Positions 1-64,000 of a stretch of DNA of 64,000 nucleotides are shown piece by piece (within the stretch, counting starts at the first letter, position 1; each line of letters begins with the position of its first letter). Below the pieces are notes generated by a model. That model saw only the letters and a program-made list of their open reading frames with translations, was not told where the DNA came from and did not search any database. The position numbers and the translations under genes were made by a program. The stretch is from an uncultured delta proteobacterium (GTDB lineage: Bacteria > Desulfobacterota > RBG-13-43-22), in NCBI GenBank assembly GCA_963790475.1, contig CAWBOS010000012.1, positions 1,504,001 through 1,568,000 of the forward strand, written 5' to 3'.

Positions 1-884
1 ACGGATCTGCTGATATTCTCTGGCGCCAGGCAACAACCGGGCAGGTCTACCTCTGGCTGATGAATGGAACAACTTCGTTTGAACAGGGGGCCGTGAGAAC
101 GGTCGATCCGGTCTGGGCAATAAAGGGAACAGGGGATTTTAACGGCGATGGTACAGCTGATGTTCTCTGGCGCCATGCCCTGACTGGTCAGGTCTACCTC
201 TGGCTGATGAATGGCGCAACCTCAATTGCCGAGGCTTCCCCGGCCACGGTCGGAGACTTGAACTGGCAGATTGTCGGGATAGGCGACTTCAATGGAGATG
301 GCAAAGCCGATATCCTCTGGAGGCATAAGGCCAGCGGACAGGTCTACATCTGGCTGATGAACGGCACTACCATTGCTTCCCAGGGGTCTCCCGGGACAGT
401 GAGCGATTTGAACTGGGAAATCAAAGGGGTGGGTGATTTCAATGGGGATGGCAAAGCGGATATTCTCTGGCAGCATGCCATCAGCGGGCAAGTTTATATC
501 TGGCTAATGAACGGGACGACCACTGCTGCACAGGGTTCTCCGGCCACAATAAGCGACCTGAACTGGGAGATCAAGGGGGTGGGTGACTTTAACGGGAACG
601 GCAAATCGGATATACTCTGGCGAAATAAGCTGAGCGGCCAGTTATATATCTGGCTGATGAACGGGACGACCACTGCTGCACAGGGTTCTCCGGCCACAAT
701 AAGCGACCTGAACTGGGAGAGTAAAGGGGTGGGTGATTTCGATGGGGATGGCAAAGCGGATATTCTCTGGCGCCATGCCGTTACCGGTCAGGTCTATATC
801 TGGCTGATGAACGGAACCACCATTGCTTCAGTAGGTTCACCTGGGACAGTCGGTGACAGTAACTGGACAATTGTAGCTCGATAG
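1..884 (+). CDS. FG-GAP/VCBS repeat beta-propeller surface protein, C-terminal part (5' end outside the window)
   Basis: About six 50-aa repeats GDFNGDGKADILWR...GQVYIWLMNG. The frame is open back to the window start (GSADILWRQATTGQVYLWLM). Confidence 0.9.
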   Translation, partial: GSADILWRQATTGQVYLWLMNGTTSFEQGAVRTVDPVWAIKGTGDFNGDGTADVLWRHALTGQVYLWLMNGATSIAEASPATVGDLNWQIVGIGDFNGDGKADILWRHKASGQVYIWLMNGTTIASQGSPGTVSDLNWEIKGVGDFNGDGKADILWQHAISGQVYIWLMNGTTTAAQGSPATISDLNWEIKGVGDFNGNGKSDILWRNKLSGQLYIWLMNGTTTAAQGSPATISDLNWESKGVGDFDGDGKADILWRHAVTGQVYIWLMNGTTIASVGSPGTVGDSNWTIVAR

Positions 885-980
885 TAAAACAAAACCCATA
901 AAACTTTTAAATCGCAATCTTGAGCTGGTCCCCAAGTTCAAGTCCGGGGGTAATCCAACCATTTCTTCAACATTTCAATT

Positions 981-1121
981 TGAGCCCCCCCGAAATAATG
1001 GACACCTCTAAGAATTTGTATTATTTAGGAAGGAGGTGCCTATGGGGAAAAGCATCGATATTTTAGCCGTGAGTTCAAACGAGATGCCGTGCAGTTGGTC
1101 ACGGAGAAAGGGATGTCGGTT
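981..1121 (+). mobile_element. IS3-family remnant: left inverted repeat and truncated orfA
   Basis: TGAGCCCCCCCGAAATAATGGACACC resembles an IS3 IRL. It is followed by an RBS/ATG and the frameshifted peptide HRYFSREFKRDAVQLVTEKGMSV, typical of the OrfA N-terminus, which breaks off into integrase sequence. Confidence 0.7.
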
Positions 1122-1428
1122 GACCCGAGTAATATGTTAAAAAGGATATTCTATAATATTCTATCCTACTTTAATTAAAGCCGGGGTTGATCGAATTCGG
1201 TTCCACGACCTCAGACATTCGAACGTGGCTCTTAGGATAGAAGCTGGCCAGAACTTAAAGTATATCCAAAAGCAATTAGGGCATTCCAGTATTCAGGTGA
1301 CAATGGATATTTACGGCCACTTACTAAGGGATACGAACCAAGATGCCGCGATCAAATTGAATGAGATGATATTCAATAGCAACGAAAATCTGGTGAGTGG
1401 TGACATTGGGTTGGTAGCAAATCAGTAG
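1122..1428 (+). pseudogene. Tyrosine integrase C-terminal fragment
   Basis: LIKAGVDRIRFHDLRHS...QKQLGHSSIQVTMDIYGH contains the HxLR, LGH and catalytic Y motifs. The N-terminus is missing and a ~10-bp tandem duplication near 1146-1165 shifts the frame. Confidence 0.85.
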
Positions 1429-1497
1429 CAGTTAGCTTAAGAGGCAGGGCAAAAGAAGGGAAACTGATGAGTAAGTTATTGATTCTTATTGGTTGTG

Positions 1498-1573
1498 TGG
1501 TGGGCCGTGGCAGGATCGAACTGCCGACCTACTGATTAAGAGTCAGTTGCTCTACCTGTTGAGCTAACGGCCC
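1498..1573 (-). tRNA. tRNA-Lys (CTT)
   Basis: Reverse complement GGGCCGTTAGCTCAACAGGTAGAGCAACTGACTCTTAATCAGTAGGTCGGCAGTTCGATCCTGCCACGGCCCACCA folds as a cloverleaf with anticodon CTT, a TTCGA T-loop and encoded CCA. Confidence 0.97.
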
Positions 1574-1656
1574 ACAATACCTGAGATTACCTAACATAAT
1601 TTAACAAAGGTGACAAGCTTAAAAAAGCATCACCTGAAAAAGTGGCTGTAAAAAAA

Positions 1657-1923
1657 TCATGACCCCGGTCCGACTTCTTTGGATTGAGCCAGACAGTCAA
1701 AAATCCTTTCCAGCCGGGTCTTGGGTAATCCCCCAAAGGCGGCCTCCAAATCCGCTCTGGAAAAATTCTCCCCCAAAAAAGAATTCACGGGAACCCGCTC
1801 TTCCCAGCAGCCGATCAGGTTTCGACAGGGTAAGGACGATTGAGCCCGGCGGCAATAGTTGAAGGTCAGCATCATCCCCAATTGAGGACAGTAGATTTCC
1901 AGAGGGTCGTAGGTGTCGATCAT
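1657..1923 (-). CDS. Small Cys-containing hypothetical protein
   Basis: MIDTYD...YCPQLG...YCR...LPCRNLIGCW; lies downstream of trpB2 on the same strand. Confidence 0.65.
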   Translation of the reverse strand: MIDTYDPLEIYCPQLGMMLTFNYCRRAQSSLPCRNLIGCWEERVPVNSFLGENFSRADLEAAFGGLPKTRLERIFDCLAQSKEVGPGS

Positions 1924-1948
1924 GGGTTTACGATTACCAATAGTAACA

Positions 1949-2030
1949 GACACGGAGAAAGGGAGACACGGGGACGGGGGGAAGCAGAGCGGGTTTTCTC
2001 CCCATCTCCGTGTCTCCGCCTCCCCGTGTC
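1949..2030. repeat. Inverted arrays of 8-mer repeats (CACGGAGA-like / TCTCCGTG-like)
   Basis: cacggagaaagggagacacggggacggggg ... ccccatctccgtgtctccgcctccccgtgtc forms an imperfect hairpin. Confidence 0.7.
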
Positions 2031-2085
2031 ATTCCAACCCTGCATATCTGAACCATTTAATCCAACAAAGCTGAGAGTTCCCTCG

Positions 2086-3453
2086 TTACAATTTCGGCTT
2101 TGGATAGTCGGCCAGGGCCTGTAATGACTTTTGAATCTCTTCGTCGGGCAATTCGAAATCGGTCAGCTTGCCTTCGAAGTAGGCACTATAAGCCATCATA
2201 TCCACCAGCCCGTGGCCGCTCCAGTTGACCAGAATGGTCTTGGCCTTGCCTTCTTCCTTGCATTTTTTGGCCTCGGAGATAACCATCGCCAAGGCATGAT
2301 TGGTTTCCGGGGCCGGGATATGTCCTTCGGTTCTGGCCCAGGTCACCCCGGCGGCAAAGGTTTCCAATTGCTTGACGGCCCGCGGTTCGACCAGTTTGTC
2401 CAGAATCAATTGAGAGACGATGGGGGCCATGCCGTGATAGCGCAACCCGCCGGCGTGAATCGGGGCCGGAACGAAGTTGTGTCCCAAGCTATACATGGCC
2501 AGCAAAGGAGTCATCTGCACGGTATCCCCGAAATCATAGACAAAGGGGCCTTTGGTCATGGTCGGGCAGGAGGAAGGTTCCACGGCGATGATATCGATTT
2601 TTTTCCCGCCGATCTTGTCCCGTACAAAGGGGAGGGCCAGACCGGCAAAATTACTTCCACCCCCGGCGCAACCGATGACAATATCCGGGTAATCGCCGAC
2701 TTTCTGGAGTTGTTTCTGGGCTTCCAGGCCGATGATGGTCTGATGGAGCAGGACGTGGTTCAGGACACTGCCCAGGGAATATTTGCTGCCGGGGTTGCTG
2801 ACAGCATCCTCCACGGCTTCACTGATGGCGATGCCGAGACTTCCCGGGGAGTTGGGGTCCTGTTCCAGTATGGACCTGCCGGCTTTGGTGTCCGGACTGG
2901 GGCTGGGGATACAGGTCGCTCCCCAGGTGTTCATCATCAGACGACGGTATGGTTTCTGATCATAACTGATCCGGACCATATAGACTTTAATCTCCAGACC
3001 AAAAAGGGCACCGGCAAAAGCCAGGGCGCTTCCCCACTGGCCGGCCCCGGTCTCAGTGGCGATCCGTTTGGTCCCCGAAATTTTATTGTAATAGGCCTGA
3101 GGCACGGCGGTGTTGGGTTTATGACTGCCGGCCGGGCTGACCCCTTCGTTTTTATAATAAATTTTGGCCGGAGTTTGTAAAAAAGCTTCCAGGGCATAAG
3201 CGCGGACCAGAGGGGAAGGCCGCCAGATCAGATATTTTTCCAGGACGGGTTCGGGTATATCGATGAAGCGCTGCGGACTGACTTCCTGTTCAATCAGGGG
3301 CATGGGAAAGATCGGGGCCAGATCATCGGGGCCGACCGGTTGACCGGTACCGGGATGCAGGGGGGGCTGCATTCCGTTCGGCATGTCGGGTAAAATGTTA
3401 TACCATTGACGGGGCATTTCATCTTCGGTTAATAAAATTTTTTTGGGCACCAT
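2086..3453 (-). CDS. trpB2: Tryptophan synthase beta chain, type 2 (TrpB2)
   Basis: [12 protein letters not shown]-lysine motif, [27 protein letters not shown]; 455 aa; no trpA nearby. Confidence 0.95.
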
Positions 3454-3760
3454 GATTCCTCCTTCTCCTCAAGGTTATTTTTTCTATATAATAATTTTTT
3501 TCTTGGTTGAGAATAGATTCCTTCAGGCAGAGTACAGGAACTGTCGAGAAAAACTAAAATTTCACTATATAAAGCTTGGATAAACCTGTCAATCAAATTA
3601 AAGAGCGCTTTGAAAAACGCCATCTTTTGCCCCGGTTCCGCGTCAGACTCAAGATTTAATTCTCGAAATACTAAATGTATCCCGGTGGGAGGCAAAACGA
3701 AGGAGGAGCAAGCGGCTTTTTATCCCTTGACCCGACACCGATCTTTATTTTATATTCAGA

Positions 3761-3925
3761 GATGTTCTTGCAAATCTTTCAAATATCGTCACACCGGCGA
3801 ACCCCGGATCAGGTCCGGGGCAGGCGCCGGTGTCCAGACATCATCCCAATGAAAGTCGGGAACCAGCACCATCTCCTGGATTCCGGCGTTCGCCGGAATG
3901 ACGTCGCTGGACTTTTACAACAGGC
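3761..3925. repeat. Palindromic MITE/REP-like element, copy 1
   Basis: gtcacaccggcgaa...ccggtgtccag ... ctggattccggcgttcgccggaatgac; related to copies at 12617, 16338, 18398 and 44346. Confidence 0.75.
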
Positions 3926-3999
3926 AATATAACAAGATATAAGCGGCTATAGATACTTCTTAAAGCCATTGCCGTTTAAGAATTTCCGGGAAAGGGAAC

Positions 4000-4368
4000 A
4001 TGGGGGAAAAAGAGGTCGTTCCTATTAAGAACATCGTCCAGGAACTGTGGACCGGAGGGAATTCCCTCATCGATCCCCTGGTCCCGGCCGTTATAGAGGC
4101 CTGGAGCCGGGTGGTTCCCGTATCGTTACGCCCGGCGATCTGCCTGGAGGGGATCCGGGAGGGGACTCTCCATCTGCTGGTTTCCAACCCGATCGTCGGA
4201 CAACAATTGCAGTTTCTAAAGGAATCCATCCGGGAAAAAATGAATGCCATCCTGGGGGGGCCGATTGTTAAAGGGATTCGGGTTAAGCCCGGGTCTTTTC
4301 CGGAGATGCCTTCTGCAGAATTTGAAGAACCTGGTCATCGTAAACCCCGGGCTCCCGGTAAAGGGTAA
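4000..4368 (+). CDS. DUF721/DciA-family protein
   Basis: AWSRVV...GIREGTLHLLVSNPIVGQQLQFLKESIREKMNAILG pattern. Confidence 0.75.
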   Translation: MGEKEVVPIKNIVQELWTGGNSLIDPLVPAVIEAWSRVVPVSLRPAICLEGIREGTLHLLVSNPIVGQQLQFLKESIREKMNAILGGPIVKGIRVKPGSFPEMPSAEFEEPGHRKPRAPGKG

Positions 4369-5065
4369 CAGGCGGAAGGACCTTGAGTTCTTCCCGACCC
4401 TGGAAAACGGCCTCCATCAATACCCACTCCGCCTCTTTATCTTGAAAAGAATAAACCATTCGGATCTTCTTGGGTTCCAGCTGGTGTTGTCTGGACAAGG
4501 CCAGAAGAGATACCAGTCTCCAGGCCGGGTAGATCACGAACCATTTCCCTCCAACCTTTAAGCTGTGGGCCACACTTTTCAGAAGCTGAGGTAAGGTAAC
4601 CCGGACCTCATGGCGGGCCATGGCTTTTTGGGGATTGGGGTTGATCCGGCCCCGATCTAAGGGGCGAAAGGGTGGATTGGAAACAACCGCGTCAAATTTA
4701 CCTTTTTTGATGAATCCCGGGAGTTGACAGAGGTCCCCCCGGATGATTGAAATACGATCCTGAAATTGATTGAGGATGATATTGCGGCGGGCCAGATCGA
4801 TGAATTCCGGCGCCAGTTCCAGGGCAATGATCCTGGAGAGCGGATAGGCCCCGGCCAGGATAAGGGCCAGGATCCCGCTGCCGGTTCCCAGATCCAAAAT
4901 CCGGGAACGAGCCTTGAGCCGGATAAATTCAGACAGGATTAAAACGTCAATAGAAAAACGATAACCGGTTTTCTTCTGGATGACTCCGATAGCCCCCTTT
5001 CCCCAGGAGTCCAGGGTTTCATCGGCACCAACCGATACCGGTTTCTCAGGGGAGGATGGATTCAT
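4283..5065 (-). CDS. tRNA1(Val) A37 N6-methyltransferase-like SAM methyltransferase
   Basis: QKKTGYRFSID, LDLGTGSG, SNPPF, ARHE motifs. Confidence 0.88.
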   Translation of the reverse strand: MNPSSPEKPVSVGADETLDSWGKGAIGVIQKKTGYRFSIDVLILSEFIRLKARSRILDLGTGSGILALILAGAYPLSRIIALELAPEFIDLARRNIILNQFQDRISIIRGDLCQLPGFIKKGKFDAVVSNPPFRPLDRGRINPNPQKAMARHEVRVTLPQLLKSVAHSLKVGGKWFVIYPAWRLVSLLALSRQHQLEPKKIRMVYSFQDKEAEWVLMEAVFQGREELKVLPPVTLYREPGVYDDQVLQILQKASPEKTRA

Positions 5066-6398
5066 TCCGATTTAAGGGATTCATCACCAGGCCGGTCAGT
5101 GTTTTAGGGTAAAAATAAGTGGATTTTCTGGGCATGACCAGAGAGGCCTCCGCAATCTGCCGGACCTGTTCAATCGGGGTGGGGTTTAAGATGAACCCCA
5201 TTTGGCTGCGCCCCTTTTCCACCCGTTGTAAAACCTCAAGGCTGTCATGCCGATATTCGATAATTTTTTCCTGGTCCAGTTCTTCCGGCCGGATTCCCAG
5301 AATTTTTTGAAAGACCAAGCGGCTTAAGATCACGACATCCAGCCGTTTTAATAAAGGGTCGATACCTTCCCCCCAGTCGCCGTCCAGACTCTCTTTTTTT
5401 AGGGTTAGAAGATAGAACCAGGAAGTCTGGAACAGGAAGAGACCAAAAGAGTGGGATTCGGTGCCTTGTTTCTCCAGCCGGGAAAGAAATTCGTGGGTAG
5501 TCTGTTTTTTAGTTTCAGGATCAAAAGGAATTTTTTCAACCGCAAAATAGGGGGCCAGCTTTTTTTCCAATAACAGGGGGTCGATTTCGAAAACGCGGTT
5601 CAAGGCCCGATGGACCGGGAAGATAGTCAGTCCGGGATCTTCCATCGGACAGAGAAACATCAGCGTATAATTAAAGGCCGCGGTACTCCCCAGCTCCGGG
5701 TGTTCTCTGCGCATATCCGATTGATAGGCCAGGCTGGTCTCATAACGGTGATGGCCGTCGGCGATATAGACGGTTTTGTCCAAAAATCTTTCCCTGATTT
5801 TCATTAGGGTTGAAGGGGCGGTAATTCTCCAAAGCCGATGACGGACCGAGTCTTGATCTACAAAGTCGGTAAAAGGTCTTTCGGCGGCTTGATCGTCAAG
5901 TAAGGAGAGGATTCGGCCTTCGGGGTCGATATAAAAAGAGAAAATCGGACAAAACTGCATTTGACAATGTTGGAAAAGCTGATAGCGGTCCTGTTTGAAA
6001 GAGGAAAAAGTTTTTTCATGAGGCCGGACTTTGCCGGAATCAAAAGGTTCCAGCCCGAGCAAGGAGATAAAACCGGTACGGATGCGGATCCCTTGGCCTG
6101 GAATCGAAAAATTAATTTTATAAAGATAGATAGCCGGTTCCTGATCCTGGATAAGGAGTTGGTCTTTAAGCCAGGTCTTTAGAGTCAGGGCGGCACGGGT
6201 GTATCGATTATCTTCAGGGGTGTCTCCAGGGAAGGTCTTACCGAAATCCAGGCGGATGATATTGTTCGGATGCAATTGATAAAAACGCTCCTGTTCCTCG
6301 GGATTGATTACGTCATAGGGCGGGGTCACCACCTGGGAAAAATTGTTGATGATTCGTGAATTATAGATAATCCCCCGAAAGGGGGCGATGTGCGCCAC
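5046..6398 (-). CDS. DUF1015 family protein
   Basis: PFRG...PPYDVI, PHEKT, IADGHHRYET, MPRKSTYFYPK; probable GTG start at 6398. Confidence 0.9.
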   Translation of the reverse strand: MAHIAPFRGIIYNSRIINNFSQVVTPPYDVINPEEQERFYQLHPNNIIRLDFGKTFPGDTPEDNRYTRAALTLKTWLKDQLLIQDQEPAIYLYKINFSIPGQGIRIRTGFISLLGLEPFDSGKVRPHEKTFSSFKQDRYQLFQHCQMQFCPIFSFYIDPEGRILSLLDDQAAERPFTDFVDQDSVRHRLWRITAPSTLMKIRERFLDKTVYIADGHHRYETSLAYQSDMRREHPELGSTAAFNYTLMFLCPMEDPGLTIFPVHRALNRVFEIDPLLLEKKLAPYFAVEKIPFDPETKKQTTHEFLSRLEKQGTESHSFGLFLFQTSWFYLLTLKKESLDGDWGEGIDPLLKRLDVVILSRLVFQKILGIRPEELDQEKIIEYRHDSLEVLQRVEKGRSQMGFILNPTPIEQVRQIAEASLVMPRKSTYFYPKTLTGLVMNPLNRNESILP

Positions 6399-6573
6399 CT
6401 TGCCTTCTTCTCCTTTCTGCACAAAAAACCAATAAATTTTTTAATAGCATGTTCTTGTTGACCGGTAAAGAAAATTAATATCTGACAGGGAACAAAAGGA
6501 ACTGATGGGGGAATTTTGCCGGGAAAATGTTTGCCGGACAGGAACGCCGGTCCGGATCGGACACCATAGACAA

Positions 6574-6620
6574 TAGGCCCAAAGTCCCTTTTTAAGCTTT
6601 GGAAAGGGGCTTTGGGCCTA
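6574..6620 (-). terminator. Strong hairpin downstream of the HU/RHH genes
   Basis: taggcccaaagtcccttt...aaaggggctttgggccta inverted repeat. Confidence 0.5.
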
Positions 6621-6682
6621 GGACTTTTGCTCTCTTTGAGAAACTTCAGGCCGTTGACTGGATAAGTATTAATCCGGGTTGT

Positions 6683-6925
6683 TTATTTTTTCTTGGGAAG
6701 GGGCTTCACTCTTTTCCCTTTAAGATATAATTTCAATGCCTCATCGACTACCTCTTTAATCCCCTTTTGCTCCCAATAAGTAATGGACTTTATCTTCCCA
6801 TGATTGATCTCCCGGATCATGACTGTGGTCCGGATCCATTTTTCCGGCGATTTTTGGGGTGCCTTGGCTTTTCCGGCAACGGCAGGTTTGATTTTTTTCA
6901 TTGCCGGTCTTTTTCGGATGACCAT
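6683..6925 (-). CDS. Small basic protein, ribbon-helix-helix-like
   Basis: Lys-rich N-terminus, then RTTVMIRE (beta strand) and KEVVDEALKLYL (helix). Confidence 0.6.
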   Translation of the reverse strand: MVIRKRPAMKKIKPAVAGKAKAPQKSPEKWIRTTVMIREINHGKIKSITYWEQKGIKEVVDEALKLYLKGKRVKPLPKKK

Positions 6926-7015
6926 GATCTTTGCTCCCTTTAAAAAAAGTGGAACGATTAGGGGGTATGCTTTAGTGAATCTCTCTCCTCCTGTCCCAAT
7001 TGCAAGAGGAAAAAC

Positions 7016-7318
7016 CTATTTCTTGGGAGGAACAACGGCATCTTTGAAAGCTTTAGCTATCCTCATTTTAGTTACGGTCTTGGCAGGAATCTTGATCGGT
7101 TCACCGGTTTGAGGATTTCTCCCGGTGCGAGCCTTTCTTTTGGAAAGAACGATCTTGCCAATGCCCGGCATGGTAAAAGATCCGGATTTCTTGGTTTCGG
7201 CAACCGCCAATTTGGCCAATTCATCCAGGATCTCCTTTGAAGAATTTTTGGTCATCATGAACTTTTCGGCCAGGTAAGAAACCAGTTGCGTTTTGGTAAG
7301 GGGTTTTTTGGTAGCCAT
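7016..7318 (-). CDS. hup: HU family DNA-binding protein
   Basis: GIGKIVLSKRKARTGRNPQTGEPIKIPAK signature. Confidence 0.95.
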   Translation of the reverse strand: MATKKPLTKTQLVSYLAEKFMMTKNSSKEILDELAKLAVAETKKSGSFTMPGIGKIVLSKRKARTGRNPQTGEPIKIPAKTVTKMRIAKAFKDAVVPPKK

Positions 7319-7473
7319 AGCGTTTTATCCTCCTTAAAAGTTTTTTATTTGATGAATTTATAAAGGAAAAAAAAGGAAGGGTCAAGCGAAAAAGACAAAA
7401 GTTCCCTAAAAAAATGCAAATAGCCTCATTTTTTTTTGTCAATTCCCTTGATCTGCCCTTCGATCCCTGCCAA

Positions 7474-8319
7474 TTAATCTCTTTTCCGGTCCAATTTTCC
7501 CCTCTTTTGACAGCCAGGGCAATAATGGGTGCCGCGACCGGCCACCCTTATTTTTTCAATTTGCCGGCCGCAGCGCGGGCAAGGGGATCCGGTCCGGCCG
7601 TAAACTTGATGATAATTTTGAAAGCCTCCACTGGTTCCATCCGGTCTCCGATAGTCCTTCAGAGTCGATCCCTGCATTGAAATAGCCCGGGTCAATATTT
7701 TTTTAATAATTCGATGGAGGTCCTTGATCCGGGCCGAAGATAAGGTGTCTGATTTGGTCAGGGGATGTATTTTGGCTTGGAACAGAGACTCATCCACATA
7801 GATATTCCCCAATCCACTGATTAGGGATTGATCCAGCAAAAGGGATTTGACGGTCCTTTTCCTGGAGAGGACGATTTTGACAAATTGATCGGAGGTAATT
7901 TCAAAGGGGTCGGGACCCAGGCGGCTGAGATAGGGGTTTGAATCGACGGGCTTCCCTGGGAATAAGGCAAAAAAGCCGAATTTTCTTATGTCCCGGTAAC
8001 GCATCTGAAATTTGGAGGAATAAAAATGAAAAATCATATGTGTATGCCGGTCGGCCGGCGTCGATCGGGGTTCCACTAAAACCTGACCGGTCATTTTGAG
8101 ATGGAGGATCAGGGTCCAGTCCGGAGTAAGGTCCATGAGGATGAACTTGCCTTTACGCCTGATTTCTCGTATGATGGCCCCGGTTAAAATTCGAACAAAA
8201 ACCTTTGAAGAAGAACGAAGAATTCCAGGATTGAGAATCTGAACGAATCTGATCTTTTGGCCGATCAGACTCGAACGAAGTCGGCGGACAATGGTTTCAA
8301 CTTCCGGCAGCTCGGGCAT
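7474..8319 (-). CDS. mutM: Formamidopyrimidine-DNA glycosylase
   Basis: MPELPEVET start, HLKMTG, GLGNIYVDE, C-terminal CPRC...CPGCQ zinc finger. Confidence 0.97.
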   Translation of the reverse strand: MPELPEVETIVRRLRSSLIGQKIRFVQILNPGILRSSSKVFVRILTGAIIREIRRKGKFILMDLTPDWTLILHLKMTGQVLVEPRSTPADRHTHMIFHFYSSKFQMRYRDIRKFGFFALFPGKPVDSNPYLSRLGPDPFEITSDQFVKIVLSRKRTVKSLLLDQSLISGLGNIYVDESLFQAKIHPLTKSDTLSSARIKDLHRIIKKILTRAISMQGSTLKDYRRPDGTSGGFQNYHQVYGRTGSPCPRCGRQIEKIRVAGRGTHYCPGCQKRGKLDRKRD

Positions 8320-8328
8320 AGGATTCGC

Positions 8329-9255
8329 TCACTTTTCGGCATCGGGAGTTTGGAGAAATTCCCTTTGAGGGCGATAACGGGTGATGAACCATTTCAGTTG
8401 CCGGCAGACCCCGCGGATCATGCGGACTTCATGGGATTGGAGGCCGGTTCGCGAAAAATATCGGCGCAGGCTCATCATCCAAAGCTCGGGATTTTGTTTG
8501 TCCAAAAAATCCATCAACTGCAGGACCTCCGACAGGTGCCGGTACATCCCTTCCAGTTCGAAGGAAGAGGCCAGGGGAGGGGCTTCGAGTTCGGAGTTCG
8601 GAGTTCGGAGTTGGGAGATATCTGCCTGAGACTGAAGGGGTGACAAGTGACTGGCGTCGAGCGCTGAGATTGCGGAATTCGAGTTTGGGGAGTTCGAATT
8701 TGAATTGCTCTGAACTCCCCTGCCCGTCGCAGGCTCCGAACTTTGAGACTGACCATTTTGGTGTGCCAAAAGAATTTCATAACAAAGAATCAGAACGGCC
8801 TGACCCAGATTGAGGGAACTGGCGGCGACGGTGGGGATGTGGACGAGGCAATGGCAGAACCGTAATTCTTCGTTGCTTAAGCCGCGGTTTTCAGGGCCGA
8901 AGAGAACGGCGATACGGTTTTGAGCACCCAGGGATTGAATTTTCCGGGCCGCTTGAGAGGGACCGATGATCTCCTTGCGCTGGCCCCCCAGACGGGCTGT
9001 GGTTCCCACGATGTATTGAAAAGGGGCCAAGGCCTCGGCCAGGGACGAATAGGTTTTCATGTCTTCCAGCAGCCCTCGGGCCATGTGCGTGGAAAGCTTG
9101 GTCATCCGTTCCCAGTCGGTATCCTCGGGACTGACTACGATGATATGGGAAAGGCCCATATTCCAGGCCGCACGGGCCGAGGCCCCGATATTTTCCGCGA
9201 AGCGCGGTTGATGGAGAACCAGGGTGATGTGGTCCAATAAAGAGTTGTCAGGCAT
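8329..9255 (-). CDS. trmJ: TrmJ/LasT-family SPOUT RNA methyltransferase with an in-frame repeat insertion
   Basis: ENIGASARA, VGTTAR, FGPENRGLSNEEL, SLNLGQAV; about 55 extra low-complexity residues in the interdomain linker. Confidence 0.88.
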   Translation of the reverse strand: MPDNSLLDHITLVLHQPRFAENIGASARAAWNMGLSHIIVVSPEDTDWERMTKLSTHMARGLLEDMKTYSSLAEALAPFQYIVGTTARLGGQRKEIIGPSQAARKIQSLGAQNRIAVLFGPENRGLSNEELRFCHCLVHIPTVAASSLNLGQAVLILCYEILLAHQNGQSQSSEPATGRGVQSNSNSNSPNSNSAISALDASHLSPLQSQADISQLRTPNSELEAPPLASSFELEGMYRHLSEVLQLMDFLDKQNPELWMMSLRRYFSRTGLQSHEVRMIRGVCRQLKWFITRYRPQREFLQTPDAEK

Positions 9256-9264
9256 TGGTTTCTT

Positions 9265-9361
9265 TTCAAGAAGAATTCGGAATCTGGTAGTCAGGGGTCA
9301 GAATAAAACCTTAAAACCGGCTTCCCATATTCTGGATTCTGACTACTGGATTCTGGATTCC
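9265..9361. repeat. Inverted heptamer repeat arrays (ATTCTGG-type)
   Basis: gaattcggaatctggtagtcaggggtcagaat ... attctggattctgactactggattctggattc. Confidence 0.7.
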
Positions 9362-9407
9362 ATGTTTTTCTATTATCATACTATCGGGTATAACACAACC
9401 GACCTTT

Positions 9408-11585
9408 ATGTTTGATACCCTGCTAAAATGGATTTCGCCGCTGTTCCTGACGGCCATGGTGCTTCTTTCCGGCTGTGGCGGCGAATGGAACAACCCCTAC
9501 CCGGTTCAGGAACGGGGCCGCAATATTCTCTACTCCGCTTTTTCCGAGCGCCCCAAACATCTCGACCCGGTACAGTCTTACAGCGAGGATGAGGCGGCCT
9601 TCAATGCTCAGATCTACGAGCCTCCCTTGCAGTACCACTATTTTAAGCGACCATACACCCTGGTTCCGGGCACCGCTGAAGAAGTCCCCCACCCTCAGTT
9701 TTTTGATGCCGGGGGACACCGACTCCCGGATGATGCCGAGGCGGGCAGGGTGGCTTACAGTCTGTACGAGATCAGAATTCGTCCCGCGATCCGTTTTCAA
9801 CCCCATCCCGCTTTTGCCCGTGATGCAGCCGGCGCTCTGCTTTATCACCACCTGAGGCCAGTCGACCTGAATCCTATCCATAACCTCTCGGACTTCAAAC
9901 AACAGGGCACCCGCGAATTGATTGCCGCTGATTATGTTTACCAGATCAAGCGGCTCGCTCATCCGAGATTGCAATCCCCGATCTTCGGTCTCATGAGTGA
10001 TTATATCGTCGGACTCAAAGCCTATGCCGCCCTTCTTAAAAAAGCCAATCAAGAGCTGTTAAAGAAAGGAGAGGGTAATGCCTATCTGGATCTGGACCGG
10101 TTTCCTCTGGAAGGGGTAACAATTGTGGATCGCTACACCTACCGGGTTAAACTCAAGGGGAAATATCCCCAGTTCGTTTATTGGCTGACCATGCCTTTTT
10201 TTGCCCCGGTTCCTAAAGAAGTGGACCGCTTCTTTTCCCAACCCGGGATGGCGGAAAAGAACTTCACCCTGGATTGGTACCCGGTAGGAACGGGTCCTTA
10301 TATGCTGACCAAGAATAATCCCAACCGGCAGATGGTCCTGGAACGTAATCCCTATTTCCATGGAGAGACCTATCCTTCCGAGGGAGAAGAAGGGGACCGG
10401 GAGGCCGGGCTTTTGGCCGATGCCGGCAAGCCTTTGCCCTTTATCGACAAGGCGGTATTCAGTTTGGAGAAGGAAGGAATTCCCTACTGGAACAAGTTTC
10501 TGCAAGGGTATTACGACGCCTCGGGGATCAGTTCCGACAGCTTTGATCAGGCGGTCCAGATCTCCAGCACCGGAGACATCGCCCTTACCGAAAAAATGAA
10601 GGAGAAAGGGATCCACTTGAGCACCTCAGTGGCCCCTTCCTCCTTCTATATGGGATTCAATATGCTGGATCCGGTAGTTGGAGGGACTTCGGAGCGGGCC
10701 CGTAAACTGCGTTTGGCTATTTCCATCGCTGTGGACTATGAGGAATACATCAGTATCTTTGCCAACGGCCGTGGTATTGCGGCCCAGGGTCCGATTCCTC
10801 CGGACATTTTCGGCAACAGGCCCGGTAAAGACGGGATCAATCCTTATGTATATGACTGGGTCAACGGCCACCCAAAACGCAAATCCTTAGAGGCGGCTAA
10901 AAAACTGTTGGCCGAGGCCGGTTACCCAGGGGGGATTGATGTGGAAAACGGCAAACCTCTGGTGCTCAACCTCGATGTCACCGCCCGAGGTCCTGACGAC
11001 AAGGCCCACCTTGATTGGTATCGAAAACAGTTCGGCAAGCTCAACCTTCAACTGGTGGTCCGGGCCACCGATTACAATCGATTTCAGGAAAAAATCCGAA
11101 AGGGTAACGCCCAGATCTTCAACTGGGGCTGGAACGCCGATTATCCCGACCCGGAGAATTTTTTGTTCCTGTTGAATGGACCTCAAAGTCAGGTCAAAAG
11201 TCAGGGAGAAAACTCGGCCAATTACGCCAACCCTGAATATGACCGGTTGTTTGAGAAAATGAAAAATATGGAAAACGGGCCGAACCGCCAGGCTATCATC
11301 GATCAGATGATTGAAATTGTCCGCCATGACGCCCCCTGGCTGTGGGGGTTTCACCCCAAGGAATACAGACTTTATCATTCCTGGATGCTCAACCAGAAAC
11401 CGAATAAAATGGCCCGCAACGGGCTTAAATACCAGCGCATCGATACGGTGATGCGGGAACAGAAGAGGGCTGAATGGAACCAGCCGGTTCTCTGGCCCCT
11501 GTTTCTGATTCTGGCCGTGCTGCTGGTCACGGCCCTGCCGGCGGTTATTGCCTATCGCCGCCGGGAAAGGAAATCGGCCATCTGA
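9408..11585 (+). CDS. Peptide/oligopeptide ABC transporter substrate-binding lipoprotein (family 5)
   Basis: Lipobox LSGC, PKHLDP, PVGTGPY, GWNADYPDPENFL, C-terminal TM helix. Confidence 0.92.
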   Translation: MFDTLLKWISPLFLTAMVLLSGCGGEWNNPYPVQERGRNILYSAFSERPKHLDPVQSYSEDEAAFNAQIYEPPLQYHYFKRPYTLVPGTAEEVPHPQFFDAGGHRLPDDAEAGRVAYSLYEIRIRPAIRFQPHPAFARDAAGALLYHHLRPVDLNPIHNLSDFKQQGTRELIAADYVYQIKRLAHPRLQSPIFGLMSDYIVGLKAYAALLKKANQELLKKGEGNAYLDLDRFPLEGVTIVDRYTYRVKLKGKYPQFVYWLTMPFFAPVPKEVDRFFSQPGMAEKNFTLDWYPVGTGPYMLTKNNPNRQMVLERNPYFHGETYPSEGEEGDREAGLLADAGKPLPFIDKAVFSLEKEGIPYWNKFLQGYYDASGISSDSFDQAVQISSTGDIALTEKMKEKGIHLSTSVAPSSFYMGFNMLDPVVGGTSERARKLRLAISIAVDYEEYISIFANGRGIAAQGPIPPDIFGNRPGKDGINPYVYDWVNGHPKRKSLEAAKKLLAEAGYPGGIDVENGKPLVLNLDVTARGPDDKAHLDWYRKQFGKLNLQLVVRATDYNRFQEKIRKGNAQIFNWGWNADYPDPENFLFLLNGPQSQVKSQGENSANYANPEYDRLFEKMKNMENGPNRQAIIDQMIEIVRHDAPWLWGFHPKEYRLYHSWMLNQKPNKMARNGLKYQRIDTVMREQKRAEWNQPVLWPLFLILAVLLVTALPAVIAYRRRERKSAI

Positions 11586-12562
11586 TGTTGAACTATATCA
11601 TCCGACGTGTGCTCTATGCCCTTCCGATCCTGATCGGAGTCAATATCATCACCTTCAGTCTGTTTTTTGTGGTCAATACCCCGGACGATATGGCCCGTAT
11701 CCATCTGGGGGTGAAGCGGGTGACGCCGGAAGCTGTTGCCAAATGGAAACAGGAGCGGGGTTACGATAAGCCGCTTCTGTTCAATTCTTCCGCTCCGGGT
11801 ACGGCCAAAGTGACCGATACCATCTTTTTCGAGAAATCGATCAGGCTGTTTGCCTTTCAATTCGGCCCGGCCGATGACGGACGCGACATCGCCTATGAAA
11901 TCAAGACCCGTATGGGACCGAGTCTGGCTATCGCCCTGCCCGTGTTTCTGCTGGGGCTGGCCTGCTATATCTCTTTCGCCCTGATGATGGCCTTTTTCCG
12001 GGCCACTTACCTGGATTTCTGGGGAGTGGTGTTGTGCGTGGCCATGATGTCCATTTCCAGTCTGTTTTATATTATCGGCGGTCAATACCTGTTGAGCAAA
12101 CTCTGGAACCTGGTGCCGATTTCCGGGTACGGCACAGGGATTATAGCCGTTAAATTTCTGATTCTACCGGTGTTGATCGGGGTGGTGAGCGGAATCGGCT
12201 CCGGTGCCCGCTGGTATCGTACCATCTTTCTGGAGGAAATCGGCAAGGACTATGTGCGCACCGCCAGGGCCAAGGGTCTGTCGGAATGGCGGGTCATGTA
12301 CAGACATGTCCTTCAAAATGCCATGATCCCCATCCTGACCGGGGCGGTGGTGGTCATTCCGGTCCTTTTTATGGGAAGCCTGATCACCGAATCCTTCTTC
12401 GGTATCCCGGGGCTTGGCAGTTACACCATCGATGCCATCAACTCCCAGGATTTTTCGGTGGTCCGGGCCATGGTTTTTCTGGGTTCGGTGCTTTACATTA
12501 TCGGACTTATTCTGACCGACATTTCCTATACGCTGGTTGATCCGAGGATACGACTGGAATAG
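11585..12562 (+). CDS. Peptide ABC transporter permease (DppB/OppB-like)
   Basis: MLNYIIRR start overlaps the upstream stop; DYVRTARAKGL EAA loop; ends YTLVDPRIR. Confidence 0.92.
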   Translation: MLNYIIRRVLYALPILIGVNIITFSLFFVVNTPDDMARIHLGVKRVTPEAVAKWKQERGYDKPLLFNSSAPGTAKVTDTIFFEKSIRLFAFQFGPADDGRDIAYEIKTRMGPSLAIALPVFLLGLACYISFALMMAFFRATYLDFWGVVLCVAMMSISSLFYIIGGQYLLSKLWNLVPISGYGTGIIAVKFLILPVLIGVVSGIGSGARWYRTIFLEEIGKDYVRTARAKGLSEWRVMYRHVLQNAMIPILTGAVVVIPVLFMGSLITESFFGIPGLGSYTIDAINSQDFSVVRAMVFLGSVLYIIGLILTDISYTLVDPRIRLE

Positions 12563-12616
12563 CTGATAGCTCTTAGCTGATAGGTACAAAAAAGTTTTTT
12601 CTTCATCCTTTAAACT

Positions 12617-12733
12617 GTGACAAAGTCGTAACAGGTCGTCACCCCGGAGAAAACCGGGGTCCAGAAGTTTTTGTTTAAATTCCTGGATTCCGACTTTCGT
12701 CAGACGAAAATGGGCGACTTTTTACTTGCTATC
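12617..12733. repeat. Palindromic MITE/REP-like element, copy 2
   Basis: gtcaccccggagaaaaccggggtccag...ctggattccgactttcgtc, nearly the same as the copy at 16338; flanked by gctgata/gagctat heptamer arrays. Confidence 0.75.
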
Positions 12734-12781
12734 ACTATGCGATTTAAACAATGAGCTGACCGCTATGAGCTATGAGGTAAT

Positions 12782-14260
12782 ATGATAATCATGAACTTCA
12801 AACCGATCATACTCTGGACCGATGCTCTGATTGCCGTTTTGCTTTTGGCCGGATTGGCTTACGGCTGGACGATATTGAGACACGAGCACCTGCTGGCCCC
12901 CTGGAAACGGGTAATCCGAAACACGAGCGGCCTGGTGTCCATGATCGTGCTGACCGTGTTTCTGGTAATCGGTTTGCTCGATACCCTGCATTTTCGCCCG
13001 GCCATGGAAACCCAAAAAAACGGCGAGAGGGCTTATGCGGTGGAGGTCTTAAGCCTTTTGGATCTGATGGTCGGTCCCTTAAGGCAGCATACCGAAAAAA
13101 CGTATTCCGCCCCTTTGGCCGCCCATCTTTTTTCCAAAGAAACCGTCGAGCTTCCCGACGGGCGGCAGGCGCGGATTTTCCCACGCCTGGTTTACGGTGG
13201 AGCCCATCTGAAAAATCCCGATCAGGATAAGGACGGTGATATAGCTAAACGCGGGATCTTCGGTTTAATCCTGGCCCTGGTGTTATGGGGCCTGGCAGCT
13301 AGTGTTTTGCTCGGGATCCTGGCCCGCCGCCGAAAAATCGGCCTGGCCTCATGCCTAAAGGGCGTATTCCGTGGTCAAGAGGAAATTCCCTGGAATGCCG
13401 CTTTATGGACCTTGCTGGGCCTTTTTCTGTTGGCTGTGCCCATTACCGTTCTCAGCCTCAAATATCACGTTTTCGGCACCGACAAGGTGGGACAGGACGT
13501 GCTTTATCTGGCCTTGAAGAGCATACGTACCGGCCTGGTCATCGGGACCCTGACCACAATGGTGATGCTGCCCTTTGCGGTTTTGCTCGGAATCATGGCC
13601 GGGTTTTTCCAGGGGTGGATTGACGATATCATCCAGTACGTCTACACCACCCTGAATTCTATTCCCGCCGTACTGCTGATTGCCGCGGCCGTTTTGATGA
13701 CCCAGGTTTACATGGATAGCCATCCCGAACTGTTCGAAACCGCCAGCGCCCGGGCTGACCTGCGCCTGTTGTTTTTGTGCCTTATTCTTGGCATCACCAG
13801 TTGGACCGGACTGTGCCGCCTGATGCGGGGGGAATCGTTAAAGATCCGGGAGATGGAATATATACAGGCGGCGCAGGCCTTCGGCGTTTCCGATTTCAAG
13901 ATCATTATTCGACATATCCTGCCCAACGTCATGCACATCGTGCTGATCGCCCTGGTCATGGATTTTTCAGGCCTGGTACTGGCCGAGGCCGTATTGTCCT
14001 ACGTGGGGGTCGGCGTGGATCCCTCGATGATCAGTTTCGGCACGATGATCAACAGTGCCCGTCTGGAAATGGCCAGGGAGCCGATGGTCTGGTGGTCCCT
14101 GTCCGCCGCCTTCGGCTTTATGTTCCTGCTGGTGTTGTGCGCCAATCTGTTTTCCGATGCGGTACGGGACGCCTTTGACCCGCGGGTCCAAACCCGGGCG
14201 GTACGGCTGCAGCTCTTTCGGAAACGTCCGCCGGCCGTGGCGAAAGGGAAGCCTTCATGA
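12782..14260 (+). CDS. Peptide ABC transporter permease (DppC/OppC-like)
   Basis: HVFGTDKVGQD, EYIQAAQAFG, RHILPNV, AVRDAFDPR. Confidence 0.92.
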   Translation: MIIMNFKPIILWTDALIAVLLLAGLAYGWTILRHEHLLAPWKRVIRNTSGLVSMIVLTVFLVIGLLDTLHFRPAMETQKNGERAYAVEVLSLLDLMVGPLRQHTEKTYSAPLAAHLFSKETVELPDGRQARIFPRLVYGGAHLKNPDQDKDGDIAKRGIFGLILALVLWGLAASVLLGILARRRKIGLASCLKGVFRGQEEIPWNAALWTLLGLFLLAVPITVLSLKYHVFGTDKVGQDVLYLALKSIRTGLVIGTLTTMVMLPFAVLLGIMAGFFQGWIDDIIQYVYTTLNSIPAVLLIAAAVLMTQVYMDSHPELFETASARADLRLLFLCLILGITSWTGLCRLMRGESLKIREMEYIQAAQAFGVSDFKIIIRHILPNVMHIVLIALVMDFSGLVLAEAVLSYVGVGVDPSMISFGTMINSARLEMAREPMVWWSLSAAFGFMFLLVLCANLFSDAVRDAFDPRVQTRAVRLQLFRKRPPAVAKGKPS

Positions 14261-16304
14261 GCACACCCTTACTGGAAATCGATCGTTTAATAACCCGGCT
14301 GATCACAGACAGCGGTGTGATTAGAGCTGTGGACGGCCTGTCTCTGTCCATTAATCACGGGGAGACCTTCGCCCTGCTGGGGGAATCGGGTTGCGGCAAG
14401 TCCATGACTGCCCTTTCCATTATGCGCCTTTTGCCGGAGGCAGGTCTTATCCTTGGCGGCAGCATTCGGCTGGAGGGCCGTGATCTATTAGCCATTTCGG
14501 AATTGGAAATGCGTAACGTTCGGGGCCGACATATCGGTATGGTTTTCCAGGAACCGATGCTGAGCTTGAATCCGGTCATGACCATCGGGAACCAGGTGGA
14601 GGAAATTCTCATTCAACACCTCAAACTGCCGGGTGAGGAGGCCAGGAAACGTGCTCTGGCCCTGCTGGAGGCGGTGGGTATTCCCGATGCGGCCCGACGC
14701 AGCGGCTATTATCCCTTCCAATTTTCCGGAGGCATGAAACAGCGGGTGATGATCGCCATGGCCTTGGCTTGTGAGCCGGCCCTTTTAATCGCCGATGAAC
14801 CCACCACGGCACTCGATGTCACTACGCAAGCCCAGGTCCTTGATCTGTTACGGCAAATCCAGAGTCAGAGCCGCATGTCGATACTGCTCATCACCCATGA
14901 TCTCGGAGTGGTTTCAGAAATGGCCCACCAGGTGGCGGTGATGTATGCCGGCGAGGTGGTGGAAACGGCTGACCGCCAGCGGTTCTTCACCCATCCGGCC
15001 CATCCTTATTCAAGAAAACTCTTTGAATCCCTGCCCATGCGAAATAAACGGGGCGAGCCCCTGGCCATGATCAAGGGCAGCGTGCCACCCCTTACCAGGG
15101 AATTTTCAGGCTGCCGTTTTGTCGAACGCTGCGATTTTAGCTGGGATCGTTGCCTTTCCCGGGTGCCCCAATGGAACCAATGGGAGCCGGGTCGCTTTGT
15201 GAGATGCCACCTTTATGAAAATCAGGCGAGAGGCGAGAGGCAAGAGGACAAGGGCAAAGAGCAAAGGGCATGGAGCATGGGGGAGGGGGAGGGCGGCAAA
15301 GAAAGAGAGACGGGATTTGCGGCGCAAGATGCGAAAACACCTACACCCCTTCTGAAAGTGGAAGATTTGAAAGTTCATTTTCCAATCCGCAAAGGCCTCC
15401 TGAAGCGTACGGTGGGGTCCATCAAGGCCGTGGACGGCGTATCCCTTTCGGTTCCCATCGGAAGGACCCTGGCCCTGGTGGGGGAATCCGGCTGCGGCAA
15501 GACCACTCTGGGCAAGGGTATTCTCCGCCTCATCCCCCTGACCGGCGGTTCGGTTTGGTTTCAGGGAAAAGATCTTTCGTCTCTGTCCTCCGCGGAACTA
15601 AGGCCGCTGCGCCGGGAGTTTCAGATCATCTTCCAGGACCCCTACGCCTCGCTCAATCCCCGCCTGCGGATTGCGGAAATCATCGAAGAGGGTATGGCGG
15701 CCCTCGGCATCGGGACCGGCTCCGGCGATCGGATGATTCGTATCGACCGCTTGCTGGAGGAGGTCGGTTGTCGGCGTCGATCAAATTTCGCTATCCTCAT
15801 GAGTTCTCGGGAGGGCAACGTCAGCGAATCGCCATCGCCCGCGTCCTGTCCGTGAATCCTAAACTCATCATTTGCGATGAGCCGACCAGCGCGCTGGATA
15901 TTTCGGTACAAGCCCAGATCCTGAATCTGCTCAAAGAACTGCAGGACAGGCACGGTCTGGCCTATCTATTCATCACTCATAATATTTCCGTGGTCGAGTT
16001 TCTGGCCCACGAGGTGGCGGTGATGTACCTGGGGCGCATTGTCGAGCGGGGAACAGTAGAAGAGGTCTTGGACCATCCGAAACATCCCTATACCCAGGCG
16101 CTCCTTTCGGCCGTACCGTCGATCGATCCTAAAACCAAACGGGAGGTGATTCGTCTGCAGGGGGATCTGCCTTCCCCGGCTGATCCGCCACCCGGCTGCC
16201 ACTTCCATCCCCGCTGCCCTGAGGTCATGCCGAAATGCAGAGTGATCTACCCGGGTCAAAGCCGTTTCAGTGACACCCATTCCACGCACTGCCATCTGTA
16301 TTAG
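14257..16304 (+). pseudogene. Fused double-ATPase peptide ABC transporter (DppD/F-like), split by a 1-nt frameshift near 15768
   Basis: Two Walker A motifs ([16 protein letters not shown]). The frame breaks at EEVG and resumes as [19 protein letters not shown] in another frame; could be a sequencing error. Confidence 0.85.
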
Positions 16305-16337
16305 GATTATGGAGAGTTAAGGGGGATTGATATTATT

Positions 16338-16470
16338 GATGAACTCGTAAAAAGTTGTCACCCCGGTGAAAACCGGGGTCCAGAGGTTTTTAACTATTTA
16401 AAATTCCTGGATTCCGACTTTCGTCGGAATGACGAAAACAGGCTTCCGGTGGCTTTTTGCGAATCCGTCA
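16338..16470. repeat. Palindromic MITE/REP-like element, copy 3
   Basis: Terminal IRs gatgaactcgtaaaaagt / gctttttgcgaatccgtc around two GC-rich hairpins. Confidence 0.8.
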
Positions 16471-16658
16471 ATATTACCCAAGTGCAATTATTAAATTGCC
16501 TTTTTGCCACAGGAAAAACAGTCAAGAACAACAGACAAAACCTGATAAGCCTGCTATCGCTACATAAAGATTAAAAAGTTGCTTTTTAGTCGGATCAATA
16601 TAAAATTAAAGCTAAAAAGGGTGTTGAATGAAACGATGAATAGGAGACCGAAAAAAAA

Positions 16659-17420
16659 ATGTTCAAGAAGAGTATTTGGTTTTGGATACCGATTATCTGT
16701 TTATTCTTATTGTTGTTTTCCCGGCCAAGTGGGGCTATCGGCCTGGAGGCGGCCATCGGCCTCTCGTATCAGGATTTTCAGGGAGGTGTCGCCTATAAAG
16801 GAGATTCCCTCGATTTAAACAATGATTTGAGATTTAGTCGTGCTACCCAATTCTTTGGCCGGCTTAAAATTGATACACCCCTCGTTATCCCCAGTTTTTA
16901 CCTGATGGCCACGCCCATGAGCTTTGATGGAACGGCGACCGACAACCTCTCCTTTACCTTCGGGGATCAAACATTCAATGCCGGCATCCCTTTTTCATCG
17001 ACGTTAAGACTTGATCATTATGATTTGGCTTTGTATTACGGATTGCCTTTTGTAAAACAGGCTACGCTGGGGCGGATTAATATTGAGGCAGGATTGAATA
17101 TACGACTCTTTGATCTGAAAACAGAGATAACCCAGATGGGCAAATCGGAATCCGAGAGTTTTAATCTGCTTGTGCCAATGGCTTATCTTGGGCTCCAAAT
17201 CAAACCAACGAGTTTCCTTTCCCTGGAAGGAGAATTTCGAGGGGTTGCCTACAATAGCGATCATTACTATGATCTGATCGGCCGGGTCAAATACTATTTT
17301 GTCAAGTTGGCCTATGTCAGTGCCGGATACCGCCATGAAGAAATTTCCATGGACCAAAGTGATATAAAATTGAATGTCCGGTTTAGCGGACCTCAGGTAG
17401 AAGTAGGATTTCAATTCTGA
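16659..17420 (+). CDS. Outer-membrane beta-barrel protein (TIGR04219-like)
   Basis: Signal peptide, alternating amphipathic strands, LDHYDLALYY, C-terminal GFQF beta-signal. Confidence 0.8.
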   Translation: MFKKSIWFWIPIICLFLLLFSRPSGAIGLEAAIGLSYQDFQGGVAYKGDSLDLNNDLRFSRATQFFGRLKIDTPLVIPSFYLMATPMSFDGTATDNLSFTFGDQTFNAGIPFSSTLRLDHYDLALYYGLPFVKQATLGRINIEAGLNIRLFDLKTEITQMGKSESESFNLLVPMAYLGLQIKPTSFLSLEGEFRGVAYNSDHYYDLIGRVKYYFVKLAYVSAGYRHEEISMDQSDIKLNVRFSGPQVEVGFQF

Positions 17421-17462
17421 AAAACTACCTTTTCCCATAGGCGCCGTCCCTATTTTAATAAT

Positions 17463-17491
17463 TTGTCAAGATAATGTTTATCATTTATAAT
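17463..17491 (+). promoter_or_regulatory. sigma70 promoter, copy 1 of 3
   Basis: TTGTCA-17 bp-TATAAT. Confidence 0.65.
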
Positions 17492-17656
17492 GGGTTAAGT
17501 AAAATCCGGAGAGGTTAAATAATCAGGCGTCCTTCTATCAAAGACCAAAGATTCCTTTTTCCCTTCCTAAAGGGTTCCTTTGGGGAGAAAAGTTATAAAA
17601 ACATCTTAAAGTAACTGGTTAGCGAGGAGGAAATATGGGAGTATGGAGGTAAGTAA

Positions 17657-17857
17657 ATGACAAGAATTGAAGAAATTGAAAATACGGTTGCCTCGTTGCC
17701 GGTAGAAGAATACCGGAAATTTCGAGAATGGTTCCTGGAACGTGACTGGGCGCAATGGGATAGACAGATTCAAGCCGACTCGGAGTCAGGGAAATTGGAC
17801 TTCTTCGTGAAAGAGGCCATGGAAGAGAAGAACCGTGGTAAGTTGAGAGATTTGTGA
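17657..17857 (+). CDS. Putative type II antitoxin
   Basis: 66 aa, WDRQIQADSESGKLD; overlaps the toxin start (GTGA). Confidence 0.75.
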   Translation: MTRIEEIENTVASLPVEEYRKFREWFLERDWAQWDRQIQADSESGKLDFFVKEAMEEKNRGKLRDL

Positions 17858-18105
17858 TCCATCGCACAACCCGCCGTTTTTGGGACTGCTATCGGTCGTT
17901 ATCATCACAGACGAGAGAATTAGCTGACAAGAGCTTTACTCTTCTGCGCGAAGACCCTCGGCATCCCTCACTTCATTTCAAGAAGGTGGGGAAGGTCTGG
18001 TCTGCCAGAGTAGGTGCTGGCCATCGAGCTTTGGCTGTGCTCGACGGTCAGGACTATATCTGGGTGTGGATCGGGACACACGACGAGTATGAACGATTGA
18101 TATAA
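17854..18105 (+). CDS. RelE/ParE-superfamily toxin
   Basis: [12 protein letters not shown]...WSARV...HRALA...WIGTHDEY. Confidence 0.8.
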
Positions 18106-18151
18106 ATGCCAAACTGTAAATCCTACTAGAAATGGGGACATCCCCATCATT

Positions 18152-18351
18152 ATTATTCATCACACACAATATTTCCAGCTTCAGGGGGACCTGCCGTCCC
18201 CGGCCGACCCGCCCCCTGGCTGTCACTTCCATCCCCGATGCCCCGAGGTCATGCCGAAATGCCGGACGATTTACCCGGCCCAAAGCCGTTTCACCGACAC
18301 CCATTCCCTGCACTGCCATCTGTATGATGGTTTGGAGGGGTGATTGATATT
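18152..18351 (+). pseudogene. Diverged, internally deleted copy of the 3' end of the ABC ATPase gene
   Basis: Matches 15967-15989 joined to about 16155-16335 (LFITHNIS / [27 protein letters not shown]), with many substitutions. Confidence 0.85.
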
Positions 18352-18397
18352 AAACATAGCGATATAAATTATTACCTTTAAATCCAATGCTCCCTTC

Positions 18398-18450
18398 CGT
18401 CATGCCGGACTCGATCCGGCATCCAGAGGATTCTAACCACTGGATTCTGG
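18398..18450. repeat. Partial MITE/REP-like element, copy 4
   Basis: cgtcatgccggactcgatccggcatccag...ctggattctggc. Confidence 0.65.
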
Positions 18451-18454
18451 CTAG

Positions 18455-18623
18455 AAATTAATTTGTTATGAGAATATTTATAGTTTATAATAGGTTATCT
18501 AGATTTTGAAAGGGTTCTCGTGCTATTGGATGTCCAACAATAGCCAAAGATCTTTGTTTTCATCCCCGAAGGGGTACCTTGAGGAGGGGAGTTGTACAGA
18601 AACAATAAAATAACTTGTTCTTC
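18455..18623 (+). promoter_or_regulatory. Promoter (TTGTTA-17-TATAAT), leader and attI-like site
   Basis: Aligns with 19894-20063 up to aataaYttGTT, after which the sequences are unrelated. Confidence 0.65.
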
Positions 18624-18645
18624 CATTGAAAATAAAGAGGAGGAC

Positions 18646-18834
18646 ATGATGCAAATTAACGACAAAAAAACGAACAAGAGTTCCCTTAGATTTCCATACC
18701 CACATGGCAAGCCCGTTGAGTGCCCACATTGCGGCGAGAAGTTCGAACTTAAACGTCTTTCTGAAGCAACTGGTTATTTTGAATGTTTAAATCCGAATTG
18801 TAGAAAGACCTTTCATGTAAAGAAGGACCATTAA
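18646..18834 (+). CDS. Small zinc-ribbon protein (cassette-like ORF)
   Basis: RBS GAGGAGG; CPHC...CLNPNC; AT-rich; followed by an attC-like site. Confidence 0.65.
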   Translation: MMQINDKKTNKSSLRFPYPHGKPVECPHCGEKFELKRLSEATGYFECLNPNCRKTFHVKKDH

Positions 18835-18868
18835 TACTATATGCCTCGTTTCTTAATTTCTTATTAAA

Positions 18869-18928
18869 CTTGAACAAGCCAAAATCAGCCGACGCAAAAA
18901 GCCGCGCGGCTGATTTGCAGCGTTAGTC
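18869..18928 (+). other. Integron attC-like site
   Basis: (CTT)GAAC...AAATCAGCCG-acgcaaaaagccgcg-CGGCTGATTT...GTTAGTC, a 60-bp imperfect palindrome with R''/R' cores. Confidence 0.75.
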
Positions 18929-18957
18929 GCTGTTTCATTCCTTACCAAGGAGACGAT

Positions 18958-19239
18958 ATGAATGTTTTATTAGATGATTTAGAAACAGAATGGAAGAAAG
19001 TTCCAGAATACAAAGATGTGGAAGCTGAATATTGGGTTCCTGGGCAGAACCAAATAGAGAAGTGCCCAAATGGATGTGAACTGGTAATTTATGAAGGTAA
19101 TCCTGTAAAATGGGACCGGGTATCGGGCCGTGATGCTTATCGCCAGACAAGGATATGTAGGAAACATGGTTTTGCACGAATTTATGTTATAACCGGCCCT
19201 GCCGCATTGGCTACAAAGTGGAATCCACAGAATTCATAA
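18958..19239 (+). CDS. Hypothetical cassette-like protein with Cys/His pairs
   Basis: RBS AAGGAG about 20 bp after the attC; CPNGC and CRKH. Confidence 0.65.
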   Translation: MNVLLDDLETEWKKVPEYKDVEAEYWVPGQNQIEKCPNGCELVIYEGNPVKWDRVSGRDAYRQTRICRKHGFARIYVITGPAALATKWNPQNS

Positions 19240-19270
19240 AAAGCCATGAGGATTGTCATTAATTATATAA

Positions 19271-19295
19271 GAAACTTTAGAATAACTTGTTCGGC
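19271..19295 (+). other. attI-like site, copy 2
   Basis: gaaactttagaataacttGTTCGGC; nearly identical to 20040-20063. Confidence 0.55.
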
Positions 19296-19316
19296 TTACT
19301 AAGCGGGGTACGAGGT

Positions 19317-19697
19317 ATGATCTTTGAGACGTACTATTGGAGATTGGAATTGGGACGTCTTTCGCGCGTACTGCATCGTCACATTACACAGCGCCGGTGG
19401 CGTACATCATCTGATGCATCGGTCGAAAAATGTATAATGCTAGGCTTCTATTCAGTTCGCAAACTGCTTGACGCATTTCAGCCGCCTCCGAATATGGCGT
19501 TTCAATTAACTGTCACAACGTCCCCCTTTTTTGGCGATCATTACTATGATCTGATCGGTCGGGTCAAATACAATTTTATTAAGTTGGCCTTCGTTAGTGC
19601 CGGATACCGCCATGAAGAAATTTCCATAGACCAAAGTGATATAAAACTGAATGTCAGGTTTAGCGGACCTCAGGTAGAAGTCGGATTCCAATTCTGA
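19317..19697 (+). pseudogene. Chimeric ORF: truncated cassette gene fused in frame to a copy of the beta-barrel C-terminus
   Basis: MIFETYYW...GFYSVRKLL up to about 19520; 19534-19700 matches 17257-17423 with about 12 mismatches (counted by eye). Confidence 0.8.
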
Positions 19698-19760
19698 AAA
19701 CCAGGGGGAGAGTTATCCCCACGAAAAGTGAATTAATAGACGCTGTTGTCCCTATTTTCA

Positions 19761-19890
19761 GATCCAAAAACCAAACGGGAGGTGATCCATCTTCGGGGGG
19801 ATATGCAGTCCCCGGCCGACCCCCCGGCCGGCTGCCATTTTTATCTCCGCCGCCCTGAAGTCATGCCGAATTGCAAAGTGATCTATCCGG
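19761..19890 (+). pseudogene. Second diverged copy of the ABC ATPase 3' region
   Basis: Matches about 16125-16254 (DPKTKREVI...GCHF...PEVMP). Confidence 0.85.
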
Positions 19891-19893
19891 TTG

Positions 19894-20063
19894 GAAAATA
19901 ATTTGTTTAGACAATGTTTATCATTTATAATAGGTTTCCTGGAATTTGAAAGGGTTGTGGTGCCTTTGGACGTCCATCAACAGCCAATAGTCTTTGTTAG
20001 CATCCTCGAAGGGATACATTGAGTTGGGGAGTTAGAAAAAAACTTTAGAATAATTTGTTAGGG
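19894..20063 (+). promoter_or_regulatory. Promoter (TTGTTT-17-TATAAT), leader and attI-like site ending GTTAGGG
   Basis: Paralogue of 18455-18623. Confidence 0.65.
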
Positions 20064-20072
20064 ATTGACTTC

Positions 20073-20735
20073 ATGGAAAAGCAAGCGTGGGACATTTCCT
20101 GCACAAAGGAAGAATTTGAAAAGATAAAATCAGACGAATGTTTCATTGGATTGCTTACTTTGGGTAGGGTCGTGAACGCTTTGCGTTTTTGCCAAAAGCC
20201 TGCAAGAGACGCTAAAGGTGGCTCTGACCCTTCAAGTGCTCGCTCTATGATTAACTCTTTTTTATTCGCAAGCTCAGTTTTATACGAAGGGTTTCTGCTG
20301 GTTGAAAAATTGGTCAGGCAATATAAAGATCGTGATTCATTCAAAGATGGTTTTGGAGCTTTGTTAAGAGACGACTTGGTTACATCTTTGAGAACATCAG
20401 TTCTAAAAAGAGCAAGGAATAAATTTATTTTTCATTTCGATAGGGATGTGTCGAGAGAAGCACTACAATATTTTGATATGGCAACTATTAAATTTGCATC
20501 AGGGGTTGGGAAAGCCACTGGTGAAATGTATTTTGGTTTGGCTGATGAACTTGCGATGAATTACTTGTTACAGCCAAAAGAAAATGAATCTAATGAGTCT
20601 TTGATGCAACGATACGCAAAAATCGTGAAGGACACTACCTCTATTATGGGACAATTTACCAAATCCACAGAAATTCTTATGGCAGATGTGTTGAAAGATA
20701 TGGGGTTTGTTGTCAAGAACGCTGCGCGTCCCTGA
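20073..20735 (+). CDS. HEPN-like all-helical protein (cassette-like ORF)
   Basis: RNKFIFH fits the Rx4-6H motif; ATG is about 10 bp after the attI-like core; AT-rich. Confidence 0.6.
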   Translation: MEKQAWDISCTKEEFEKIKSDECFIGLLTLGRVVNALRFCQKPARDAKGGSDPSSARSMINSFLFASSVLYEGFLLVEKLVRQYKDRDSFKDGFGALLRDDLVTSLRTSVLKRARNKFIFHFDRDVSREALQYFDMATIKFASGVGKATGEMYFGLADELAMNYLLQPKENESNESLMQRYAKIVKDTTSIMGQFTKSTEILMADVLKDMGFVVKNAARP

Positions 20736-20861
20736 CATCTCTGTAGATGATCATCTGTGGCTGCTCAGCGTTTGCACCTCAATACCATCGGATGCAGCAG
20801 ACAATCCCGCCGGCAAGCAAGCTTGCCTCCGGTCTTGCTCCCGTTCCCCAGTCATTAGGCT
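20730..20861 (+). other. Degenerate attC-like site(s)
   Basis: CCCTGAC overlaps the stop codon and is nearly complementary to the cassette start GTTAGGG; then cggatgcagcagacaa...ggcaagcaagcttgcc...ATTAGGC. Confidence 0.45.
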
Positions 20862-20880
20862 TAACGAGAGGAGAACAAAT

Positions 20881-21675
20881 ATGGGACTTCTCGACAATCT
20901 AAGAAGAAACATGCCAGGGGGGCCAAGAAATATTGCTAAGCACTTATTGAAATACTACTTGGCTGATATAACAAGGTTTCCCTATTTAAATTCAAAAGAA
21001 ATATTCAAAAAGATGTTGCAGGATCGTTATGCAGTTATAAAGAAGATGAGTGCTGACGATATAATGAAAATTGTTTCAAAGACTGATACTTTGGTTGAAC
21101 TTACATTAGAAGTTATTGCATATGAGCATCCTGCCGCAATGAATTCGCACTATCAAAAAGAAACCTGTGACGATATCTTTGACTTCTTTAAAGAGAACGT
21201 ACCTCAGGAGTTTGAAAGATTTATCAATAAGGTTAATGCTACAGAAAATCAGGACAATTATGAATTCGGGATTCGGAAATCTGCCCCCATACCTATAAGG
21301 CCACCAATATCCAAAGAAGAGGCATTTGTCGAATGGATGTTACGTTATGATGAAGATACCCTGCTATTTCGACAAATGATTTCAGATGAGAACTTAGATC
21401 ATGTTGTAACGAGCACTACAAAATTGATAATCCGAGAAGTGAACGATAATCCAAGTGGCGAAATGCTAATGGATAGATTAGGTACTATTAGGGAGTTTTG
21501 TCAAACATCTCTAAAACCAATCATTGAAAAAAGAAGGGGCATAGAATTTTGCCCCGAAGAAATACAAATCGTATTTCTCGCCTGCCTAACAAAGATGTCA
21601 ATATTGCCGTATTTCGTAAAGTACAAATATAATGTACCAGTTCCAGAAGGGTTTCTCCCGCTTAAAGAATTATAA
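20881..21675 (+). CDS. Hypothetical cassette-like protein
   Basis: RBS GAGGAG, ATG at 20881, AT-rich, 264 aa. Confidence 0.7.
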   Translation: MGLLDNLRRNMPGGPRNIAKHLLKYYLADITRFPYLNSKEIFKKMLQDRYAVIKKMSADDIMKIVSKTDTLVELTLEVIAYEHPAAMNSHYQKETCDDIFDFFKENVPQEFERFINKVNATENQDNYEFGIRKSAPIPIRPPISKEEAFVEWMLRYDEDTLLFRQMISDENLDHVVTSTTKLIIREVNDNPSGEMLMDRLGTIREFCQTSLKPIIEKRRGIEFCPEEIQIVFLACLTKMSILPYFVKYKYNVPVPEGFLPLKEL

Positions 21676-21854
21676 CTGATAACGTGCGGCATGCAACCGG
21701 AGGGGTCTCGACCTACTGCTGTGGAAGCCGGGGTCAAATCTTTATCTTTACATTTAGAAATATTTATTGTGTTGGATAAGCCATGATAAGAACCTTGAGA
21801 ATCCAATATCCTAATACGTATTATCTTGTGACCTGCTGCGAAAAAAGGGACGTT

Positions 21855-22077
21855 GATAAAATATCACTTTACAGATAGTGAATGTTGGGATCAGGTTTCG
21901 GTTCGAATCAACTGGGGTCTGATGCTGCAAAAAATCAAATGGAAAGACTTCAATGAAACACGGATGCTGATTGGATCGGCTATTCTTCTCTTCTTTTTGA
22001 CAGGCCTCTTTCTGCAGGCGCCGGCGTATGCCGAATCCTGTGAAAAGGTCGTTCATGCGGTCAATATGCGGCTCTCG
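21855..22077 (+). pseudogene. Diverged copy of the upstream region and 5' end of the barnase-like RNase gene
   Basis: Aligns with 22817-22832 plus 24244-24448; has a 1-nt deletion after ATG AAA and is truncated after NMRLS. Confidence 0.85.
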
Positions 22078-22282
22078 GCCGCGGAACATAGGGCCAGGTC
22101 TTGAAATATAAGTTTTATGGTTAGGATTTTCCTACCGAAGTATTTTCTTAAAAAGATTGTGGTTTGTAGGAGAATTCTTTATACTAAAGCTAAAACGGTG
22201 ATAGTAGCGATAGGGGTAAAGGAAAGTGATTTTTCACGACCCCATTTCCTTGAATGACTTTGAGATATTGGAGGAACGATTT

Positions 22283-22504
22283 ATGAAGAAGCAAATTACA
22301 GCGCTTATTGAACGTGAAGGGGATGGTTTTGTATCGCTTTGCCCGGAACTCGATATCGCCAGTCAGGGCGATACAATCGAAGAAGCCCGTGAAAACCTAC
22401 GTGAAGCTCTTGAGCTTTTCTTTGAGACCGCTTCCCCCCAGGAGATTCAATCACGCTTTCATGAGGAAGTGTATGTAACGAGGCTGGAGGTTGCAGTTGC
22501 CTAA
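22283..22504 (+). CDS. hicB: HicB-family antitoxin (short form)
   Basis: ALIEREGDGFVSLCPELDIASQGDTIEEARENLREALELF. Confidence 0.9.
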   Translation: MKKQITALIEREGDGFVSLCPELDIASQGDTIEEARENLREALELFFETASPQEIQSRFHEEVYVTRLEVAVA

Positions 22505-22718
22505 ACTCCGTGTTCTATCTGGGAATCAAGTTTGTGAGATCCTATTACGCCATGGATTCCTTGAGGTGCGGCGCCATGGCAGCCATATCGTAATGCAGAA
22601 GCGATTGCCGGATACAACGATTACCGTACCTGTCCCAAATCATACAGATCTGCGGATTGGTACACTTCAATCCATCATCCGCCAGTCTGGTATATCTAGA
22701 ACCGAATTTGAATCCTGA
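22497..22718 (+). CDS. hicA: HicA-family mRNA interferase toxin
   Basis: HGFLEVRRHGSHIVM...VPVPNH...GTLQSIIRQSG. Confidence 0.9.
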   Translation: MPKLRVLSGNQVCEILLRHGFLEVRRHGSHIVMQKRLPDTTITVPVPNHTDLRIGTLQSIIRQSGISRTEFES

Positions 22719-22724
22719 GCGATC

Positions 22725-22788
22725 GCCCAACAAGTCGTTCCCCCGAATCGCCTAAATAACAGTCTTCCCGGTGAACTCACCGTTGATC
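22725..22788 (+). other. Integron attC-like site after hicBA
   Basis: R'' GCCCAAC 7 bp after the stop, gttcccccg...cggtgaac arms, R' GTTGATC. Confidence 0.65.
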
Positions 22789-22832
22789 AAGGAAAAGCCA
22801 AGGAGATGGTAGGTGAAAAATAACACGTTAGA

Positions 22833-24239
22833 GAACCTTTTGCAAAACTTATAAAAACTGCATGATGAAATATATCAGCAGGCGGTTATCCCAGTCGATT
22901 TAGGAATTTTGGGTCTTTCTTAACGACGATAGTCAGATTTGAGACTTTGGTAACAATTTTCAGGCATAGTTCTCCTCCTGACCTGAACTTTTCACCCCGT
23001 TCTTTGAAAATTTACTCAGGAAGCCAACTTTATCAACTGATCCGCAAAGAGCGCCAGGACGCCAAACATGAGATGGAGATTGACTTTCAAGGCTCCTCGG
23101 ACCATGACATTCTTGGCACCGAACTCTTCTTTTAACCGGCTATTGAACCGTTCTGATGCTGTCCTTCCATTAAATCTTCTGGCCTCGTGGGGAGCCATAG
23201 GGATCACATCCTTACCGCGGAAGTTCTTGTCGATAATGGGCACATGTCCCAGAGCTCTGCTGATTGCATAGATAGATCCAGCGTCATAAGCGGCATCCAT
23301 CAAATCATAAAGATAATCCACCTTGGAACTAGTCATCTTCATTAACGGTATAGCGACCTGGCTGTCATGAAGCGATGCTGCGGTCAAGACGACACTCACC
23401 GGCAATCCGCAATCATTAACATCGGCATGGAGTTTATACCCGACCCAGGTCTCTTTGTACCCTTTGGAGTTCTTCTTGGTCCCTACGTCGCAGTAAACCG
23501 GCAATTCTTTTAAGGCCTCTTCAACTGATTGCTCTCGTTGCCTGGTCAAGCGTTTGTCTTCCTTGGAATCACGGAGTTCTCCCTTGACTGGACGTCCTCT
23601 CTTCTTCGGCGCAGGCTTTTCTTTTACAGGCTTCTTAGTCGGCTTTTCCCGACCTTCTATGGCCGTTGCGTCTCGGGATATATGACCAACCAGTTCCGGC
23701 TTTAAACAACGTTCCACCAGGGCTTCGTGAACTTTTTCGCCAAGCCCCCCTTCGGCAAACTCCGCAAAGGCCCTGGAAAAAGTGGCCTCAGAGGGAATGT
23801 CGGATACCTTTTCGAACCCGCAGATGCGTCTTACATTAGACGTCGTTTTCAAATGTTCAATGGTTGATCTGGTGAAGGAATGGTTATAGACCGTCTTGGC
23901 CACAAAAGCCCGCGCTATCGCTTGGCGCTCAAGGATCTTCCTCCCCATCCACTGATTTAAAGAACTCCGGGGAACATATCTTTCAACCTCAACCAGTTCC
24001 AATATCGTCACCAGCCGTTCCTCTTTTTCAGTCAAAGGCTGTTCCCAACATTCTTCTAAATCGGAAAATAAACCTTGTTGCAATCTACCCCTTAACCATG
24101 ATACTTTTTTCCAGAGCTTCATCGGTGTCTCCTGTGTTTTTTTGTGTTCTTTCTAAACATCATCTTAACACAGAACCACCGCTGAGGCTCACTCTTTATG
24201 CTTGTCTATTCCCTAAAAATAGACTTTTGCAAGAGGCTC
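22833..24239 (-). mobile_element. Complete IS (IS1182/IS5-like DDE element), 1407 bp
   Basis: Imperfect IRs GAACCTTTTGCAAAACTT / GAGCCTCTTGCAAAAGTC (14/18 match); 4-bp direct repeat TAGA on both sides. Confidence 0.88.
23016..24122 (-). CDS. DDE transposase
   Basis: PSEATFSRAF, SRDATAI, GYKLH, HDSQ, MDAAYD, RTASERFNSRLK. Confidence 0.92.
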   Translation of the reverse strand: MKLWKKVSWLRGRLQQGLFSDLEECWEQPLTEKEERLVTILELVEVERYVPRSSLNQWMGRKILERQAIARAFVAKTVYNHSFTRSTIEHLKTTSNVRRICGFEKVSDIPSEATFSRAFAEFAEGGLGEKVHEALVERCLKPELVGHISRDATAIEGREKPTKKPVKEKPAPKKRGRPVKGELRDSKEDKRLTRQREQSVEEALKELPVYCDVGTKKNSKGYKETWVGYKLHADVNDCGLPVSVVLTAASLHDSQVAIPLMKMTSSKVDYLYDLMDAAYDAGSIYAISRALGHVPIIDKNFRGKDVIPMAPHEARRFNGRTASERFNSRLKEEFGAKNVMVRGALKVNLHLMFGVLALFADQLIKLAS

Positions 24240-24322
24240 TAGAGAAAGTGGATATTGGAATCAGGTTTCGTTTCGAAGCACCCGGACCTGATACTGCAAA
24301 AAAATCAAATAGAAAGAATTCA

Positions 24323-24793
24323 ATGAAACAACGGATACTAATCAGATCGGCTATCCTCTTCCTCTTTTTGATAGGCCTCTTCCTGCAGACGCAGGCCTAT
24401 GCCGAATCCTGTGAAAAGGTCGTCCATGCAGTCAATATGCGGCTCTCGACCGGAATCGACGAGCGGGAATTGATCGAAATAATCCACAATCTGAACAGGA
24501 CGAGCAACAAAAGGCTTCCTTCTAAGTTCGTGAACAAGCGGGAGGCCTGGTCAGAGGGATGGAAACCTGGAAGGGACTTGTGGTCAGTCAGATCACTTAG
24601 AGGCTCGAGCATGGGGGGCGACTATTTCAAAAACCTGGAGGGTCGGTTGCCTGACAATAAATGGCGCGAGGCGGATCTCGACTATAAGGGCGGACACCGG
24701 GGCGGCAAACGCCTTATCTTTTCAGGCGATGGGGAGCGATTTGTGACCGTAGACCACTACAAGACCTTTACGGAGGTGCCGGCATGCCGGTGA
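24323..24793 (+). CDS. Secreted barnase/RNase Sa-family ribonuclease
   Basis: Signal peptide (AYA-E), GGDYFKNLEGRLP, WREADLDY, RGGKRLIFS, TVDHYKTF. Confidence 0.9.
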   Translation: MKQRILIRSAILFLFLIGLFLQTQAYAESCEKVVHAVNMRLSTGIDERELIEIIHNLNRTSNKRLPSKFVNKREAWSEGWKPGRDLWSVRSLRGSSMGGDYFKNLEGRLPDNKWREADLDYKGGHRGGKRLIFSGDGERFVTVDHYKTFTEVPACR

Positions 24794-25062
24794 AACGATT
24801 CCAATTAAATGGGAGCACAATACGTTCTCTCGATGATCTCTATGATCGGATGTCATCCCTCATCGATCTGCCGGAGCACTTCGGGCGCAATCTCGATGCG
24901 CTCTGGGACGTCCTTTCCACTGATGTCGAAGGTCCTTTCGAGATCGTCTGGAAGAATGCGGATAATTCAAAGAAGTTTATGGGCAAGGATTTTGATCGGA
25001 CCGTGAAGATGCTGCGGGAGCTGGAAAAAGAACGGGATGACTTCAAATTGATGATCGATTAA
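24784..25062 (+). CDS. Barstar-family ribonuclease inhibitor
   Basis: LPEHFGRNLDALWDVL signature. Confidence 0.93.
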   Translation: MPVKRFQLNGSTIRSLDDLYDRMSSLIDLPEHFGRNLDALWDVLSTDVEGPFEIVWKNADNSKKFMGKDFDRTVKMLRELEKERDDFKLMID

Positions 25063-25124
25063 TAAGATAGCCCACAACACATTAAACCTATGGGGGCCAT
25101 GCAGGAAAAAAGAAAAGGTCAAAT

Positions 25125-25335
25125 ACTTTTTTGCCACAGACCCACACGGGCAAAAGCCGGACAAAAGCCTATCTCTCACAGAGCTCTCAGAGACTCAGAG
25201 CAACCTAATTTATTGATTGCCGGTGAGGGGCCGGCAATCAATAACATTCACTACCCTGGGGGTAATTTTTTGGGCGGAGACCAGAGTTGGGGCATTTGCG
25301 GCCTCATGCCGGCCCTCACTCAATTCCTGCGGCAG
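25125..25335. repeat. Palindromic intergenic element with 9-mer repeats
   Basis: cacagagctctcagagactcagag followed by the perfect hairpin ttattgattgccgg-tgaggg-ccggcaatcaataa. Confidence 0.6.
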
Positions 25336-25386
25336 AACATGGTCCACATACTCCCTTTCTACCCCTGAATCTTTAAATAGCCCCTG

Positions 25387-28300
25387 TTATCTGGTCTTAA
25401 ATAAAGACAATTGGGACGTGATTGCTTTTTCCTTGTCCACCTTTTTCTGCAGGCGGGCCGCCTCCCGAAGGTTACCCCGCTTTTTCCAGATTCCCAGGGC
25501 TTCTTCCAAACGATTCATCCGCTCATAGACCCGGGCCTCCCCCGCTTCGTCTCCGATAGCCTTAAAGCAGCGGAGGGCCTCTTCGTTATGACCGCCATCA
25601 CGGTAGGTCCGACCTGCTTCCGAATAAAATTTCGTTTCTTCAAGAATATGGCCAGCCAATTGTAAATTACGGTGCCGCCGGGCCAGGTGAACGGCCTCTT
25701 CGGTTTTCCGTTCCCCCAAGAGAAATTCCACGGCCTGCCGGTAATGCCTCGGGCTTTCGCCGAAGAGCCTGTAATTCCAGCCGGTCATCTCAATGCGGTC
25801 CAGACTGGTTTCAAAAGCGTCTTTGTCCTGATAGAACTGATAGCAAGCCAGGAGAGCCGGGTCTTTTTCCCGGGCGGCCAGCCGTTTCAATTCGGCGATG
25901 AATTTTTTCAAATTCTGGGAAATGGATTTGGCAAAGAGCGTTCCTTCCCGGACCGCTTCAAAAATTCCGTTGTAATTCCGGGTTTGGAGCAGAAAGTTCA
26001 AAACGGGACCAGGCAAACTGGACCCCCAGAAGGGGAGGGAGGAGATAAACTGTTCCACACCGGGCCGCCATTCCTCTTTATTTCCCTTTTCCAGGAGCCG
26101 GGTCAGAAGCTCGGCAATAAATACCTGGGCCTCCGTCCGAAGCCGATAGTGGTTATCTGTTTCCAAATATTTATGCAGAAGGGCCTGCAAAAAGGGAAGC
26201 GTGATTTTCGGGCCGGCGGCTTCCTTCACATATCTCCCGGCCTCCTCCAGGCGGTTGCCCCTCAGAAAATAATCCAAGGCCTCCTCGTCCCGGCCGGTTT
26301 TCCGGTAAGCCTCCCGAACCAGGTCCGGGGCATTGACGGCCTTGAATCGGACCAGTGCCCGGTCCGGGGAGCCTTCCTTTAAAAACTGTTCCCCCTCCTG
26401 GAGGAGTTTCAGTTCCTTTCGCGTCTCCTGCCGGCCTTCACCGAGATGGAAGGAAAGAAATTCGGCGGCCTGCTCCCATTTATCCGGAAGCTGACTTTGC
26501 TCGATTTCCAAAGCGGCCTGATAATAATCCCCCAGGTTATAAAAACAATCGGCAGCGCTTTCGTGATTTCCCAGGGCTTGGTATTGGGGTGCGGCCAAGT
26601 TATAAAAGCGTTTTTTGAAGAAGAAAGCGGCCGATTCCTCATATTGCCCCAGTGCAAACGAACGAACGGCCGCTTTCAGCAGGTTGTTTTTGAGCACTGC
26701 CTGGCTTTTTTCTTTTTCCATGAGGGCGGCCTGCTCCTTGCCGGTTCGGGCGAACCGGGTGAAGGCTTCCATGGCCGCGGCCAGGTCCCCGTTCTTTTCA
26801 TGCAGAAGGGCGGTCTGGTAATCGTCCCCCCCTTTGACGTAGCACTCCAGCAGTCGGGCCTGGTTTTTCAACCTTTTGTACATGGCGGCGGCCTCGGCCC
26901 AGTTGCCGGCCTGGTAAAATAGGTCCGCGGCCCGATCGAGCTTTTTCAACTTTTTAAAGAGGACCGCGGCCTGCCGGTACAATCTCCCGGCCGCGAAGGC
27001 CTCGGCCGCCTCCGGGTACTTCTTGTTGGCGGCCAGGTATTCGCCCAGGCGTTGGTGATTCCCGGCCTTCCGCCAATTCTCCAGGGCCTTGGTGATCTCC
27101 TTCCTTCTGAGCCATTCCTCTGCAGCCCGGTCAAACTCGCCCTGCTGCTCGTAAAGGAAGATCCGGCATAGGGCTGCGCGCTCGTGGTCTTTCAATTTTT
27201 CCCATATGTCCATGGCCAGCTCCCATGAACCGGAACGCTCATAACAGGCGCCGGCCTGGGGCCAATAACTGTGCTTCTCAAACAGCGGGGCGGCTTCCCG
27301 GAATTGTTTGCGCTGCTCCCAAACAAAGGCCTGGGCGATTTCCGCCCGATCGAGGCTGCCGGCGTTTTTGTAACATTCCAGGGCCGCCGGGTAATATTCA
27401 CGCTCCAGGAAATAATCTCCCTGATCGGCCCATTCCTCCGGTGAGGAGACCCGGTGCCAGAGCCGGGGCAGCGCTTCGGAATCGGATGTTGAAAACAAGA
27501 ATTCGACGAGCTCGGTCAAGTTCCAGATCTCCGCGCCCGGATCGTAAATGATGAGGGTGTTCCGGGCCCGGGTAATGGCCACGTACAGCAGGTTGATCTC
27601 GTGGCGCAGGTGCGGTTGGCCGCTGCGCTCAAGTTCCCTTCCGTTGAGGATACGCCGCCAGAGCGGGGCCGATTTTGGATCGGCGGAAAATTTCCAGACC
27701 AGAACCGTATCGAATTCCAGCCCCTTGGCCTCCTGGATGGTGAAAATCAATTCCGTTCCCAGGACCTGTTTCAGCCGGGTCTGCTCTTCCCGGTCCCGGA
27801 CCAGAATGACCTGCCCGGCGGCCCGCAGCCGCAGTTGGGAGAGGATTTTTCCCTCTTCCATGTCGGTCAGCAGAAAGGGGGGCTTCCCGTTGAATTTCCA
27901 TTCCTCCCTGATTTCCGAGCCGGCCAGCCCGATCAAACGCTGTTTGAGGTCCAGCAAGGCGTTGGCCAGCTTGACCACGTTGCCCACACAGCGAAAGTTG
28001 ATCCGCAGGGAGTGTACCCGGGGCACCTGGATCCCGCGTTCGAAAAATTTGTTCCGCACCTCCTCCCAGCGAAAGCCGCTGGGATTGATGATCTGCTTGG
28101 TATCGCCAGCGAGGACCACGTTCTCCGGAGAACCGGCCAGCCGGAAGATCAGGGACAGTTGCACGTCGGCGAAGTCCTGGACTTCGTCACAGACTACCAG
28201 ATTATAAGAAGTCTGGGGGTCGGCCCCCCGGCCCAGCCGGTCCAGGACCCGGCGGCAGAGGTCGATCTCATCCCACAGCCCCTGTTCCTCCAGTTTCCCC

Positions 28301-29619
28301 TGGTAATATTCTGCAATATCGTAAAGCTCCCTTCGTTCATAGAGAAAATTGGGTGCCCGTTTGCGCCCCAACTGCACATATTCCGGGTAGGTGAGGAGTG
28401 GGCCGGCCAGGGTTCTGGATTTTTTTTCCAGAATTCGAAAAATCTCCAGGAGGGCCTGTCCCTGTTCCTTCCGCCAGCGGCTTTCATCGGTGGTCAGACT
28501 GCGGGCCAGCCCTTCCAGGCCGGCGAACCCGGTTTTGCTTTGTAGAAAAACCTGAATCCTTGGTGCGGTCTCCAGGTTGACTAATCCGAGGAGACCTTCC
28601 TTTAATTCCAATACCCGGTCCCGAGACTGGGGTCCCTGAAGATAAGCCAGGGAAAGGCTTTTCCACCGTTCCAGCCGGAACACCGGTTTGGCCCCTTTGA
28701 TAATGGACCGGATTTCTTCCCAGACCAATTCGGCATCGTACCGGGAGTATAACCGGTGATTCCGGAAGAGGGCTTCGAATTCCCGCAGCCGGACTTCCCT
28801 GTCCGGGTTGAACGCCCCGACCGCAGGGCCGAGCAGGTCACGAAGCAGGTCCCGGAAGACGTAAAAGTCCGGTAGTGAGACGGCGTCTTCCAAGCCGGTC
28901 TGGGCCGTCAGCCCGGCATAGAGGCGCCGGCTGAAATCCCTCAGGAAAGGGTTATAGGTCAAAAACAATTTCCGTTGGCCGGCAAATTCAGGCTTGAGCA
29001 GATAATATACGGCCAGGGTGGTCTTGCCGCTGCCGGCGGTGCCCGAAATAAGGACCGGCGGGGAGGTTTCCAGGACCCGGGCCTGCTCTTCGGTCAAATA
29101 AAGAAACAACTCCACCTCATCCGGTTTCCCGGCCTCCCGGAGCCGCTCCCATTCGTCATTGTTCAGTACCAGCCACCGCTGGGGTCCGTAATCGTCCGGC
29201 ACCTGCGCTTCGATGGCCTCCTGGCTGTAGACCGCCGAGGGCAATTCGTCCAGGATGACTTCCGGGAAATCTTCTTCGCTTTCCGGGGCAAAATCCAGGA
29301 AGGGGGCGTTTTCCGGCAGGACCCGTCGGGCCTTCCGGCTGACTTCGTCGTGGCCGATCAGCCCCCAGATATAGACCGCCGTCTGGGAACCCCTCTTCCC
29401 CAAGGTGAAAAGCATCCGGTTCGAGCGGGAAAAACGGGCCTCAAAAACGACTCTCCTCGAGCTGCCATTCAGCTTTTTGACCCGCAGCCCTGCGTCCCAC
29501 AATCCGGCCCGCAGGAACTCCAGTTTTTCCGAAAGCCTTTCCTTTTCCTTGGCGCCCATCAACGGTAGGGCCTTCTTAAGACATTCGTTGAGCAGCAGGA
29601 TATATTTTTGTCCGGACAT
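25387..29619 (-). CDS. Large fusion: RelE-like N-terminal domain, UvrD/SF1 helicase and TPR-repeat tail (TRANK1-like architecture)
   Basis: GTAGSGKTT, CDEVQD, GDTKQ, NFRC, AKGLEFD, LYVAITRARN; about 650 aa of TPR-like AAxxFExxG repeats; ATG 29619 with GAGGA RBS. Confidence 0.85.
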   Translation of the reverse strand: MSGQKYILLLNECLKKALPLMGAKEKERLSEKLEFLRAGLWDAGLRVKKLNGSSRRVVFEARFSRSNRMLFTLGKRGSQTAVYIWGLIGHDEVSRKARRVLPENAPFLDFAPESEEDFPEVILDELPSAVYSQEAIEAQVPDDYGPQRWLVLNNDEWERLREAGKPDEVELFLYLTEEQARVLETSPPVLISGTAGSGKTTLAVYYLLKPEFAGQRKLFLTYNPFLRDFSRRLYAGLTAQTGLEDAVSLPDFYVFRDLLRDLLGPAVGAFNPDREVRLREFEALFRNHRLYSRYDAELVWEEIRSIIKGAKPVFRLERWKSLSLAYLQGPQSRDRVLELKEGLLGLVNLETAPRIQVFLQSKTGFAGLEGLARSLTTDESRWRKEQGQALLEIFRILEKKSRTLAGPLLTYPEYVQLGRKRAPNFLYERRELYDIAEYYQGKLEEQGLWDEIDLCRRVLDRLGRGADPQTSYNLVVCDEVQDFADVQLSLIFRLAGSPENVVLAGDTKQIINPSGFRWEEVRNKFFERGIQVPRVHSLRINFRCVGNVVKLANALLDLKQRLIGLAGSEIREEWKFNGKPPFLLTDMEEGKILSQLRLRAAGQVILVRDREEQTRLKQVLGTELIFTIQEAKGLEFDTVLVWKFSADPKSAPLWRRILNGRELERSGQPHLRHEINLLYVAITRARNTLIIYDPGAEIWNLTELVEFLFSTSDSEALPRLWHRVSSPEEWADQGDYFLEREYYPAALECYKNAGSLDRAEIAQAFVWEQRKQFREAAPLFEKHSYWPQAGACYERSGSWELAMDIWEKLKDHERAALCRIFLYEQQGEFDRAAEEWLRRKEITKALENWRKAGNHQRLGEYLAANKKYPEAAEAFAAGRLYRQAAVLFKKLKKLDRAADLFYQAGNWAEAAAMYKRLKNQARLLECYVKGGDDYQTALLHEKNGDLAAAMEAFTRFARTGKEQAALMEKEKSQAVLKNNLLKAAVRSFALGQYEESAAFFFKKRFYNLAAPQYQALGNHESAADCFYNLGDYYQAALEIEQSQLPDKWEQAAEFLSFHLGEGRQETRKELKLLQEGEQFLKEGSPDRALVRFKAVNAPDLVREAYRKTGRDEEALDYFLRGNRLEEAGRYVKEAAGPKITLPFLQALLHKYLETDNHYRLRTEAQVFIAELLTRLLEKGNKEEWRPGVEQFISSLPFWGSSLPGPVLNFLLQTRNYNGIFEAVREGTLFAKSISQNLKKFIAELKRLAAREKDPALLACYQFYQDKDAFETSLDRIEMTGWNYRLFGESPRHYRQAVEFLLGERKTEEAVHLARRHRNLQLAGHILEETKFYSEAGRTYRDGGHNEEALRCFKAIGDEAGEARVYERMNRLEEALGIWKKRGNLREAARLQKKVDKEKAITSQLSLFKTR

Positions 29620-29704
29620 CACCGGTTCCTCATTAAAAGTGCGAACGCATAAAGATCTTAAAGACCGGGCTCTCACAAGAGCCGATGTAAATGGGCAATT
29701 TTAA

Positions 29705-29848
29705 TTTTTCCATCGCGGAGAGGCAAAGGGCCCAAAGAAGAAATATTTTTTATTGATTGTCTCGCCGTTGGCGGGATTCAATCCACCTCTTATGGGATTG
29801 AACGAAAATAATTCTTCTGCGATCTTTGCGGCTTGGAGGTGAACAAAA
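29705..29848. repeat. Palindromic intergenic element with 9-mer repeats
   Basis: catcgcggagaggcaaagggcccaaag ... ctgcgatctttgcggcttggaggtg with internal hairpins. Confidence 0.6.
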
Positions 29849-29869
29849 ACTTTTTCTTCAAGCACCTTT

Positions 29870-30640
29870 TTATTTCCCCTTGAAATGCGGTTCTCTTTTT
29901 TCGACAAAGGCATTTGCGGCCTCCTGCCGATCCTCGCTCAGTTCCTGGGGCAAAACATAGTCCACATATTCTCTTTCCACTTTTCGTCCGGATCGTTCCG
30001 TCTGGGTGTAATATCCGTATTTCACCGACCTGATAAACAGCGGTGGAACCATCTTCAACAGTTCGGCCCATTTTTCAGCTTCTTTTATCAGCCCATCATC
30101 AGACACAACGTCATTGACCAGGCCGAATCCCATGGCTCGCTGAGCACTCATCAAGCGTCCGCCTTTCCAGGAGAGGAGCATGAATTCCAGGGCGATCTTG
30201 AAAGGCATATAGGGGGCATATTGAGGCGGGATCTGGGCCACACCGGCCCTGCTTTCCGGATAGCCGAAAAGGGCATTTTCGGAGGCAATGGTGATGTCAC
30301 AACCCGTCACGGCAATGATGTACCCCAGTCCGAGAGCGTAGCCGCGGACGGCCCCGACAATCGGCTTGAAAAGGTCCGTGCCGTTCAAGGGGTAGGCCTC
30401 GTGGTATTCCCAGGGTTTTCCCATTTTTCGATCTTCATCGGTCAGGTCGACGCCCACGGAGAAGGACTTGCCATTAGCGCTCAAGATGGCGACTTGGGCC
30501 TCCGAATCTTTCTCAAAGCGCTTCCAGGCGTCCCGCAGGGAGAAACTCATTTCCAGATTGAAGGCGTTCAATTTTTCCGGCCGATTCAGGGTGATGTAGG
30601 CTATGTTGTTCTTCACTTCGTACAAAACCGTATCAGACAT
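29870..30640 (-). CDS. Enoyl-CoA hydratase/isomerase family protein
   Basis: ITLNRPEKLNA, FSVGVDL, KPIVGAVRGYALGLG, EKREPHFKGK. Confidence 0.92.
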   Translation of the reverse strand: MSDTVLYEVKNNIAYITLNRPEKLNAFNLEMSFSLRDAWKRFEKDSEAQVAILSANGKSFSVGVDLTDEDRKMGKPWEYHEAYPLNGTDLFKPIVGAVRGYALGLGYIIAVTGCDITIASENALFGYPESRAGVAQIPPQYAPYMPFKIALEFMLLSWKGGRLMSAQRAMGFGLVNDVVSDDGLIKEAEKWAELLKMVPPLFIRSVKYGYYTQTERSGRKVEREYVDYVLPQELSEDRQEAANAFVEKREPHFKGK

Positions 30641-30691
30641 GTTGGTGACCTCCTTTATTCGTAGCACTTTAAGTGTTTGAAAAAGAGTTTT

Positions 30692-30882
30692 TATTCACCG
30701 CAAAGCCGCAAAGAACGCAAAGAGTTTTTTTTGAACAATCCCGTGAAAGGAGGGATTGTTCAAACCGGCTCTGGCCTCCGGCCAAATCATTGCCTGAGGG
30801 CAGGGAAGCTTCTCTATTGCAGGCCGCTCACCTGCAATAGAGGAATGTTTTTCTTTGCGCCCTCTGTGTCTCTGCGGTGAAA
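30692..30882. repeat. Palindromic intergenic element with 9-mer repeats
   Basis: ttcaccgcaaagccgcaaagaacgcaaag ... ctttgcgccctctgtgtctctgcggtgaa plus two internal hairpins. Confidence 0.75.
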
Positions 30883-30931
30883 GCAGGTGTTTCAAAAAGC
30901 TAATTTAATACAAAAATTCAAGTAGGACTGG

Positions 30932-31792
30932 TTAGTCTTTTCCGCTCAGGCCGGCTTTTTTCAGCCAGGGCAGTGAAAGTTGATAATTTTTCTTGGCCAC
31001 ATTGGTCCTGGCAAAACCGCCTTGACTGGGAGGAGTCATCGTTCCGGTGCGGGTAGCCGTCATAAGGCAGAAATTATTGAAAGACGATTCCACCTCGGCG
31101 TTCAGGCCCATGGTTTCTTCCATATGGTTGATGGAGAATTTGCACAACCTGACCCAGTAAGGGACATCCAGGTAGTTTTCCGCCACCCTCTGGGCATAGG
31201 CCAGGGTCTCTTTTTCCAAAGTTTCCGGATCGAAGATCCGGTTGACAAACCCATAGGAGAGGGCTTCCCGGGCGGTCATGAAACGATGCTCGAAAAGTAT
31301 TTCTTTGGCCCGCCGGGGTCCTATGTCATAGGGTACGGAAAAATATTCCACGAAGCCGGGAAGGAATTGGGCATCCTCGGCGGCGAAGAGAATATCCATG
31401 GAGGCGGCTACCATCCAGCCGCCGAAGATACAATAGCCATGGACCATGGCTATTGTGGGTTTGGGCAGGTTACGCCAGGCCAGGCAAAATTCGACATACA
31501 TTTTTCGCATGTCTTCAAACCAGGGCGTTAAACCCTGTTCGGCGCGTACGGCATAACCTTGTTGTTGTTTGTATTCTCTATCTTCCTCAGTCCCGATATC
31601 GTGCCCCGCCGAAAAGGCCCGTCCAAGGCCGGAGAGGACAATGGCGCCGCACTGCGGATCCTTGGTGGCCATCTTGAGGGCCGAATCCACTTCCTCAAGC
31701 AGTAGATAACTCTGGGCGTTTAGAACCCTGGGCCGATTGAGAATGATTCGGGCCACCTTTCCCGGTTGATAAACAACATGTTTATACTCCAT
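30932..31792 (-). CDS. Enoyl-CoA hydratase/isomerase family protein
   Basis: LNRPRVLNAQ, FSAGHDIG, KPTIAMVHGYCIFGG. Confidence 0.92.
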   Translation of the reverse strand: MEYKHVVYQPGKVARIILNRPRVLNAQSYLLLEEVDSALKMATKDPQCGAIVLSGLGRAFSAGHDIGTEEDREYKQQQGYAVRAEQGLTPWFEDMRKMYVEFCLAWRNLPKPTIAMVHGYCIFGGWMVAASMDILFAAEDAQFLPGFVEYFSVPYDIGPRRAKEILFEHRFMTAREALSYGFVNRIFDPETLEKETLAYAQRVAENYLDVPYWVRLCKFSINHMEETMGLNAEVESSFNNFCLMTATRTGTMTPPSQGGFARTNVAKKNYQLSLPWLKKAGLSGKD

Positions 31793-32090
31793 GGCTGTAC
31801 CTCCTTCAGGTTCGTTGTTTCAATGTTGTAAGTATATAAGCTTTCGTATCATTTACCCAATTTGATGTCAACTCATTGTATGGAGGATTTTCTTGTCTGA
31901 TCGATCCATAGATCTGAGGAGAGAAATTCTAATTTTTGTTAAAATCCTATCGTTCTCAGTGTCCCATTCTCAATTTCTCTCCCTCAAGAGTTTATTGGTG
32001 ACTTTTTCCGGGAATCAATAACCGCGAATTTTCTCCTAAAACCTTTTATCTCTGATTAAGGGATTTAGCCCCTCTTATCGTCAAAAATCC

Positions 32091-32119
32091 TTGCTAAAAA
32101 ATCGTTTCTTCTTTAAAAT
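32091..32119 (+). promoter_or_regulatory. Putative sigma70 promoter of the xseA operon
   Basis: TTGCTA-17 bp-TAAAAT just upstream of ATG 32130. Confidence 0.45.
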
Positions 32120-32129
32120 AAGTAACCAT

Positions 32130-33482
32130 ATGGATTTTCCGGAAAAAGTTTATACTGTCACCCGGCTGACCGAGGAGATAAAAGACTTGCTGGAAGGGGA
32201 ATTTCCCTTTCTCTGGCTGGAAGGGGAGATCTCCAATTTCCGGGTTCCGCCCAGCGGGCATTACTATTTTACCCTGAAAGATTCTTCCTGCCAAATAAGG
32301 GCTGTTTTTTTTAAATCCGGGCAGTTAGGACTGACCTTCAGGCCCGAGAACGGGCTTCAGGTACTGTGTTTCGGCCGTCTGAGTGTCTATTCCGGCCGGG
32401 GCGAATACCAGATAATTCTGGAAAGGATGGAACTGAAAGGTTGGGGCGCCCTTCAACTGGCTTTTGAACAGCTGAAAGAACGATTATTCAAAGAGGGGTT
32501 GTTTGACCAGGAACGAAAGAAACCATTGCCCATTCTACCCAGGCGGGTGGCCGTGGTCACCTCCCCGACCGGGGCCGTTATTCAGGATTTTTTAAGGATT
32601 TTATTTCGCCGTTTCCAAAATATTCAAGTCTCCATCTGCCCGGTTCTGGTGCAGGGAGAAACTGCCTCTTTTGAAATTGAAGAGGCCATTGGACGATTAA
32701 ACCAGTCTTCGTTAGGGATCGAGGTCATTGTCCTGGCCCGAGGAGGAGGTTCCTTAGAGGATCTCTGGCCTTTCAATGAAGAACGGGTGGCCCGGGCCAT
32801 TGCGGCTTCCTCCATCCCGGTTATCTCGGCCATCGGGCACGAGGTGGATTTTACCATCGCTGATTTTGCGGCCGACCTCAGGGCCTCAACCCCTTCGGCT
32901 GCCGCGGAATTATTGATTCAACCCCAACAAGAATGGGAATCCCATATTAAGGAGCTCCGGGATCGGCTGGTCCGGCAGGTTCTCCGGAAAATAGATCTTT
33001 ATCAGGAAAAACTTTTTCATTTTCAGAAACGGATCGGGGATCCCCGCCGGGGTTTAATTGACCTGACCCTCCGGTTGGATGATTATGAGGTCCGCCTTCG
33101 CCTGGCCCTTCAAAGAATCTTGGGGAAAAAGCGGGATAATCTGGGATGGATTCAGGATAAGTTAGTGATGAGAAACCCGCAAGGAATGATCCTGGCCGCA
33201 GGCAACAGTCTGGAAATTCAAAAAATGAAATTAAAAGGGCTGTTCATTCGAAAACTGGAAAAATTAGAGATGGACCTGCAGGGTCAGGATAAAACGCTTC
33301 AGGCCTTGAGCCCCTGGGGGATATTGGACCGGGGTTATGCCCTGGTCCGGACCCTGCCGGAATTAACCCTGGTAAAAGAAGTGGAGGACGCCCCTCCCGG
33401 CCGGCAGGTCCGGGTATCCATAGCCCGGGGAGAATTGGATTGTTTAGTGGAGCAGACCCGAAAAAACCTCGAAGTTGCATAA
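32130..33482 (+). CDS. xseA: Exodeoxyribonuclease VII large subunit
   Basis: GEISNF...SGHYYFTLKD, RGGGSLEDLWPFNEE, GHEVD, TPSAAAE. Confidence 0.97.
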   Translation: MDFPEKVYTVTRLTEEIKDLLEGEFPFLWLEGEISNFRVPPSGHYYFTLKDSSCQIRAVFFKSGQLGLTFRPENGLQVLCFGRLSVYSGRGEYQIILERMELKGWGALQLAFEQLKERLFKEGLFDQERKKPLPILPRRVAVVTSPTGAVIQDFLRILFRRFQNIQVSICPVLVQGETASFEIEEAIGRLNQSSLGIEVIVLARGGGSLEDLWPFNEERVARAIAASSIPVISAIGHEVDFTIADFAADLRASTPSAAAELLIQPQQEWESHIKELRDRLVRQVLRKIDLYQEKLFHFQKRIGDPRRGLIDLTLRLDDYEVRLRLALQRILGKKRDNLGWIQDKLVMRNPQGMILAAGNSLEIQKMKLKGLFIRKLEKLEMDLQGQDKTLQALSPWGILDRGYALVRTLPELTLVKEVEDAPPGRQVRVSIARGELDCLVEQTRKNLEVA

Positions 33483-33561
33483 AAAAACAGGGGGCGATTT
33501 AGAAATTTTTCCAATAGGAACACAAAGTTTTCCAATATCGAGGTAAAGGAGGACGGTCCTT

Positions 33562-33798
33562 TTGGCCAAAGATCGATTTGAAGACACGTTTAAGAAATTA
33601 GAAACGATCGTCAATAAATTAGAAAGCGGTGATCTTTCTTTAGAAGATTCCATGAAGTTGTTTGAGGAAGGGATGCGGTTGTCCCATCTATGTTCCGAAA
33701 GGCTGGCCGAGGTCCAAAGAAGGGTGGAGGTTCTGCTCAAGTCGGAGGGCGGAGGGTTTCAAGCACAGCCATTTCCTTTTGAAGAGGAGAAGGAGTAG
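33562..33798 (+). CDS. xseB: Exodeoxyribonuclease VII small subunit
   Basis: FE...LETIVNKLESGDLSLEDSMKLFEEG. Confidence 0.95.
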   Translation: MAKDRFEDTFKKLETIVNKLESGDLSLEDSMKLFEEGMRLSHLCSERLAEVQRRVEVLLKSEGGGFQAQPFPFEEEKE

Positions 33799-33799
33799 C

Positions 33800-34696
33800 T
33801 TGGTCAGGCCTCTTCCGGAGGAACTCAATAGACTTCAAGAAAGGGTGGATGAGGGACTCCGGTCTTATTTTCCTCCGGCTGCTCCCTATACCCATCGGGT
33901 GCGAAAGGCCATGGAGTACAGTTTGTTCGCCGGAGGCAAACGGATCAGGCCGATTTTGTGTTTGCTGGCCTGTAAGGCTGTGGGAGGAAGGATGATCAAG
34001 GCCCTCCCTGCGGCCTGTGCCCTGGAATATATCCATACTTATTCTCTGATTCATGATGATCTTCCGGCTTTGGACAACGATGATTACCGCAGGGGGTTTC
34101 TTAGCTGTCATAAAAAATTCGGGGAAGCCACGGCTATTCTGGCCGGGGATGCCCTGCTTACCGAGGCCTTTTCTTTGCTGTCCGACCCGGAGGTCATGAA
34201 GAAGGTTCAGGCCCGTACCCGTATCCGGTTGATCCGGGAGATTGCCGTTGCAGCCGGAATTCAGGGCATGGTGGCCGGACAAGAAGCCGATTTGGAGGCC
34301 GAGAAAAAAAAGGTTTCCCTGGATTATTTGCGATATATCCACAATCATAAAACCGGGGCGCTGATTATGGCCTCGCTGGTTTGCGGTGGGCTGATCGGAG
34401 AAGGAATAACCTGGGAAATCCGGGCCTTGAGGAGATTCGGAGAAAAGATCGGCCTGGCCTTTCAGATCAAAGACGATATGTTGAATGTGGAAGGACAAGC
34501 CAAGGTCATGGGAAAGAAAACGGGCACGGATGAAAAAAAGGCCAAGGCGACCTATCCGGTCAGGATGGGTATGGAAAAATCCAAGACCTCAGCCCAGGAA
34601 CTGCTGGACGAGGCCAAAGATGCCCTGGGGATCTTTGGGAAGGGTGCCAGTCCCTTGAAGGCCATAGGGGCCTATATTCTTTCACGGGACAGGTGA
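33800..34696 (+). CDS. ispA: Geranyl/farnesyl diphosphate synthase
   Basis: GGKRIRP, SLIHDDLPALDNDDYRRG, FQIKDD; probable TTG start at 33800. Confidence 0.93.
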   Translation: MVRPLPEELNRLQERVDEGLRSYFPPAAPYTHRVRKAMEYSLFAGGKRIRPILCLLACKAVGGRMIKALPAACALEYIHTYSLIHDDLPALDNDDYRRGFLSCHKKFGEATAILAGDALLTEAFSLLSDPEVMKKVQARTRIRLIREIAVAAGIQGMVAGQEADLEAEKKKVSLDYLRYIHNHKTGALIMASLVCGGLIGEGITWEIRALRRFGEKIGLAFQIKDDMLNVEGQAKVMGKKTGTDEKKAKATYPVRMGMEKSKTSAQELLDEAKDALGIFGKGASPLKAIGAYILSRDR

Positions 34697-34800
34697 GCTT
34701 GTTGCTGATAGCTCATAGCTCACAGCCCGAAGTTTAAAAATAAATTCTGCTATTACCTATCAACTACGAGCTATCAGCTAAGAGCTTTTTTGATGGATTT

Positions 34801-36732
34801 ATGATGGATAAAAAAGTCAAAATCAACGTCGAAGAAAAGCCGACCTCTTTACTGGATACCATTTCAGGTCCGATGGATCTTAAATCCCTGTCCATGGCCC
34901 AACTGAAACAGTTGGCTGAAGAAATTCGAAAACTGATTATTGAAACCGTTTCTAAGAATGGGGGGCATCTGGCCCCCAATCTGGGAGTGGTTGAATTGAC
35001 CATAGCCCTCCACTATGTGTTTAAGAGTCCTGAAGACAAGATTATCTGGGATGTAGGGCATCAATCCTATACCCATAAAATCCTTACCGGAAGAAGGGAC
35101 CAGTTCCCTACCTTAAGGACCTTCGGAGGATTGAGCGGTTTCCCCAAACGGCAGGAAAGTCCCCATGATATTTTTGATACCGGTCATAGCGGGAACTCCA
35201 TATCGGTTGGATTGGGGATAACAGCGGCCAAAGGATTGAAAAAGGAAGCCTCTAAGACCATAGCCGTTATCGGCGATGGATCCATGACCGCAGGGGAGGC
35301 CTTTGAAGGATTAAACCAGGCCGGACATCTTAACCAGGACCTGATCGTGGTTTTGAACGACAACGAGATGTCCATATCTCAAAATGTGGGGGCCCTTTCT
35401 TCTTTTTTGAGTAAGCGTCTGACCGGCAAAGGTTTTGTACAGTTCAAAAGAGAGATGGAGTCATTTCTTAAATCCATTCCCGGCATCGGAGAGAACCTGA
35501 TTCAGTTGGCAAAAAAAGGTGAGGATTCCTTTACCGGTTTTTTTACACCGGGGATGCTTTTTGCCGCCTTACACTTTGATTATGTGGGACCGGTGAAAGG
35601 CCACCGGCTGGAGGACCTGATTGCTACTTTTGAAAACATCCGCCATATCCAGGCCCCGGTTCTGGTTCATGTTTTGACCACCAAGGGTAAAGGATATCCG
35701 CCGGCGGAAAAAAACCCCAGTCATTTTCACGGAGTCGGCCCGTTTAACCTGGAGGCCGAGGATCCAACGCTGAAGAAGCCGTCGGAAATTCCAACCTATA
35801 CCGAGGTATTCGGTAAAACCATGGTGGCCCTGGCGGAAAAAGATCCGCGGATAGTGGCCATTTCCGCGGCTATGCCCGAAGGGACCGGATTGAATCTTTT
35901 TACCCAACGATTTCCAGGGCGGTTTTTTGATGTGGGAATTGCTGAACAACATGCCGTCACCTTTGCCGCCGGATTGGCCCTGGAGGGTTTAAAACCCGTT
36001 GTAGCCATCTATTCCACTTTTATCCAAAGGGCTTACGATCAGGTGCTTCAGGATGTTTGTCTGCCGGGTATCCCGGTGATCTTTGCCCTGGATCGGGCCG
36101 GGATTGTCGGAGAGGACGGGCCTACCCATCAAGGTCTTTTCGACCTTTCCTTCCTCCGGCCTCTGCCTAATATGGTGGTCATGGCCCCCAAGGACGAAAG
36201 GGAATTGCGGGACATGCTTTATTCCGCCCCGACCTATAACCACCCGGTGGCCATCCGCTACCCCCGAGGGGTCGGGGTTGGGGTATCCCTGAACGGAGAG
36301 GTCGAGGCGATTTCCCTCGGAAAATGGGAGATCCTCAAAGAAGGAGAAGACCTGGCCATACTGGCTATCGGTAATACGGTCCATCCGGCCCTGGAAGCAG
36401 CCCAGCGGTTGACTTTTGAAGGAAAATCGGCCACGGTAATCAATGCCCGTTTTCTAAAACCTATGGATGAAGGACTTTTAGCCGAAACGGCCAAGAAATT
36501 TTCCATCCTCATTACCGTGGAAGAAAATGTGGTCCAGGGAGGGTTCGGCAGTGCGGTTATGGAGAAGCTCAATCTGTTTCCGGCCGCGGGAATCCGGGTA
36601 CGATCTCTGGGTATTCCCGATTGTTTTGTGGAACAAGGGCCTTCCAAGAAAATAAGGAATTTATACGGTCTGGATGCTGAGGGAATTTTCAAGGTCATGA
36701 TGGAAGAACTCCATGGCCCTCAGAATTCCTAA
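34801..36732 (+). CDS. dxs: 1-deoxy-D-xylulose-5-phosphate synthase
   Basis: GGHLAPNLG, WDVGHQ, GDGSMTAG...NDN, IAEQH, DGPTHQG. Confidence 0.98.
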   Translation: MMDKKVKINVEEKPTSLLDTISGPMDLKSLSMAQLKQLAEEIRKLIIETVSKNGGHLAPNLGVVELTIALHYVFKSPEDKIIWDVGHQSYTHKILTGRRDQFPTLRTFGGLSGFPKRQESPHDIFDTGHSGNSISVGLGITAAKGLKKEASKTIAVIGDGSMTAGEAFEGLNQAGHLNQDLIVVLNDNEMSISQNVGALSSFLSKRLTGKGFVQFKREMESFLKSIPGIGENLIQLAKKGEDSFTGFFTPGMLFAALHFDYVGPVKGHRLEDLIATFENIRHIQAPVLVHVLTTKGKGYPPAEKNPSHFHGVGPFNLEAEDPTLKKPSEIPTYTEVFGKTMVALAEKDPRIVAISAAMPEGTGLNLFTQRFPGRFFDVGIAEQHAVTFAAGLALEGLKPVVAIYSTFIQRAYDQVLQDVCLPGIPVIFALDRAGIVGEDGPTHQGLFDLSFLRPLPNMVVMAPKDERELRDMLYSAPTYNHPVAIRYPRGVGVGVSLNGEVEAISLGKWEILKEGEDLAILAIGNTVHPALEAAQRLTFEGKSATVINARFLKPMDEGLLAETAKKFSILITVEENVVQGGFGSAVMEKLNLFPAAGIRVRSLGIPDCFVEQGPSKKIRNLYGLDAEGIFKVMMEELHGPQNS

Positions 36733-37462
36733 AGTCCGGCTGGACCGGCTCTTGGTGGAAAAAGGTTTGGCCTCTTCCCAGGAAAAGGCCCGCGCTTTGA
36801 TCTATGCCGGAATGGTTCGGGTCGATCAACTTCCGGCTCTGAAACCGGGTAAGGCCATTGATCCCGGATTGCCTTTAGAGGTTAAGCAGGCCGAACATCC
36901 TTATGTGGGGCGCGGTGGGGTAAAATTAGACAAGGCCCTGGCCGACTTCCGGATCGAAGTCCGAGGCAAAACGGCCATGGATATAGGGGCTTCCACCGGA
37001 GGGTTTACCCATTGTCTGCTTTTGAGAGACATAAAACAAGTATATGCCATTGATGTAGGCTATGGCCAACTAGCCTGGGAAATACGTCAGGACCCCCGGG
37101 TAAAGGTCATGGAGAGAAGGAATGTCCGGTTCCTTACCCTGTCCGATATTGGAGAACAGGTAGAATTAATGGTGGTCGATACCTCCTTTATTTCCTTAAC
37201 CATGGTCATTCCGCCCTTGATCCCTATCCTGAAGGATCAGGGAGAAATCGTGGCCTTGATCAAACCTCAGTTTGAAGTGGGAAAAGGAAAAGTCGGAAAA
37301 GGGGGCGTGGTCAGAAATGAAGAAGATCGAAAAACAGTGATAGAGGGCTTGGGCCTTTTTTTTCAGAAAATAGGGCTTTCAGTCCTGGGAACCATGGAAT
37401 CCCCTATTCAAGGGGCCAAGGGGAACCGGGAATTCTTTATGCATTTGAAAAAAGGGGAATAG
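36713..37462 (+). CDS. tlyA: TlyA-family rRNA methyltransferase
   Basis: S4 domain RLDRLL, YVGRGGVKL, DIGASTGGFT, IKPQFE. Confidence 0.95.
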   Translation: MALRIPKVRLDRLLVEKGLASSQEKARALIYAGMVRVDQLPALKPGKAIDPGLPLEVKQAEHPYVGRGGVKLDKALADFRIEVRGKTAMDIGASTGGFTHCLLLRDIKQVYAIDVGYGQLAWEIRQDPRVKVMERRNVRFLTLSDIGEQVELMVVDTSFISLTMVIPPLIPILKDQGEIVALIKPQFEVGKGKVGKGGVVRNEEDRKTVIEGLGLFFQKIGLSVLGTMESPIQGAKGNREFFMHLKKGE

Positions 37463-37566
37463 ACTGAAGGCTGAAGGATGATAAAAACTTTCGGCCGATC
37501 TCCACTTAGTCTTTAACCTTCAGTCTATTTACCTTCAGCCTAAATACCTATATGGAGGTTGTGGAA

Positions 37567-38757
37567 ATGCAGTTGGCAGAGCGGATAGGACAAATTAAAC
37601 CGTCCCTGACCTTGGCGGTCGACGCCAAGGCCAAGGCTATGAAAAAATCCGGCCTGGATATCATCAGTTTCGGGGTCGGAGAACCGGATTTTGATACGCC
37701 GGAACATATTAAGGAAGCGGCTATTCAAGCCATTAGGGAAGGGTTTACCAAATACACCCCGGTCAGCGGAATCGATGAACTCAGAGAAGCAGTTGCTTTT
37801 CGATTTAAAGAGGACCTGGGATTGGATTATAAACCCAATGAAGTGGTGGTAACCTGTGGAGGGAAACATGCCCTGTATAATATTGCGCAGGCCTTGTGGG
37901 GACCGGGGGATGAGGTGATCATTCCGGCCCCCTACTGGGTTTCCTATCCGCCCATGGTCCTCTTGGCCGGGGCTAATCCGATTATTGTCGCCACGAAGGG
38001 AAAAAACGGCTTTAAATTGACCCCCGACGAATTAAGATCGGCCATTACCCCCCGGACGAGGGCGATTATCCTGAACAGTCCCTCCAATCCTACTGGATCG
38101 GTTTATTCGAAGAACGAATTAGGGGCCTTGGGAAAGGTGATCCTGGAAAAGGACCTGACGGTCATCAGCGATGACATCTATGATAAGATTCTTTTTGATG
38201 ACCTGAAGTTTTCCAATTTGGCGATGATCGACCCCCGGTTTAAAGAAAGGACCATCGTCGTCAACGGCGCTTCCAAGACTTATGCCATGACCGGTTGGCG
38301 AATCGGTTATCTGGCGGGACCTATTGGCATCGTTAAGGCCATTGATACGGTACAAAGCCACAGTACCTCCAACCCGACCTCCATCGCCCAAAAAGCCAGT
38401 GTGGCGGCTTTAAGGGGACCTCAAGACTCCGTTAAACAAATGGTGGCCGAGTTTGATCGCCGCCGGGTCTATATTGCCGAACGTTTGAAGGCTCTGCCGG
38501 GGGTGAAAACGGCTCTTCCCCAGGGGGCCTTTTATATATTTCCTAATTTTTCTGACTATTATGGTCGAAAAACAGAGGGCCGGTTATTAAAGAATTCTCT
38601 GGACTTAGCCGATTATCTATTAGAGAAGGCCTTGATTGCCGTTGTGCCTGGGGCGGCTTTCGGGGAGGACGGTTGTCTGCGCTTTTCTTATGCCACATCT
38701 CTGGCGCAGATTGAAAAAGGTCTGGATCGGCTGGAAAAAGCCCTTAAAGAACTTTAG
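37567..38757 (+). CDS. Aspartate aminotransferase (class I/II PLP)
   Basis: GEPDF, NSPSNPTG, SDDIY, SKTYAMTGWRIG. Confidence 0.93.
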   Translation: MQLAERIGQIKPSLTLAVDAKAKAMKKSGLDIISFGVGEPDFDTPEHIKEAAIQAIREGFTKYTPVSGIDELREAVAFRFKEDLGLDYKPNEVVVTCGGKHALYNIAQALWGPGDEVIIPAPYWVSYPPMVLLAGANPIIVATKGKNGFKLTPDELRSAITPRTRAIILNSPSNPTGSVYSKNELGALGKVILEKDLTVISDDIYDKILFDDLKFSNLAMIDPRFKERTIVVNGASKTYAMTGWRIGYLAGPIGIVKAIDTVQSHSTSNPTSIAQKASVAALRGPQDSVKQMVAEFDRRRVYIAERLKALPGVKTALPQGAFYIFPNFSDYYGRKTEGRLLKNSLDLADYLLEKALIAVVPGAAFGEDGCLRFSYATSLAQIEKGLDRLEKALKEL

Positions 38758-38851
38758 ACGCGTTTAGGGAGAGGATCGATCAGGATTTTTGGACTTGAGG
38801 TTTAATCCCGGTGCTTTTTACCCTTGGCCATTGGAAGCTTACGTTTTTTTA

Positions 38852-38896
38852 CTGGTGTGAGCCTTCTAAAGCAGCTAAGAAGGCTCATGGCACCAG
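38852..38896. terminator. Hairpin between convergent genes
   Basis: ctggtg-tgagccttct...agaaggctca-tggcaccag. Confidence 0.5.
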
Positions 38897-38923
38897 GGGT
38901 TTCTTCGGTCCCAACAAGGGAAC

Positions 38924-39202
38924 CTATCGGGCACTGCGCTTGGAGGCCTTCAGCGGATTAATCTTGGCGGCGGCTTGGATCGGGGTCTTTTTAATATGAG
39001 TGGCTAAATTGCAGTTTCCCAATTTCCATTTTTGGGAAGGATCGGGATAAGAAAGGCAATATTTTCCACTTTCAAAGTCCTTGCTCCGATCGCAGCCTTC
39101 ACATTGTTCGATTACAGGATAACAGGATCCTCCATTAAACGAACACCCCTTGGGGCTCATGAAGGTGCAGGCGGCTCCGAGTTTTACGGTTGAACAAACC
39201 AT
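38924..39202 (-). CDS. PxxKW-family cysteine-rich protein
   Basis: CxFM...C...CEGC...PSQKW...CNLATH...INPLKASKR. Confidence 0.88.
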   Translation of the reverse strand: MVCSTVKLGAACTFMSPKGCSFNGGSCYPVIEQCEGCDRSKDFESGKYCLSYPDPSQKWKLGNCNLATHIKKTPIQAAAKINPLKASKRSAR

Positions 39203-39318
39203 GGTAATCACCCCCTTTCATTAAACTTAATAAGATAAATAAAAGTTTCTTGTTTGTCAACTTTTTTTTGTAAAATTTTTATACTTAAATTGGTTTTCTA
39301 AAAACGACCTCAAACATT

Positions 39319-41016
39319 ATGTTCAAAAGCAATCGCATTGGAGAATTATTACTTCGGGAACAAAAGATCACGGCCAAACAATTGGACGAGGCCTTAGCCG
39401 AACAAAAGCGTCAAGGCGGACAGTCTAAAATTGGCAACCTTTTGATTCAGAAGGGGTTTATCGACGAAGAGACCCTTTTGCTTTTTTTATCCAAACAATT
39501 CGGATTACCGAAAATCGATCTTTCCCGGATTGAATTTGATCCGGCCTTGGTCGACCTAATCCCGGACAACATCGCCCGGAAATATGAAATCCTGCCCATC
39601 GGCAAAGAGGGGGCCACTTTAAAAATGGCTATCTCCGATCCCTCGAATATCTTTGCCCTGGATGATCTGAAATTCTTGACCGGAAGCAATATTCAGTTGT
39701 TTCTGTCGACTGAAAAACAACTTAAAGAGGCCCTGGACAAGCATTACAACCTGACTTCCACCCTGAATCAGGCCTTGGAAGATCTGAAAGGCATGGAAGT
39801 CGATTTCATCCATCCTGATGAAGAAATGGATGAGACCAGTCTGGAAATTGCCGCCAAAGAGGCCCCGGTGGTCAAATTGGCTAATCTTCTGCTGGTGGAT
39901 GCCATCAAAAGGGGGGCCAGCGATATCCATTTTGAGGCCTATGATCGCGCCTTTCGGGTGCGATATCGTATTGACGGGGTCCTCTATGAGATCATGAATC
40001 CCCCGGTAAAACTGAAAAATGCCCTGGTATCCCGTTTGAAGATCATGTCCAACCTCAATATAGCCGAAAGAAGACTCCCTCAAGACGGTCGGTTAAAATT
40101 GCGGTTTGGAGAAAATCGAGAGATGGATTTTCGGGTTTCGGTCTTGCCGACCCTCTATGGAGAAAAAGTGGTTTTACGACTTCTGGACAAGACCAACCTT
40201 CAGGTTGATTTGGAACGGCTGGGTTTTGAACCGGAGGCCTTGGTTAAATTTTATGAAGCGGTCCATAAACCCTATGGGATGATCTTAGTCACCGGACCCA
40301 CCGGAAGCGGAAAGACCACCACCCTTTATTCCACCCTGGGTGAATTAAATAAAGCTACCCAGAACATTTCCACCGTAGAGGACCCGGTGGAATTGAATAT
40401 TTACGGGATCAATCAGGTTCAGGTTCACGAAGAAATCGGCCTGAGTTTTTCCAATGTGTTACGCTCTTTTCTTCGTCAAGATCCTGATATTATCATGGTA
40501 GGTGAAATACGGGACAAGGAAACAGCGGAAATATCCATCAAGGCGGCCCTAACCGGCCATCTGGTCCTGAGCACCCTGCATACCAACGATGCTTCCAACA
40601 CCGTTACCCGATTATTGGATATGGGGATTGAGCCATTTCTGGTCGCTTCTTCGATGAACCTGGTGGTGGCCCAGAGACTGGTTCGAAAATTATGCCCCAA
40701 CTGCAAAAAAAAGGTTGAGAAATCCACAGATTTATTTAAAGAGTTCAATCTGGATCCCGATATCCACAGCTTGTCGGAAACAGTCGGTTGCCCGGCCTGC
40801 AATTTTTCAGGGTTTAAAGGGCGAACCGCGATTTATGAGGTCCTGCCTTTTTTTGAAAAACTGAAAGAACTGATCTTCGAAAGGGCCTCTGCGGCCGAAA
40901 TAAAAAAAATAGCCCGGACCGAGGGGATGAAAACCCTTCGAGAGAGCGGGATCACTAAGGTGTTGGAAGGGGTGACCACCCTTGAAGAAGTTATCCGGGT
41001 TACGGATAAGGACTAA
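39319..41016 (+). CDS. pilB: Type IV-A pilus assembly ATPase
   Basis: MshEN-like RIGELL N-terminus, ASDIHFE, GPTGSGKTT, RQDPDIIMVGEIRD, CPNC/CPAC. Confidence 0.95.
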   Translation: MFKSNRIGELLLREQKITAKQLDEALAEQKRQGGQSKIGNLLIQKGFIDEETLLLFLSKQFGLPKIDLSRIEFDPALVDLIPDNIARKYEILPIGKEGATLKMAISDPSNIFALDDLKFLTGSNIQLFLSTEKQLKEALDKHYNLTSTLNQALEDLKGMEVDFIHPDEEMDETSLEIAAKEAPVVKLANLLLVDAIKRGASDIHFEAYDRAFRVRYRIDGVLYEIMNPPVKLKNALVSRLKIMSNLNIAERRLPQDGRLKLRFGENREMDFRVSVLPTLYGEKVVLRLLDKTNLQVDLERLGFEPEALVKFYEAVHKPYGMILVTGPTGSGKTTTLYSTLGELNKATQNISTVEDPVELNIYGINQVQVHEEIGLSFSNVLRSFLRQDPDIIMVGEIRDKETAEISIKAALTGHLVLSTLHTNDASNTVTRLLDMGIEPFLVASSMNLVVAQRLVRKLCPNCKKKVEKSTDLFKEFNLDPDIHSLSETVGCPACNFSGFKGRTAIYEVLPFFEKLKELIFERASAAEIKKIARTEGMKTLRESGITKVLEGVTTLEEVIRVTDKD

Positions 41017-41037
41017 CCAAAACTATTTGAAGTTATT

Positions 41038-41135
41038 GAATCCAGAATCCAGGAGTCAGAATTCAGAATGAGAGGGAGTCGTTAACAAGCTTTTCCGGTT
41101 TTATTCTGAATTCAGGATTCTGAATCCTGGATTCT
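41038..41135. repeat. Inverted heptamer repeat arrays
   Basis: gaatccagaatccaggagtcagaattcagaat ... attctgaattcaggattctgaatcctggattc. Confidence 0.75.
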
Positions 41136-41221
41136 AAACATTACAGCGAAGATTGATTACTAAAATATTAGGGATAGATTCATAAATAATAATTTGTAAG
41201 AATCTTATTAAGGACTCCAAC

Positions 41222-42430
41222 ATGCCGACCTATACCTGGCAAGGAAAATCAAAGCAGGGCGAAGTTAAAAGAGGGGAACTGGTGGCCGATAACCCGGCCG
41301 TGGCCCGCTTACAACTCCGAAAAATGGGCCTCCAGCCTGATCGTGTTCAGGAGAAAAGGGAACAGTCGGTCAAGAGATTGGCCTTTCGGAAAAAAATTCC
41401 CAGGAAATTGATTGTTATCTTTACCCGCCAGTTTGCTACGATGATCAATGCCGGTCTCCCCTTGATCCAATGTCTAAATATCCTGGCCACCCAACAGGAG
41501 AACGCCTCTTTTTCCAATGTCATAACCCGGGTCAAAGGGGATGTGGAAAGCGGACAATCCTTGAACGAAGCCTTAAAAAAACATCCCAAGGTCTTTGATG
41601 AGCTTTATACCAATCTGGTGCAAGCCGGCGAAACCGGCGGGATCCTGGATGTCATTCTAAACCGGCTGTCCGCTTATATCGAAAAGAGCGAGAAGCTCAA
41701 AAAAAAAGTTAAAGGGGCTATGGTCTACCCGGCGGTGGTTTCCGGGGTTGCGGTGGTTGTTACCGCGGTTATTTTGCTTTTCGTAATCCCGGTTTTCGAA
41801 AAAATGTTTTCCGAAGTCGGTCAATCCCTCCCGGCCCCCACCCGATTTGTCATCAACTTGAGCCGTTTTGTAACCAATAATTTTCTTTATATCCTGGTCG
41901 GGGCCGTGGCTTTCATTTATATTCTGCGCCGGATTTATCGGACCGAAAAAGGCAAATATTTAATGGATGATCTTTTTTTGAAATTGCCGATTTTCGGCAT
42001 GTTGCTCCGAAAGGTGGCTGTGGCCAAGTTTACCCGAACCTTTGGAACCATGGTCAGCAGTGGGGTGCCAATTTTAGAAGCCATGGACATTGTAGCCAAA
42101 TCCTCCGGGAACAAAGTGGTGGAAAAGGCCATTTATAAGGCCCGGGGGAGTATTGCCCAGGGAAGGACCATTTCCGAACCATTGGAGGAAAGCAAGGTTT
42201 TTCCCCGTATGGTAACTCAGATGATCGGGGTTGGTGAGGCCTCAGGGGAACTGGATACCATGCTCAATAAAATCGCCGACTTTTATGATGACGATGTCGA
42301 TGCTGCTGTCAATAACCTGACTTCCATGATGGAGCCGATTATGATGGTGATTCTGGGAGGGATCGTCGGTGGATTGGTAATTTCCATGTATTTGCCGATC
42401 TTTAAGATGGGAGAAGCCATTACCGGTTAA
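41222..42430 (+). CDS. pilC: Type IV pilus platform protein (T2SS F family)
   Basis: FTRQFATMINAGLPL, AGETGG, AMVYP, SMYLPIF. Confidence 0.95.
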   Translation: MPTYTWQGKSKQGEVKRGELVADNPAVARLQLRKMGLQPDRVQEKREQSVKRLAFRKKIPRKLIVIFTRQFATMINAGLPLIQCLNILATQQENASFSNVITRVKGDVESGQSLNEALKKHPKVFDELYTNLVQAGETGGILDVILNRLSAYIEKSEKLKKKVKGAMVYPAVVSGVAVVVTAVILLFVIPVFEKMFSEVGQSLPAPTRFVINLSRFVTNNFLYILVGAVAFIYILRRIYRTEKGKYLMDDLFLKLPIFGMLLRKVAVAKFTRTFGTMVSSGVPILEAMDIVAKSSGNKVVEKAIYKARGSIAQGRTISEPLEESKVFPRMVTQMIGVGEASGELDTMLNKIADFYDDDVDAAVNNLTSMMEPIMMVILGGIVGGLVISMYLPIFKMGEAITG

Positions 42431-42603
42431 TGATTTCCGGCGAGGTTGAAGGATTGTCCGGAAAAGCGGGCTGAAGTTGTCTCCTCCCCGCGAATTCAAA
42501 GCAAAAGGGAGCCGCCCAAATTCTTTTCTTTAAACGATTCCAAACCCATTGCCAGTTTGATCCTGCTCCGATGTTTAACACTTTTATCCTGAGATGAACG
42601 TTC

Positions 42604-44325
42604 ATGATATCCTTTTCCCTCATAACGAACTCCACTCCGGCCGAAGAATTCTCTTCGCGGAACTGGTTTTATATTGAAGAAGATTTTTTACGGAAAACCC
42701 GGTGGCTTGTTTTATGGCGGCTGGTTTTCATTTCCTCCTTTCTTTTGCTGACTGTGTTCCTTCATGAGAAAGAGTTTTTTATCCGCTTTCCTTCTGGTTT
42801 TTCTCCTGTCTATTCCCTGATCGCCCTGCAATATTTTTTTTCAATCCTCTATCTCCTTTTTCTTTTGCGGGGGACGGCTGTCAAAAGAATTGCCCTTTTA
42901 CAGTTAGGTTTGGACGGACTTTTCGTAACGGGCGTAGTCTATGCCACTGGTGGCATAGAGAGTTTTTTTTCCTACCTCTATTTTTTAGTCATTTTGGCCT
43001 CCGGCCTCCTTTTTTTTCGAAAGGGTGGATTATTATCCGCCCTCTATGTAGGAGTATTGTACACCCTTCTCCTTTTGCTCCAAGGTTTCGGTAAAATCCC
43101 CTTCTATTACGGGTCGACCGAGCAACCCCCTTTTGTTTCCCAGAGGTATCTCTTTTATCAGATCGTTATGAATGGGATGGGCTTTTTTTTTGTGGGTTAC
43201 CTCAGCAGCATTCTTGCCGAACAAACCCAAAAACAACGAAGCCAGATTGAAAGGCAGAGGAAGAATATCGATCAATTAGAGGAACTGAACCGGATCGTCA
43301 TCGAGAACCTGGATATCGGATTGATCACTCTGGATTATGAAAACAAAATCCAGAGCATTAACCGGGCTGGAGAGAAAATTCTGGGCCGGCGGGCAGGCGA
43401 TTTAGTCCATCGGCCTCTGAACACCTTGTTTCCCGATTTGGAGGGGGGTCTTGACTTCAATGGCATTCTCGAGGGAAAGCGCATGGAGACCGCCTATATT
43501 ACCCCTGAGGGGGGAGTCACCACTTTAGGTTTTTCCTTTAATCGGGTTAAAGAAAATCGATCTCAAGGGATTGGGAAAATAATTTCTTTTAAAAACATCT
43601 CTCAAATTAAAATCATGGAAGAACACCTGCGTCAGGTAGATCGTTTAGCCTTAATGGGAAAAATGGCGGCCGGGATCGCTCATGAAGTCAGAAATCCCCT
43701 GGCTTCGATCAGCGGATCGATCCAGGTCTTGAAGGATGATTTTAAAGGAAAAGGAACCGGGGAACGCCTTTTAAATATTATTTCCAGGGAGGTGTCCAAA
43801 CTGGATTCTTTAATGAATGATTTTCTGGCCTTTACCAAACCGGTTCAAGCGATTCAAACCCGTTTGAATATTTCGGAATTAATCCTGGAAACGGTTGATC
43901 TGATTAAAAAGAATAGACAGTTTTCCTCGACCATTACCTGGAAATTGGAGATCACCCCCGCCCTTTTCCTTAAAATTTCCGCCGGAGAGCTGTCGCAGAT
44001 TTTATGGAATCTTCTGATGAACGCCCTGCAGGCCGTTCCTGCCGATGGTGAGATTTCCATTGCCGCCCGGCAACTGCGAACAGAAAATCAAGAGGACTGG
44101 ATAGAAATTAAAGTGCAAGATAACGGCTCCGGTATCAGCGAGGGGGATCAGGTTAAAATTTTTGAACCTTTCTTTACAACCAAAGATCGAGGGACCGGGC
44201 TTGGTTTGAGCATCGTTCAAAAACTGATTTCTGATCTTGGCGGAAATATCCATTTGGTGAGTTCTTCAGGAAAAGGAGCTGAATTTACCATCCAATTACC
44301 TAACCCGGACAAGCCGGAACCATAG
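42604..44325 (+). CDS. pilS: PilS-like PAS sensor histidine kinase
   Basis: Six TM helices, PAS domain, AHEVRNPL, NLLMNA, DNGSG, PFFTTK, GTGLGL; follows pilC. Confidence 0.8.
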   Translation: MISFSLITNSTPAEEFSSRNWFYIEEDFLRKTRWLVLWRLVFISSFLLLTVFLHEKEFFIRFPSGFSPVYSLIALQYFFSILYLLFLLRGTAVKRIALLQLGLDGLFVTGVVYATGGIESFFSYLYFLVILASGLLFFRKGGLLSALYVGVLYTLLLLLQGFGKIPFYYGSTEQPPFVSQRYLFYQIVMNGMGFFFVGYLSSILAEQTQKQRSQIERQRKNIDQLEELNRIVIENLDIGLITLDYENKIQSINRAGEKILGRRAGDLVHRPLNTLFPDLEGGLDFNGILEGKRMETAYITPEGGVTTLGFSFNRVKENRSQGIGKIISFKNISQIKIMEEHLRQVDRLALMGKMAAGIAHEVRNPLASISGSIQVLKDDFKGKGTGERLLNIISREVSKLDSLMNDFLAFTKPVQAIQTRLNISELILETVDLIKKNRQFSSTITWKLEITPALFLKISAGELSQILWNLLMNALQAVPADGEISIAARQLRTENQEDWIEIKVQDNGSGISEGDQVKIFEPFFTTKDRGTGLGLSIVQKLISDLGGNIHLVSSSGKGAEFTIQLPNPDKPEP

Positions 44326-44345
44326 TTGAAATATTGGAACATGTG

Positions 44346-44561
44346 GTGGATTCGTAAAAAGTCGCCGAAAGCCTATTTTCGTCATTCCCTTGAAAAAGGG
44401 AATCCAGTGTTTTTAATAAGTTGAGAATAGCCTGGATTCCCGCCTCCGCGGGAATGACGACGAAATATTCTATCCAATTTGAGTAGAATTCTATTCCTAA
44501 GTTACTAAGGAGGCCGGTTAAATTGATTAGGAATAGTGATGGACTTTTTACGAGTCCATCA
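44346..44561. repeat. Palindromic MITE/REP-like element, copy 5
   Basis: IRs ggattcgtaaaaagtc / gactttttacgagtcc around gtcattccc...gggaatccag...ctggattcccgc..gcgggaatgac. Confidence 0.8.
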
Positions 44562-44600
44562 CTATTGACATCAAGGAAAGTTTGGGTTAAGAAAAAATCC

Positions 44601-45239
44601 ATGATTAGTATTATAGACTATAAGGCCGGCAATCTGACCAGCGTGGAAAGGGCTTTGAAGAAATTATCCATCCCTTGCCGGATTACCCAAGATCCGGATT
44701 TTATCCTGCAATCGGATCGGGTTATTTTTCCTGGGGTTGGTGCCGCCGGTGAGGCCATGAAGGTCCTCCGGGCTGCCGGGCTGGATGAAGCCATCAAAGC
44801 CTTCTTTCGTTCCGGACGTCCTTTATTGGGAATTTGCCTGGGGACCCAGGTTATTTTGGATTTCAGCCAGGAAAATCAAACCGCCTGTCTGGGGATCCTT
44901 CCCGGGGAAGTGGTTCGTTTTCCCGACCCTCACCTGGATGAAAATGGAAAGGTTCTAAAGATACCCCACATGGGCTGGAACCGGGTGGATTGGAGTCGGT
45001 CCCATCCTCTGGTTCGAACCCTGCCGCCAGAGAGCACCTTTTATTTCGTCCATTCCTATTACCCGGTTCCCCGGGAAGAAAACCATATTCTGGGCCGGAC
45101 TCATTATGGATTTTCCTTCCCTTCGGCCCTGGCTTACAAGAATTTAGCGGCCCTTCAATTCCATCCTGAAAAGAGCGGACCTCCGGGTCTGGCCTTTTTG
45201 AAGGCCTTTTCCGAATGGGAGGGACAGGATGCTGACTAA
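44601..45239 (+). CDS. hisH: Imidazole glycerol phosphate synthase glutaminase subunit
   Basis: [33 protein letters not shown]. Confidence 0.96.
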
Positions 45240-46008
45240 ACGTATTATCCCCTGTCTGGATGTGCGGGATGGGAAAACCACCAAAGGGATCCGTTTCAAA
45301 AATAATATCGACATTGGAGACCCGGTAGAAATGGCCCGCTTTTATTATGAAGAAGGGGCGGATGAATTGGTTTTCTACGATATCACGGCTTCAGCGGAAA
45401 AAAGGGCGATCATGATCGAAGTGGTTCAGCGGGTCGCCGAAGAAATATTTATCCCCTTTTCAGTTGGAGGAGGAATAACCTCTCTGGAAGATATGCGTCA
45501 GGTCCTTTTGGCCGGGGCGGAAAAAGTCAGTATTAATTCAGCGGCGATAAAAAACCCTTTATTGATCCAGGAAGGGGCTCAGGCTTTTGGCGGACAATGC
45601 ATTGTATTGGGCATGGACGTCAAAAAAGTCCCGTCCCATCCTGCTGTTCCCTCCGGATATGAGATGGTCATTCATGGTGGCCGGACTTTTACCGGGATTG
45701 ATGCCTTGTGGTGGGCCAGAGAAGCGGCTCGCCTGGGGGCCGGCGAAATCTGTTTGAATTCTATTGATGCCGATGGAACCCAAAAAGGCTATGAAATGGA
45801 TTTGACGGCTTTGATTTCCGAAGCCGTTTCCATTCCCGTGATTGCTTCCGGAGGGGCCGGCCTTCCAGAACATATCGGCCAGGTTTTAGGACAGGGGAAG
45901 GCCGATGCGGCCCTGATCGCCTCCATGACCCATTATGGGGCTTATACGGTTCGTCAAATCAAAGATTATTTAAGAGACCAAGGGATACCGGTGAGGTATA
46001 TCTGGTAG
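45229..46008 (+). CDS. hisF: Imidazole glycerol phosphate synthase cyclase subunit
   Basis: [34 protein letters not shown]. Confidence 0.97.
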
Positions 46009-46123
46009 CTCATCGCTCATTACTGATAGCGGATAGCCCAGAACTAAAAACAAAAAAGGGAGGTCTTTCCCTTGGAGCTATGAGCGTAGAGTTATGAGTT
46101 TCTCAGCTAAAAAGGAAGGCTTT

Positions 46124-46918
46124 ATGTTCAGTCCAACAAACTTTTTTGATTCTGCGGATTGGGAACACCAGGAACTCTTCTCCGACGTTAAACAGATCTG
46201 GGAAGTTTTGCCGAAGATAAAACCTTATTTGCAGTCCAGGGTTCGCTCCAACCTGGAAGGAATTCTCCAGGATGGCCCTTTTCTACCCCGAATGGTTGTT
46301 TTATACCAGGGACGGGTTTTGGAGAAGGGGATCTCAATCATTCCCGGAGATGCCACCAAAGGGCATTTCAGGGTTGTTTATGAAAACCAGGAACTGAAGG
46401 AGGCCACCGTTTTGTTTGGCGGTGTTACCCTGATCGGAAAGGATATTTTTATAGGTCAGGGGACGGTGGTAGAAACCGGGGCCTATATCCAAGGCCCGAC
46501 CTTTATTGGCCGGCAAACCGAGATACGCCAGGGGGCCTATCTGCGTGGCGGATGCCTGGTGGGAGATCGTTGCGTGGTAGGCCATGTGACCGAAATGAAA
46601 AATTCCGTGATGCTTAACGGGGCCAAGGCCGGTCATTTTGCTTATATCGGCGACAGCCTTTTGGGAAAAGACTGCAATCTGGGGGCCGGCACCAAACTCG
46701 CCAATCTTAAAATGATTAATAATACTATTAAGGTGAAAGGTGTCGACAAAACCCACGACACCGGCCTCAGGAAATTCGGGGCTGTTTTGGGAGATCATAC
46801 GGAGACGGGGTGCAATTCCGTCACCAATCCCGGAACACTGTTGGGGCCGAAGAGTATCGTGGGACCCAACGCCACGGTTAAGGCCGGATTTTATCCCCGT
46901 CAATCGGTCATTCGATAA
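46124..46918 (+). CDS. Hexapeptide-repeat acetyltransferase (GlmU C-terminal-like)
   Basis: Left-handed beta-helix repeats, HFAYIGDSLLG, NLGAGT, TGLRKFGA. Confidence 0.85.
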   Translation: MFSPTNFFDSADWEHQELFSDVKQIWEVLPKIKPYLQSRVRSNLEGILQDGPFLPRMVVLYQGRVLEKGISIIPGDATKGHFRVVYENQELKEATVLFGGVTLIGKDIFIGQGTVVETGAYIQGPTFIGRQTEIRQGAYLRGGCLVGDRCVVGHVTEMKNSVMLNGAKAGHFAYIGDSLLGKDCNLGAGTKLANLKMINNTIKVKGVDKTHDTGLRKFGAVLGDHTETGCNSVTNPGTLLGPKSIVGPNATVKAGFYPRQSVIR

Positions 46919-46997
46919 CCTCGATTATCTTGATAGCTGACTGCCCATAGCTCTTTAGAGGCCTGCCGGGTTCTAATTAATAATTCTTGGATTTTTC

Positions 46998-47780
46998 ATG
47001 ACAAACGGATTTCGTATTGCTTTCAGTCATCGTTTTAAAGAGTGCCCGGGTGTGGCGATCATCCAGGCCCGGCCCAATTTTTCTGACTATACGCCAGAGG
47101 AAAAACAGCAAATAAGGACGGCCGAGAAGATCTATTACCCGACGCCGCTTTACGTTGATCTGTTTATGACCATGAGGAAGGCGATTTTCCCCAGTCGGGA
47201 AACCTATGTTTATTCCGGTGACAAGATAAAACAGACCGCCCTCTTTGAATTTTTGCAGATTCCTCACCCCCGGACGCGGGTCTATTTCGGACAGCAAAAA
47301 AAAAGGATTCAAAAAGATTTTGGATTTCCCTTCATTGCCAAGGTTCCCCGGGGATCTTCTATGGGACGGGGAGTCTTTCTGATCCATAATGAAGAAGAGT
47401 TAAGACGTTATCTGCAACGATCTCCTGTGGCGTATATACAGGAGTATCTTCCCCTGGATCGGGATCTGAGGGTGATCCTGATTAATCATCAGATCATATT
47501 ATCCTATTGGAAAATTGCCCCTCCGGGGGAATTCCGGAATAATTTGGCGCAAGGTGCTTCCATCCATTTCGATGAAATCCCGGAGGAGGCCCTGGCCTTT
47601 GCCGTCCGGGTCACCCGAAGGTGCAATTTTGATGACGTCGGATTGGATTTGTGCCATACTTCCGATAAAGGGTGGATGGTCCTGGAGGCCAATATGAACT
47701 ATGGGCTGCAGGGATTAAAAGAAAAAGGTCTGGATATTCGGGTAGTGTTAAAAGAGTTAATGATACAAGGGAAGATTTGA
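46998..47780 (+). CDS. RimK-like ATP-grasp ligase
   Basis: DKIKQ, FPFIAK...GSSMGRGV, YIQEYL..DRDLR, LEAN. Confidence 0.85.
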   Translation: MTNGFRIAFSHRFKECPGVAIIQARPNFSDYTPEEKQQIRTAEKIYYPTPLYVDLFMTMRKAIFPSRETYVYSGDKIKQTALFEFLQIPHPRTRVYFGQQKKRIQKDFGFPFIAKVPRGSSMGRGVFLIHNEEELRRYLQRSPVAYIQEYLPLDRDLRVILINHQIILSYWKIAPPGEFRNNLAQGASIHFDEIPEEALAFAVRVTRRCNFDDVGLDLCHTSDKGWMVLEANMNYGLQGLKEKGLDIRVVLKELMIQGKI

Positions 47781-47945
47781 TGTCTTAACTCAAGAGCGAA
47801 GAACGAAAATTGAAGTCCGGAAGGCGGAAGCCGGTAAAAATAAAGTCTCCCGTCTTGATTTCCGACTCCTGAATCCCATCCGTCATTAATGCCGAATTCC
47901 TAATTTGGCATGATTATTTTGTGAAAAAGGATTTTAGAAAATTTT

Positions 47946-48356
47946 ATGATGGTCCTTGATTTACAATGCGCCAATGAACATTTTTTTGAAGGCTGGTTTG
48001 CCAATTCAGAAGCCTTTTATCACCAGAAAGAAGCCGGTGAAATTCGATGTCCGGTTTGTGAAGACAATCAGATCAACCAAGTTTTATCTCCGGTTGCCAT
48101 CAAACGCTCTTCTCGTTTTTCAAGCGCGGAGGAAGAGTTTAACCCAGCGATCCAAAAAATACGGGATGTTTATAAATATATTGAAGAAAACTTCGAAGAA
48201 GTGGGGACCGAATTTGCCAAAGAGGCCTTAAAAATGCATTACGGGGTTACCGATCAACGAAATATCAGGGGAACTTCGACCACCGATGAGGAAAAAACAT
48301 TAAAAGAAGAAGGTGTGGAATTTCATAAAATCCCTTTCCCCAAGAAAGATCAGTAG
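47946..48356 (+). CDS. DUF1178 family protein
   Basis: DLQC..EHFFEGWF, CPVC, FAKEALKMHYG, RNIRG. Confidence 0.9.
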   Translation: MMVLDLQCANEHFFEGWFANSEAFYHQKEAGEIRCPVCEDNQINQVLSPVAIKRSSRFSSAEEEFNPAIQKIRDVYKYIEENFEEVGTEFAKEALKMHYGVTDQRNIRGTSTTDEEKTLKEEGVEFHKIPFPKKDQ

Positions 48357-48362
48357 ATCACC

Positions 48363-49046
48363 ATGGACCTGGCCGTATTTAAGCAATGGGGTTCGGACAC
48401 GCTGCTTACCCTGGCCACTCTTTTAATAAAAACCTGGTTCAGTACCTGCCGCCCAAGGATCTTGCACGATGAGTATCATAAAGAGTTTTTTCTGGGTACC
48501 CGGCAATTCATAGGCGTCACCTGGCACCGGGCCTCCATCTTTTTTTGTTATTACTACGGTCCGTTTCATCCCATGGTGATGTTCAGCCAAAGTCAGGACG
48601 GGGAATATATGGCCCGGTTTGCCCAGAAATGCGGGGTTATTCCGGTCAGAGGGTCATCCACCCGTGGGGGGGAAAGGGGTTTGATCCAAATGATACGGTC
48701 TTTTCAAAGAGGAAACCGGATATGTTCCACGGTTTTGGACGGTCCCCAGGGCCCGCGTTTCAAGGCCAAGAAGGGCCTGCTTTTTTTGGCTAAAAAAACC
48801 GGTCTTCCCTTGCTCCCTTTTATCTGGTCGGCCCGAAGTCCCCTGACCCTTGAAAAAACCTGGGACAAAACCATGATTCCCAAACCCTTCAGTGAGGTTT
48901 TAATCAGCTATGGCCCTCCCTTGTTCGTTCCAAAAGAATGTACCGACCAGGAGATGGAGGTTTTGAGTTCAGAATTGGAGGGGCGTTTGAATGCCCTTAT
49001 GATTGAGGTAGATCAGGCCTGCGGCTATAAGACCCGATGGGAGTGA
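48363..49046 (+). CDS. DUF374/lysophospholipid acyltransferase family protein
   Basis: WH, SQSQDGE, VRGSSTRGG, DGPQGP, WDKTMIPKPFS. Confidence 0.88.
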   Translation: MDLAVFKQWGSDTLLTLATLLIKTWFSTCRPRILHDEYHKEFFLGTRQFIGVTWHRASIFFCYYYGPFHPMVMFSQSQDGEYMARFAQKCGVIPVRGSSTRGGERGLIQMIRSFQRGNRICSTVLDGPQGPRFKAKKGLLFLAKKTGLPLLPFIWSARSPLTLEKTWDKTMIPKPFSEVLISYGPPLFVPKECTDQEMEVLSSELEGRLNALMIEVDQACGYKTRWE

Positions 49047-49055
49047 GATTGGGGA

Positions 49056-49325
49056 TCAGTGGTAATACCCGCTGTGGAGCATACCTAATTTTTTCAAGTA
49101 GAAAATTTTGGCCAACTCCCGAAGAAGAAGATTGGTGGATTCTTCAATTTTTTCCAGATCCTGATCACTGAGAAATTCAGGTTGAAAGTGAGCTATCAAT
49201 TCTCTTAAGTTTTCCAGTTGATGGATGATATCCAGATGGATTGCCTGTCCTCCCATAAACTCATGCACTTCCAGGATGGTCTGAAGACAATTTTGTAAAC
49301 GAAGTTGCCGTTGATGGGTTTTCAT
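49056..49325 (-). CDS. Hypothetical helical protein
   Basis: 89-aa ORF in a gene-sized gap; RLQNCLQTILE...IEESTNLLLREL. Confidence 0.65.
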   Translation of the reverse strand: MKTHQRQLRLQNCLQTILEVHEFMGGQAIHLDIIHQLENLRELIAHFQPEFLSDQDLEKIEESTNLLLRELAKIFYLKKLGMLHSGYYH

Positions 49326-49493
49326 ATCCGATGGAGCCGGTATAGATGGATTTTTTTGAATCCATCCTTCTAGGTTATTATAAAATTATAGTTTCCCTTG
49401 ACCTTGACCAAAATTGAAAATTTTTCAAAACGCTTGCACCATTCAGGAAAAGAGATCCGGTCGATTCCCTCCATTAATTTAAGTCTAAGGGGG

Positions 49494-49961
49494 CTAACGT
49501 CCGGTCAGTTGCATACGGGTCTGAAGGGAAACCTGGAAAAGGTCTTTCCATTGAGACCAGGACTTTTTTATCTGTTTGCTGATTTCAGAAAGTTTTTCCG
49601 GGTGGAGCACTAAATTGACACTGTAAGAAAAGGCAGACAGCAAATCCCCTGTTTTGATATTTGTACCGAACCAGACTACAAAAATCTCTCTCCTTTGGTC
49701 CATGGACATATTTTGAATATATCCCAGTAAGGGATTCGGTTGGGAACCATCCAGATCAAACCCCTCGGAAAGAATAAGAAATTCAGGTTGTTCAAATTGA
49801 AGGATGGGAAATACTTCTTCTACTTTGTCGACCGACAGGGCATGACCCCCTTCTTCAAGAAAGGCTTCGACTAAAGGATCAACCCAGAGGGGTTGGACGG
49901 CAATCAAGACGGATCGATCGGCGAAAGGGTTATCTTCAACTCCTGTCCACAGCCGGCTCAT
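49494..49961 (-). CDS. Hypothetical receiver-like protein downstream of the pilT genes
   Basis: Same strand, 22 bp after the pilT paralogue; RREIFVVW...TGD..AFSYSVNLV. Confidence 0.7.
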   Translation of the reverse strand: MSRLWTGVEDNPFADRSVLIAVQPLWVDPLVEAFLEEGGHALSVDKVEEVFPILQFEQPEFLILSEGFDLDGSQPNPLLGYIQNMSMDQRREIFVVWFGTNIKTGDLLSAFSYSVNLVLHPEKLSEISKQIKKSWSQWKDLFQVSLQTRMQLTGR

Positions 49962-49982
49962 TTTTTCACTCTCTTTGTCCCT

Positions 49983-51149
49983 TTAAAATGATTTCTGATA
50001 TTCCTGATCCAAGGCCAGATTTCTTATGCTGGTTGTTTTTTCCCCCCGGCGACTTTTGATCTGGTCCATTCCCCGTTGAACGATGGCCCGTTTCGAGGCG
50101 TAGAGCAGGGCCGTTTCTTCGGAAATAAGCCCCTTCTCGAAATCCGCAATAATATCCTGATCGAAGGTTTGACACCCAAAGGGCTGGCTGGACTCCATAA
50201 TTTCATAGAAGGTTTTATCGGGGGACTCTCCATGCAGGATGAGATCTTGAACGCGTAGATTATTGAGCATGATCTCGAAAACCGCCACTCGTCTCTGATC
50301 GATTCGCGGCAGGAGTCTTTGACTGACCACCCAGCGCAGGGACCCTGACAGACGGATTCGAATCTGCCTTTCTTCTTCTTGATCGAAGAATCCTAGAATC
50401 CGGTTTAAGGTCTGGGTGGCATCGATCGTATGAAGGGTGCTTAACACCAGATGGCCGGTTTCGGCGGCGGTTAAGGCGATTTCCATGGTCTCCCTGTCCC
50501 TGATTTCTCCCACGAGAATGACCTTGGGGGCTTGACGTAAAGCGGCCCGCAGCCCATGGGAAAAAGACTCAAAATCGGCCCCTAATTCCCGTTGATTAAA
50601 AGTCGCCTTTTTGTGGTAATGAACTATTTCAATCGGATCTTCCAGGGTGATGACATGAACCGGATCGTTTTCATTGATATCATCAAGTATGGCCGCCAGA
50701 GAAGTGGTCTTTCCGGAACCGGTGGCCCCGGTGAAAAAAATAATTCCGTTTTTTTCCCGGGCCATTTTTTTAAAAACCAAGGGGAGGTTTAAGCTGTCAA
50801 TTGTGGGAATCTCGACCGGAAGTTTACGCATGATGATACTGTAATTATTCTTTTGTGAAAAGACGCTTACTCGAAATCTGACTTTATCCTGGATAGCATG
50901 GGAAAGGTCACAGGAACCTGTTCTAACCAATGTCTCAATTTTCCGGCGGTCCGAACGTAACAGATTCAGGGCAATGACCTCGGTTTGAAATGGGGTCAAA
51001 ACTTTGGTGGCCAAGTTTAATTGAACCGGTACGAGATTCCCATAGATTTCTACCTGGAAAGGACGCCCGACGGTTAAGTTGATATCCGAAATCTGAGGAT
51101 ATTGCTCTACGATTTTGGACAGGATGAAATCAAGTTCGGCTTGACGCAT
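49983..51149 (-). CDS. PilT/PilU-family retraction ATPase paralogue
   Basis: GATGSGKTT, LEDPIE, RAALRQAPKVILVGEIRD, ETGH. Confidence 0.92.
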   Translation of the reverse strand: MRQAELDFILSKIVEQYPQISDINLTVGRPFQVEIYGNLVPVQLNLATKVLTPFQTEVIALNLLRSDRRKIETLVRTGSCDLSHAIQDKVRFRVSVFSQKNNYSIIMRKLPVEIPTIDSLNLPLVFKKMAREKNGIIFFTGATGSGKTTSLAAILDDINENDPVHVITLEDPIEIVHYHKKATFNQRELGADFESFSHGLRAALRQAPKVILVGEIRDRETMEIALTAAETGHLVLSTLHTIDATQTLNRILGFFDQEEERQIRIRLSGSLRWVVSQRLLPRIDQRRVAVFEIMLNNLRVQDLILHGESPDKTFYEIMESSQPFGCQTFDQDIIADFEKGLISEETALLYASKRAIVQRGMDQIKSRRGEKTTSIRNLALDQEYQKSF

Positions 51150-51164
51150 GGGGTTTGGATTCCT

Positions 51165-52247
51165 TTATATTTCCGTAAAATCGGTGAGTAAATCTCCCGC
51201 ATAGGATCTAAATTTATCTTTAGCAATGCATTTATTATAAGCTTCTTCGCCGGAAATCCATCCTTTTTTAAGAAAGTCCATTATAGCATCATCCAAAGAT
51301 TGCATTCCAAATTTTTTTCCTGTTTGAATAACCGATGGAATTTGGAAAGTTTTACCTTCACGGATCAAATTTCGCACCGCATGGGTGGCGATCAGAATTT
51401 CCAGCGCGGCTATACGCCCTTTTCGGTCGATCCGCTTGAAAAGGGTTTGGCAAATTACCCCCCGCAAGGCATCAGCCAGTGTTGCCCGGATCTGGGCCTG
51501 TTGATCGGCCGGGAAGACTTCGATGATCCGATCAACGGTTTTTGAAGCGCTGATCGTATGTAAGGTAGCAAAAACCAAATGACCGGTTTCCGCGGCCTCG
51601 ATGGCCAAGGAAACCGTTTCCAGGTCTCTCATTTCTCCCACCAGAATAATATCCGGGTCTTCCCGCAGGGCTCCTCTGAGGGCAGCGGCGAAAGATCGGG
51701 TGTGTCTTCCGATTTCCCGATGATTAATGGTGCAGTTGATATTTTGATGTACGAATTCGATCGGATCTTCTATGGTCAATATGTGATCTTTACGGTCTCG
51801 GTTGGCCTCGTTGATAATAGCCGCCAGAGTGGTCGATTTTCCGCTCCCGGTCGGTCCGGTAACCAAAACCAACCCTTTGGGCAATAAGGCCATTCGTTTA
51901 ATGACCATGGGGAGCCCCAATTCTTCTACGGTTGCGATCTTACTGGGTATTTCCCGAAAGACCGCCCCCACACCGTGAAGCTGGCGGAAAAAATTGGCGC
52001 GATATCTGGCCAATCCGGGGATTTCATAGGAAAAATCAAGGTCTCCCGTTTCCTCAAATAGCTTAATTTTTTCCTCAGGGGTAATTTCATAGAGGAGGGC
52101 TTTTAAATCATCATTTTCCAGAACGGCATATTTTATCCTTTCCAGTTCTCCCCGAATCCGGAGGATCGGCTGGGAGCCGGAAGACAAATGCAGGTCCGAA
52201 GCCCCTTGCTCATGCATTAATTTGAAGAAAGCGTCTATCTGGGCCAC
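51165..52247 (-). CDS. pilT: Type IV pilus twitching motility ATPase
   Basis: ASDLHL, GPTGSGKST, REDPDIILVGEMRD, AVRNLIRE. Confidence 0.95.
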   Translation of the reverse strand: MAQIDAFFKLMHEQGASDLHLSSGSQPILRIRGELERIKYAVLENDDLKALLYEITPEEKIKLFEETGDLDFSYEIPGLARYRANFFRQLHGVGAVFREIPSKIATVEELGLPMVIKRMALLPKGLVLVTGPTGSGKSTTLAAIINEANRDRKDHILTIEDPIEFVHQNINCTINHREIGRHTRSFAAALRGALREDPDIILVGEMRDLETVSLAIEAAETGHLVFATLHTISASKTVDRIIEVFPADQQAQIRATLADALRGVICQTLFKRIDRKGRIAALEILIATHAVRNLIREGKTFQIPSVIQTGKKFGMQSLDDAIMDFLKKGWISGEEAYNKCIAKDKFRSYAGDLLTDFTEI

Positions 52248-52334
52248 TGATCGATATCCTTCGGTTTTTAATTTTTTTTAGAGATCAAAACATTCTCATT
52301 CGGCGGTGAAGGCGTTTTCATGAATTATACGGTT

Positions 52335-52673
52335 CTATTGAATCAACCAATTGATAAGCCAACTAACGATACTGATTAACAGGGCCCCAATTACCGCAGG
52401 CCAAAACCCTTGAATTATAAATCCTTTTATTATCAGGGAAACAAACCAGAGCATAGCGCCGTTGATGACCAAGGTAAAAAGCCCCAAGGTAATGATATTG
52501 ATCGGCAAGGTCAAAATAATCAAGATGGGGCGGATAAAGGTATTTAGAATACCGAGCAGGGCAGCGGCCATGAGCAGGGCTGGAGCCCCTGTGACCTGGA
52601 TCCCATTGACCAGATAGGTGGTTACTAAGAGAGCCAGGGCGTTGATCAGCCATTTGAACAGAATTCTACGCAT
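52335..52673 (-). CDS. YvlD/'phage holin 4' family membrane protein
   Basis: LLGILNTFIRPIL...PINIITLGLFTLVING. Confidence 0.9.
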   Translation of the reverse strand: MRRILFKWLINALALLVTTYLVNGIQVTGAPALLMAAALLGILNTFIRPILIILTLPINIITLGLFTLVINGAMLWFVSLIIKGFIIQGFWPAVIGALLISIVSWLINWLIQ

Positions 52674-52842
52674 AGTTTATAGTTAACATATTTAATCCGG
52701 AGAGTAAATTTTATTTTTATTGACTCCTAACCCAATAATTTGATAAAAAAAGTACAATGAGTTGGCAATAACGAGGTCAAGCATTTTTGACAAGTTTATT
52801 TGTGAGTAAAGCCCATTATTTAAAATTGGAAAGGAGATTGGC

Positions 52843-53733
52843 ATGGCGGCAAAGATTATCAGCGGTTCTGAAGTGGCTAAACAAATTCGAGAAGAACTAA
52901 AGCAGGAGGTGGAGCAGTTGAAGGCCCGGACAGGGGTTGTCCCCGGATTGGTGACCATTCTGGTTGGAGAGAACCCGGCTTCGGTCAGTTATGTTACTGC
53001 TAAACAAAAGACCTCAAAAGAATTAGGTTTTTTTTCCATTCAGGACAATCAGCCGGCCGATATTACTGAGGCGGCTTTGTTGTCCCTGATTGATAAATAT
53101 AATAAAGATCCCAAGATTCATGGGATACTGGTGCAATTACCCGTTCCCAAGCACATCAACGAGACCAATGTTCTTTATGCCATTGATCCCAAAAAAGATG
53201 TGGATGGGTTTCATCCGGTCAATGTCGGCAAACTAATGATCGGAGAGGCCGATTACCTGCCCTGTACCCCGGCCGGGATTCAGGAGCTCCTGGTCCGTTC
53301 CGGCGTTAAGACCAAGGGGGCTGAGCTGGTGGTTGTAGGGCGTTCCAATATTGTTGGAAAACCCATTGCCAATATCATGCTTCAGAAAAAAGAGGGGGCC
53401 AACTCCACAGTGACGATAGTCCATACCGGGACCCCCCAGGAAAAAATGATTGAACATTGCCGCCGGGCCGATATCCTGATTGTGGCTGCCGGCGTGGCTA
53501 AATATGTCAAGGCCGACTGGGTAAAAGAAGGGGCCGCGGTTATTGATGTGGGTGTCAACCGGATCGGTATGAGCGAATCCGGCAAGGCAATCCTGGCGGG
53601 AGATGTTGACTTTGAAACCGTAAAGGAAAAGGCGGGATTAATTACTCCGGTTCCAGGTGGAGTTGGACCAATGACCATCACCATGCTGATGAAAAATACG
53701 GTCAAAGCGGCCAAGATAGCTGCCGGTAAATAA
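52843..53733 (+). CDS. folD: Methylenetetrahydrofolate dehydrogenase/cyclohydrolase
   Basis: GILVQLP, KDVDGFHP, PCTPAG, GRSNIVGKP, TPVPGGVGPMT. Confidence 0.98.
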   Translation: MAAKIISGSEVAKQIREELKQEVEQLKARTGVVPGLVTILVGENPASVSYVTAKQKTSKELGFFSIQDNQPADITEAALLSLIDKYNKDPKIHGILVQLPVPKHINETNVLYAIDPKKDVDGFHPVNVGKLMIGEADYLPCTPAGIQELLVRSGVKTKGAELVVVGRSNIVGKPIANIMLQKKEGANSTVTIVHTGTPQEKMIEHCRRADILIVAAGVAKYVKADWVKEGAAVIDVGVNRIGMSESGKAILAGDVDFETVKEKAGLITPVPGGVGPMTITMLMKNTVKAAKIAAGK

Positions 53734-53885
53734 CGAAAACGAACAGCTTGCCTCGGGGTGAACCTGGGGGCGAAGGTTGGAGTTTTTTCCGTTTTTCGCA
53801 TTACTTTTATCATGACCGAAAACCAATGAGGATTGAGTCGACCCCCAAAGGTCATTTCATTCCGTTGAACAGGTTGTTAAACCGC

Positions 53886-53959
53886 TTGGATCCACAAGAT
53901 GGACTGGGACGGGGAAACCAAATTAAAAAGATCCCCGGACTATGTCCGGGTTTTTTTTT
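53886..53959 (+). promoter_or_regulatory. Putative pan RNA motif/attenuator upstream of panB
   Basis: ggatccacaagatggactgggacgg... followed by the terminator cccggac-ttat-gtccggg-T9 in the panB leader. Confidence 0.6.
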
Positions 53960-54049
53960 GGAAGAGACCCATGATTCAAATACTTAGGAGCCGAATTTCG
54001 AATTTCGAACTGGAACCGTTGAACATCTTCTCGAAAGAAGGAGGGCATT

Positions 54050-54904
54050 ATGGAACGAAAAAAAGTGACTAATCAAGATTTGGTAGCCAAGAAAAAGGCA
54101 GGCAAAAAAATAACCATGTTGACCGCTTATGATTTCGCCCTGGGTTCTTTTATCGATCAATCCGGGATTGATATGATTCTGGTGGGCGATTCGCTGGGAA
54201 TGGTGGTTTTAGGATATGATTCCACAGTCCCGGTGACTATGGATGAGATGATCCATCATTGCCGAGCTGTTCGACGAGGGGTGCGCTATGCCTTTTTGGT
54301 CGGGGATATGCCCTTTATGTCCTATAACGTCAGCAAGGAAGAGGCCGTGAGAAATGCCGGAAGGTTTTTAAAGGAAGCCGGGTGCGACGCGGTCAAACTG
54401 GAAGGGGGTTTGGAGGTAGCCGAAACCGTCAAGGCCATAGTGCTGGCCGGAATTCCAGTTATGGCCCATATCGGGCTAACCCCCCAAACCGCAGGTCAGT
54501 TGGGGGGGTTCAAAGTTCAGGGAAAGGATGCCCTCTCGGCCCAACGGCTGTTGGATTCAGCCCTGGCCCTGGAAGAGGCCGGAGCTTGTTCCATAGTTAT
54601 GGAATGTATCCCTGATAAATTAGCCGGTTTGATTTCCAAAACTTTGAAAATTCCTACAATCGGCATTGGGGCCGGCCCGGAATGCGATGGGCAAGTTCTG
54701 GTAACCAATGACCTGTTGGGCTTATTTGAAAGGTTTACTCCAAAATTTGTAAAACAATACATAAAGTTATTCCCTATGATTAAAGAAGCGGCTGAAGTTT
54801 ATAAGAAAGAGGTTGAAGCCGGAAAATTCCCCGGACCGGAACATTCCTTTGTCATGGAAACCAAAGAGTTGAGTCGAATAAAGATAAAGAAAAAAGGTAA
54901 ATAA
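54050..54904 (+). CDS. panB: 3-methyl-2-oxobutanoate hydroxymethyltransferase
   Basis: MLTAYD, LVGDSLG, DMPFMSY, KLEGG, HIGLTPQ. Confidence 0.98.
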   Translation: MERKKVTNQDLVAKKKAGKKITMLTAYDFALGSFIDQSGIDMILVGDSLGMVVLGYDSTVPVTMDEMIHHCRAVRRGVRYAFLVGDMPFMSYNVSKEEAVRNAGRFLKEAGCDAVKLEGGLEVAETVKAIVLAGIPVMAHIGLTPQTAGQLGGFKVQGKDALSAQRLLDSALALEEAGACSIVMECIPDKLAGLISKTLKIPTIGIGAGPECDGQVLVTNDLLGLFERFTPKFVKQYIKLFPMIKEAAEVYKKEVEAGKFPGPEHSFVMETKELSRIKIKKKGK

Positions 54905-54953
54905 GAAAAATAGTTATACAAAAAACCTGATAGACTGCATGAAGGAAAAACCG

Positions 54954-55905
54954 ATGAAAATAGCTGTAGTCGGCCCAGGGGCTATGGGTTGTCTTTTGGC
55001 CGGAAAAATCGCTCTTGCCGGTAATGAAGTCCTGATATTGGATCATGTACCGGAGCGTGTCGAAGTCATCAACCGGCAGGGTTTAGTCATCGAGGGGCTT
55101 CAGGGAACCCTTCAAGTCAAAGTCCCGGTCACCTTAAATCCGGAGGATCTATTGCAGGTCGAAGTGGTACTGGTCTGTGTCAAGGCCTATGATACCCGAA
55201 CCGTGTCCCAGACCCTTCAAGGCCTTGGTTCTGGTCCTTTCGTTTTGACCCTTCAGAATGGTGTTGGCAACGTGGAGACCCTGGGAAAATATCTCCCCAA
55301 AGAAAAAATATTAGCCGGAATTACCTCACACGGGGCTACCGATCTGGGCCCCGGTTGGGTGCGCCACGCCGGACAGGGAGATACTTTTATCGGCTATGGA
55401 TTCCCCAGGGGAGACAGAGACCTATCTCAAGACCCACAATTGATTAAGGTGAAAGAGTTGTTAAGCGAGGCCGGTTTTGTCACCCAACTGGTGCCTAAAA
55501 TTGAAAATTTGATCTGGAGTAAACTTTTAGTCAATGTCGGGATCAATGCCTTGACCGCCCTGACTCGTTTGCCGAATGGGAAACTTAATTGAATTCCCCG
55601 GGACGAAGGAAATTCTGGAGGAGGCCGTTCAAGAGGGCATTTGGATTGGGAAAAAGAAAGGCATTGAATTTATTTACCCCGATCCCCTGGGCCAGGTCAG
55701 AAAAGTTTGCCAGCTCACCAGTGCCAATATTTCTTCCATGCTCCAGGATGTCCTGAAGAAGAAAAGAACTGAAATCGATTTTATTAATGGGGTGATTGTG
55801 GGCGAAGGTCAGGGTTATGGTATTCCGATGCCAGTCAATTCCCTGTTGACCCGTTTGGTTAAAACGATTGAGGCTTCTTATGGGCAGACAGTGGGTGAGG
55901 GATGA
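54954..55905 (+). pseudogene. panE: 2-dehydropantoate 2-reductase, split by a 1-nt frameshift near 55587
   Basis: GPGAMG, VKAY, LQNG, WSKLLVN; continues in another frame as IEFPG...SSMLQD...TEIDFING; could be a sequencing error. Confidence 0.88.
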
Positions 55906-56036
55906 GATAGGTCGATTTTCAATTTCGGATTGCCGAAAAGGAGAATGAGGGATGATGGCGAATACAAGTTAGAGAGGGACGAGGAACAACTTATTAACAG
56001 CGTCCTATTGAAGCCGGTCGTCCCTCGTCTCAATTC

Positions 56037-56159
56037 TTAGGCTTGAGGAGCGGCTGCCGCTTCTTTGCCTGCCTTGGCCGCTAACTTCTTTCTTTTTTTC
56101 CGGCGTTGCCTTCTCCGTTCAATTTCCCGAACACGTTCAATCTTTTTATGTTTTGCCAA
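56037..56159 (-). CDS. Small basic protein (40 aa, DUF6800-like), absent from the ORF track
   Basis: TTG start after AGGAGG; MAKHKKIERVREIERRRQRRKKRKKLAAKAGKEAAAAPQA. Confidence 0.65.
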   Translation of the reverse strand: MAKHKKIERVREIERRRQRRKKRKKLAAKAGKEAAAAPQA

Positions 56160-56478
56160 AAAATCCCCTCCCTTCTTCTAAATATAAACAACCCAAAGCT
56201 GATAAATTCTTAAAAAGTCACTGAACAACTTCTTTTTCCATTATGGGAATAATGCCAGGTCCTGTCAAGCATCATATTATTCTTGGTTTCTTTTTGGTAA
56301 ATCCGGTCCAGAAAATTAGAAAGTTTAAAAAGATAACTACCTTCCTTGGGCGCTGTTTGATTCTTCCCCCATCGCTATTGTCCAAATTCACATTTTTTTG
56401 TGCAAATTTTCCTCCATTTCCCGACTCCATAAAAATATAACTTGTTGAAATATTTTAGCAATATCTTTTTCACTTTTG

Positions 56479-56494
56479 TGGCATATGTTTTGCA
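56479..56494 (+). promoter_or_regulatory. sigma54 (-24/-12) promoter
   Basis: TGGCATATGTTTTGCA has exact GG-N10-GC spacing. Confidence 0.7.
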
Positions 56495-56812
56495 TTTATC
56501 AAATTTTATGCTTAGTTATCCGAAAATTTATCTCCCGACTGGTGTCAATGAGACTCAATAATTTCAAGCAGTTTTGGAAAAAAAGACAGGGCTCTTTAGG
56601 GGTACCAAGGAAAAAGACAAGACGATCAAAGGAACGAGGATCAGAGAAAAAGCTTCCAAGGATGACCAAATTTTTTTTAAGGACGCAACATGAAAATTTT
56701 AATCGAAAGAATAGATTTTTTGTTATGGAGATCAAAATTTAAGCCGGACGCGGAGATTGCGCACCGGGGATGTTTTTGAAAGCTATCGGAGATAAAAACG
56801 AGGAGGATTAAA

Positions 56813-57058
56813 ATGGCCCAAACTAATCTGTTGATTAAGGAGTATTATTCTTTAAATCAGGATAAAATAGTCGATTGTCCTTTTCAACCCGGGAACCTGA
56901 GGATATCGAAAAGGGCCTGTCTCAAACGGCAAAAAGCCGCCCAAAGGAAAAAGCTTGAGACCTTCAAGGTCGAAGACCTGTTCAATTATTTCGTATCTCA
57001 AGGACTTTCGCGCTGTCAAGAATGCCCGATCATCGACAATCCGGTCTCTTTGTCCTGA
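56813..57058 (+). CDS. Small Cys-containing hypothetical protein
   Basis: RBS GAGGAGG; CPFQPG...ACLKR...CQECP. Confidence 0.7.
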   Translation: MAQTNLLIKEYYSLNQDKIVDCPFQPGNLRISKRACLKRQKAAQRKKLETFKVEDLFNYFVSQGLSRCQECPIIDNPVSLS

Positions 57059-57169
57059 CGGATTTGTGATAAGTCCCCGGTGTCGACTTCCCTTGATCAA
57101 TAATAATAAGGGAGGAGGGGATAATTTTTGGTTTTAACCCAATAGCCCCTTCGGGGAGGCAGGAAATTC

Positions 57170-57370
57170 ATGCTTCCGGTGTTAATCTTATATTTAGACC
57201 GAGATTATCAGGTCACCTATTGGATTATTCGAGATGAGGTTAAAATATTTTCCCAGGTCACCATTCCTCAGGCCATCCAATTATTAAAAAACTTTGAATT
57301 TGATCTGATTATCTCCGATCCTCAAAATATTGCCATTTTCAAACCCTCATCTCTCCTTGGAACAAGCTAA
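57170..57370 (+). CDS. Small hypothetical protein resembling a partial receiver domain
   Basis: QAIQLLKNFEFDLIISD segment. Confidence 0.5.
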   Translation: MLPVLILYLDRDYQVTYWIIRDEVKIFSQVTIPQAIQLLKNFEFDLIISDPQNIAIFKPSSLLGTS

Positions 57371-57545
57371 GTCTATAAGCATTTTTCTACCGGAACTGGT
57401 TTTTCCAGGATTGATGCTGCCGGAGAATCGGAAGTCTGGTACAGTCCCAAACCTGGCCTGTAATTCTTTCCAGTGGGGAATAAGTCCCAACCCATCAGCG
57501 GCATGTCTTATCATAATGTTGGAAAGTTCAAACAAGGCAGTAAGC

Positions 57546-59489
57546 TTACTTTCTTTTCGTTTTCTTTTTGTGAAGATAGGGCAACAATCCTCCGGCTAAC
57601 AGGATTTCTATCTTCTCCCGTGGGACCAGGGCCTTGAGGATAATTTCAGTCTTTTTAGTTTTATTACGGGCCTTGATTTCCTGTCCTTTCCGAAGGTTTA
57701 TTTTTAGATTTTTAAATTCGAGCCGATCATCCTGGCCGATGAGATGGTAATCCCGCGGATTTTTAAAAACCAAAGGAACGATCCCATAATTGATCAAATT
57801 GCTTAAATGAATGCGGGCGAAGGATTTGACCAGCACGGCCTGAACTCCCAGAAACATCGGGGCCAGAACGGCATGTTCCCTGGATGAACCCTGTCCGTAA
57901 TTTTCTCCCCCGACAATCACCCCGCCCTTGGCCTTCATTGCCCTTTCTGCAAAGGTAGGGTCCAGGCGGGAAAAGGTGTATCGGGAAATAGCGGGGATGT
58001 TCGACCGGAAGGGCAAAACCTCTGACCCACCAGGAAGGATATCGTCAGTAGAGATATGATCTCCGGTCTTAATTAAAACCGAGGCCGTAAAAGAATCAGG
58101 CAGGGGTTTTTTTGAGGGGATGGCCTTGATGTTGGGGCCCCGGATAATCTTTACCTGGTCTGGTTTTCTTGAGGGCGGCAGGATCAAAGGATCTGGCCAG
58201 GAAGTTTGAGGAGGATTGACTATAATCGGGACAGAGATTTTTATGCGCCGGGGATCAATCACTTCTCCTTTCAGAGCAATCAGGGCGGCGACCATCGGAT
58301 TGCAAAGATAGACCCGGGCGGAAAGGGTCCCGCTCCGGCCTTTGAAATTCCGGTTATAGGTCCGGAAAGAGACTCCTCCATCAGGAGGGGCGCCTCCCAT
58401 GCCGATACAGGGCCCACAGGCGGATTCGAGAATACGGGCCCCGGAAGCGATCATGAGCGACAGGTCTCCTTGCCCAGCCAGGGATTGAAGGACCTGACGT
58501 GATCCGGGGTTGATCAAGAGGCTGGTAAGGGAGTTTACGGTTTTTCCGCCGAGTATGGCCGCCACGGATTTTAAGGAGGCATAGGAAGAATTCGAGCAGC
58601 TGCCGATACATACCTGGTCCACTTTTAATCCGGTCAATTCTTTCAAAGGCACCACCTGGTCCGGGCTGAAGGGTTTGGCCACCAGTGGTTCCAGCGTTCC
58701 AAGATCTATTTCCATATTTTCATCGTAAAGCGCGTCCGGATCCGGAAGAATCTCCCGCCAATCTCTTGCCCGGCCTTGGGATTCGAGAAAAGAACGGGTG
58801 ATTCCGTCACTGGGAAAAAGGGAAGAAGTGGCTCCCAGCTCGGCACCCAGATTGCAAATGGTGGCCCGCTCGGTTACCGAAAGATCCTGGCAGCCCGGTC
58901 CATAAAACTCATTAACCCAACCCACTCCTCCGCGCACCGTCAGACGACGAAGCATTTCCAGGGCCACGTCCATGGCCGTTACCCAAGGGCGATTCAATCG
59001 ACCGGTCAACCAAATCTTTCTCGTTCTGGGTTTAATCAGATTATAGGGGAAACCGGCCATGGCCGCGGCGATATCCAACCCCCCACAGCCCATAGCCAAC
59101 ATACCCAAGCCCCCTGCGGTTGGAGTGTGACTGTCCGAACCCAGCAAAATTTGGCCCGGTCTGGCAAAACGTTCCAAATGGATTTGATGACAAATGCCGT
59201 TTCCCGCCGGGGAGAAGTAGGCCCCGTATCGGGCAGCGGCAGTTTGAAGGTAGAGGTGGTCGTCCGGGTTTCGGGAATCGGCCTGTATGGTGTTGTGATC
59301 CACGTAGGAAACCGCCAGAGGGACCTGGATCCGGGATTGTCCGATGGCCTCGAACTGCAGATAGACCATGGTCCCTGTGGCATCCTGGGTCAGGACCTGG
59401 TCCACCTTCAACGGGATGGTTTCGGCGGGTGTTGGTTGCTTATCCCACAGATGTTGTTTAACAATTTTGTCGAAAAGATTCATTTTCAT
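57546..59489 (-). CDS. Aconitate hydratase (short form)
   Basis: QDATG, DH, GICHQ, GSDSHT, IGSCSN, CGPCIG, NRNF, NYGQGSSREHA. Confidence 0.93.
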   Translation of the reverse strand: MKMNLFDKIVKQHLWDKQPTPAETIPLKVDQVLTQDATGTMVYLQFEAIGQSRIQVPLAVSYVDHNTIQADSRNPDDHLYLQTAAARYGAYFSPAGNGICHQIHLERFARPGQILLGSDSHTPTAGGLGMLAMGCGGLDIAAAMAGFPYNLIKPRTRKIWLTGRLNRPWVTAMDVALEMLRRLTVRGGVGWVNEFYGPGCQDLSVTERATICNLGAELGATSSLFPSDGITRSFLESQGRARDWREILPDPDALYDENMEIDLGTLEPLVAKPFSPDQVVPLKELTGLKVDQVCIGSCSNSSYASLKSVAAILGGKTVNSLTSLLINPGSRQVLQSLAGQGDLSLMIASGARILESACGPCIGMGGAPPDGGVSFRTYNRNFKGRSGTLSARVYLCNPMVAALIALKGEVIDPRRIKISVPIIVNPPQTSWPDPLILPPSRKPDQVKIIRGPNIKAIPSKKPLPDSFTASVLIKTGDHISTDDILPGGSEVLPFRSNIPAISRYTFSRLDPTFAERAMKAKGGVIVGGENYGQGSSREHAVLAPMFLGVQAVLVKSFARIHLSNLINYGIVPLVFKNPRDYHLIGQDDRLEFKNLKINLRKGQEIKARNKTKKTEIILKALVPREKIEILLAGGLLPYLHKKKTKRK

Positions 59490-59594
59490 AACATATCCCC
59501 TCAGGTATTATCCGGAATTAAGCATCCGGTATTTCCTCATTCGCGCCGTCTATCGTCCCTTATCCCTTGGGCCGCGTGCCTCCCGTATCCTCCC

Positions 59595-61400
59595 TCACTC
59601 ATCACCCGTCGGCAACAACACCGTCATCGTCGTTCCCTGTTCCGAGGACTCCACCTGGATGTCTCCATTGTGGTCCTTGATAAGTTTGTAAGAGACCGCC
59701 AAGCCGAGGCCGGTTCCTTTCTTTTTGGTGGTGACAAAAGGACGAAACAGGTTTTCTTTAATCTTGCTGTCTATACCCCTTCCGGTATCCGAGAACCGAA
59801 TCAGAACGGATTCCCCTTCCTTTTCCGTTACCAGGGTTAAGGTGCCCCCTTCCGGCATGGCCTCGACCGCATTCTTGGTCAAGTTGATGAAGACCTGTTT
59901 GATTTGTTGGGGGTCAAAGGAAAATTCCGGCAGGTCAGGGGCTAGACGGGTTTTAATTTCAATCTGCTTTTCAGCGAACAAAGGGCTGAAGAGTCGAATC
60001 AGATCTGATAAAATCGGATCGATTCGGGATTTACTTTTGCAGGGGGTTGTGGGACGGGAAAAGTCCCGGACATCCACAAGAATTTTTTCCAATCGACTGA
60101 TTTCACCGGTGATCAAATCGAGCTTCTCTTTTTCCTTTTCCCCAAGCGTCGGAGATCGTTTGATCTGTTGGGCCAGTCCGCCGATGGCAATTAAAGGATT
60201 TTTGATTTCATGCGAGACATGAGTGGCCATGGATCCCACCGCGGCCAGCCGTTCGGATTGTATCAATTTTTGTTGTGATTTTTTGAGTTCTTCTGTTTTC
60301 TTATTGATCTCGATTTCTAAGGCTCCGGACCAGCGATTGGCAATGAATACCCAAAGCCCCGTCCCGATGATTATAAGAAGTTGAAAGATTCCAATGAGAA
60401 TAGCTTGTTGAAAGTTGAGGCTGTGAACTATTCCTGAGACTTCTTCGATGGGGGCTACCATGGCAACCGACCAGAATTCGGAAGCCAAAATGGACTGAGC
60501 AGGCAAGCTTCGATCCGGTGTTTTATAAAATGGGATGGGAGTATAGGCGACCAACTTTTCAGTGGCGGTCCTTCGTGAACGATGCCAGCCGAGGATATAA
60601 GTGGAAGTTCCTTCCTTTTTTTTCAGGAGTTCATCCCGAACGAGGTCATTGATTTTTTTGATGGATAATTGAGGGCTGGTGGTCTTCAGAACCCAAAAAA
60701 TACTTTTGCCGATAAATTTTTTTTCCGGATGATCCAGAAGGATACCCTCTGGATTAATGATCCAGGCATAGCCCGTACTTCCGGAAACCACCCCCCGGGT
60801 GGCCCTTTGGGCAATAGCTGAGGCATCGATTATAAAAAAAATGGCCCCCATAAATCGGTTTTCGTCCGGCCCCTTTTCTTGGAGGGCAACCCCCAGGGGC
60901 AGGACACACTTCCCTTCCCAAACAGAGGTGTTCCCCATCCAGACCTGGTTGAGAGCCGATTCCCCTTTCCGATCATGATCAAGGGATCGGGGTTCAGGCA
61001 GATGGATGGAGGAAGGTTGCCAATGCCTATCCAGGGTTTTGGTTACCGCCTTTCCTTGTTTATCCAGGATTAAGATGGCCAGGACATCGCCTGACAACAG
61101 GTCCTGGTATCGGGAAAGTATCCCTTCGGCTTTGGCAAGAAAGGGAAGCCCTTCTAGTTCCCCAACCTTCCTCAATTCCAACAAAGTGGTTTCCAAATGG
61201 GATATCTGGTTTTGTATTTGGTCGGAAATCTTTCTGGCCAGGATAAGCTGCTGGTCATTAAACTGCCGAGTTATGACTTTATGGATTTTTTTTGAAGTGG
61301 AATATCCGACAAATCCGATCAACAAGGTCAATAGTAGTGCCAGGGCAAACACCGCCGGCAAGGATTTTTTTAATAACCTGGGGAAGGAGATTTTTTTCAT
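59595..61400 (-). CDS. Cache-domain sensor histidine kinase
   Basis: Two TM helices around a periplasmic Cache-like domain; SHEIKNPL, NLTKNA, DTGRG, GTGLGL; start MKKISF. Confidence 0.9.
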   Translation of the reverse strand: MKKISFPRLLKKSLPAVFALALLLTLLIGFVGYSTSKKIHKVITRQFNDQQLILARKISDQIQNQISHLETTLLELRKVGELEGLPFLAKAEGILSRYQDLLSGDVLAILILDKQGKAVTKTLDRHWQPSSIHLPEPRSLDHDRKGESALNQVWMGNTSVWEGKCVLPLGVALQEKGPDENRFMGAIFFIIDASAIAQRATRGVVSGSTGYAWIINPEGILLDHPEKKFIGKSIFWVLKTTSPQLSIKKINDLVRDELLKKKEGTSTYILGWHRSRRTATEKLVAYTPIPFYKTPDRSLPAQSILASEFWSVAMVAPIEEVSGIVHSLNFQQAILIGIFQLLIIIGTGLWVFIANRWSGALEIEINKKTEELKKSQQKLIQSERLAAVGSMATHVSHEIKNPLIAIGGLAQQIKRSPTLGEKEKEKLDLITGEISRLEKILVDVRDFSRPTTPCKSKSRIDPILSDLIRLFSPLFAEKQIEIKTRLAPDLPEFSFDPQQIKQVFINLTKNAVEAMPEGGTLTLVTEKEGESVLIRFSDTGRGIDSKIKENLFRPFVTTKKKGTGLGLAVSYKLIKDHNGDIQVESSEQGTTMTVLLPTGDE

Positions 61401-62476
61401 TGTCGAATATTCAGCAGCAGGTAACTGCCGATAAATAAAAACAGGATATTGGAAGACCAGGCGGCCCAAAGGGGAGGAAATATCCCGTTGAGTCCCAGGG
61501 AGCGGGAAAAAGCAAAGACGATCCAGTAAATAAAGGCCACCAATAAACTGCCGACAATCCCTTGAGCGATTCCGATGCCTTTCTCTTTGCGCAGGGCCAA
61601 AGAAATCCCAAAAAGGGCCATGATCAAACAGACGACCGGGAAGGACAGACGGACATGTTTTTCCACAATATAGCGGGTGGCATCATAACCTTCCCGTTGA
61701 ATCTTCCGGATGTTGGCTTTAAGTTCCGGATAGGTCATCTCTTCACTGCTTTTTTCCTGGTATCGGAAATCTTCCGGGGATTCCGGCAGGCGGATGGTTT
61801 TTTCAGTGAAAGGCTCGCTGGAATAAGAACCGTCAGGCTGAAAGAATTGGGAGAGGCCATTTCTGAAAATCCAGACCCCGTTTTTCCAATTTACGTTTTC
61901 AGCATCAACCCGGGACCGGAGATTGAATCCGGAATCAAAGAAATAGAGGGTTGATCCTTCCGCCGACTGATCTTTAAAATTAAAGTTATGAAAGGAATAA
62001 ATGGCTTGATCCCCCTTATACCAGATTTTTTCCTGGAGCAGGACGGCCCGAGGTTCTATTTTTTTAACCTGATAATTCCAGATGGCCTGGGCCCGGCCCT
62101 GGCTGAAAGGAACCACTACTTCCCCGAGAATCAAAAGAAAAATAGTGGAGGCTGAAGCAAGCAAAATAATCGGGAAAGACAGGCGAACCATATTGATTCC
62201 GCTGGATTTAAAGGCGATGAGTTGATTATTTTTGGAAAAAAATCCAAAAGTGAGTTGAGTACCCATCAGAATGGCCAACGGGATCATTTGTTTGATAACC
62301 ATGGGGAGGGTGTAGATAAAATGCCGGACAATAAAATGGGGGGCCACCCCGGCTTCATTGAAATCATGAAGTTTTTCCATGACGTCCACCAGCACGAAAA
62401 TAAAAACAAAGATCCCCAGGCAAAGTAGGGTCACTTTCAAGAATTCCTTGGATATATAATGACTGATAATTCGCAC
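61397..62476 (-). CDS. lptG: LPS export ABC transporter permease (LptG/LptF family)
   Basis: IISHYISKEF, NQLIAFKSSGI, PLWAAWSSNILF. Confidence 0.85.
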   Translation of the reverse strand: MRIISHYISKEFLKVTLLCLGIFVFIFVLVDVMEKLHDFNEAGVAPHFIVRHFIYTLPMVIKQMIPLAILMGTQLTFGFFSKNNQLIAFKSSGINMVRLSFPIILLASASTIFLLILGEVVVPFSQGRAQAIWNYQVKKIEPRAVLLQEKIWYKGDQAIYSFHNFNFKDQSAEGSTLYFFDSGFNLRSRVDAENVNWKNGVWIFRNGLSQFFQPDGSYSSEPFTEKTIRLPESPEDFRYQEKSSEEMTYPELKANIRKIQREGYDATRYIVEKHVRLSFPVVCLIMALFGISLALRKEKGIGIAQGIVGSLLVAFIYWIVFAFSRSLGLNGIFPPLWAAWSSNILFLFIGSYLLLNIRQ

Positions 62477-62625
62477 GACAAAATACTAACTAAGGTTGGC
62501 AAGTTTGTAAATAAAAATAGCAAAGCAAGAAAGGGGTTTAATTATTTATTAAAACTTGTTAAAAAGAAAAGGAACAGTAAAGGTTTTGATATCTGGGCCT
62601 AAAGTCCGTTCCTTATATTATAGCT

Positions 62626-62700
62626 CAGTCCCGCCGGGCGGGATTGCCTGACAATAGATTGAAATCAATAGATGTCGGCCCCGCCTAGGCGAGGCTGACC
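62626..62700. repeat. REP-like doublet
   Basis: tcagtcccgccgggcgggat ... gtcggccccgcctaggcgaggctgac, two related GC hairpins. Confidence 0.5.
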
Positions 62701-62778
62701 GATTAACTGAGAAATTCATAACATCAGGATTCTTGTAAGAGACTCGTCTGGTATATAACCAGAAGATCAGAGGCTACC

Positions 62779-63822
62779 ATGACCATACGAGAAACCATCG
62801 AACAAAGAGAGAAACTGATCCTGTCCCCTTGGGCCGCTTTGAGTTCCGAAAGCCGGGGAAGACAGATTCCGGAAGAAGAATGCTCGATTCGAACCGTCTT
62901 TCAAAGGGACCGGGATCGGATCATCCATTCCAAGGCCTTCCGCCGCTTGAAACATAAGACCCAGGTATTTTTGTCTCCCACCGGGGATCATTACCGGACC
63001 CGACTGACCCATACCCTGGAGGTCTCTCAAATCGCCCGGACTATTGCCCGGGCTCTGGGGCTGAATGAGGATCTCACCGAAGCCGTGGCCCTGGGTCATG
63101 ATTTAGGCCATACCCCTTTCGGTCATGCCGGGGAAGAAGTTCTGGATCAGATTGTTCCCGGTGGTTTTGTTCATAATCTGCAAAGTCTCCGGGTAGTGGA
63201 TCATTTAGAAAAGGGCGGAAAAGGCCTGAATCTGACCTTGGAGGTAAGAGACGGTATCGAAAAACATTCCAAAGGAAAAGGGGAAATCCTTCCCCAAGAC
63301 CCGTCCGAAAAGGCCATGACTCTGGAAGGACAGGTGGTCCGGGCGGCCGATATCATTGCCTATATCAGTCATGACCTGGATGATGCCATCCGTGGTGAAG
63401 TGATTTCCTCCCAGGATGTTCCGGCTTTTTGTTTAAGGGTCTTAGGGGATAGGAGTTCGAAACGGATCGATACTATGGTCCGGAATCTGGTTGTCAACAG
63501 TTTAAATGGTCCATCGGGGGGGCTTTCGATCGGGGAGGAGGTCTTGCAGGCCATGTTGGAATTGCGGGAATTCCTTTATGCCCGGGTCTATGACCTGGGC
63601 CGGATCCATGATGATTTTATTAAGGCTAGAAAAGTGATCAGTGAACTGTACCAGATTTTTCTTGAGGATCCCAAACTTCTGGATGCCTATCTGGGTTCAT
63701 CGGAAAGCCATCTGAAAGCGGATCCGCAGAAGATAACCGATTTCATTGCCGGCATGACCGACCGTTATGCCCTAAACGTCTATGAAAAGGTATTTCTTCC
63801 TAAACCCTGGGCGGTGTTATAG
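62779..63822 (+). CDS. dgt: Deoxyguanosinetriphosphate triphosphohydrolase-like HD protein
   Basis: [50 protein letters not shown]. Confidence 0.95.
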
Positions 63823-63961
63823 ACCGGAGCAAATCCCTTTGAATTGAATTTATCCGTTCGTCATGGTTTAAGTATTTAATTTTAATTTGGCTTTATAAAA
63901 AATGAGAATCCAAAAACCGAAAGGCTGATTTATGAAGCGATCCGGCAGACCCGGACAACCC

Positions 63962-64000
63962 ATGACTAATACTATCGATCTACACGCCCACATTCATGTT
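63962..64000 (+). CDS. Start of a probable amidohydrolase/PHP-type metalloenzyme (truncated by the window)
   Basis: MTNTIDLHAHIHV contains an IDxHxH metal-binding start. Confidence 0.45.
   Translation, partial: MTNTIDLHAHIHV

Follow-up and report, generated by a model that had tools for sequence, protein, structure and literature searches.

Stacked promoter and attI modules at a probable fossil gene-capture site in an integrase-less genome

The stretch of DNA analysed here (64,000 nt, hereafter the window; assembly GCA_963790475.1, contig CAWBOS010000012.1, positions 1,504,001 to 1,568,000 of the forward strand) carries several copies of one promoter region in front of small ORFs, which raises the question as to whether integron platforms can be stacked at one chromosomal site in a genome that encodes no integron integrase. 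An earlier note had described the interval 17438..22830 as a cassette hotspot of repeated mini-platforms (Pc plus attI) that are serviced in trans. Its overall interpretation is supported in part, and all of the repeat classes that it described are present, with the corrections given below. The explanation that we consider probable is a decayed, integrase-less chromosomal integron, in which ordinary recombination between the locus and diverged versions of it stacked the platforms, now reduced to fixed expression units. Because three copies of a promoter plus insertion site precede captured genes in a genome without an integrase, the locus can be regarded as a fossil gene-capture site, and such sites can evidently be multi-copy.

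A repeated promoter and leader between resident genes

The interval lies in a 6.34-Mb assembly of 20 contigs rated 100% complete. On its left are a double ABC ATPase, listed as two overlapping ORFs (14257-15855 and 15270-16304), and an outer-membrane protein (OMP) gene with orthologues of 56-83% identity in 6 genomes of the genus, the order ABC to OMP being kept in relatives. The REP/MITE-like repeat between these two genes stands outside the integron units. The right end given in the earlier note (22830) is simply the edge of an IS element of 1407 nt inserted 5' of the barnase gene, of which the genome holds 12 other copies with 99.4-100% identity (Table 1).

Table 1 Features of the interval and its flanks (positions in the window)
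Feature	Position	Strand	Evidence or detail
Fused double ABC ATPase, oligopeptide/dipeptide type	14257..16304	+	Pfam ABC_tran and oligo_HPY, two of each
REP/MITE-like repeat, ~130 nt	16330..16475	.	>100 genome BLAST matches
Outer-membrane beta-barrel (OMP) gene, resident	16659..17420	+	weak Pfam OMP_b-brl match
OMP terminator hairpin tail, GTCCCTATTTT	17437..17456	+	hairpin and T-run
Pc-attI module 1	17451..17620	+	-35 17463-17468, -10 17486-17491, leader 17492-17620 (129 nt), crossover GTT 17618-17620
66-aa ORF, putative antitoxin	17657..17857	+	4-nt overlap with ParE-like ORF
ParE-like toxin ORF, 83 aa	17854..18105	+	Pfam ParE_like, E 6.3e-5, 23.3 bits (cut-off 24.4 bits)
ABC ATPase 3'-end remnant, copy 2	18154..18352	+	82% identity over 181 nt; internal deletion
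Second REP-like repeat	18360..18452	.	many partial genome-wide matches
Pc-attI module 2	18451..18619	+	-35 18463-18468, -10 18486-18491, leader 18492-18619 (128 nt), crossover GTT 18617-18619
Zn-ribbon ORF, 62 aa	18646..18834	+	sub-threshold Pfam zinc-ribbon matches
Canonical attC	18868..18928	+	attC covariance models R1 and R2; directly 3' of Zn-ribbon ORF
ORF, 93 aa, second cassette-like unit	18958..19239	+	ORF list; Pfam, NCBIfam, PADLOC searches
Isolated attI 3' core (...AAGAAACTTTAGAATAACTTGTT), without promoter or leader	19263..19291	+	repeat family, exact 16-mer match
Truncated OMP remnant and terminator copy	19317..19758	+	NCBIfam TIGR04219, E 6.6e-13
ABC ATPase 3'-end remnant, copy 3	19761..19890	+	83% identity over 130 nt
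Pc-attI module 3	19891..20059	+	-35 19903-19908 (TTGTTT), -10 19926-19931, leader 19932-20059 (128 nt), crossover GTT 20057-20059
ORF, 220 aa	20073..20735	+	protein-family and Atlas searches
ORF, 264 aa	20881..21675	+	protein-family and Atlas searches
Barnase upstream/5'-end copy	21867..22081	+	84% identity over 217 nt
HicB-like antitoxin	22283-22504	+	weak Pfam HicB/UPF0150 matches
HicA toxin	22491-22718	+	Pfam HicA_toxin, E 2.8e-16
Weak attC-like site	22724..22788	+	just 3' of HicA; R'' GCCCAAC, R' GTTGATC
IS element, DDE transposase 368 aa	22833..24239	-	Pfam DDE_Tnp_1 and DUF772
Barnase-type ribonuclease	24323-24793	+	Pfam Ribonuclease, E 1.4e-10; right flank
Barstar	24784-25062	+	Pfam Barstar, E 1.5e-22; right flank

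Between 17.4 and 22.8 kb a module of ~170 nt is present three times, together with one 29-nt fragment of its core, and the copies are separated by diverged pieces of the ABC ATPase, OMP and barnase genes, in agreement with the proposed stacking of several platforms. Each module combines a near-consensus sigma70 promoter (TTGTCA/TTGTTA/TTGTTT-N17-TATAAT) with a leader of 128-129 nt whose 3' end reads ...GGAGTTATACAGAAAC-TTTAGAATAAC-TT-GTT. The shared promoter was correctly recognised in the earlier note, its three copies (17457-17496, 18457-18496, 19897-19936) being 80-100% identical in pairs. That of module 1 has 11/12 promoter matches, and in a promoter scan of 16200-25400 two of the three copies rank first and second, the TTGTTT copy being absent from the list. 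Likeness extends beyond the promoter alone (174 nt at 78% between modules 2 and 3), and conservation past the -10 box runs for about 125 nt and stops exactly at the three crossover GTTs, so that the site end proposed earlier, the GTT that follows the -10 box, falls short of the crossover by about 125 nt. The 3' core, GGAGTTATACAGAAAC-TnTAGAAT-nAC-TT-G|TT, holds two inverted 7-bp boxes, GAATAAC and GTTRRRY, beside GTTAT-type direct repeats.

Identity of the module and probable loss of the integrase

Integron integrases scoring 354-386 bits (cut-off 265) are encoded in 6 of 21 genomes of the family, and we examined eight intI loci of relatives. The module lies divergently at the intI start in five of them (L097-L100, L104), and in L097 its TTGTT is followed by an ORF and then by attC sites. 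No module was found in the available DNA of L101, L102 and L103, whose integrases form a second clade and the last of which has almost no upstream DNA. On a wider scale, the 20-nt 3' core was found at up to 5 mismatches, divergently and within 450 nt upstream of intI, at 31 of the 46 loci with sufficient upstream DNA, from many Desulfobacterota and other phyla; the remaining 15 lack it at this threshold, and with the reversed sequence as control none of the 46 loci was hit. The module thus shares homology with the DNA that immediately flanks intI in relatives, this homology starting, in module 1, ~8 nt 5' of its -35 box. Because it adjoins intI there, and because the core precedes intI at 31 of 46 loci, the module is, judged by position and homology, this lineage's Pc and attI, as the earlier note had proposed.

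Several properties of the leader would also suit a different reading, namely a lineage-specific regulatory unit in which a promoter and operator palindrome precede a folded leader RNA of ~129 nt, and which would have been copied in front of accessory genes to control their expression and would lie near intI only secondarily. Leader length is nearly constant (124-132 nt in 40 of 48 leaders), the module also precedes a housekeeping-type glycogen operon, and in the predicted structure 89% of cells pair, a value that falls to 32-51% for slid partners; the closing helix contains G.U pairs, and in 4 of 6 pairs of an inner hairpin both sides have changed in a compensatory manner. The spacer from the -35 to the -10 box contains a palindrome, GATAAT-A-TTTATC, but outside the modules its use in the genome does not exceed chance (15 sites, 8 of them in modules, vs 2-11 for control palindromes), and the leader has no Rfam match. 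The most conserved part is, moreover, the 3' core, which tracks intI across phyla whereas the promoter does not, and attC sites are clustered downstream of attI cores. On balance we regard this reading as very improbable. The RNA-like features could still reflect a role of the transcript, and a role as RNA and a role as attI do not exclude each other.

The window contains no intI gene, as had been noted, and the genome search gave the same result, with a best TIGR02249 score of 105 bits against a cut-off of 265. A tblastn search of the genome returned nothing beyond Xer-like genes of 29% identity and two fragments. One remnant (C10:587094-587363) encodes 109 N-terminal residues that match IntI residues 6-114 at 45% identity and adjoins a module, and two to four modules of the genome retain 50-200 nt of intI-proximal sequence. 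We therefore found no support for the claim that the platforms are serviced in trans, since the genome encodes no integron integrase. An active multi-platform integron, with an integrase acting from elsewhere in the cell or from a mobile element, would be in keeping with the attI cores of modules 2 and 3, which are near the consensus of intI-linked sites, with one intact attC, with intact intI genes in relatives of the genus and with cargo that appears to have been exchanged recently: a contig of run X2 matches the ORF at 20073-20735 with 98.5% identity over 540 nt, against ~90-92% likeness for the backbone contigs of that run. Against it stand the failure to find an integrase in an assembly rated as complete, the degenerate core of module 1 (AAAGTAACTGGTT) and the scarcity of attC sites, most of the cargo having none that is recognisable and therefore being beyond excision, and we consider service in trans improbable. 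Under the decayed-integron reading, an integron integrase would once have placed cassettes at G|TT by recombining attI with attC, and its gene would later have been lost from this genome, so that the arrays became frozen.

Cassettes and cargo

In order to locate attC sites we used covariance models built from arrays of other genomes only (R1 from 8 sites, R2 from 19). With R1, a search of 83 sources added 11 attC sites, every one of them on the minus strand, which for those upstream of intI is the side of the cassettes; 9 of the 19 R2 matches in the genome under study lie within 6 kb downstream of an attI-like core on the same strand, against 0.25 expected. In the window the attC-like hairpins that had been described after the compact ORFs are borne out for one of them, with a weak candidate at a second. 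The strong site, 18868-18928, is the top match in the window for R1 (22.7 bits, E 0.006) and the top match in the 6.3-Mb genome for R2 (37.9 bits; E 1.1e-6 for the window and 1.1e-4 genome-wide), and it is ~77% alike to an attC of genome G014, with a compensatory G-C to C-G change. Module 2 is thus followed by a canonical cassette (about 18618-18922), in which the Zn-ribbon ORF lies between the attI GTT and attC, so that at least one platform has a cassette behind it, as in the earlier note's reading. The weak site beside hicA scored 16.5 bits with R1 (E 0.18) and 17.9 bits with R2 (E 0.06 for the window, about 6 genome-wide). Neither model found an attC at the other ORFs of the window, the 93-aa ORF included, and most of the supposed cassettes are therefore not demonstrable as such.

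The modules would now act only as promoters for the genes behind them, that is a ParE-like toxin-antitoxin pair, the Zn-ribbon cassette and ORFs without an assigned function. The putative antitoxin and the 220-aa and 264-aa ORFs had no match in Pfam, NCBIfam or PADLOC, and the 264-aa ORF also had no usable Atlas match. The closest Atlas clusters of the 220-aa ORF are hypothetical proteins, and the HEPN-like cargo of the earlier note comes down to a sub-threshold language-model score of 0.85 to an AbiU2-like HEPN cluster. The HicBA pair, 2.2 kb past module 3 and beyond the copy of the barnase promoter, probably has its own expression.

Diverged gene ends and the spread of the modules

The gene-end fragments and a short junction motif had been taken as parts of the repeated unit; the motif does not belong to it, and the fragments are no integron feature. 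The motif GTCCCTATTTT (17446-17456, 19747-19757) comes from the OMP terminator hairpin, of which it forms the 3' half with the T-tail. This hairpin and its T-run are also found 3' of the OMP gene of genome G011 and of the OMP fragment (19736-19757), and complete palindromic forms occur elsewhere in the genome. The 3' end of the double ABC ATPase gene (16155-16308) is repeated at 18179-18332 (84%) and 19761-19890 (83%), the latter copy being cut within the coding region and fused to module 3. The OMP 3' end (17257-17423) is repeated at 19534-19700 with 93% identity, and the barnase upstream region and 5' end (24237-24452) at 21867-22081 with 84-87%. The fragments are 75-93% identical to the resident genes, about as diverged from them as orthologues of other species are (78-94%). 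ABC copy 2, for example, shows 85% identity with the resident gene and 84% with that of G010, and the stretch 3' of the OMP remnant matches the post-OMP sequence of G010, G011 and G012. Such divergence suggests that the locus underwent ordinary recombination with diverged versions of itself. Stacking would have proceeded by homologous or illegitimate recombination, independently of the integrase, with segments added from diverged and probably foreign ABC-OMP-barnase copies that each brought a platform, cargo and a piece of a flanking gene. We infer this from the divergence of the fragments alone, for which decay in place would give similar numbers.

A mosaic of this kind might in principle be an assembly chimera, in which co-existing strain variants were merged into one contig; the contamination rating of 9.68%, the resemblance of the fragments to alleles of related strains and the shortness of the matching public contigs, which do not bridge the junctions shown, would fit. 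This reading has hardly any probability, however, as the contig measures 1.6 Mb, the gene fragments are pseudogene pieces with truncations and internal deletions and not alternative full alleles, the pattern of flank fragment, module and cargo is repeated at a module pair at C10:142-143k, and an X2 contig of 651 nt, ~92% alike, reaches from the OMP 3' end across module 1 to the antitoxin ORF.

Searching the whole genome for further copies, as the earlier note had suggested, yielded roughly 16 Pc-attI modules and roughly 30 attI cores. Among the papers searched there was no description of multi-copy attI without an integrase, in line with the statement that the organisation was not recognisable from described integrons, but it is not peculiar to this site, being found across the genome and the genus. 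A single, sharply defined left edge, about 8-14 nt 5' of the -35 box, is common to most solo modules. To our knowledge the left part of attI cannot be copied by standard integrase chemistry, and about 16 platforms, most with one left edge, therefore go beyond simple decay.

This left edge is also central to the possibility that the module, with or without the cassettes behind it, was itself moved like a cassette by the integron integrase, so that the three copies would be insertions and not parts of imported flanks. A second core-like site at the left edge (GTTGGAA / GTTAGGG, about 13 nt 5' of -35) would allow insertion at attI, attC or secondary GTT sites and create new expression platforms around the chromosome. 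A GTT lies 11-14 nt 5' of -35 in 12 of 72 solo modules, module 3 included (other offsets mostly give 1-3), intI-linked platforms have (G/T)TTAGGGR at the corresponding place, and family-A leaders carry an inverse-core-like GTCCAAC, complementary to GTTGGA. In an array on contig C13 attI cores are repeated between cassettes where the attC models have no match, and five other Desulfobacterota genomes, three of them titled chromosome or complete, have 2, 5, 12, 5 and 4 attI cores against 2, 5, 2, 1 and 3 intI genes over the cut-off. A preprint (10.1101/2022.09.11.507474) reports integrase-driven cassette insertion outside att sites, which also counts for this reading. The GTT is, however, present in only 17% of solo modules, with TTT and GCT in its place in modules 1 and 2, and the module is not scored by the attC models. 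Site-specific insertion would also not lead one to expect the gene fragments beside modules 2 and 3 and the C10:142-143k pair, and a 3' core that accompanies intI across phyla is easier to reconcile with a co-evolving attI than with a mobile cassette. A portable platform is thus unlikely, and the decayed integron remains the reading that we favour.

No module was found at seven orthologous loci of relatives, and the cargo there is different or absent, as the proposed comparison of this interval between relatives had anticipated: in G012 the OMP gene is followed by about 500 nt, and in G011 by 2.9 kb of different cargo.

The putative promoter-attI module and its link to integron integrases

The extent of the repeated module was determined from 16 promoter copies across the whole source genome (G000) together with 28 sites that have its 3′ motif in common. 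Conservation begins about 10 nt before the -35 box, runs through TTGTCA-N17-TATAAT and a leader and ends with GTTATACAGAAAC-TTTAGAATAACTTGTT, the sequences diverging after the terminal GTT and an ORF usually starting 10-30 nt further on. Of 48 copies from the genus, 40 place this GTT 124-132 nt from the -10 box, and in the three modules of the window the spacing is 129, 128 and 128 nt. An earlier note on this DNA had misplaced the crossover point, as the module is longer than it stated and conservation continues through the leader to a later GTT. At the 3′ end of the module is a simple site, GAATAAC-TT-GTTRRRY, with GAGTTATAC approximately 24 nt upstream, and AGGTTAY opens the leader. Within a 301-genome sample of the phylum the 29-nt promoter motif (at most 3 mismatches) was present in all nine other genomes of the family and outside the family in only three genomes, all from one other family; reversing the pattern gave 0. 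Of 14 genomes of the genus, 11 carry the 24-nt 3′ motif (control 0).

Integrases scoring 354-386 bits to the integron-integrase model TIGR02249 occur in 6 of the 21 family genomes. Five of eight intI loci from relatives (L097, L098, L099, L100 and the degraded L104) have the promoter module at the intI start in divergent orientation. The other three loci carry a second group of IntI, with no module in L101 and L102 and almost no upstream DNA in L103. At L097 the sequence TTGTT is followed by an ORF, then by typical attC sites and then by more cassettes. Using the 524-aa IntI of L100 (402.9 bits to TIGR02249 over residues 213-523) we retrieved 80 loci, mostly from MAGs labelled Thermodesulfobacteriota or 'delta proteobacterium' and also from other phyla. 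Of the 46 loci with 300 nt or more of upstream DNA, 31 have a 20-nt 3′ core (at most 5 mismatches) in divergent orientation no more than 450 nt upstream of intI, against 0 of 46 for the reversed control, and a core of about 35 nt, GGAGNTATACAGAAAC-TNTAGAAT-NACTTGTT, is conserved across 32 intI-linked sites. The integrases of this clade (L100:6403-7977, L097, L098, L099) measure 470-524 aa, of which about 210 aa form an N-terminal extension preceding the TIGR02249 region, and most of the 80 related loci have a match to this extension.

attI has been described as a simple site of two inverted 7-bp boxes with a crossover GTT and direct repeats upstream (PMC3146285), and the core fits that description with boxes GAATAAC and GTTRRRY, a crossover GTT and upstream direct repeats of the GTTAT type. 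Given its intI-linked position and this attI-like make-up we read the module as the Pc and attI region of this clade's integrons, a reading based on position and homology. It shares with attI1 of class 1 integrons and environmental attI sites (Elsaied et al. 2011, PMC3146285) the two inverse 7-bp core-like boxes with crossover in GTT, upstream direct repeats of the GTTAT/GTTAC type, placement between intI and the first cassette and a near-consensus Pc. It is unlike them in that its sequence is unrelated save for the core triplets, site and leader span about 129 nt against about 65 bp, its AAC and GTT are 2 nt apart and the cognate IntI is extended by about 210 aa at the N terminus.

We rejected the module as a canonical attC, since its ends pair with reversed polarity (5′ GTTA...TAAC 3′) and it is not scored by the attC models. 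Every module holds a Fur-box-like palindrome, GATAAT-A-TTTATC, between its -35 and -10 boxes (17469-17485 in module 1). A genome-wide operator role of the LexA or Fur regulon type was rejected as well, there being no enrichment outside the modules: GATAA-N3-TTATC has only 15 sites in the genome, 8 of them within modules. The leader has RNA-like features, with 89% of cells pairing against 32-51% with slid partners, G.U pairs in the closing helix and changes on both sides at 4 of 6 pairs of the inner hairpin, so that a role as a transcript beside its attI role is possible. An Rfam search of 16000-25500 gave no match above threshold, the sole match, at chance level, being WsnRNA46 inside the REP element (26.8 against 65.3 bits). 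A search of RNA runs listed none containing the stretch.

Absence of the integrase and the cassette at module 2

The absence of intI reported for the window was borne out genome-wide. A profile search of G000 gave a top TIGR02249 score of 105 bits against the 265-bit cut-off. The platforms (Pc promoter and attI leader ending at the crossover GTT) and the cassettes that the earlier note proposed are real; the service in trans that it envisaged is unsupported, with no integron integrase in G000. In tblastn searches a relative's IntI matched Xer-like genes at 29% identity, and we found a remnant of IntI residues 6-114 (109 aa, 45% identity) adjoining one module at C10:587094-587363 and a 70-aa C-terminal IntI piece on contig C15. 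Between two and four modules of G000 retain 50-200 nt of intI-proximal sequence, and in the others, including the three of the window, homology to the intI-linked platform begins no earlier than about 8 nt before the -35 box. The window also holds a 67-aa ORF encoding a C-terminal fragment of a tyrosine recombinase, 16 kb from the stacked modules and not specific to IntI.

Scanning 16300-25400 for RYYYAAC...GTTRRRY with at least 6/7 complementary positions gave nothing; this type of scan caught 1 of about 4-5 known sites, and an arm-energy version 2 of about 4-5 known sites in a relative's array. As pattern scans were too insensitive they were dropped as evidence and covariance models were built. 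The first model (R1) was made from 8 aligned attC sites in arrays beside relatives' intI and recovered 11 more sites among 83 intI loci from other genomes; every one is on the minus strand, and for those upstream of intI this is the cassette side. The second (R2) was built from these 19 sites, and no G000 sequence is in either model.

Within the window the top match of R1 had an E-value of 0.006, and at the same site R2 gave an E-value of 1.1e-6 and its top match across the 6.34-Mb genome. This attC begins 34 nt past the stop codon of a 62-aa Zn-ribbon ORF, which makes the segment from the GTT of module 2 a canonical cassette at the attI of that module. A weak attC-like match directly follows HicA, 3.8 kb from the strong site; its E-value is 0.06 for the window and about 6 for the genome. 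The other cargo ORFs of the interval gave no match. Across the genome 9 of 19 R2 matches have an attI-like core on the same strand no more than 6 kb upstream, against an expectation of 0.25, so attC and attI-like sites are tied together in G000. One further attC-model match (32.6 bits, C10:1651130-1651185) stands about 200 nt upstream of a 314-aa Xer-like recombinase of which an identical second copy is present on C11.

Layout, gene fragments and cargo of the stacked locus

Features of the stacked locus and its surroundings, in window coordinates
Feature	Position	Remark
Tyrosine recombinase fragment	1225-1428	30 bits to integron-integrase model
Fused double ABC ATPase gene	14257-16304	left flank; overlapping ORFs 14257-15855 and 15270-16304
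REP/MITE-like repeat	16330-16475	more than 100 genome copies
Outer-membrane beta-barrel (OMP) gene	16659-17420	left flank, after ABC ATPase
Module 1	17451-17620	40-nt promoter-like block at 17457
Pc of module 1	17463-17491	TTGTCA-N17-TATAAT, 11/12 positions (consensus match only)
ABC 3′ end, further copies	18179-18332; 19761-19890	
REP/MITE-like repeat	18360-18452	
Module 2	18451-18619	40-nt promoter-like block at 18457
Pc of module 2	18463-18491	TTGTTA-N17-TATAAT, 10/12 positions (consensus match only)
Cassette at module 2	18618-18922	
attC	18868-18928	R2, 37.9 bits; R1 match 18871-18928, 22.7 bits
Cargo ORFs	18958-19239; 20073-20735; 20881-21675	20073-20735: 98.5% identity in relative of run X2
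OMP 3′ end, second copy	19534-19700	93% identity
Module 3	19891-20059	40-nt promoter-like block at 19897
Barnase upstream region and 5′ end, second copy	21867-22081	
Weak attC-like match	22724-22788	17.9 bits
IS	22833-24239	1407 nt, 368-aa DDE transposase
Barnase/barstar pair	24323-25062	right flank

Repeat finding recovers the promoter blocks and the copies of the ABC, OMP and barnase gene ends, in agreement with the repeat pattern of the earlier note, and between blocks 2 and 3 the similarity extends over 174 nt at 78%. Module 1 is preceded by the OMP terminator and module 2 by an ABC fragment and then a REP-like repeat, while module 3 is joined straight to an ABC fragment cut within its coding region. 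The short junction motif GTCCCTATTTT that had been counted as part of the repeated unit is the tail of the OMP terminator hairpin, and as a recombination site it was rejected, the same hairpin being found after the OMP gene of the relative G011 and after the OMP fragment of the window. The REP/MITE-like repeats are about 90-130 nt long and the first of them is unrelated to the stacked modules. The two overlapping ORFs of the ABC ATPase gene reflect a frameshift or a sequencing indel near 15800. The right end of the interval described in the earlier note is marked by an IS that has 12 other copies in the genome at 99.4-100% identity and has therefore been recently active; it divides the HicBA unit from the promoter region of barnase.

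The site after the OMP gene varies among relatives, with about 500 nt to a helicase gene in G012 and 2.9 kb of other cargo in G011; the contig of G010 ends 770 nt beyond the OMP gene. No module is present in any of the seven orthologous loci of relatives. Identity of the fragment copies to the resident genes is 75-93%, close to the 78-94% between species of the genus, and the gene fragments, which the earlier note had built into its integron-like unit, are not a feature of integrons. Segments from diverged copies of the locus, each bringing a platform and cargo of its own, were probably added here by homologous or illegitimate recombination; in-place decay of a duplication would yield similar figures. 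The order flank fragment, module, cargo recurs at C10:142-143k, the fragment there being the 5′ part of a metallo-beta-lactamase-fold gene. Public contigs over the stretch are short pieces with none spanning the junctions shown; they speak neither for nor against the assembly, and uncovered parts carry no weight as evidence. In public sequencing run X2 a 651-nt contig from a relative about 92% alike joins the OMP 3′ end, module 1 and the antitoxin ORF.

Genomic islands with displaced 3′ ends of their target gene are known, such as the e14 element in icd. As in such islands, diverged partial gene 3′ ends bound successive accessory segments in the window; unlike in them, the fragment copies have no common integrase or att core and derive from three flanking genes with differing end points.

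The toxin-antitoxin pairs noted among the cargo were recovered. HicA (HicA_toxin, E 2.8e-16) and a HicB-like partner follow the copy of the barnase 5′ region, and after module 1 a 66-aa ORF overlaps a ParE-like toxin whose ParE_like score of 23.3 bits is just below the 24.4-bit cut-off. Module 2 is followed by the Zn-ribbon cassette, a 93-aa ORF, an isolated attI core of 29 nt and a truncated remnant of the OMP gene, and module 3 by ORFs of 220 aa and 264 aa. PADLOC found nothing in the cargo and the three cargo ORFs of the table had no usable match in Pfam, NCBIfam, PADLOC or a protein atlas. Elsewhere in G000 modules precede a CBASS pair (SAVED and SMODS), Mrr, an nSTAND3 NTPase, BrnT/BrnA, a secreted-nuclease-like gene and others. 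At C10:837253-840852 the module is about 0.9 kb upstream of the CBASS-type SAVED protein and SMODS nucleotidyltransferase, with a HigBA pair upstream.

Dispersed platforms and their relation to known integrons

The kind of element is already known, namely integrons and their integrase-less relics. The present case differs in that the platform is what is repeated and dispersed, with three copies stacked at a single site, and in that a conserved attI core can be derived for a large environmental IntI clade. G000 holds about 16 modules in all along with about 30 attI cores, and genomes of the genus that have no intI contain up to 14 promoter motifs. Five other Desulfobacterota genomes, three with titles that call them chromosomes or complete, contain 2, 5, 12, 5 and 4 attI cores against 2, 5, 2, 1 and 3 integrases over the cut-off.

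The stacked locus shares with complete sedentary chromosomal integrons a Pc reading into an attI that ends G|TT, small promoterless ORFs, toxin-antitoxin cassettes and attC, and it is homologous to complete integrons of relatives, L097 for example. It is unlike them in having no integrase, several attI/Pc copies in tandem and dispersed in place of one, and units separated by pseudogene fragments of neighbouring genes. CALINs are clusters of two or more attC sites in the IntegronFinder paper (Cury et al. 2016, PMC4889954), which proposes intI loss, rearrangement and insertion at secondary sites as their origins; these are also integron-derived cassettes without intI, which is missing here from the whole of G000, although the window has only one strong attC and the defining repeat is the attI and Pc platform, in three local copies and about 16 genome-wide. 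The accessible text of the review PMC8618304 likewise gives only origins of CALINs. Our full-text search of non-subscription literature found no description of multi-copy or integrase-less attI.

GTT is found 11-14 nt before the -35 box in 12 of 72 solo modules, module 3 included, leaving 83% without it, and intI-linked platforms have (G/T)TTAGGGR at the matching place of the left edge. The left-edge GTT is a hint that a second core-like site exists and that whole platforms move. When attI and attC recombine in the standard way, the left part of attI remains next to intI and so cannot be copied. The platform may be a multi-copy, dispersible unit, with the integrase or a process tied to it copying promoter and insertion site around the chromosome and leaving a dozen or more capture-and-expression sites per genome that still express cassettes after intI is lost, a proposal that we consider rather unlikely. 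If true, these solo attI-Pc platforms would be a new class of element beside complete integrons, In0 and CALIN, and integron activity would reshape genomes far from the integron itself.

Sites of the attI type are known in detail for few classes of integron and search tools ignore them elsewhere, IntegronFinder seeking attI only in classes 1-3 and by exact pattern matching according to its description (PMC4889954). A core of about 35 nt is now given for a large environmental IntI clade of Desulfobacterota and other phyla. Because platforms are many per genome, also in integrase-free genomes, surveys that rely on intI and attC alone would miss a whole layer of integron-derived accessory loci equipped with promoters, which in G000 include toxin-antitoxin pairs and defence genes, CBASS, Mrr and STAND NTPases among them. 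This raises the question of how the integrase-proximal half of attI, never moved by standard chemistry, becomes multi-copy.

The clearest integrase-less array of G000 (C12:1218496-1224594) has an attI core followed by Mrr and further ORFs, three attC-model matches and a second core before an AbiEii-like gene, and over 38 nt one of its attC sites shares 92% identity with that of the window. At C13:504536-510462 four attI cores within 6 kb stand before small gene sets (Schlafen/AlbA_2, unannotated ORFs, BrnT, Ddl); as this locus has no attC-model match, the array is spaced by attI-like and not by attC sites. The attI core is also multi-copy and dispersed in the five other Desulfobacterota genomes (G312, G313, G314 with record L167, G315 and G316), one of which, of 8.1 Mb, has 12 copies and 2 integrases.
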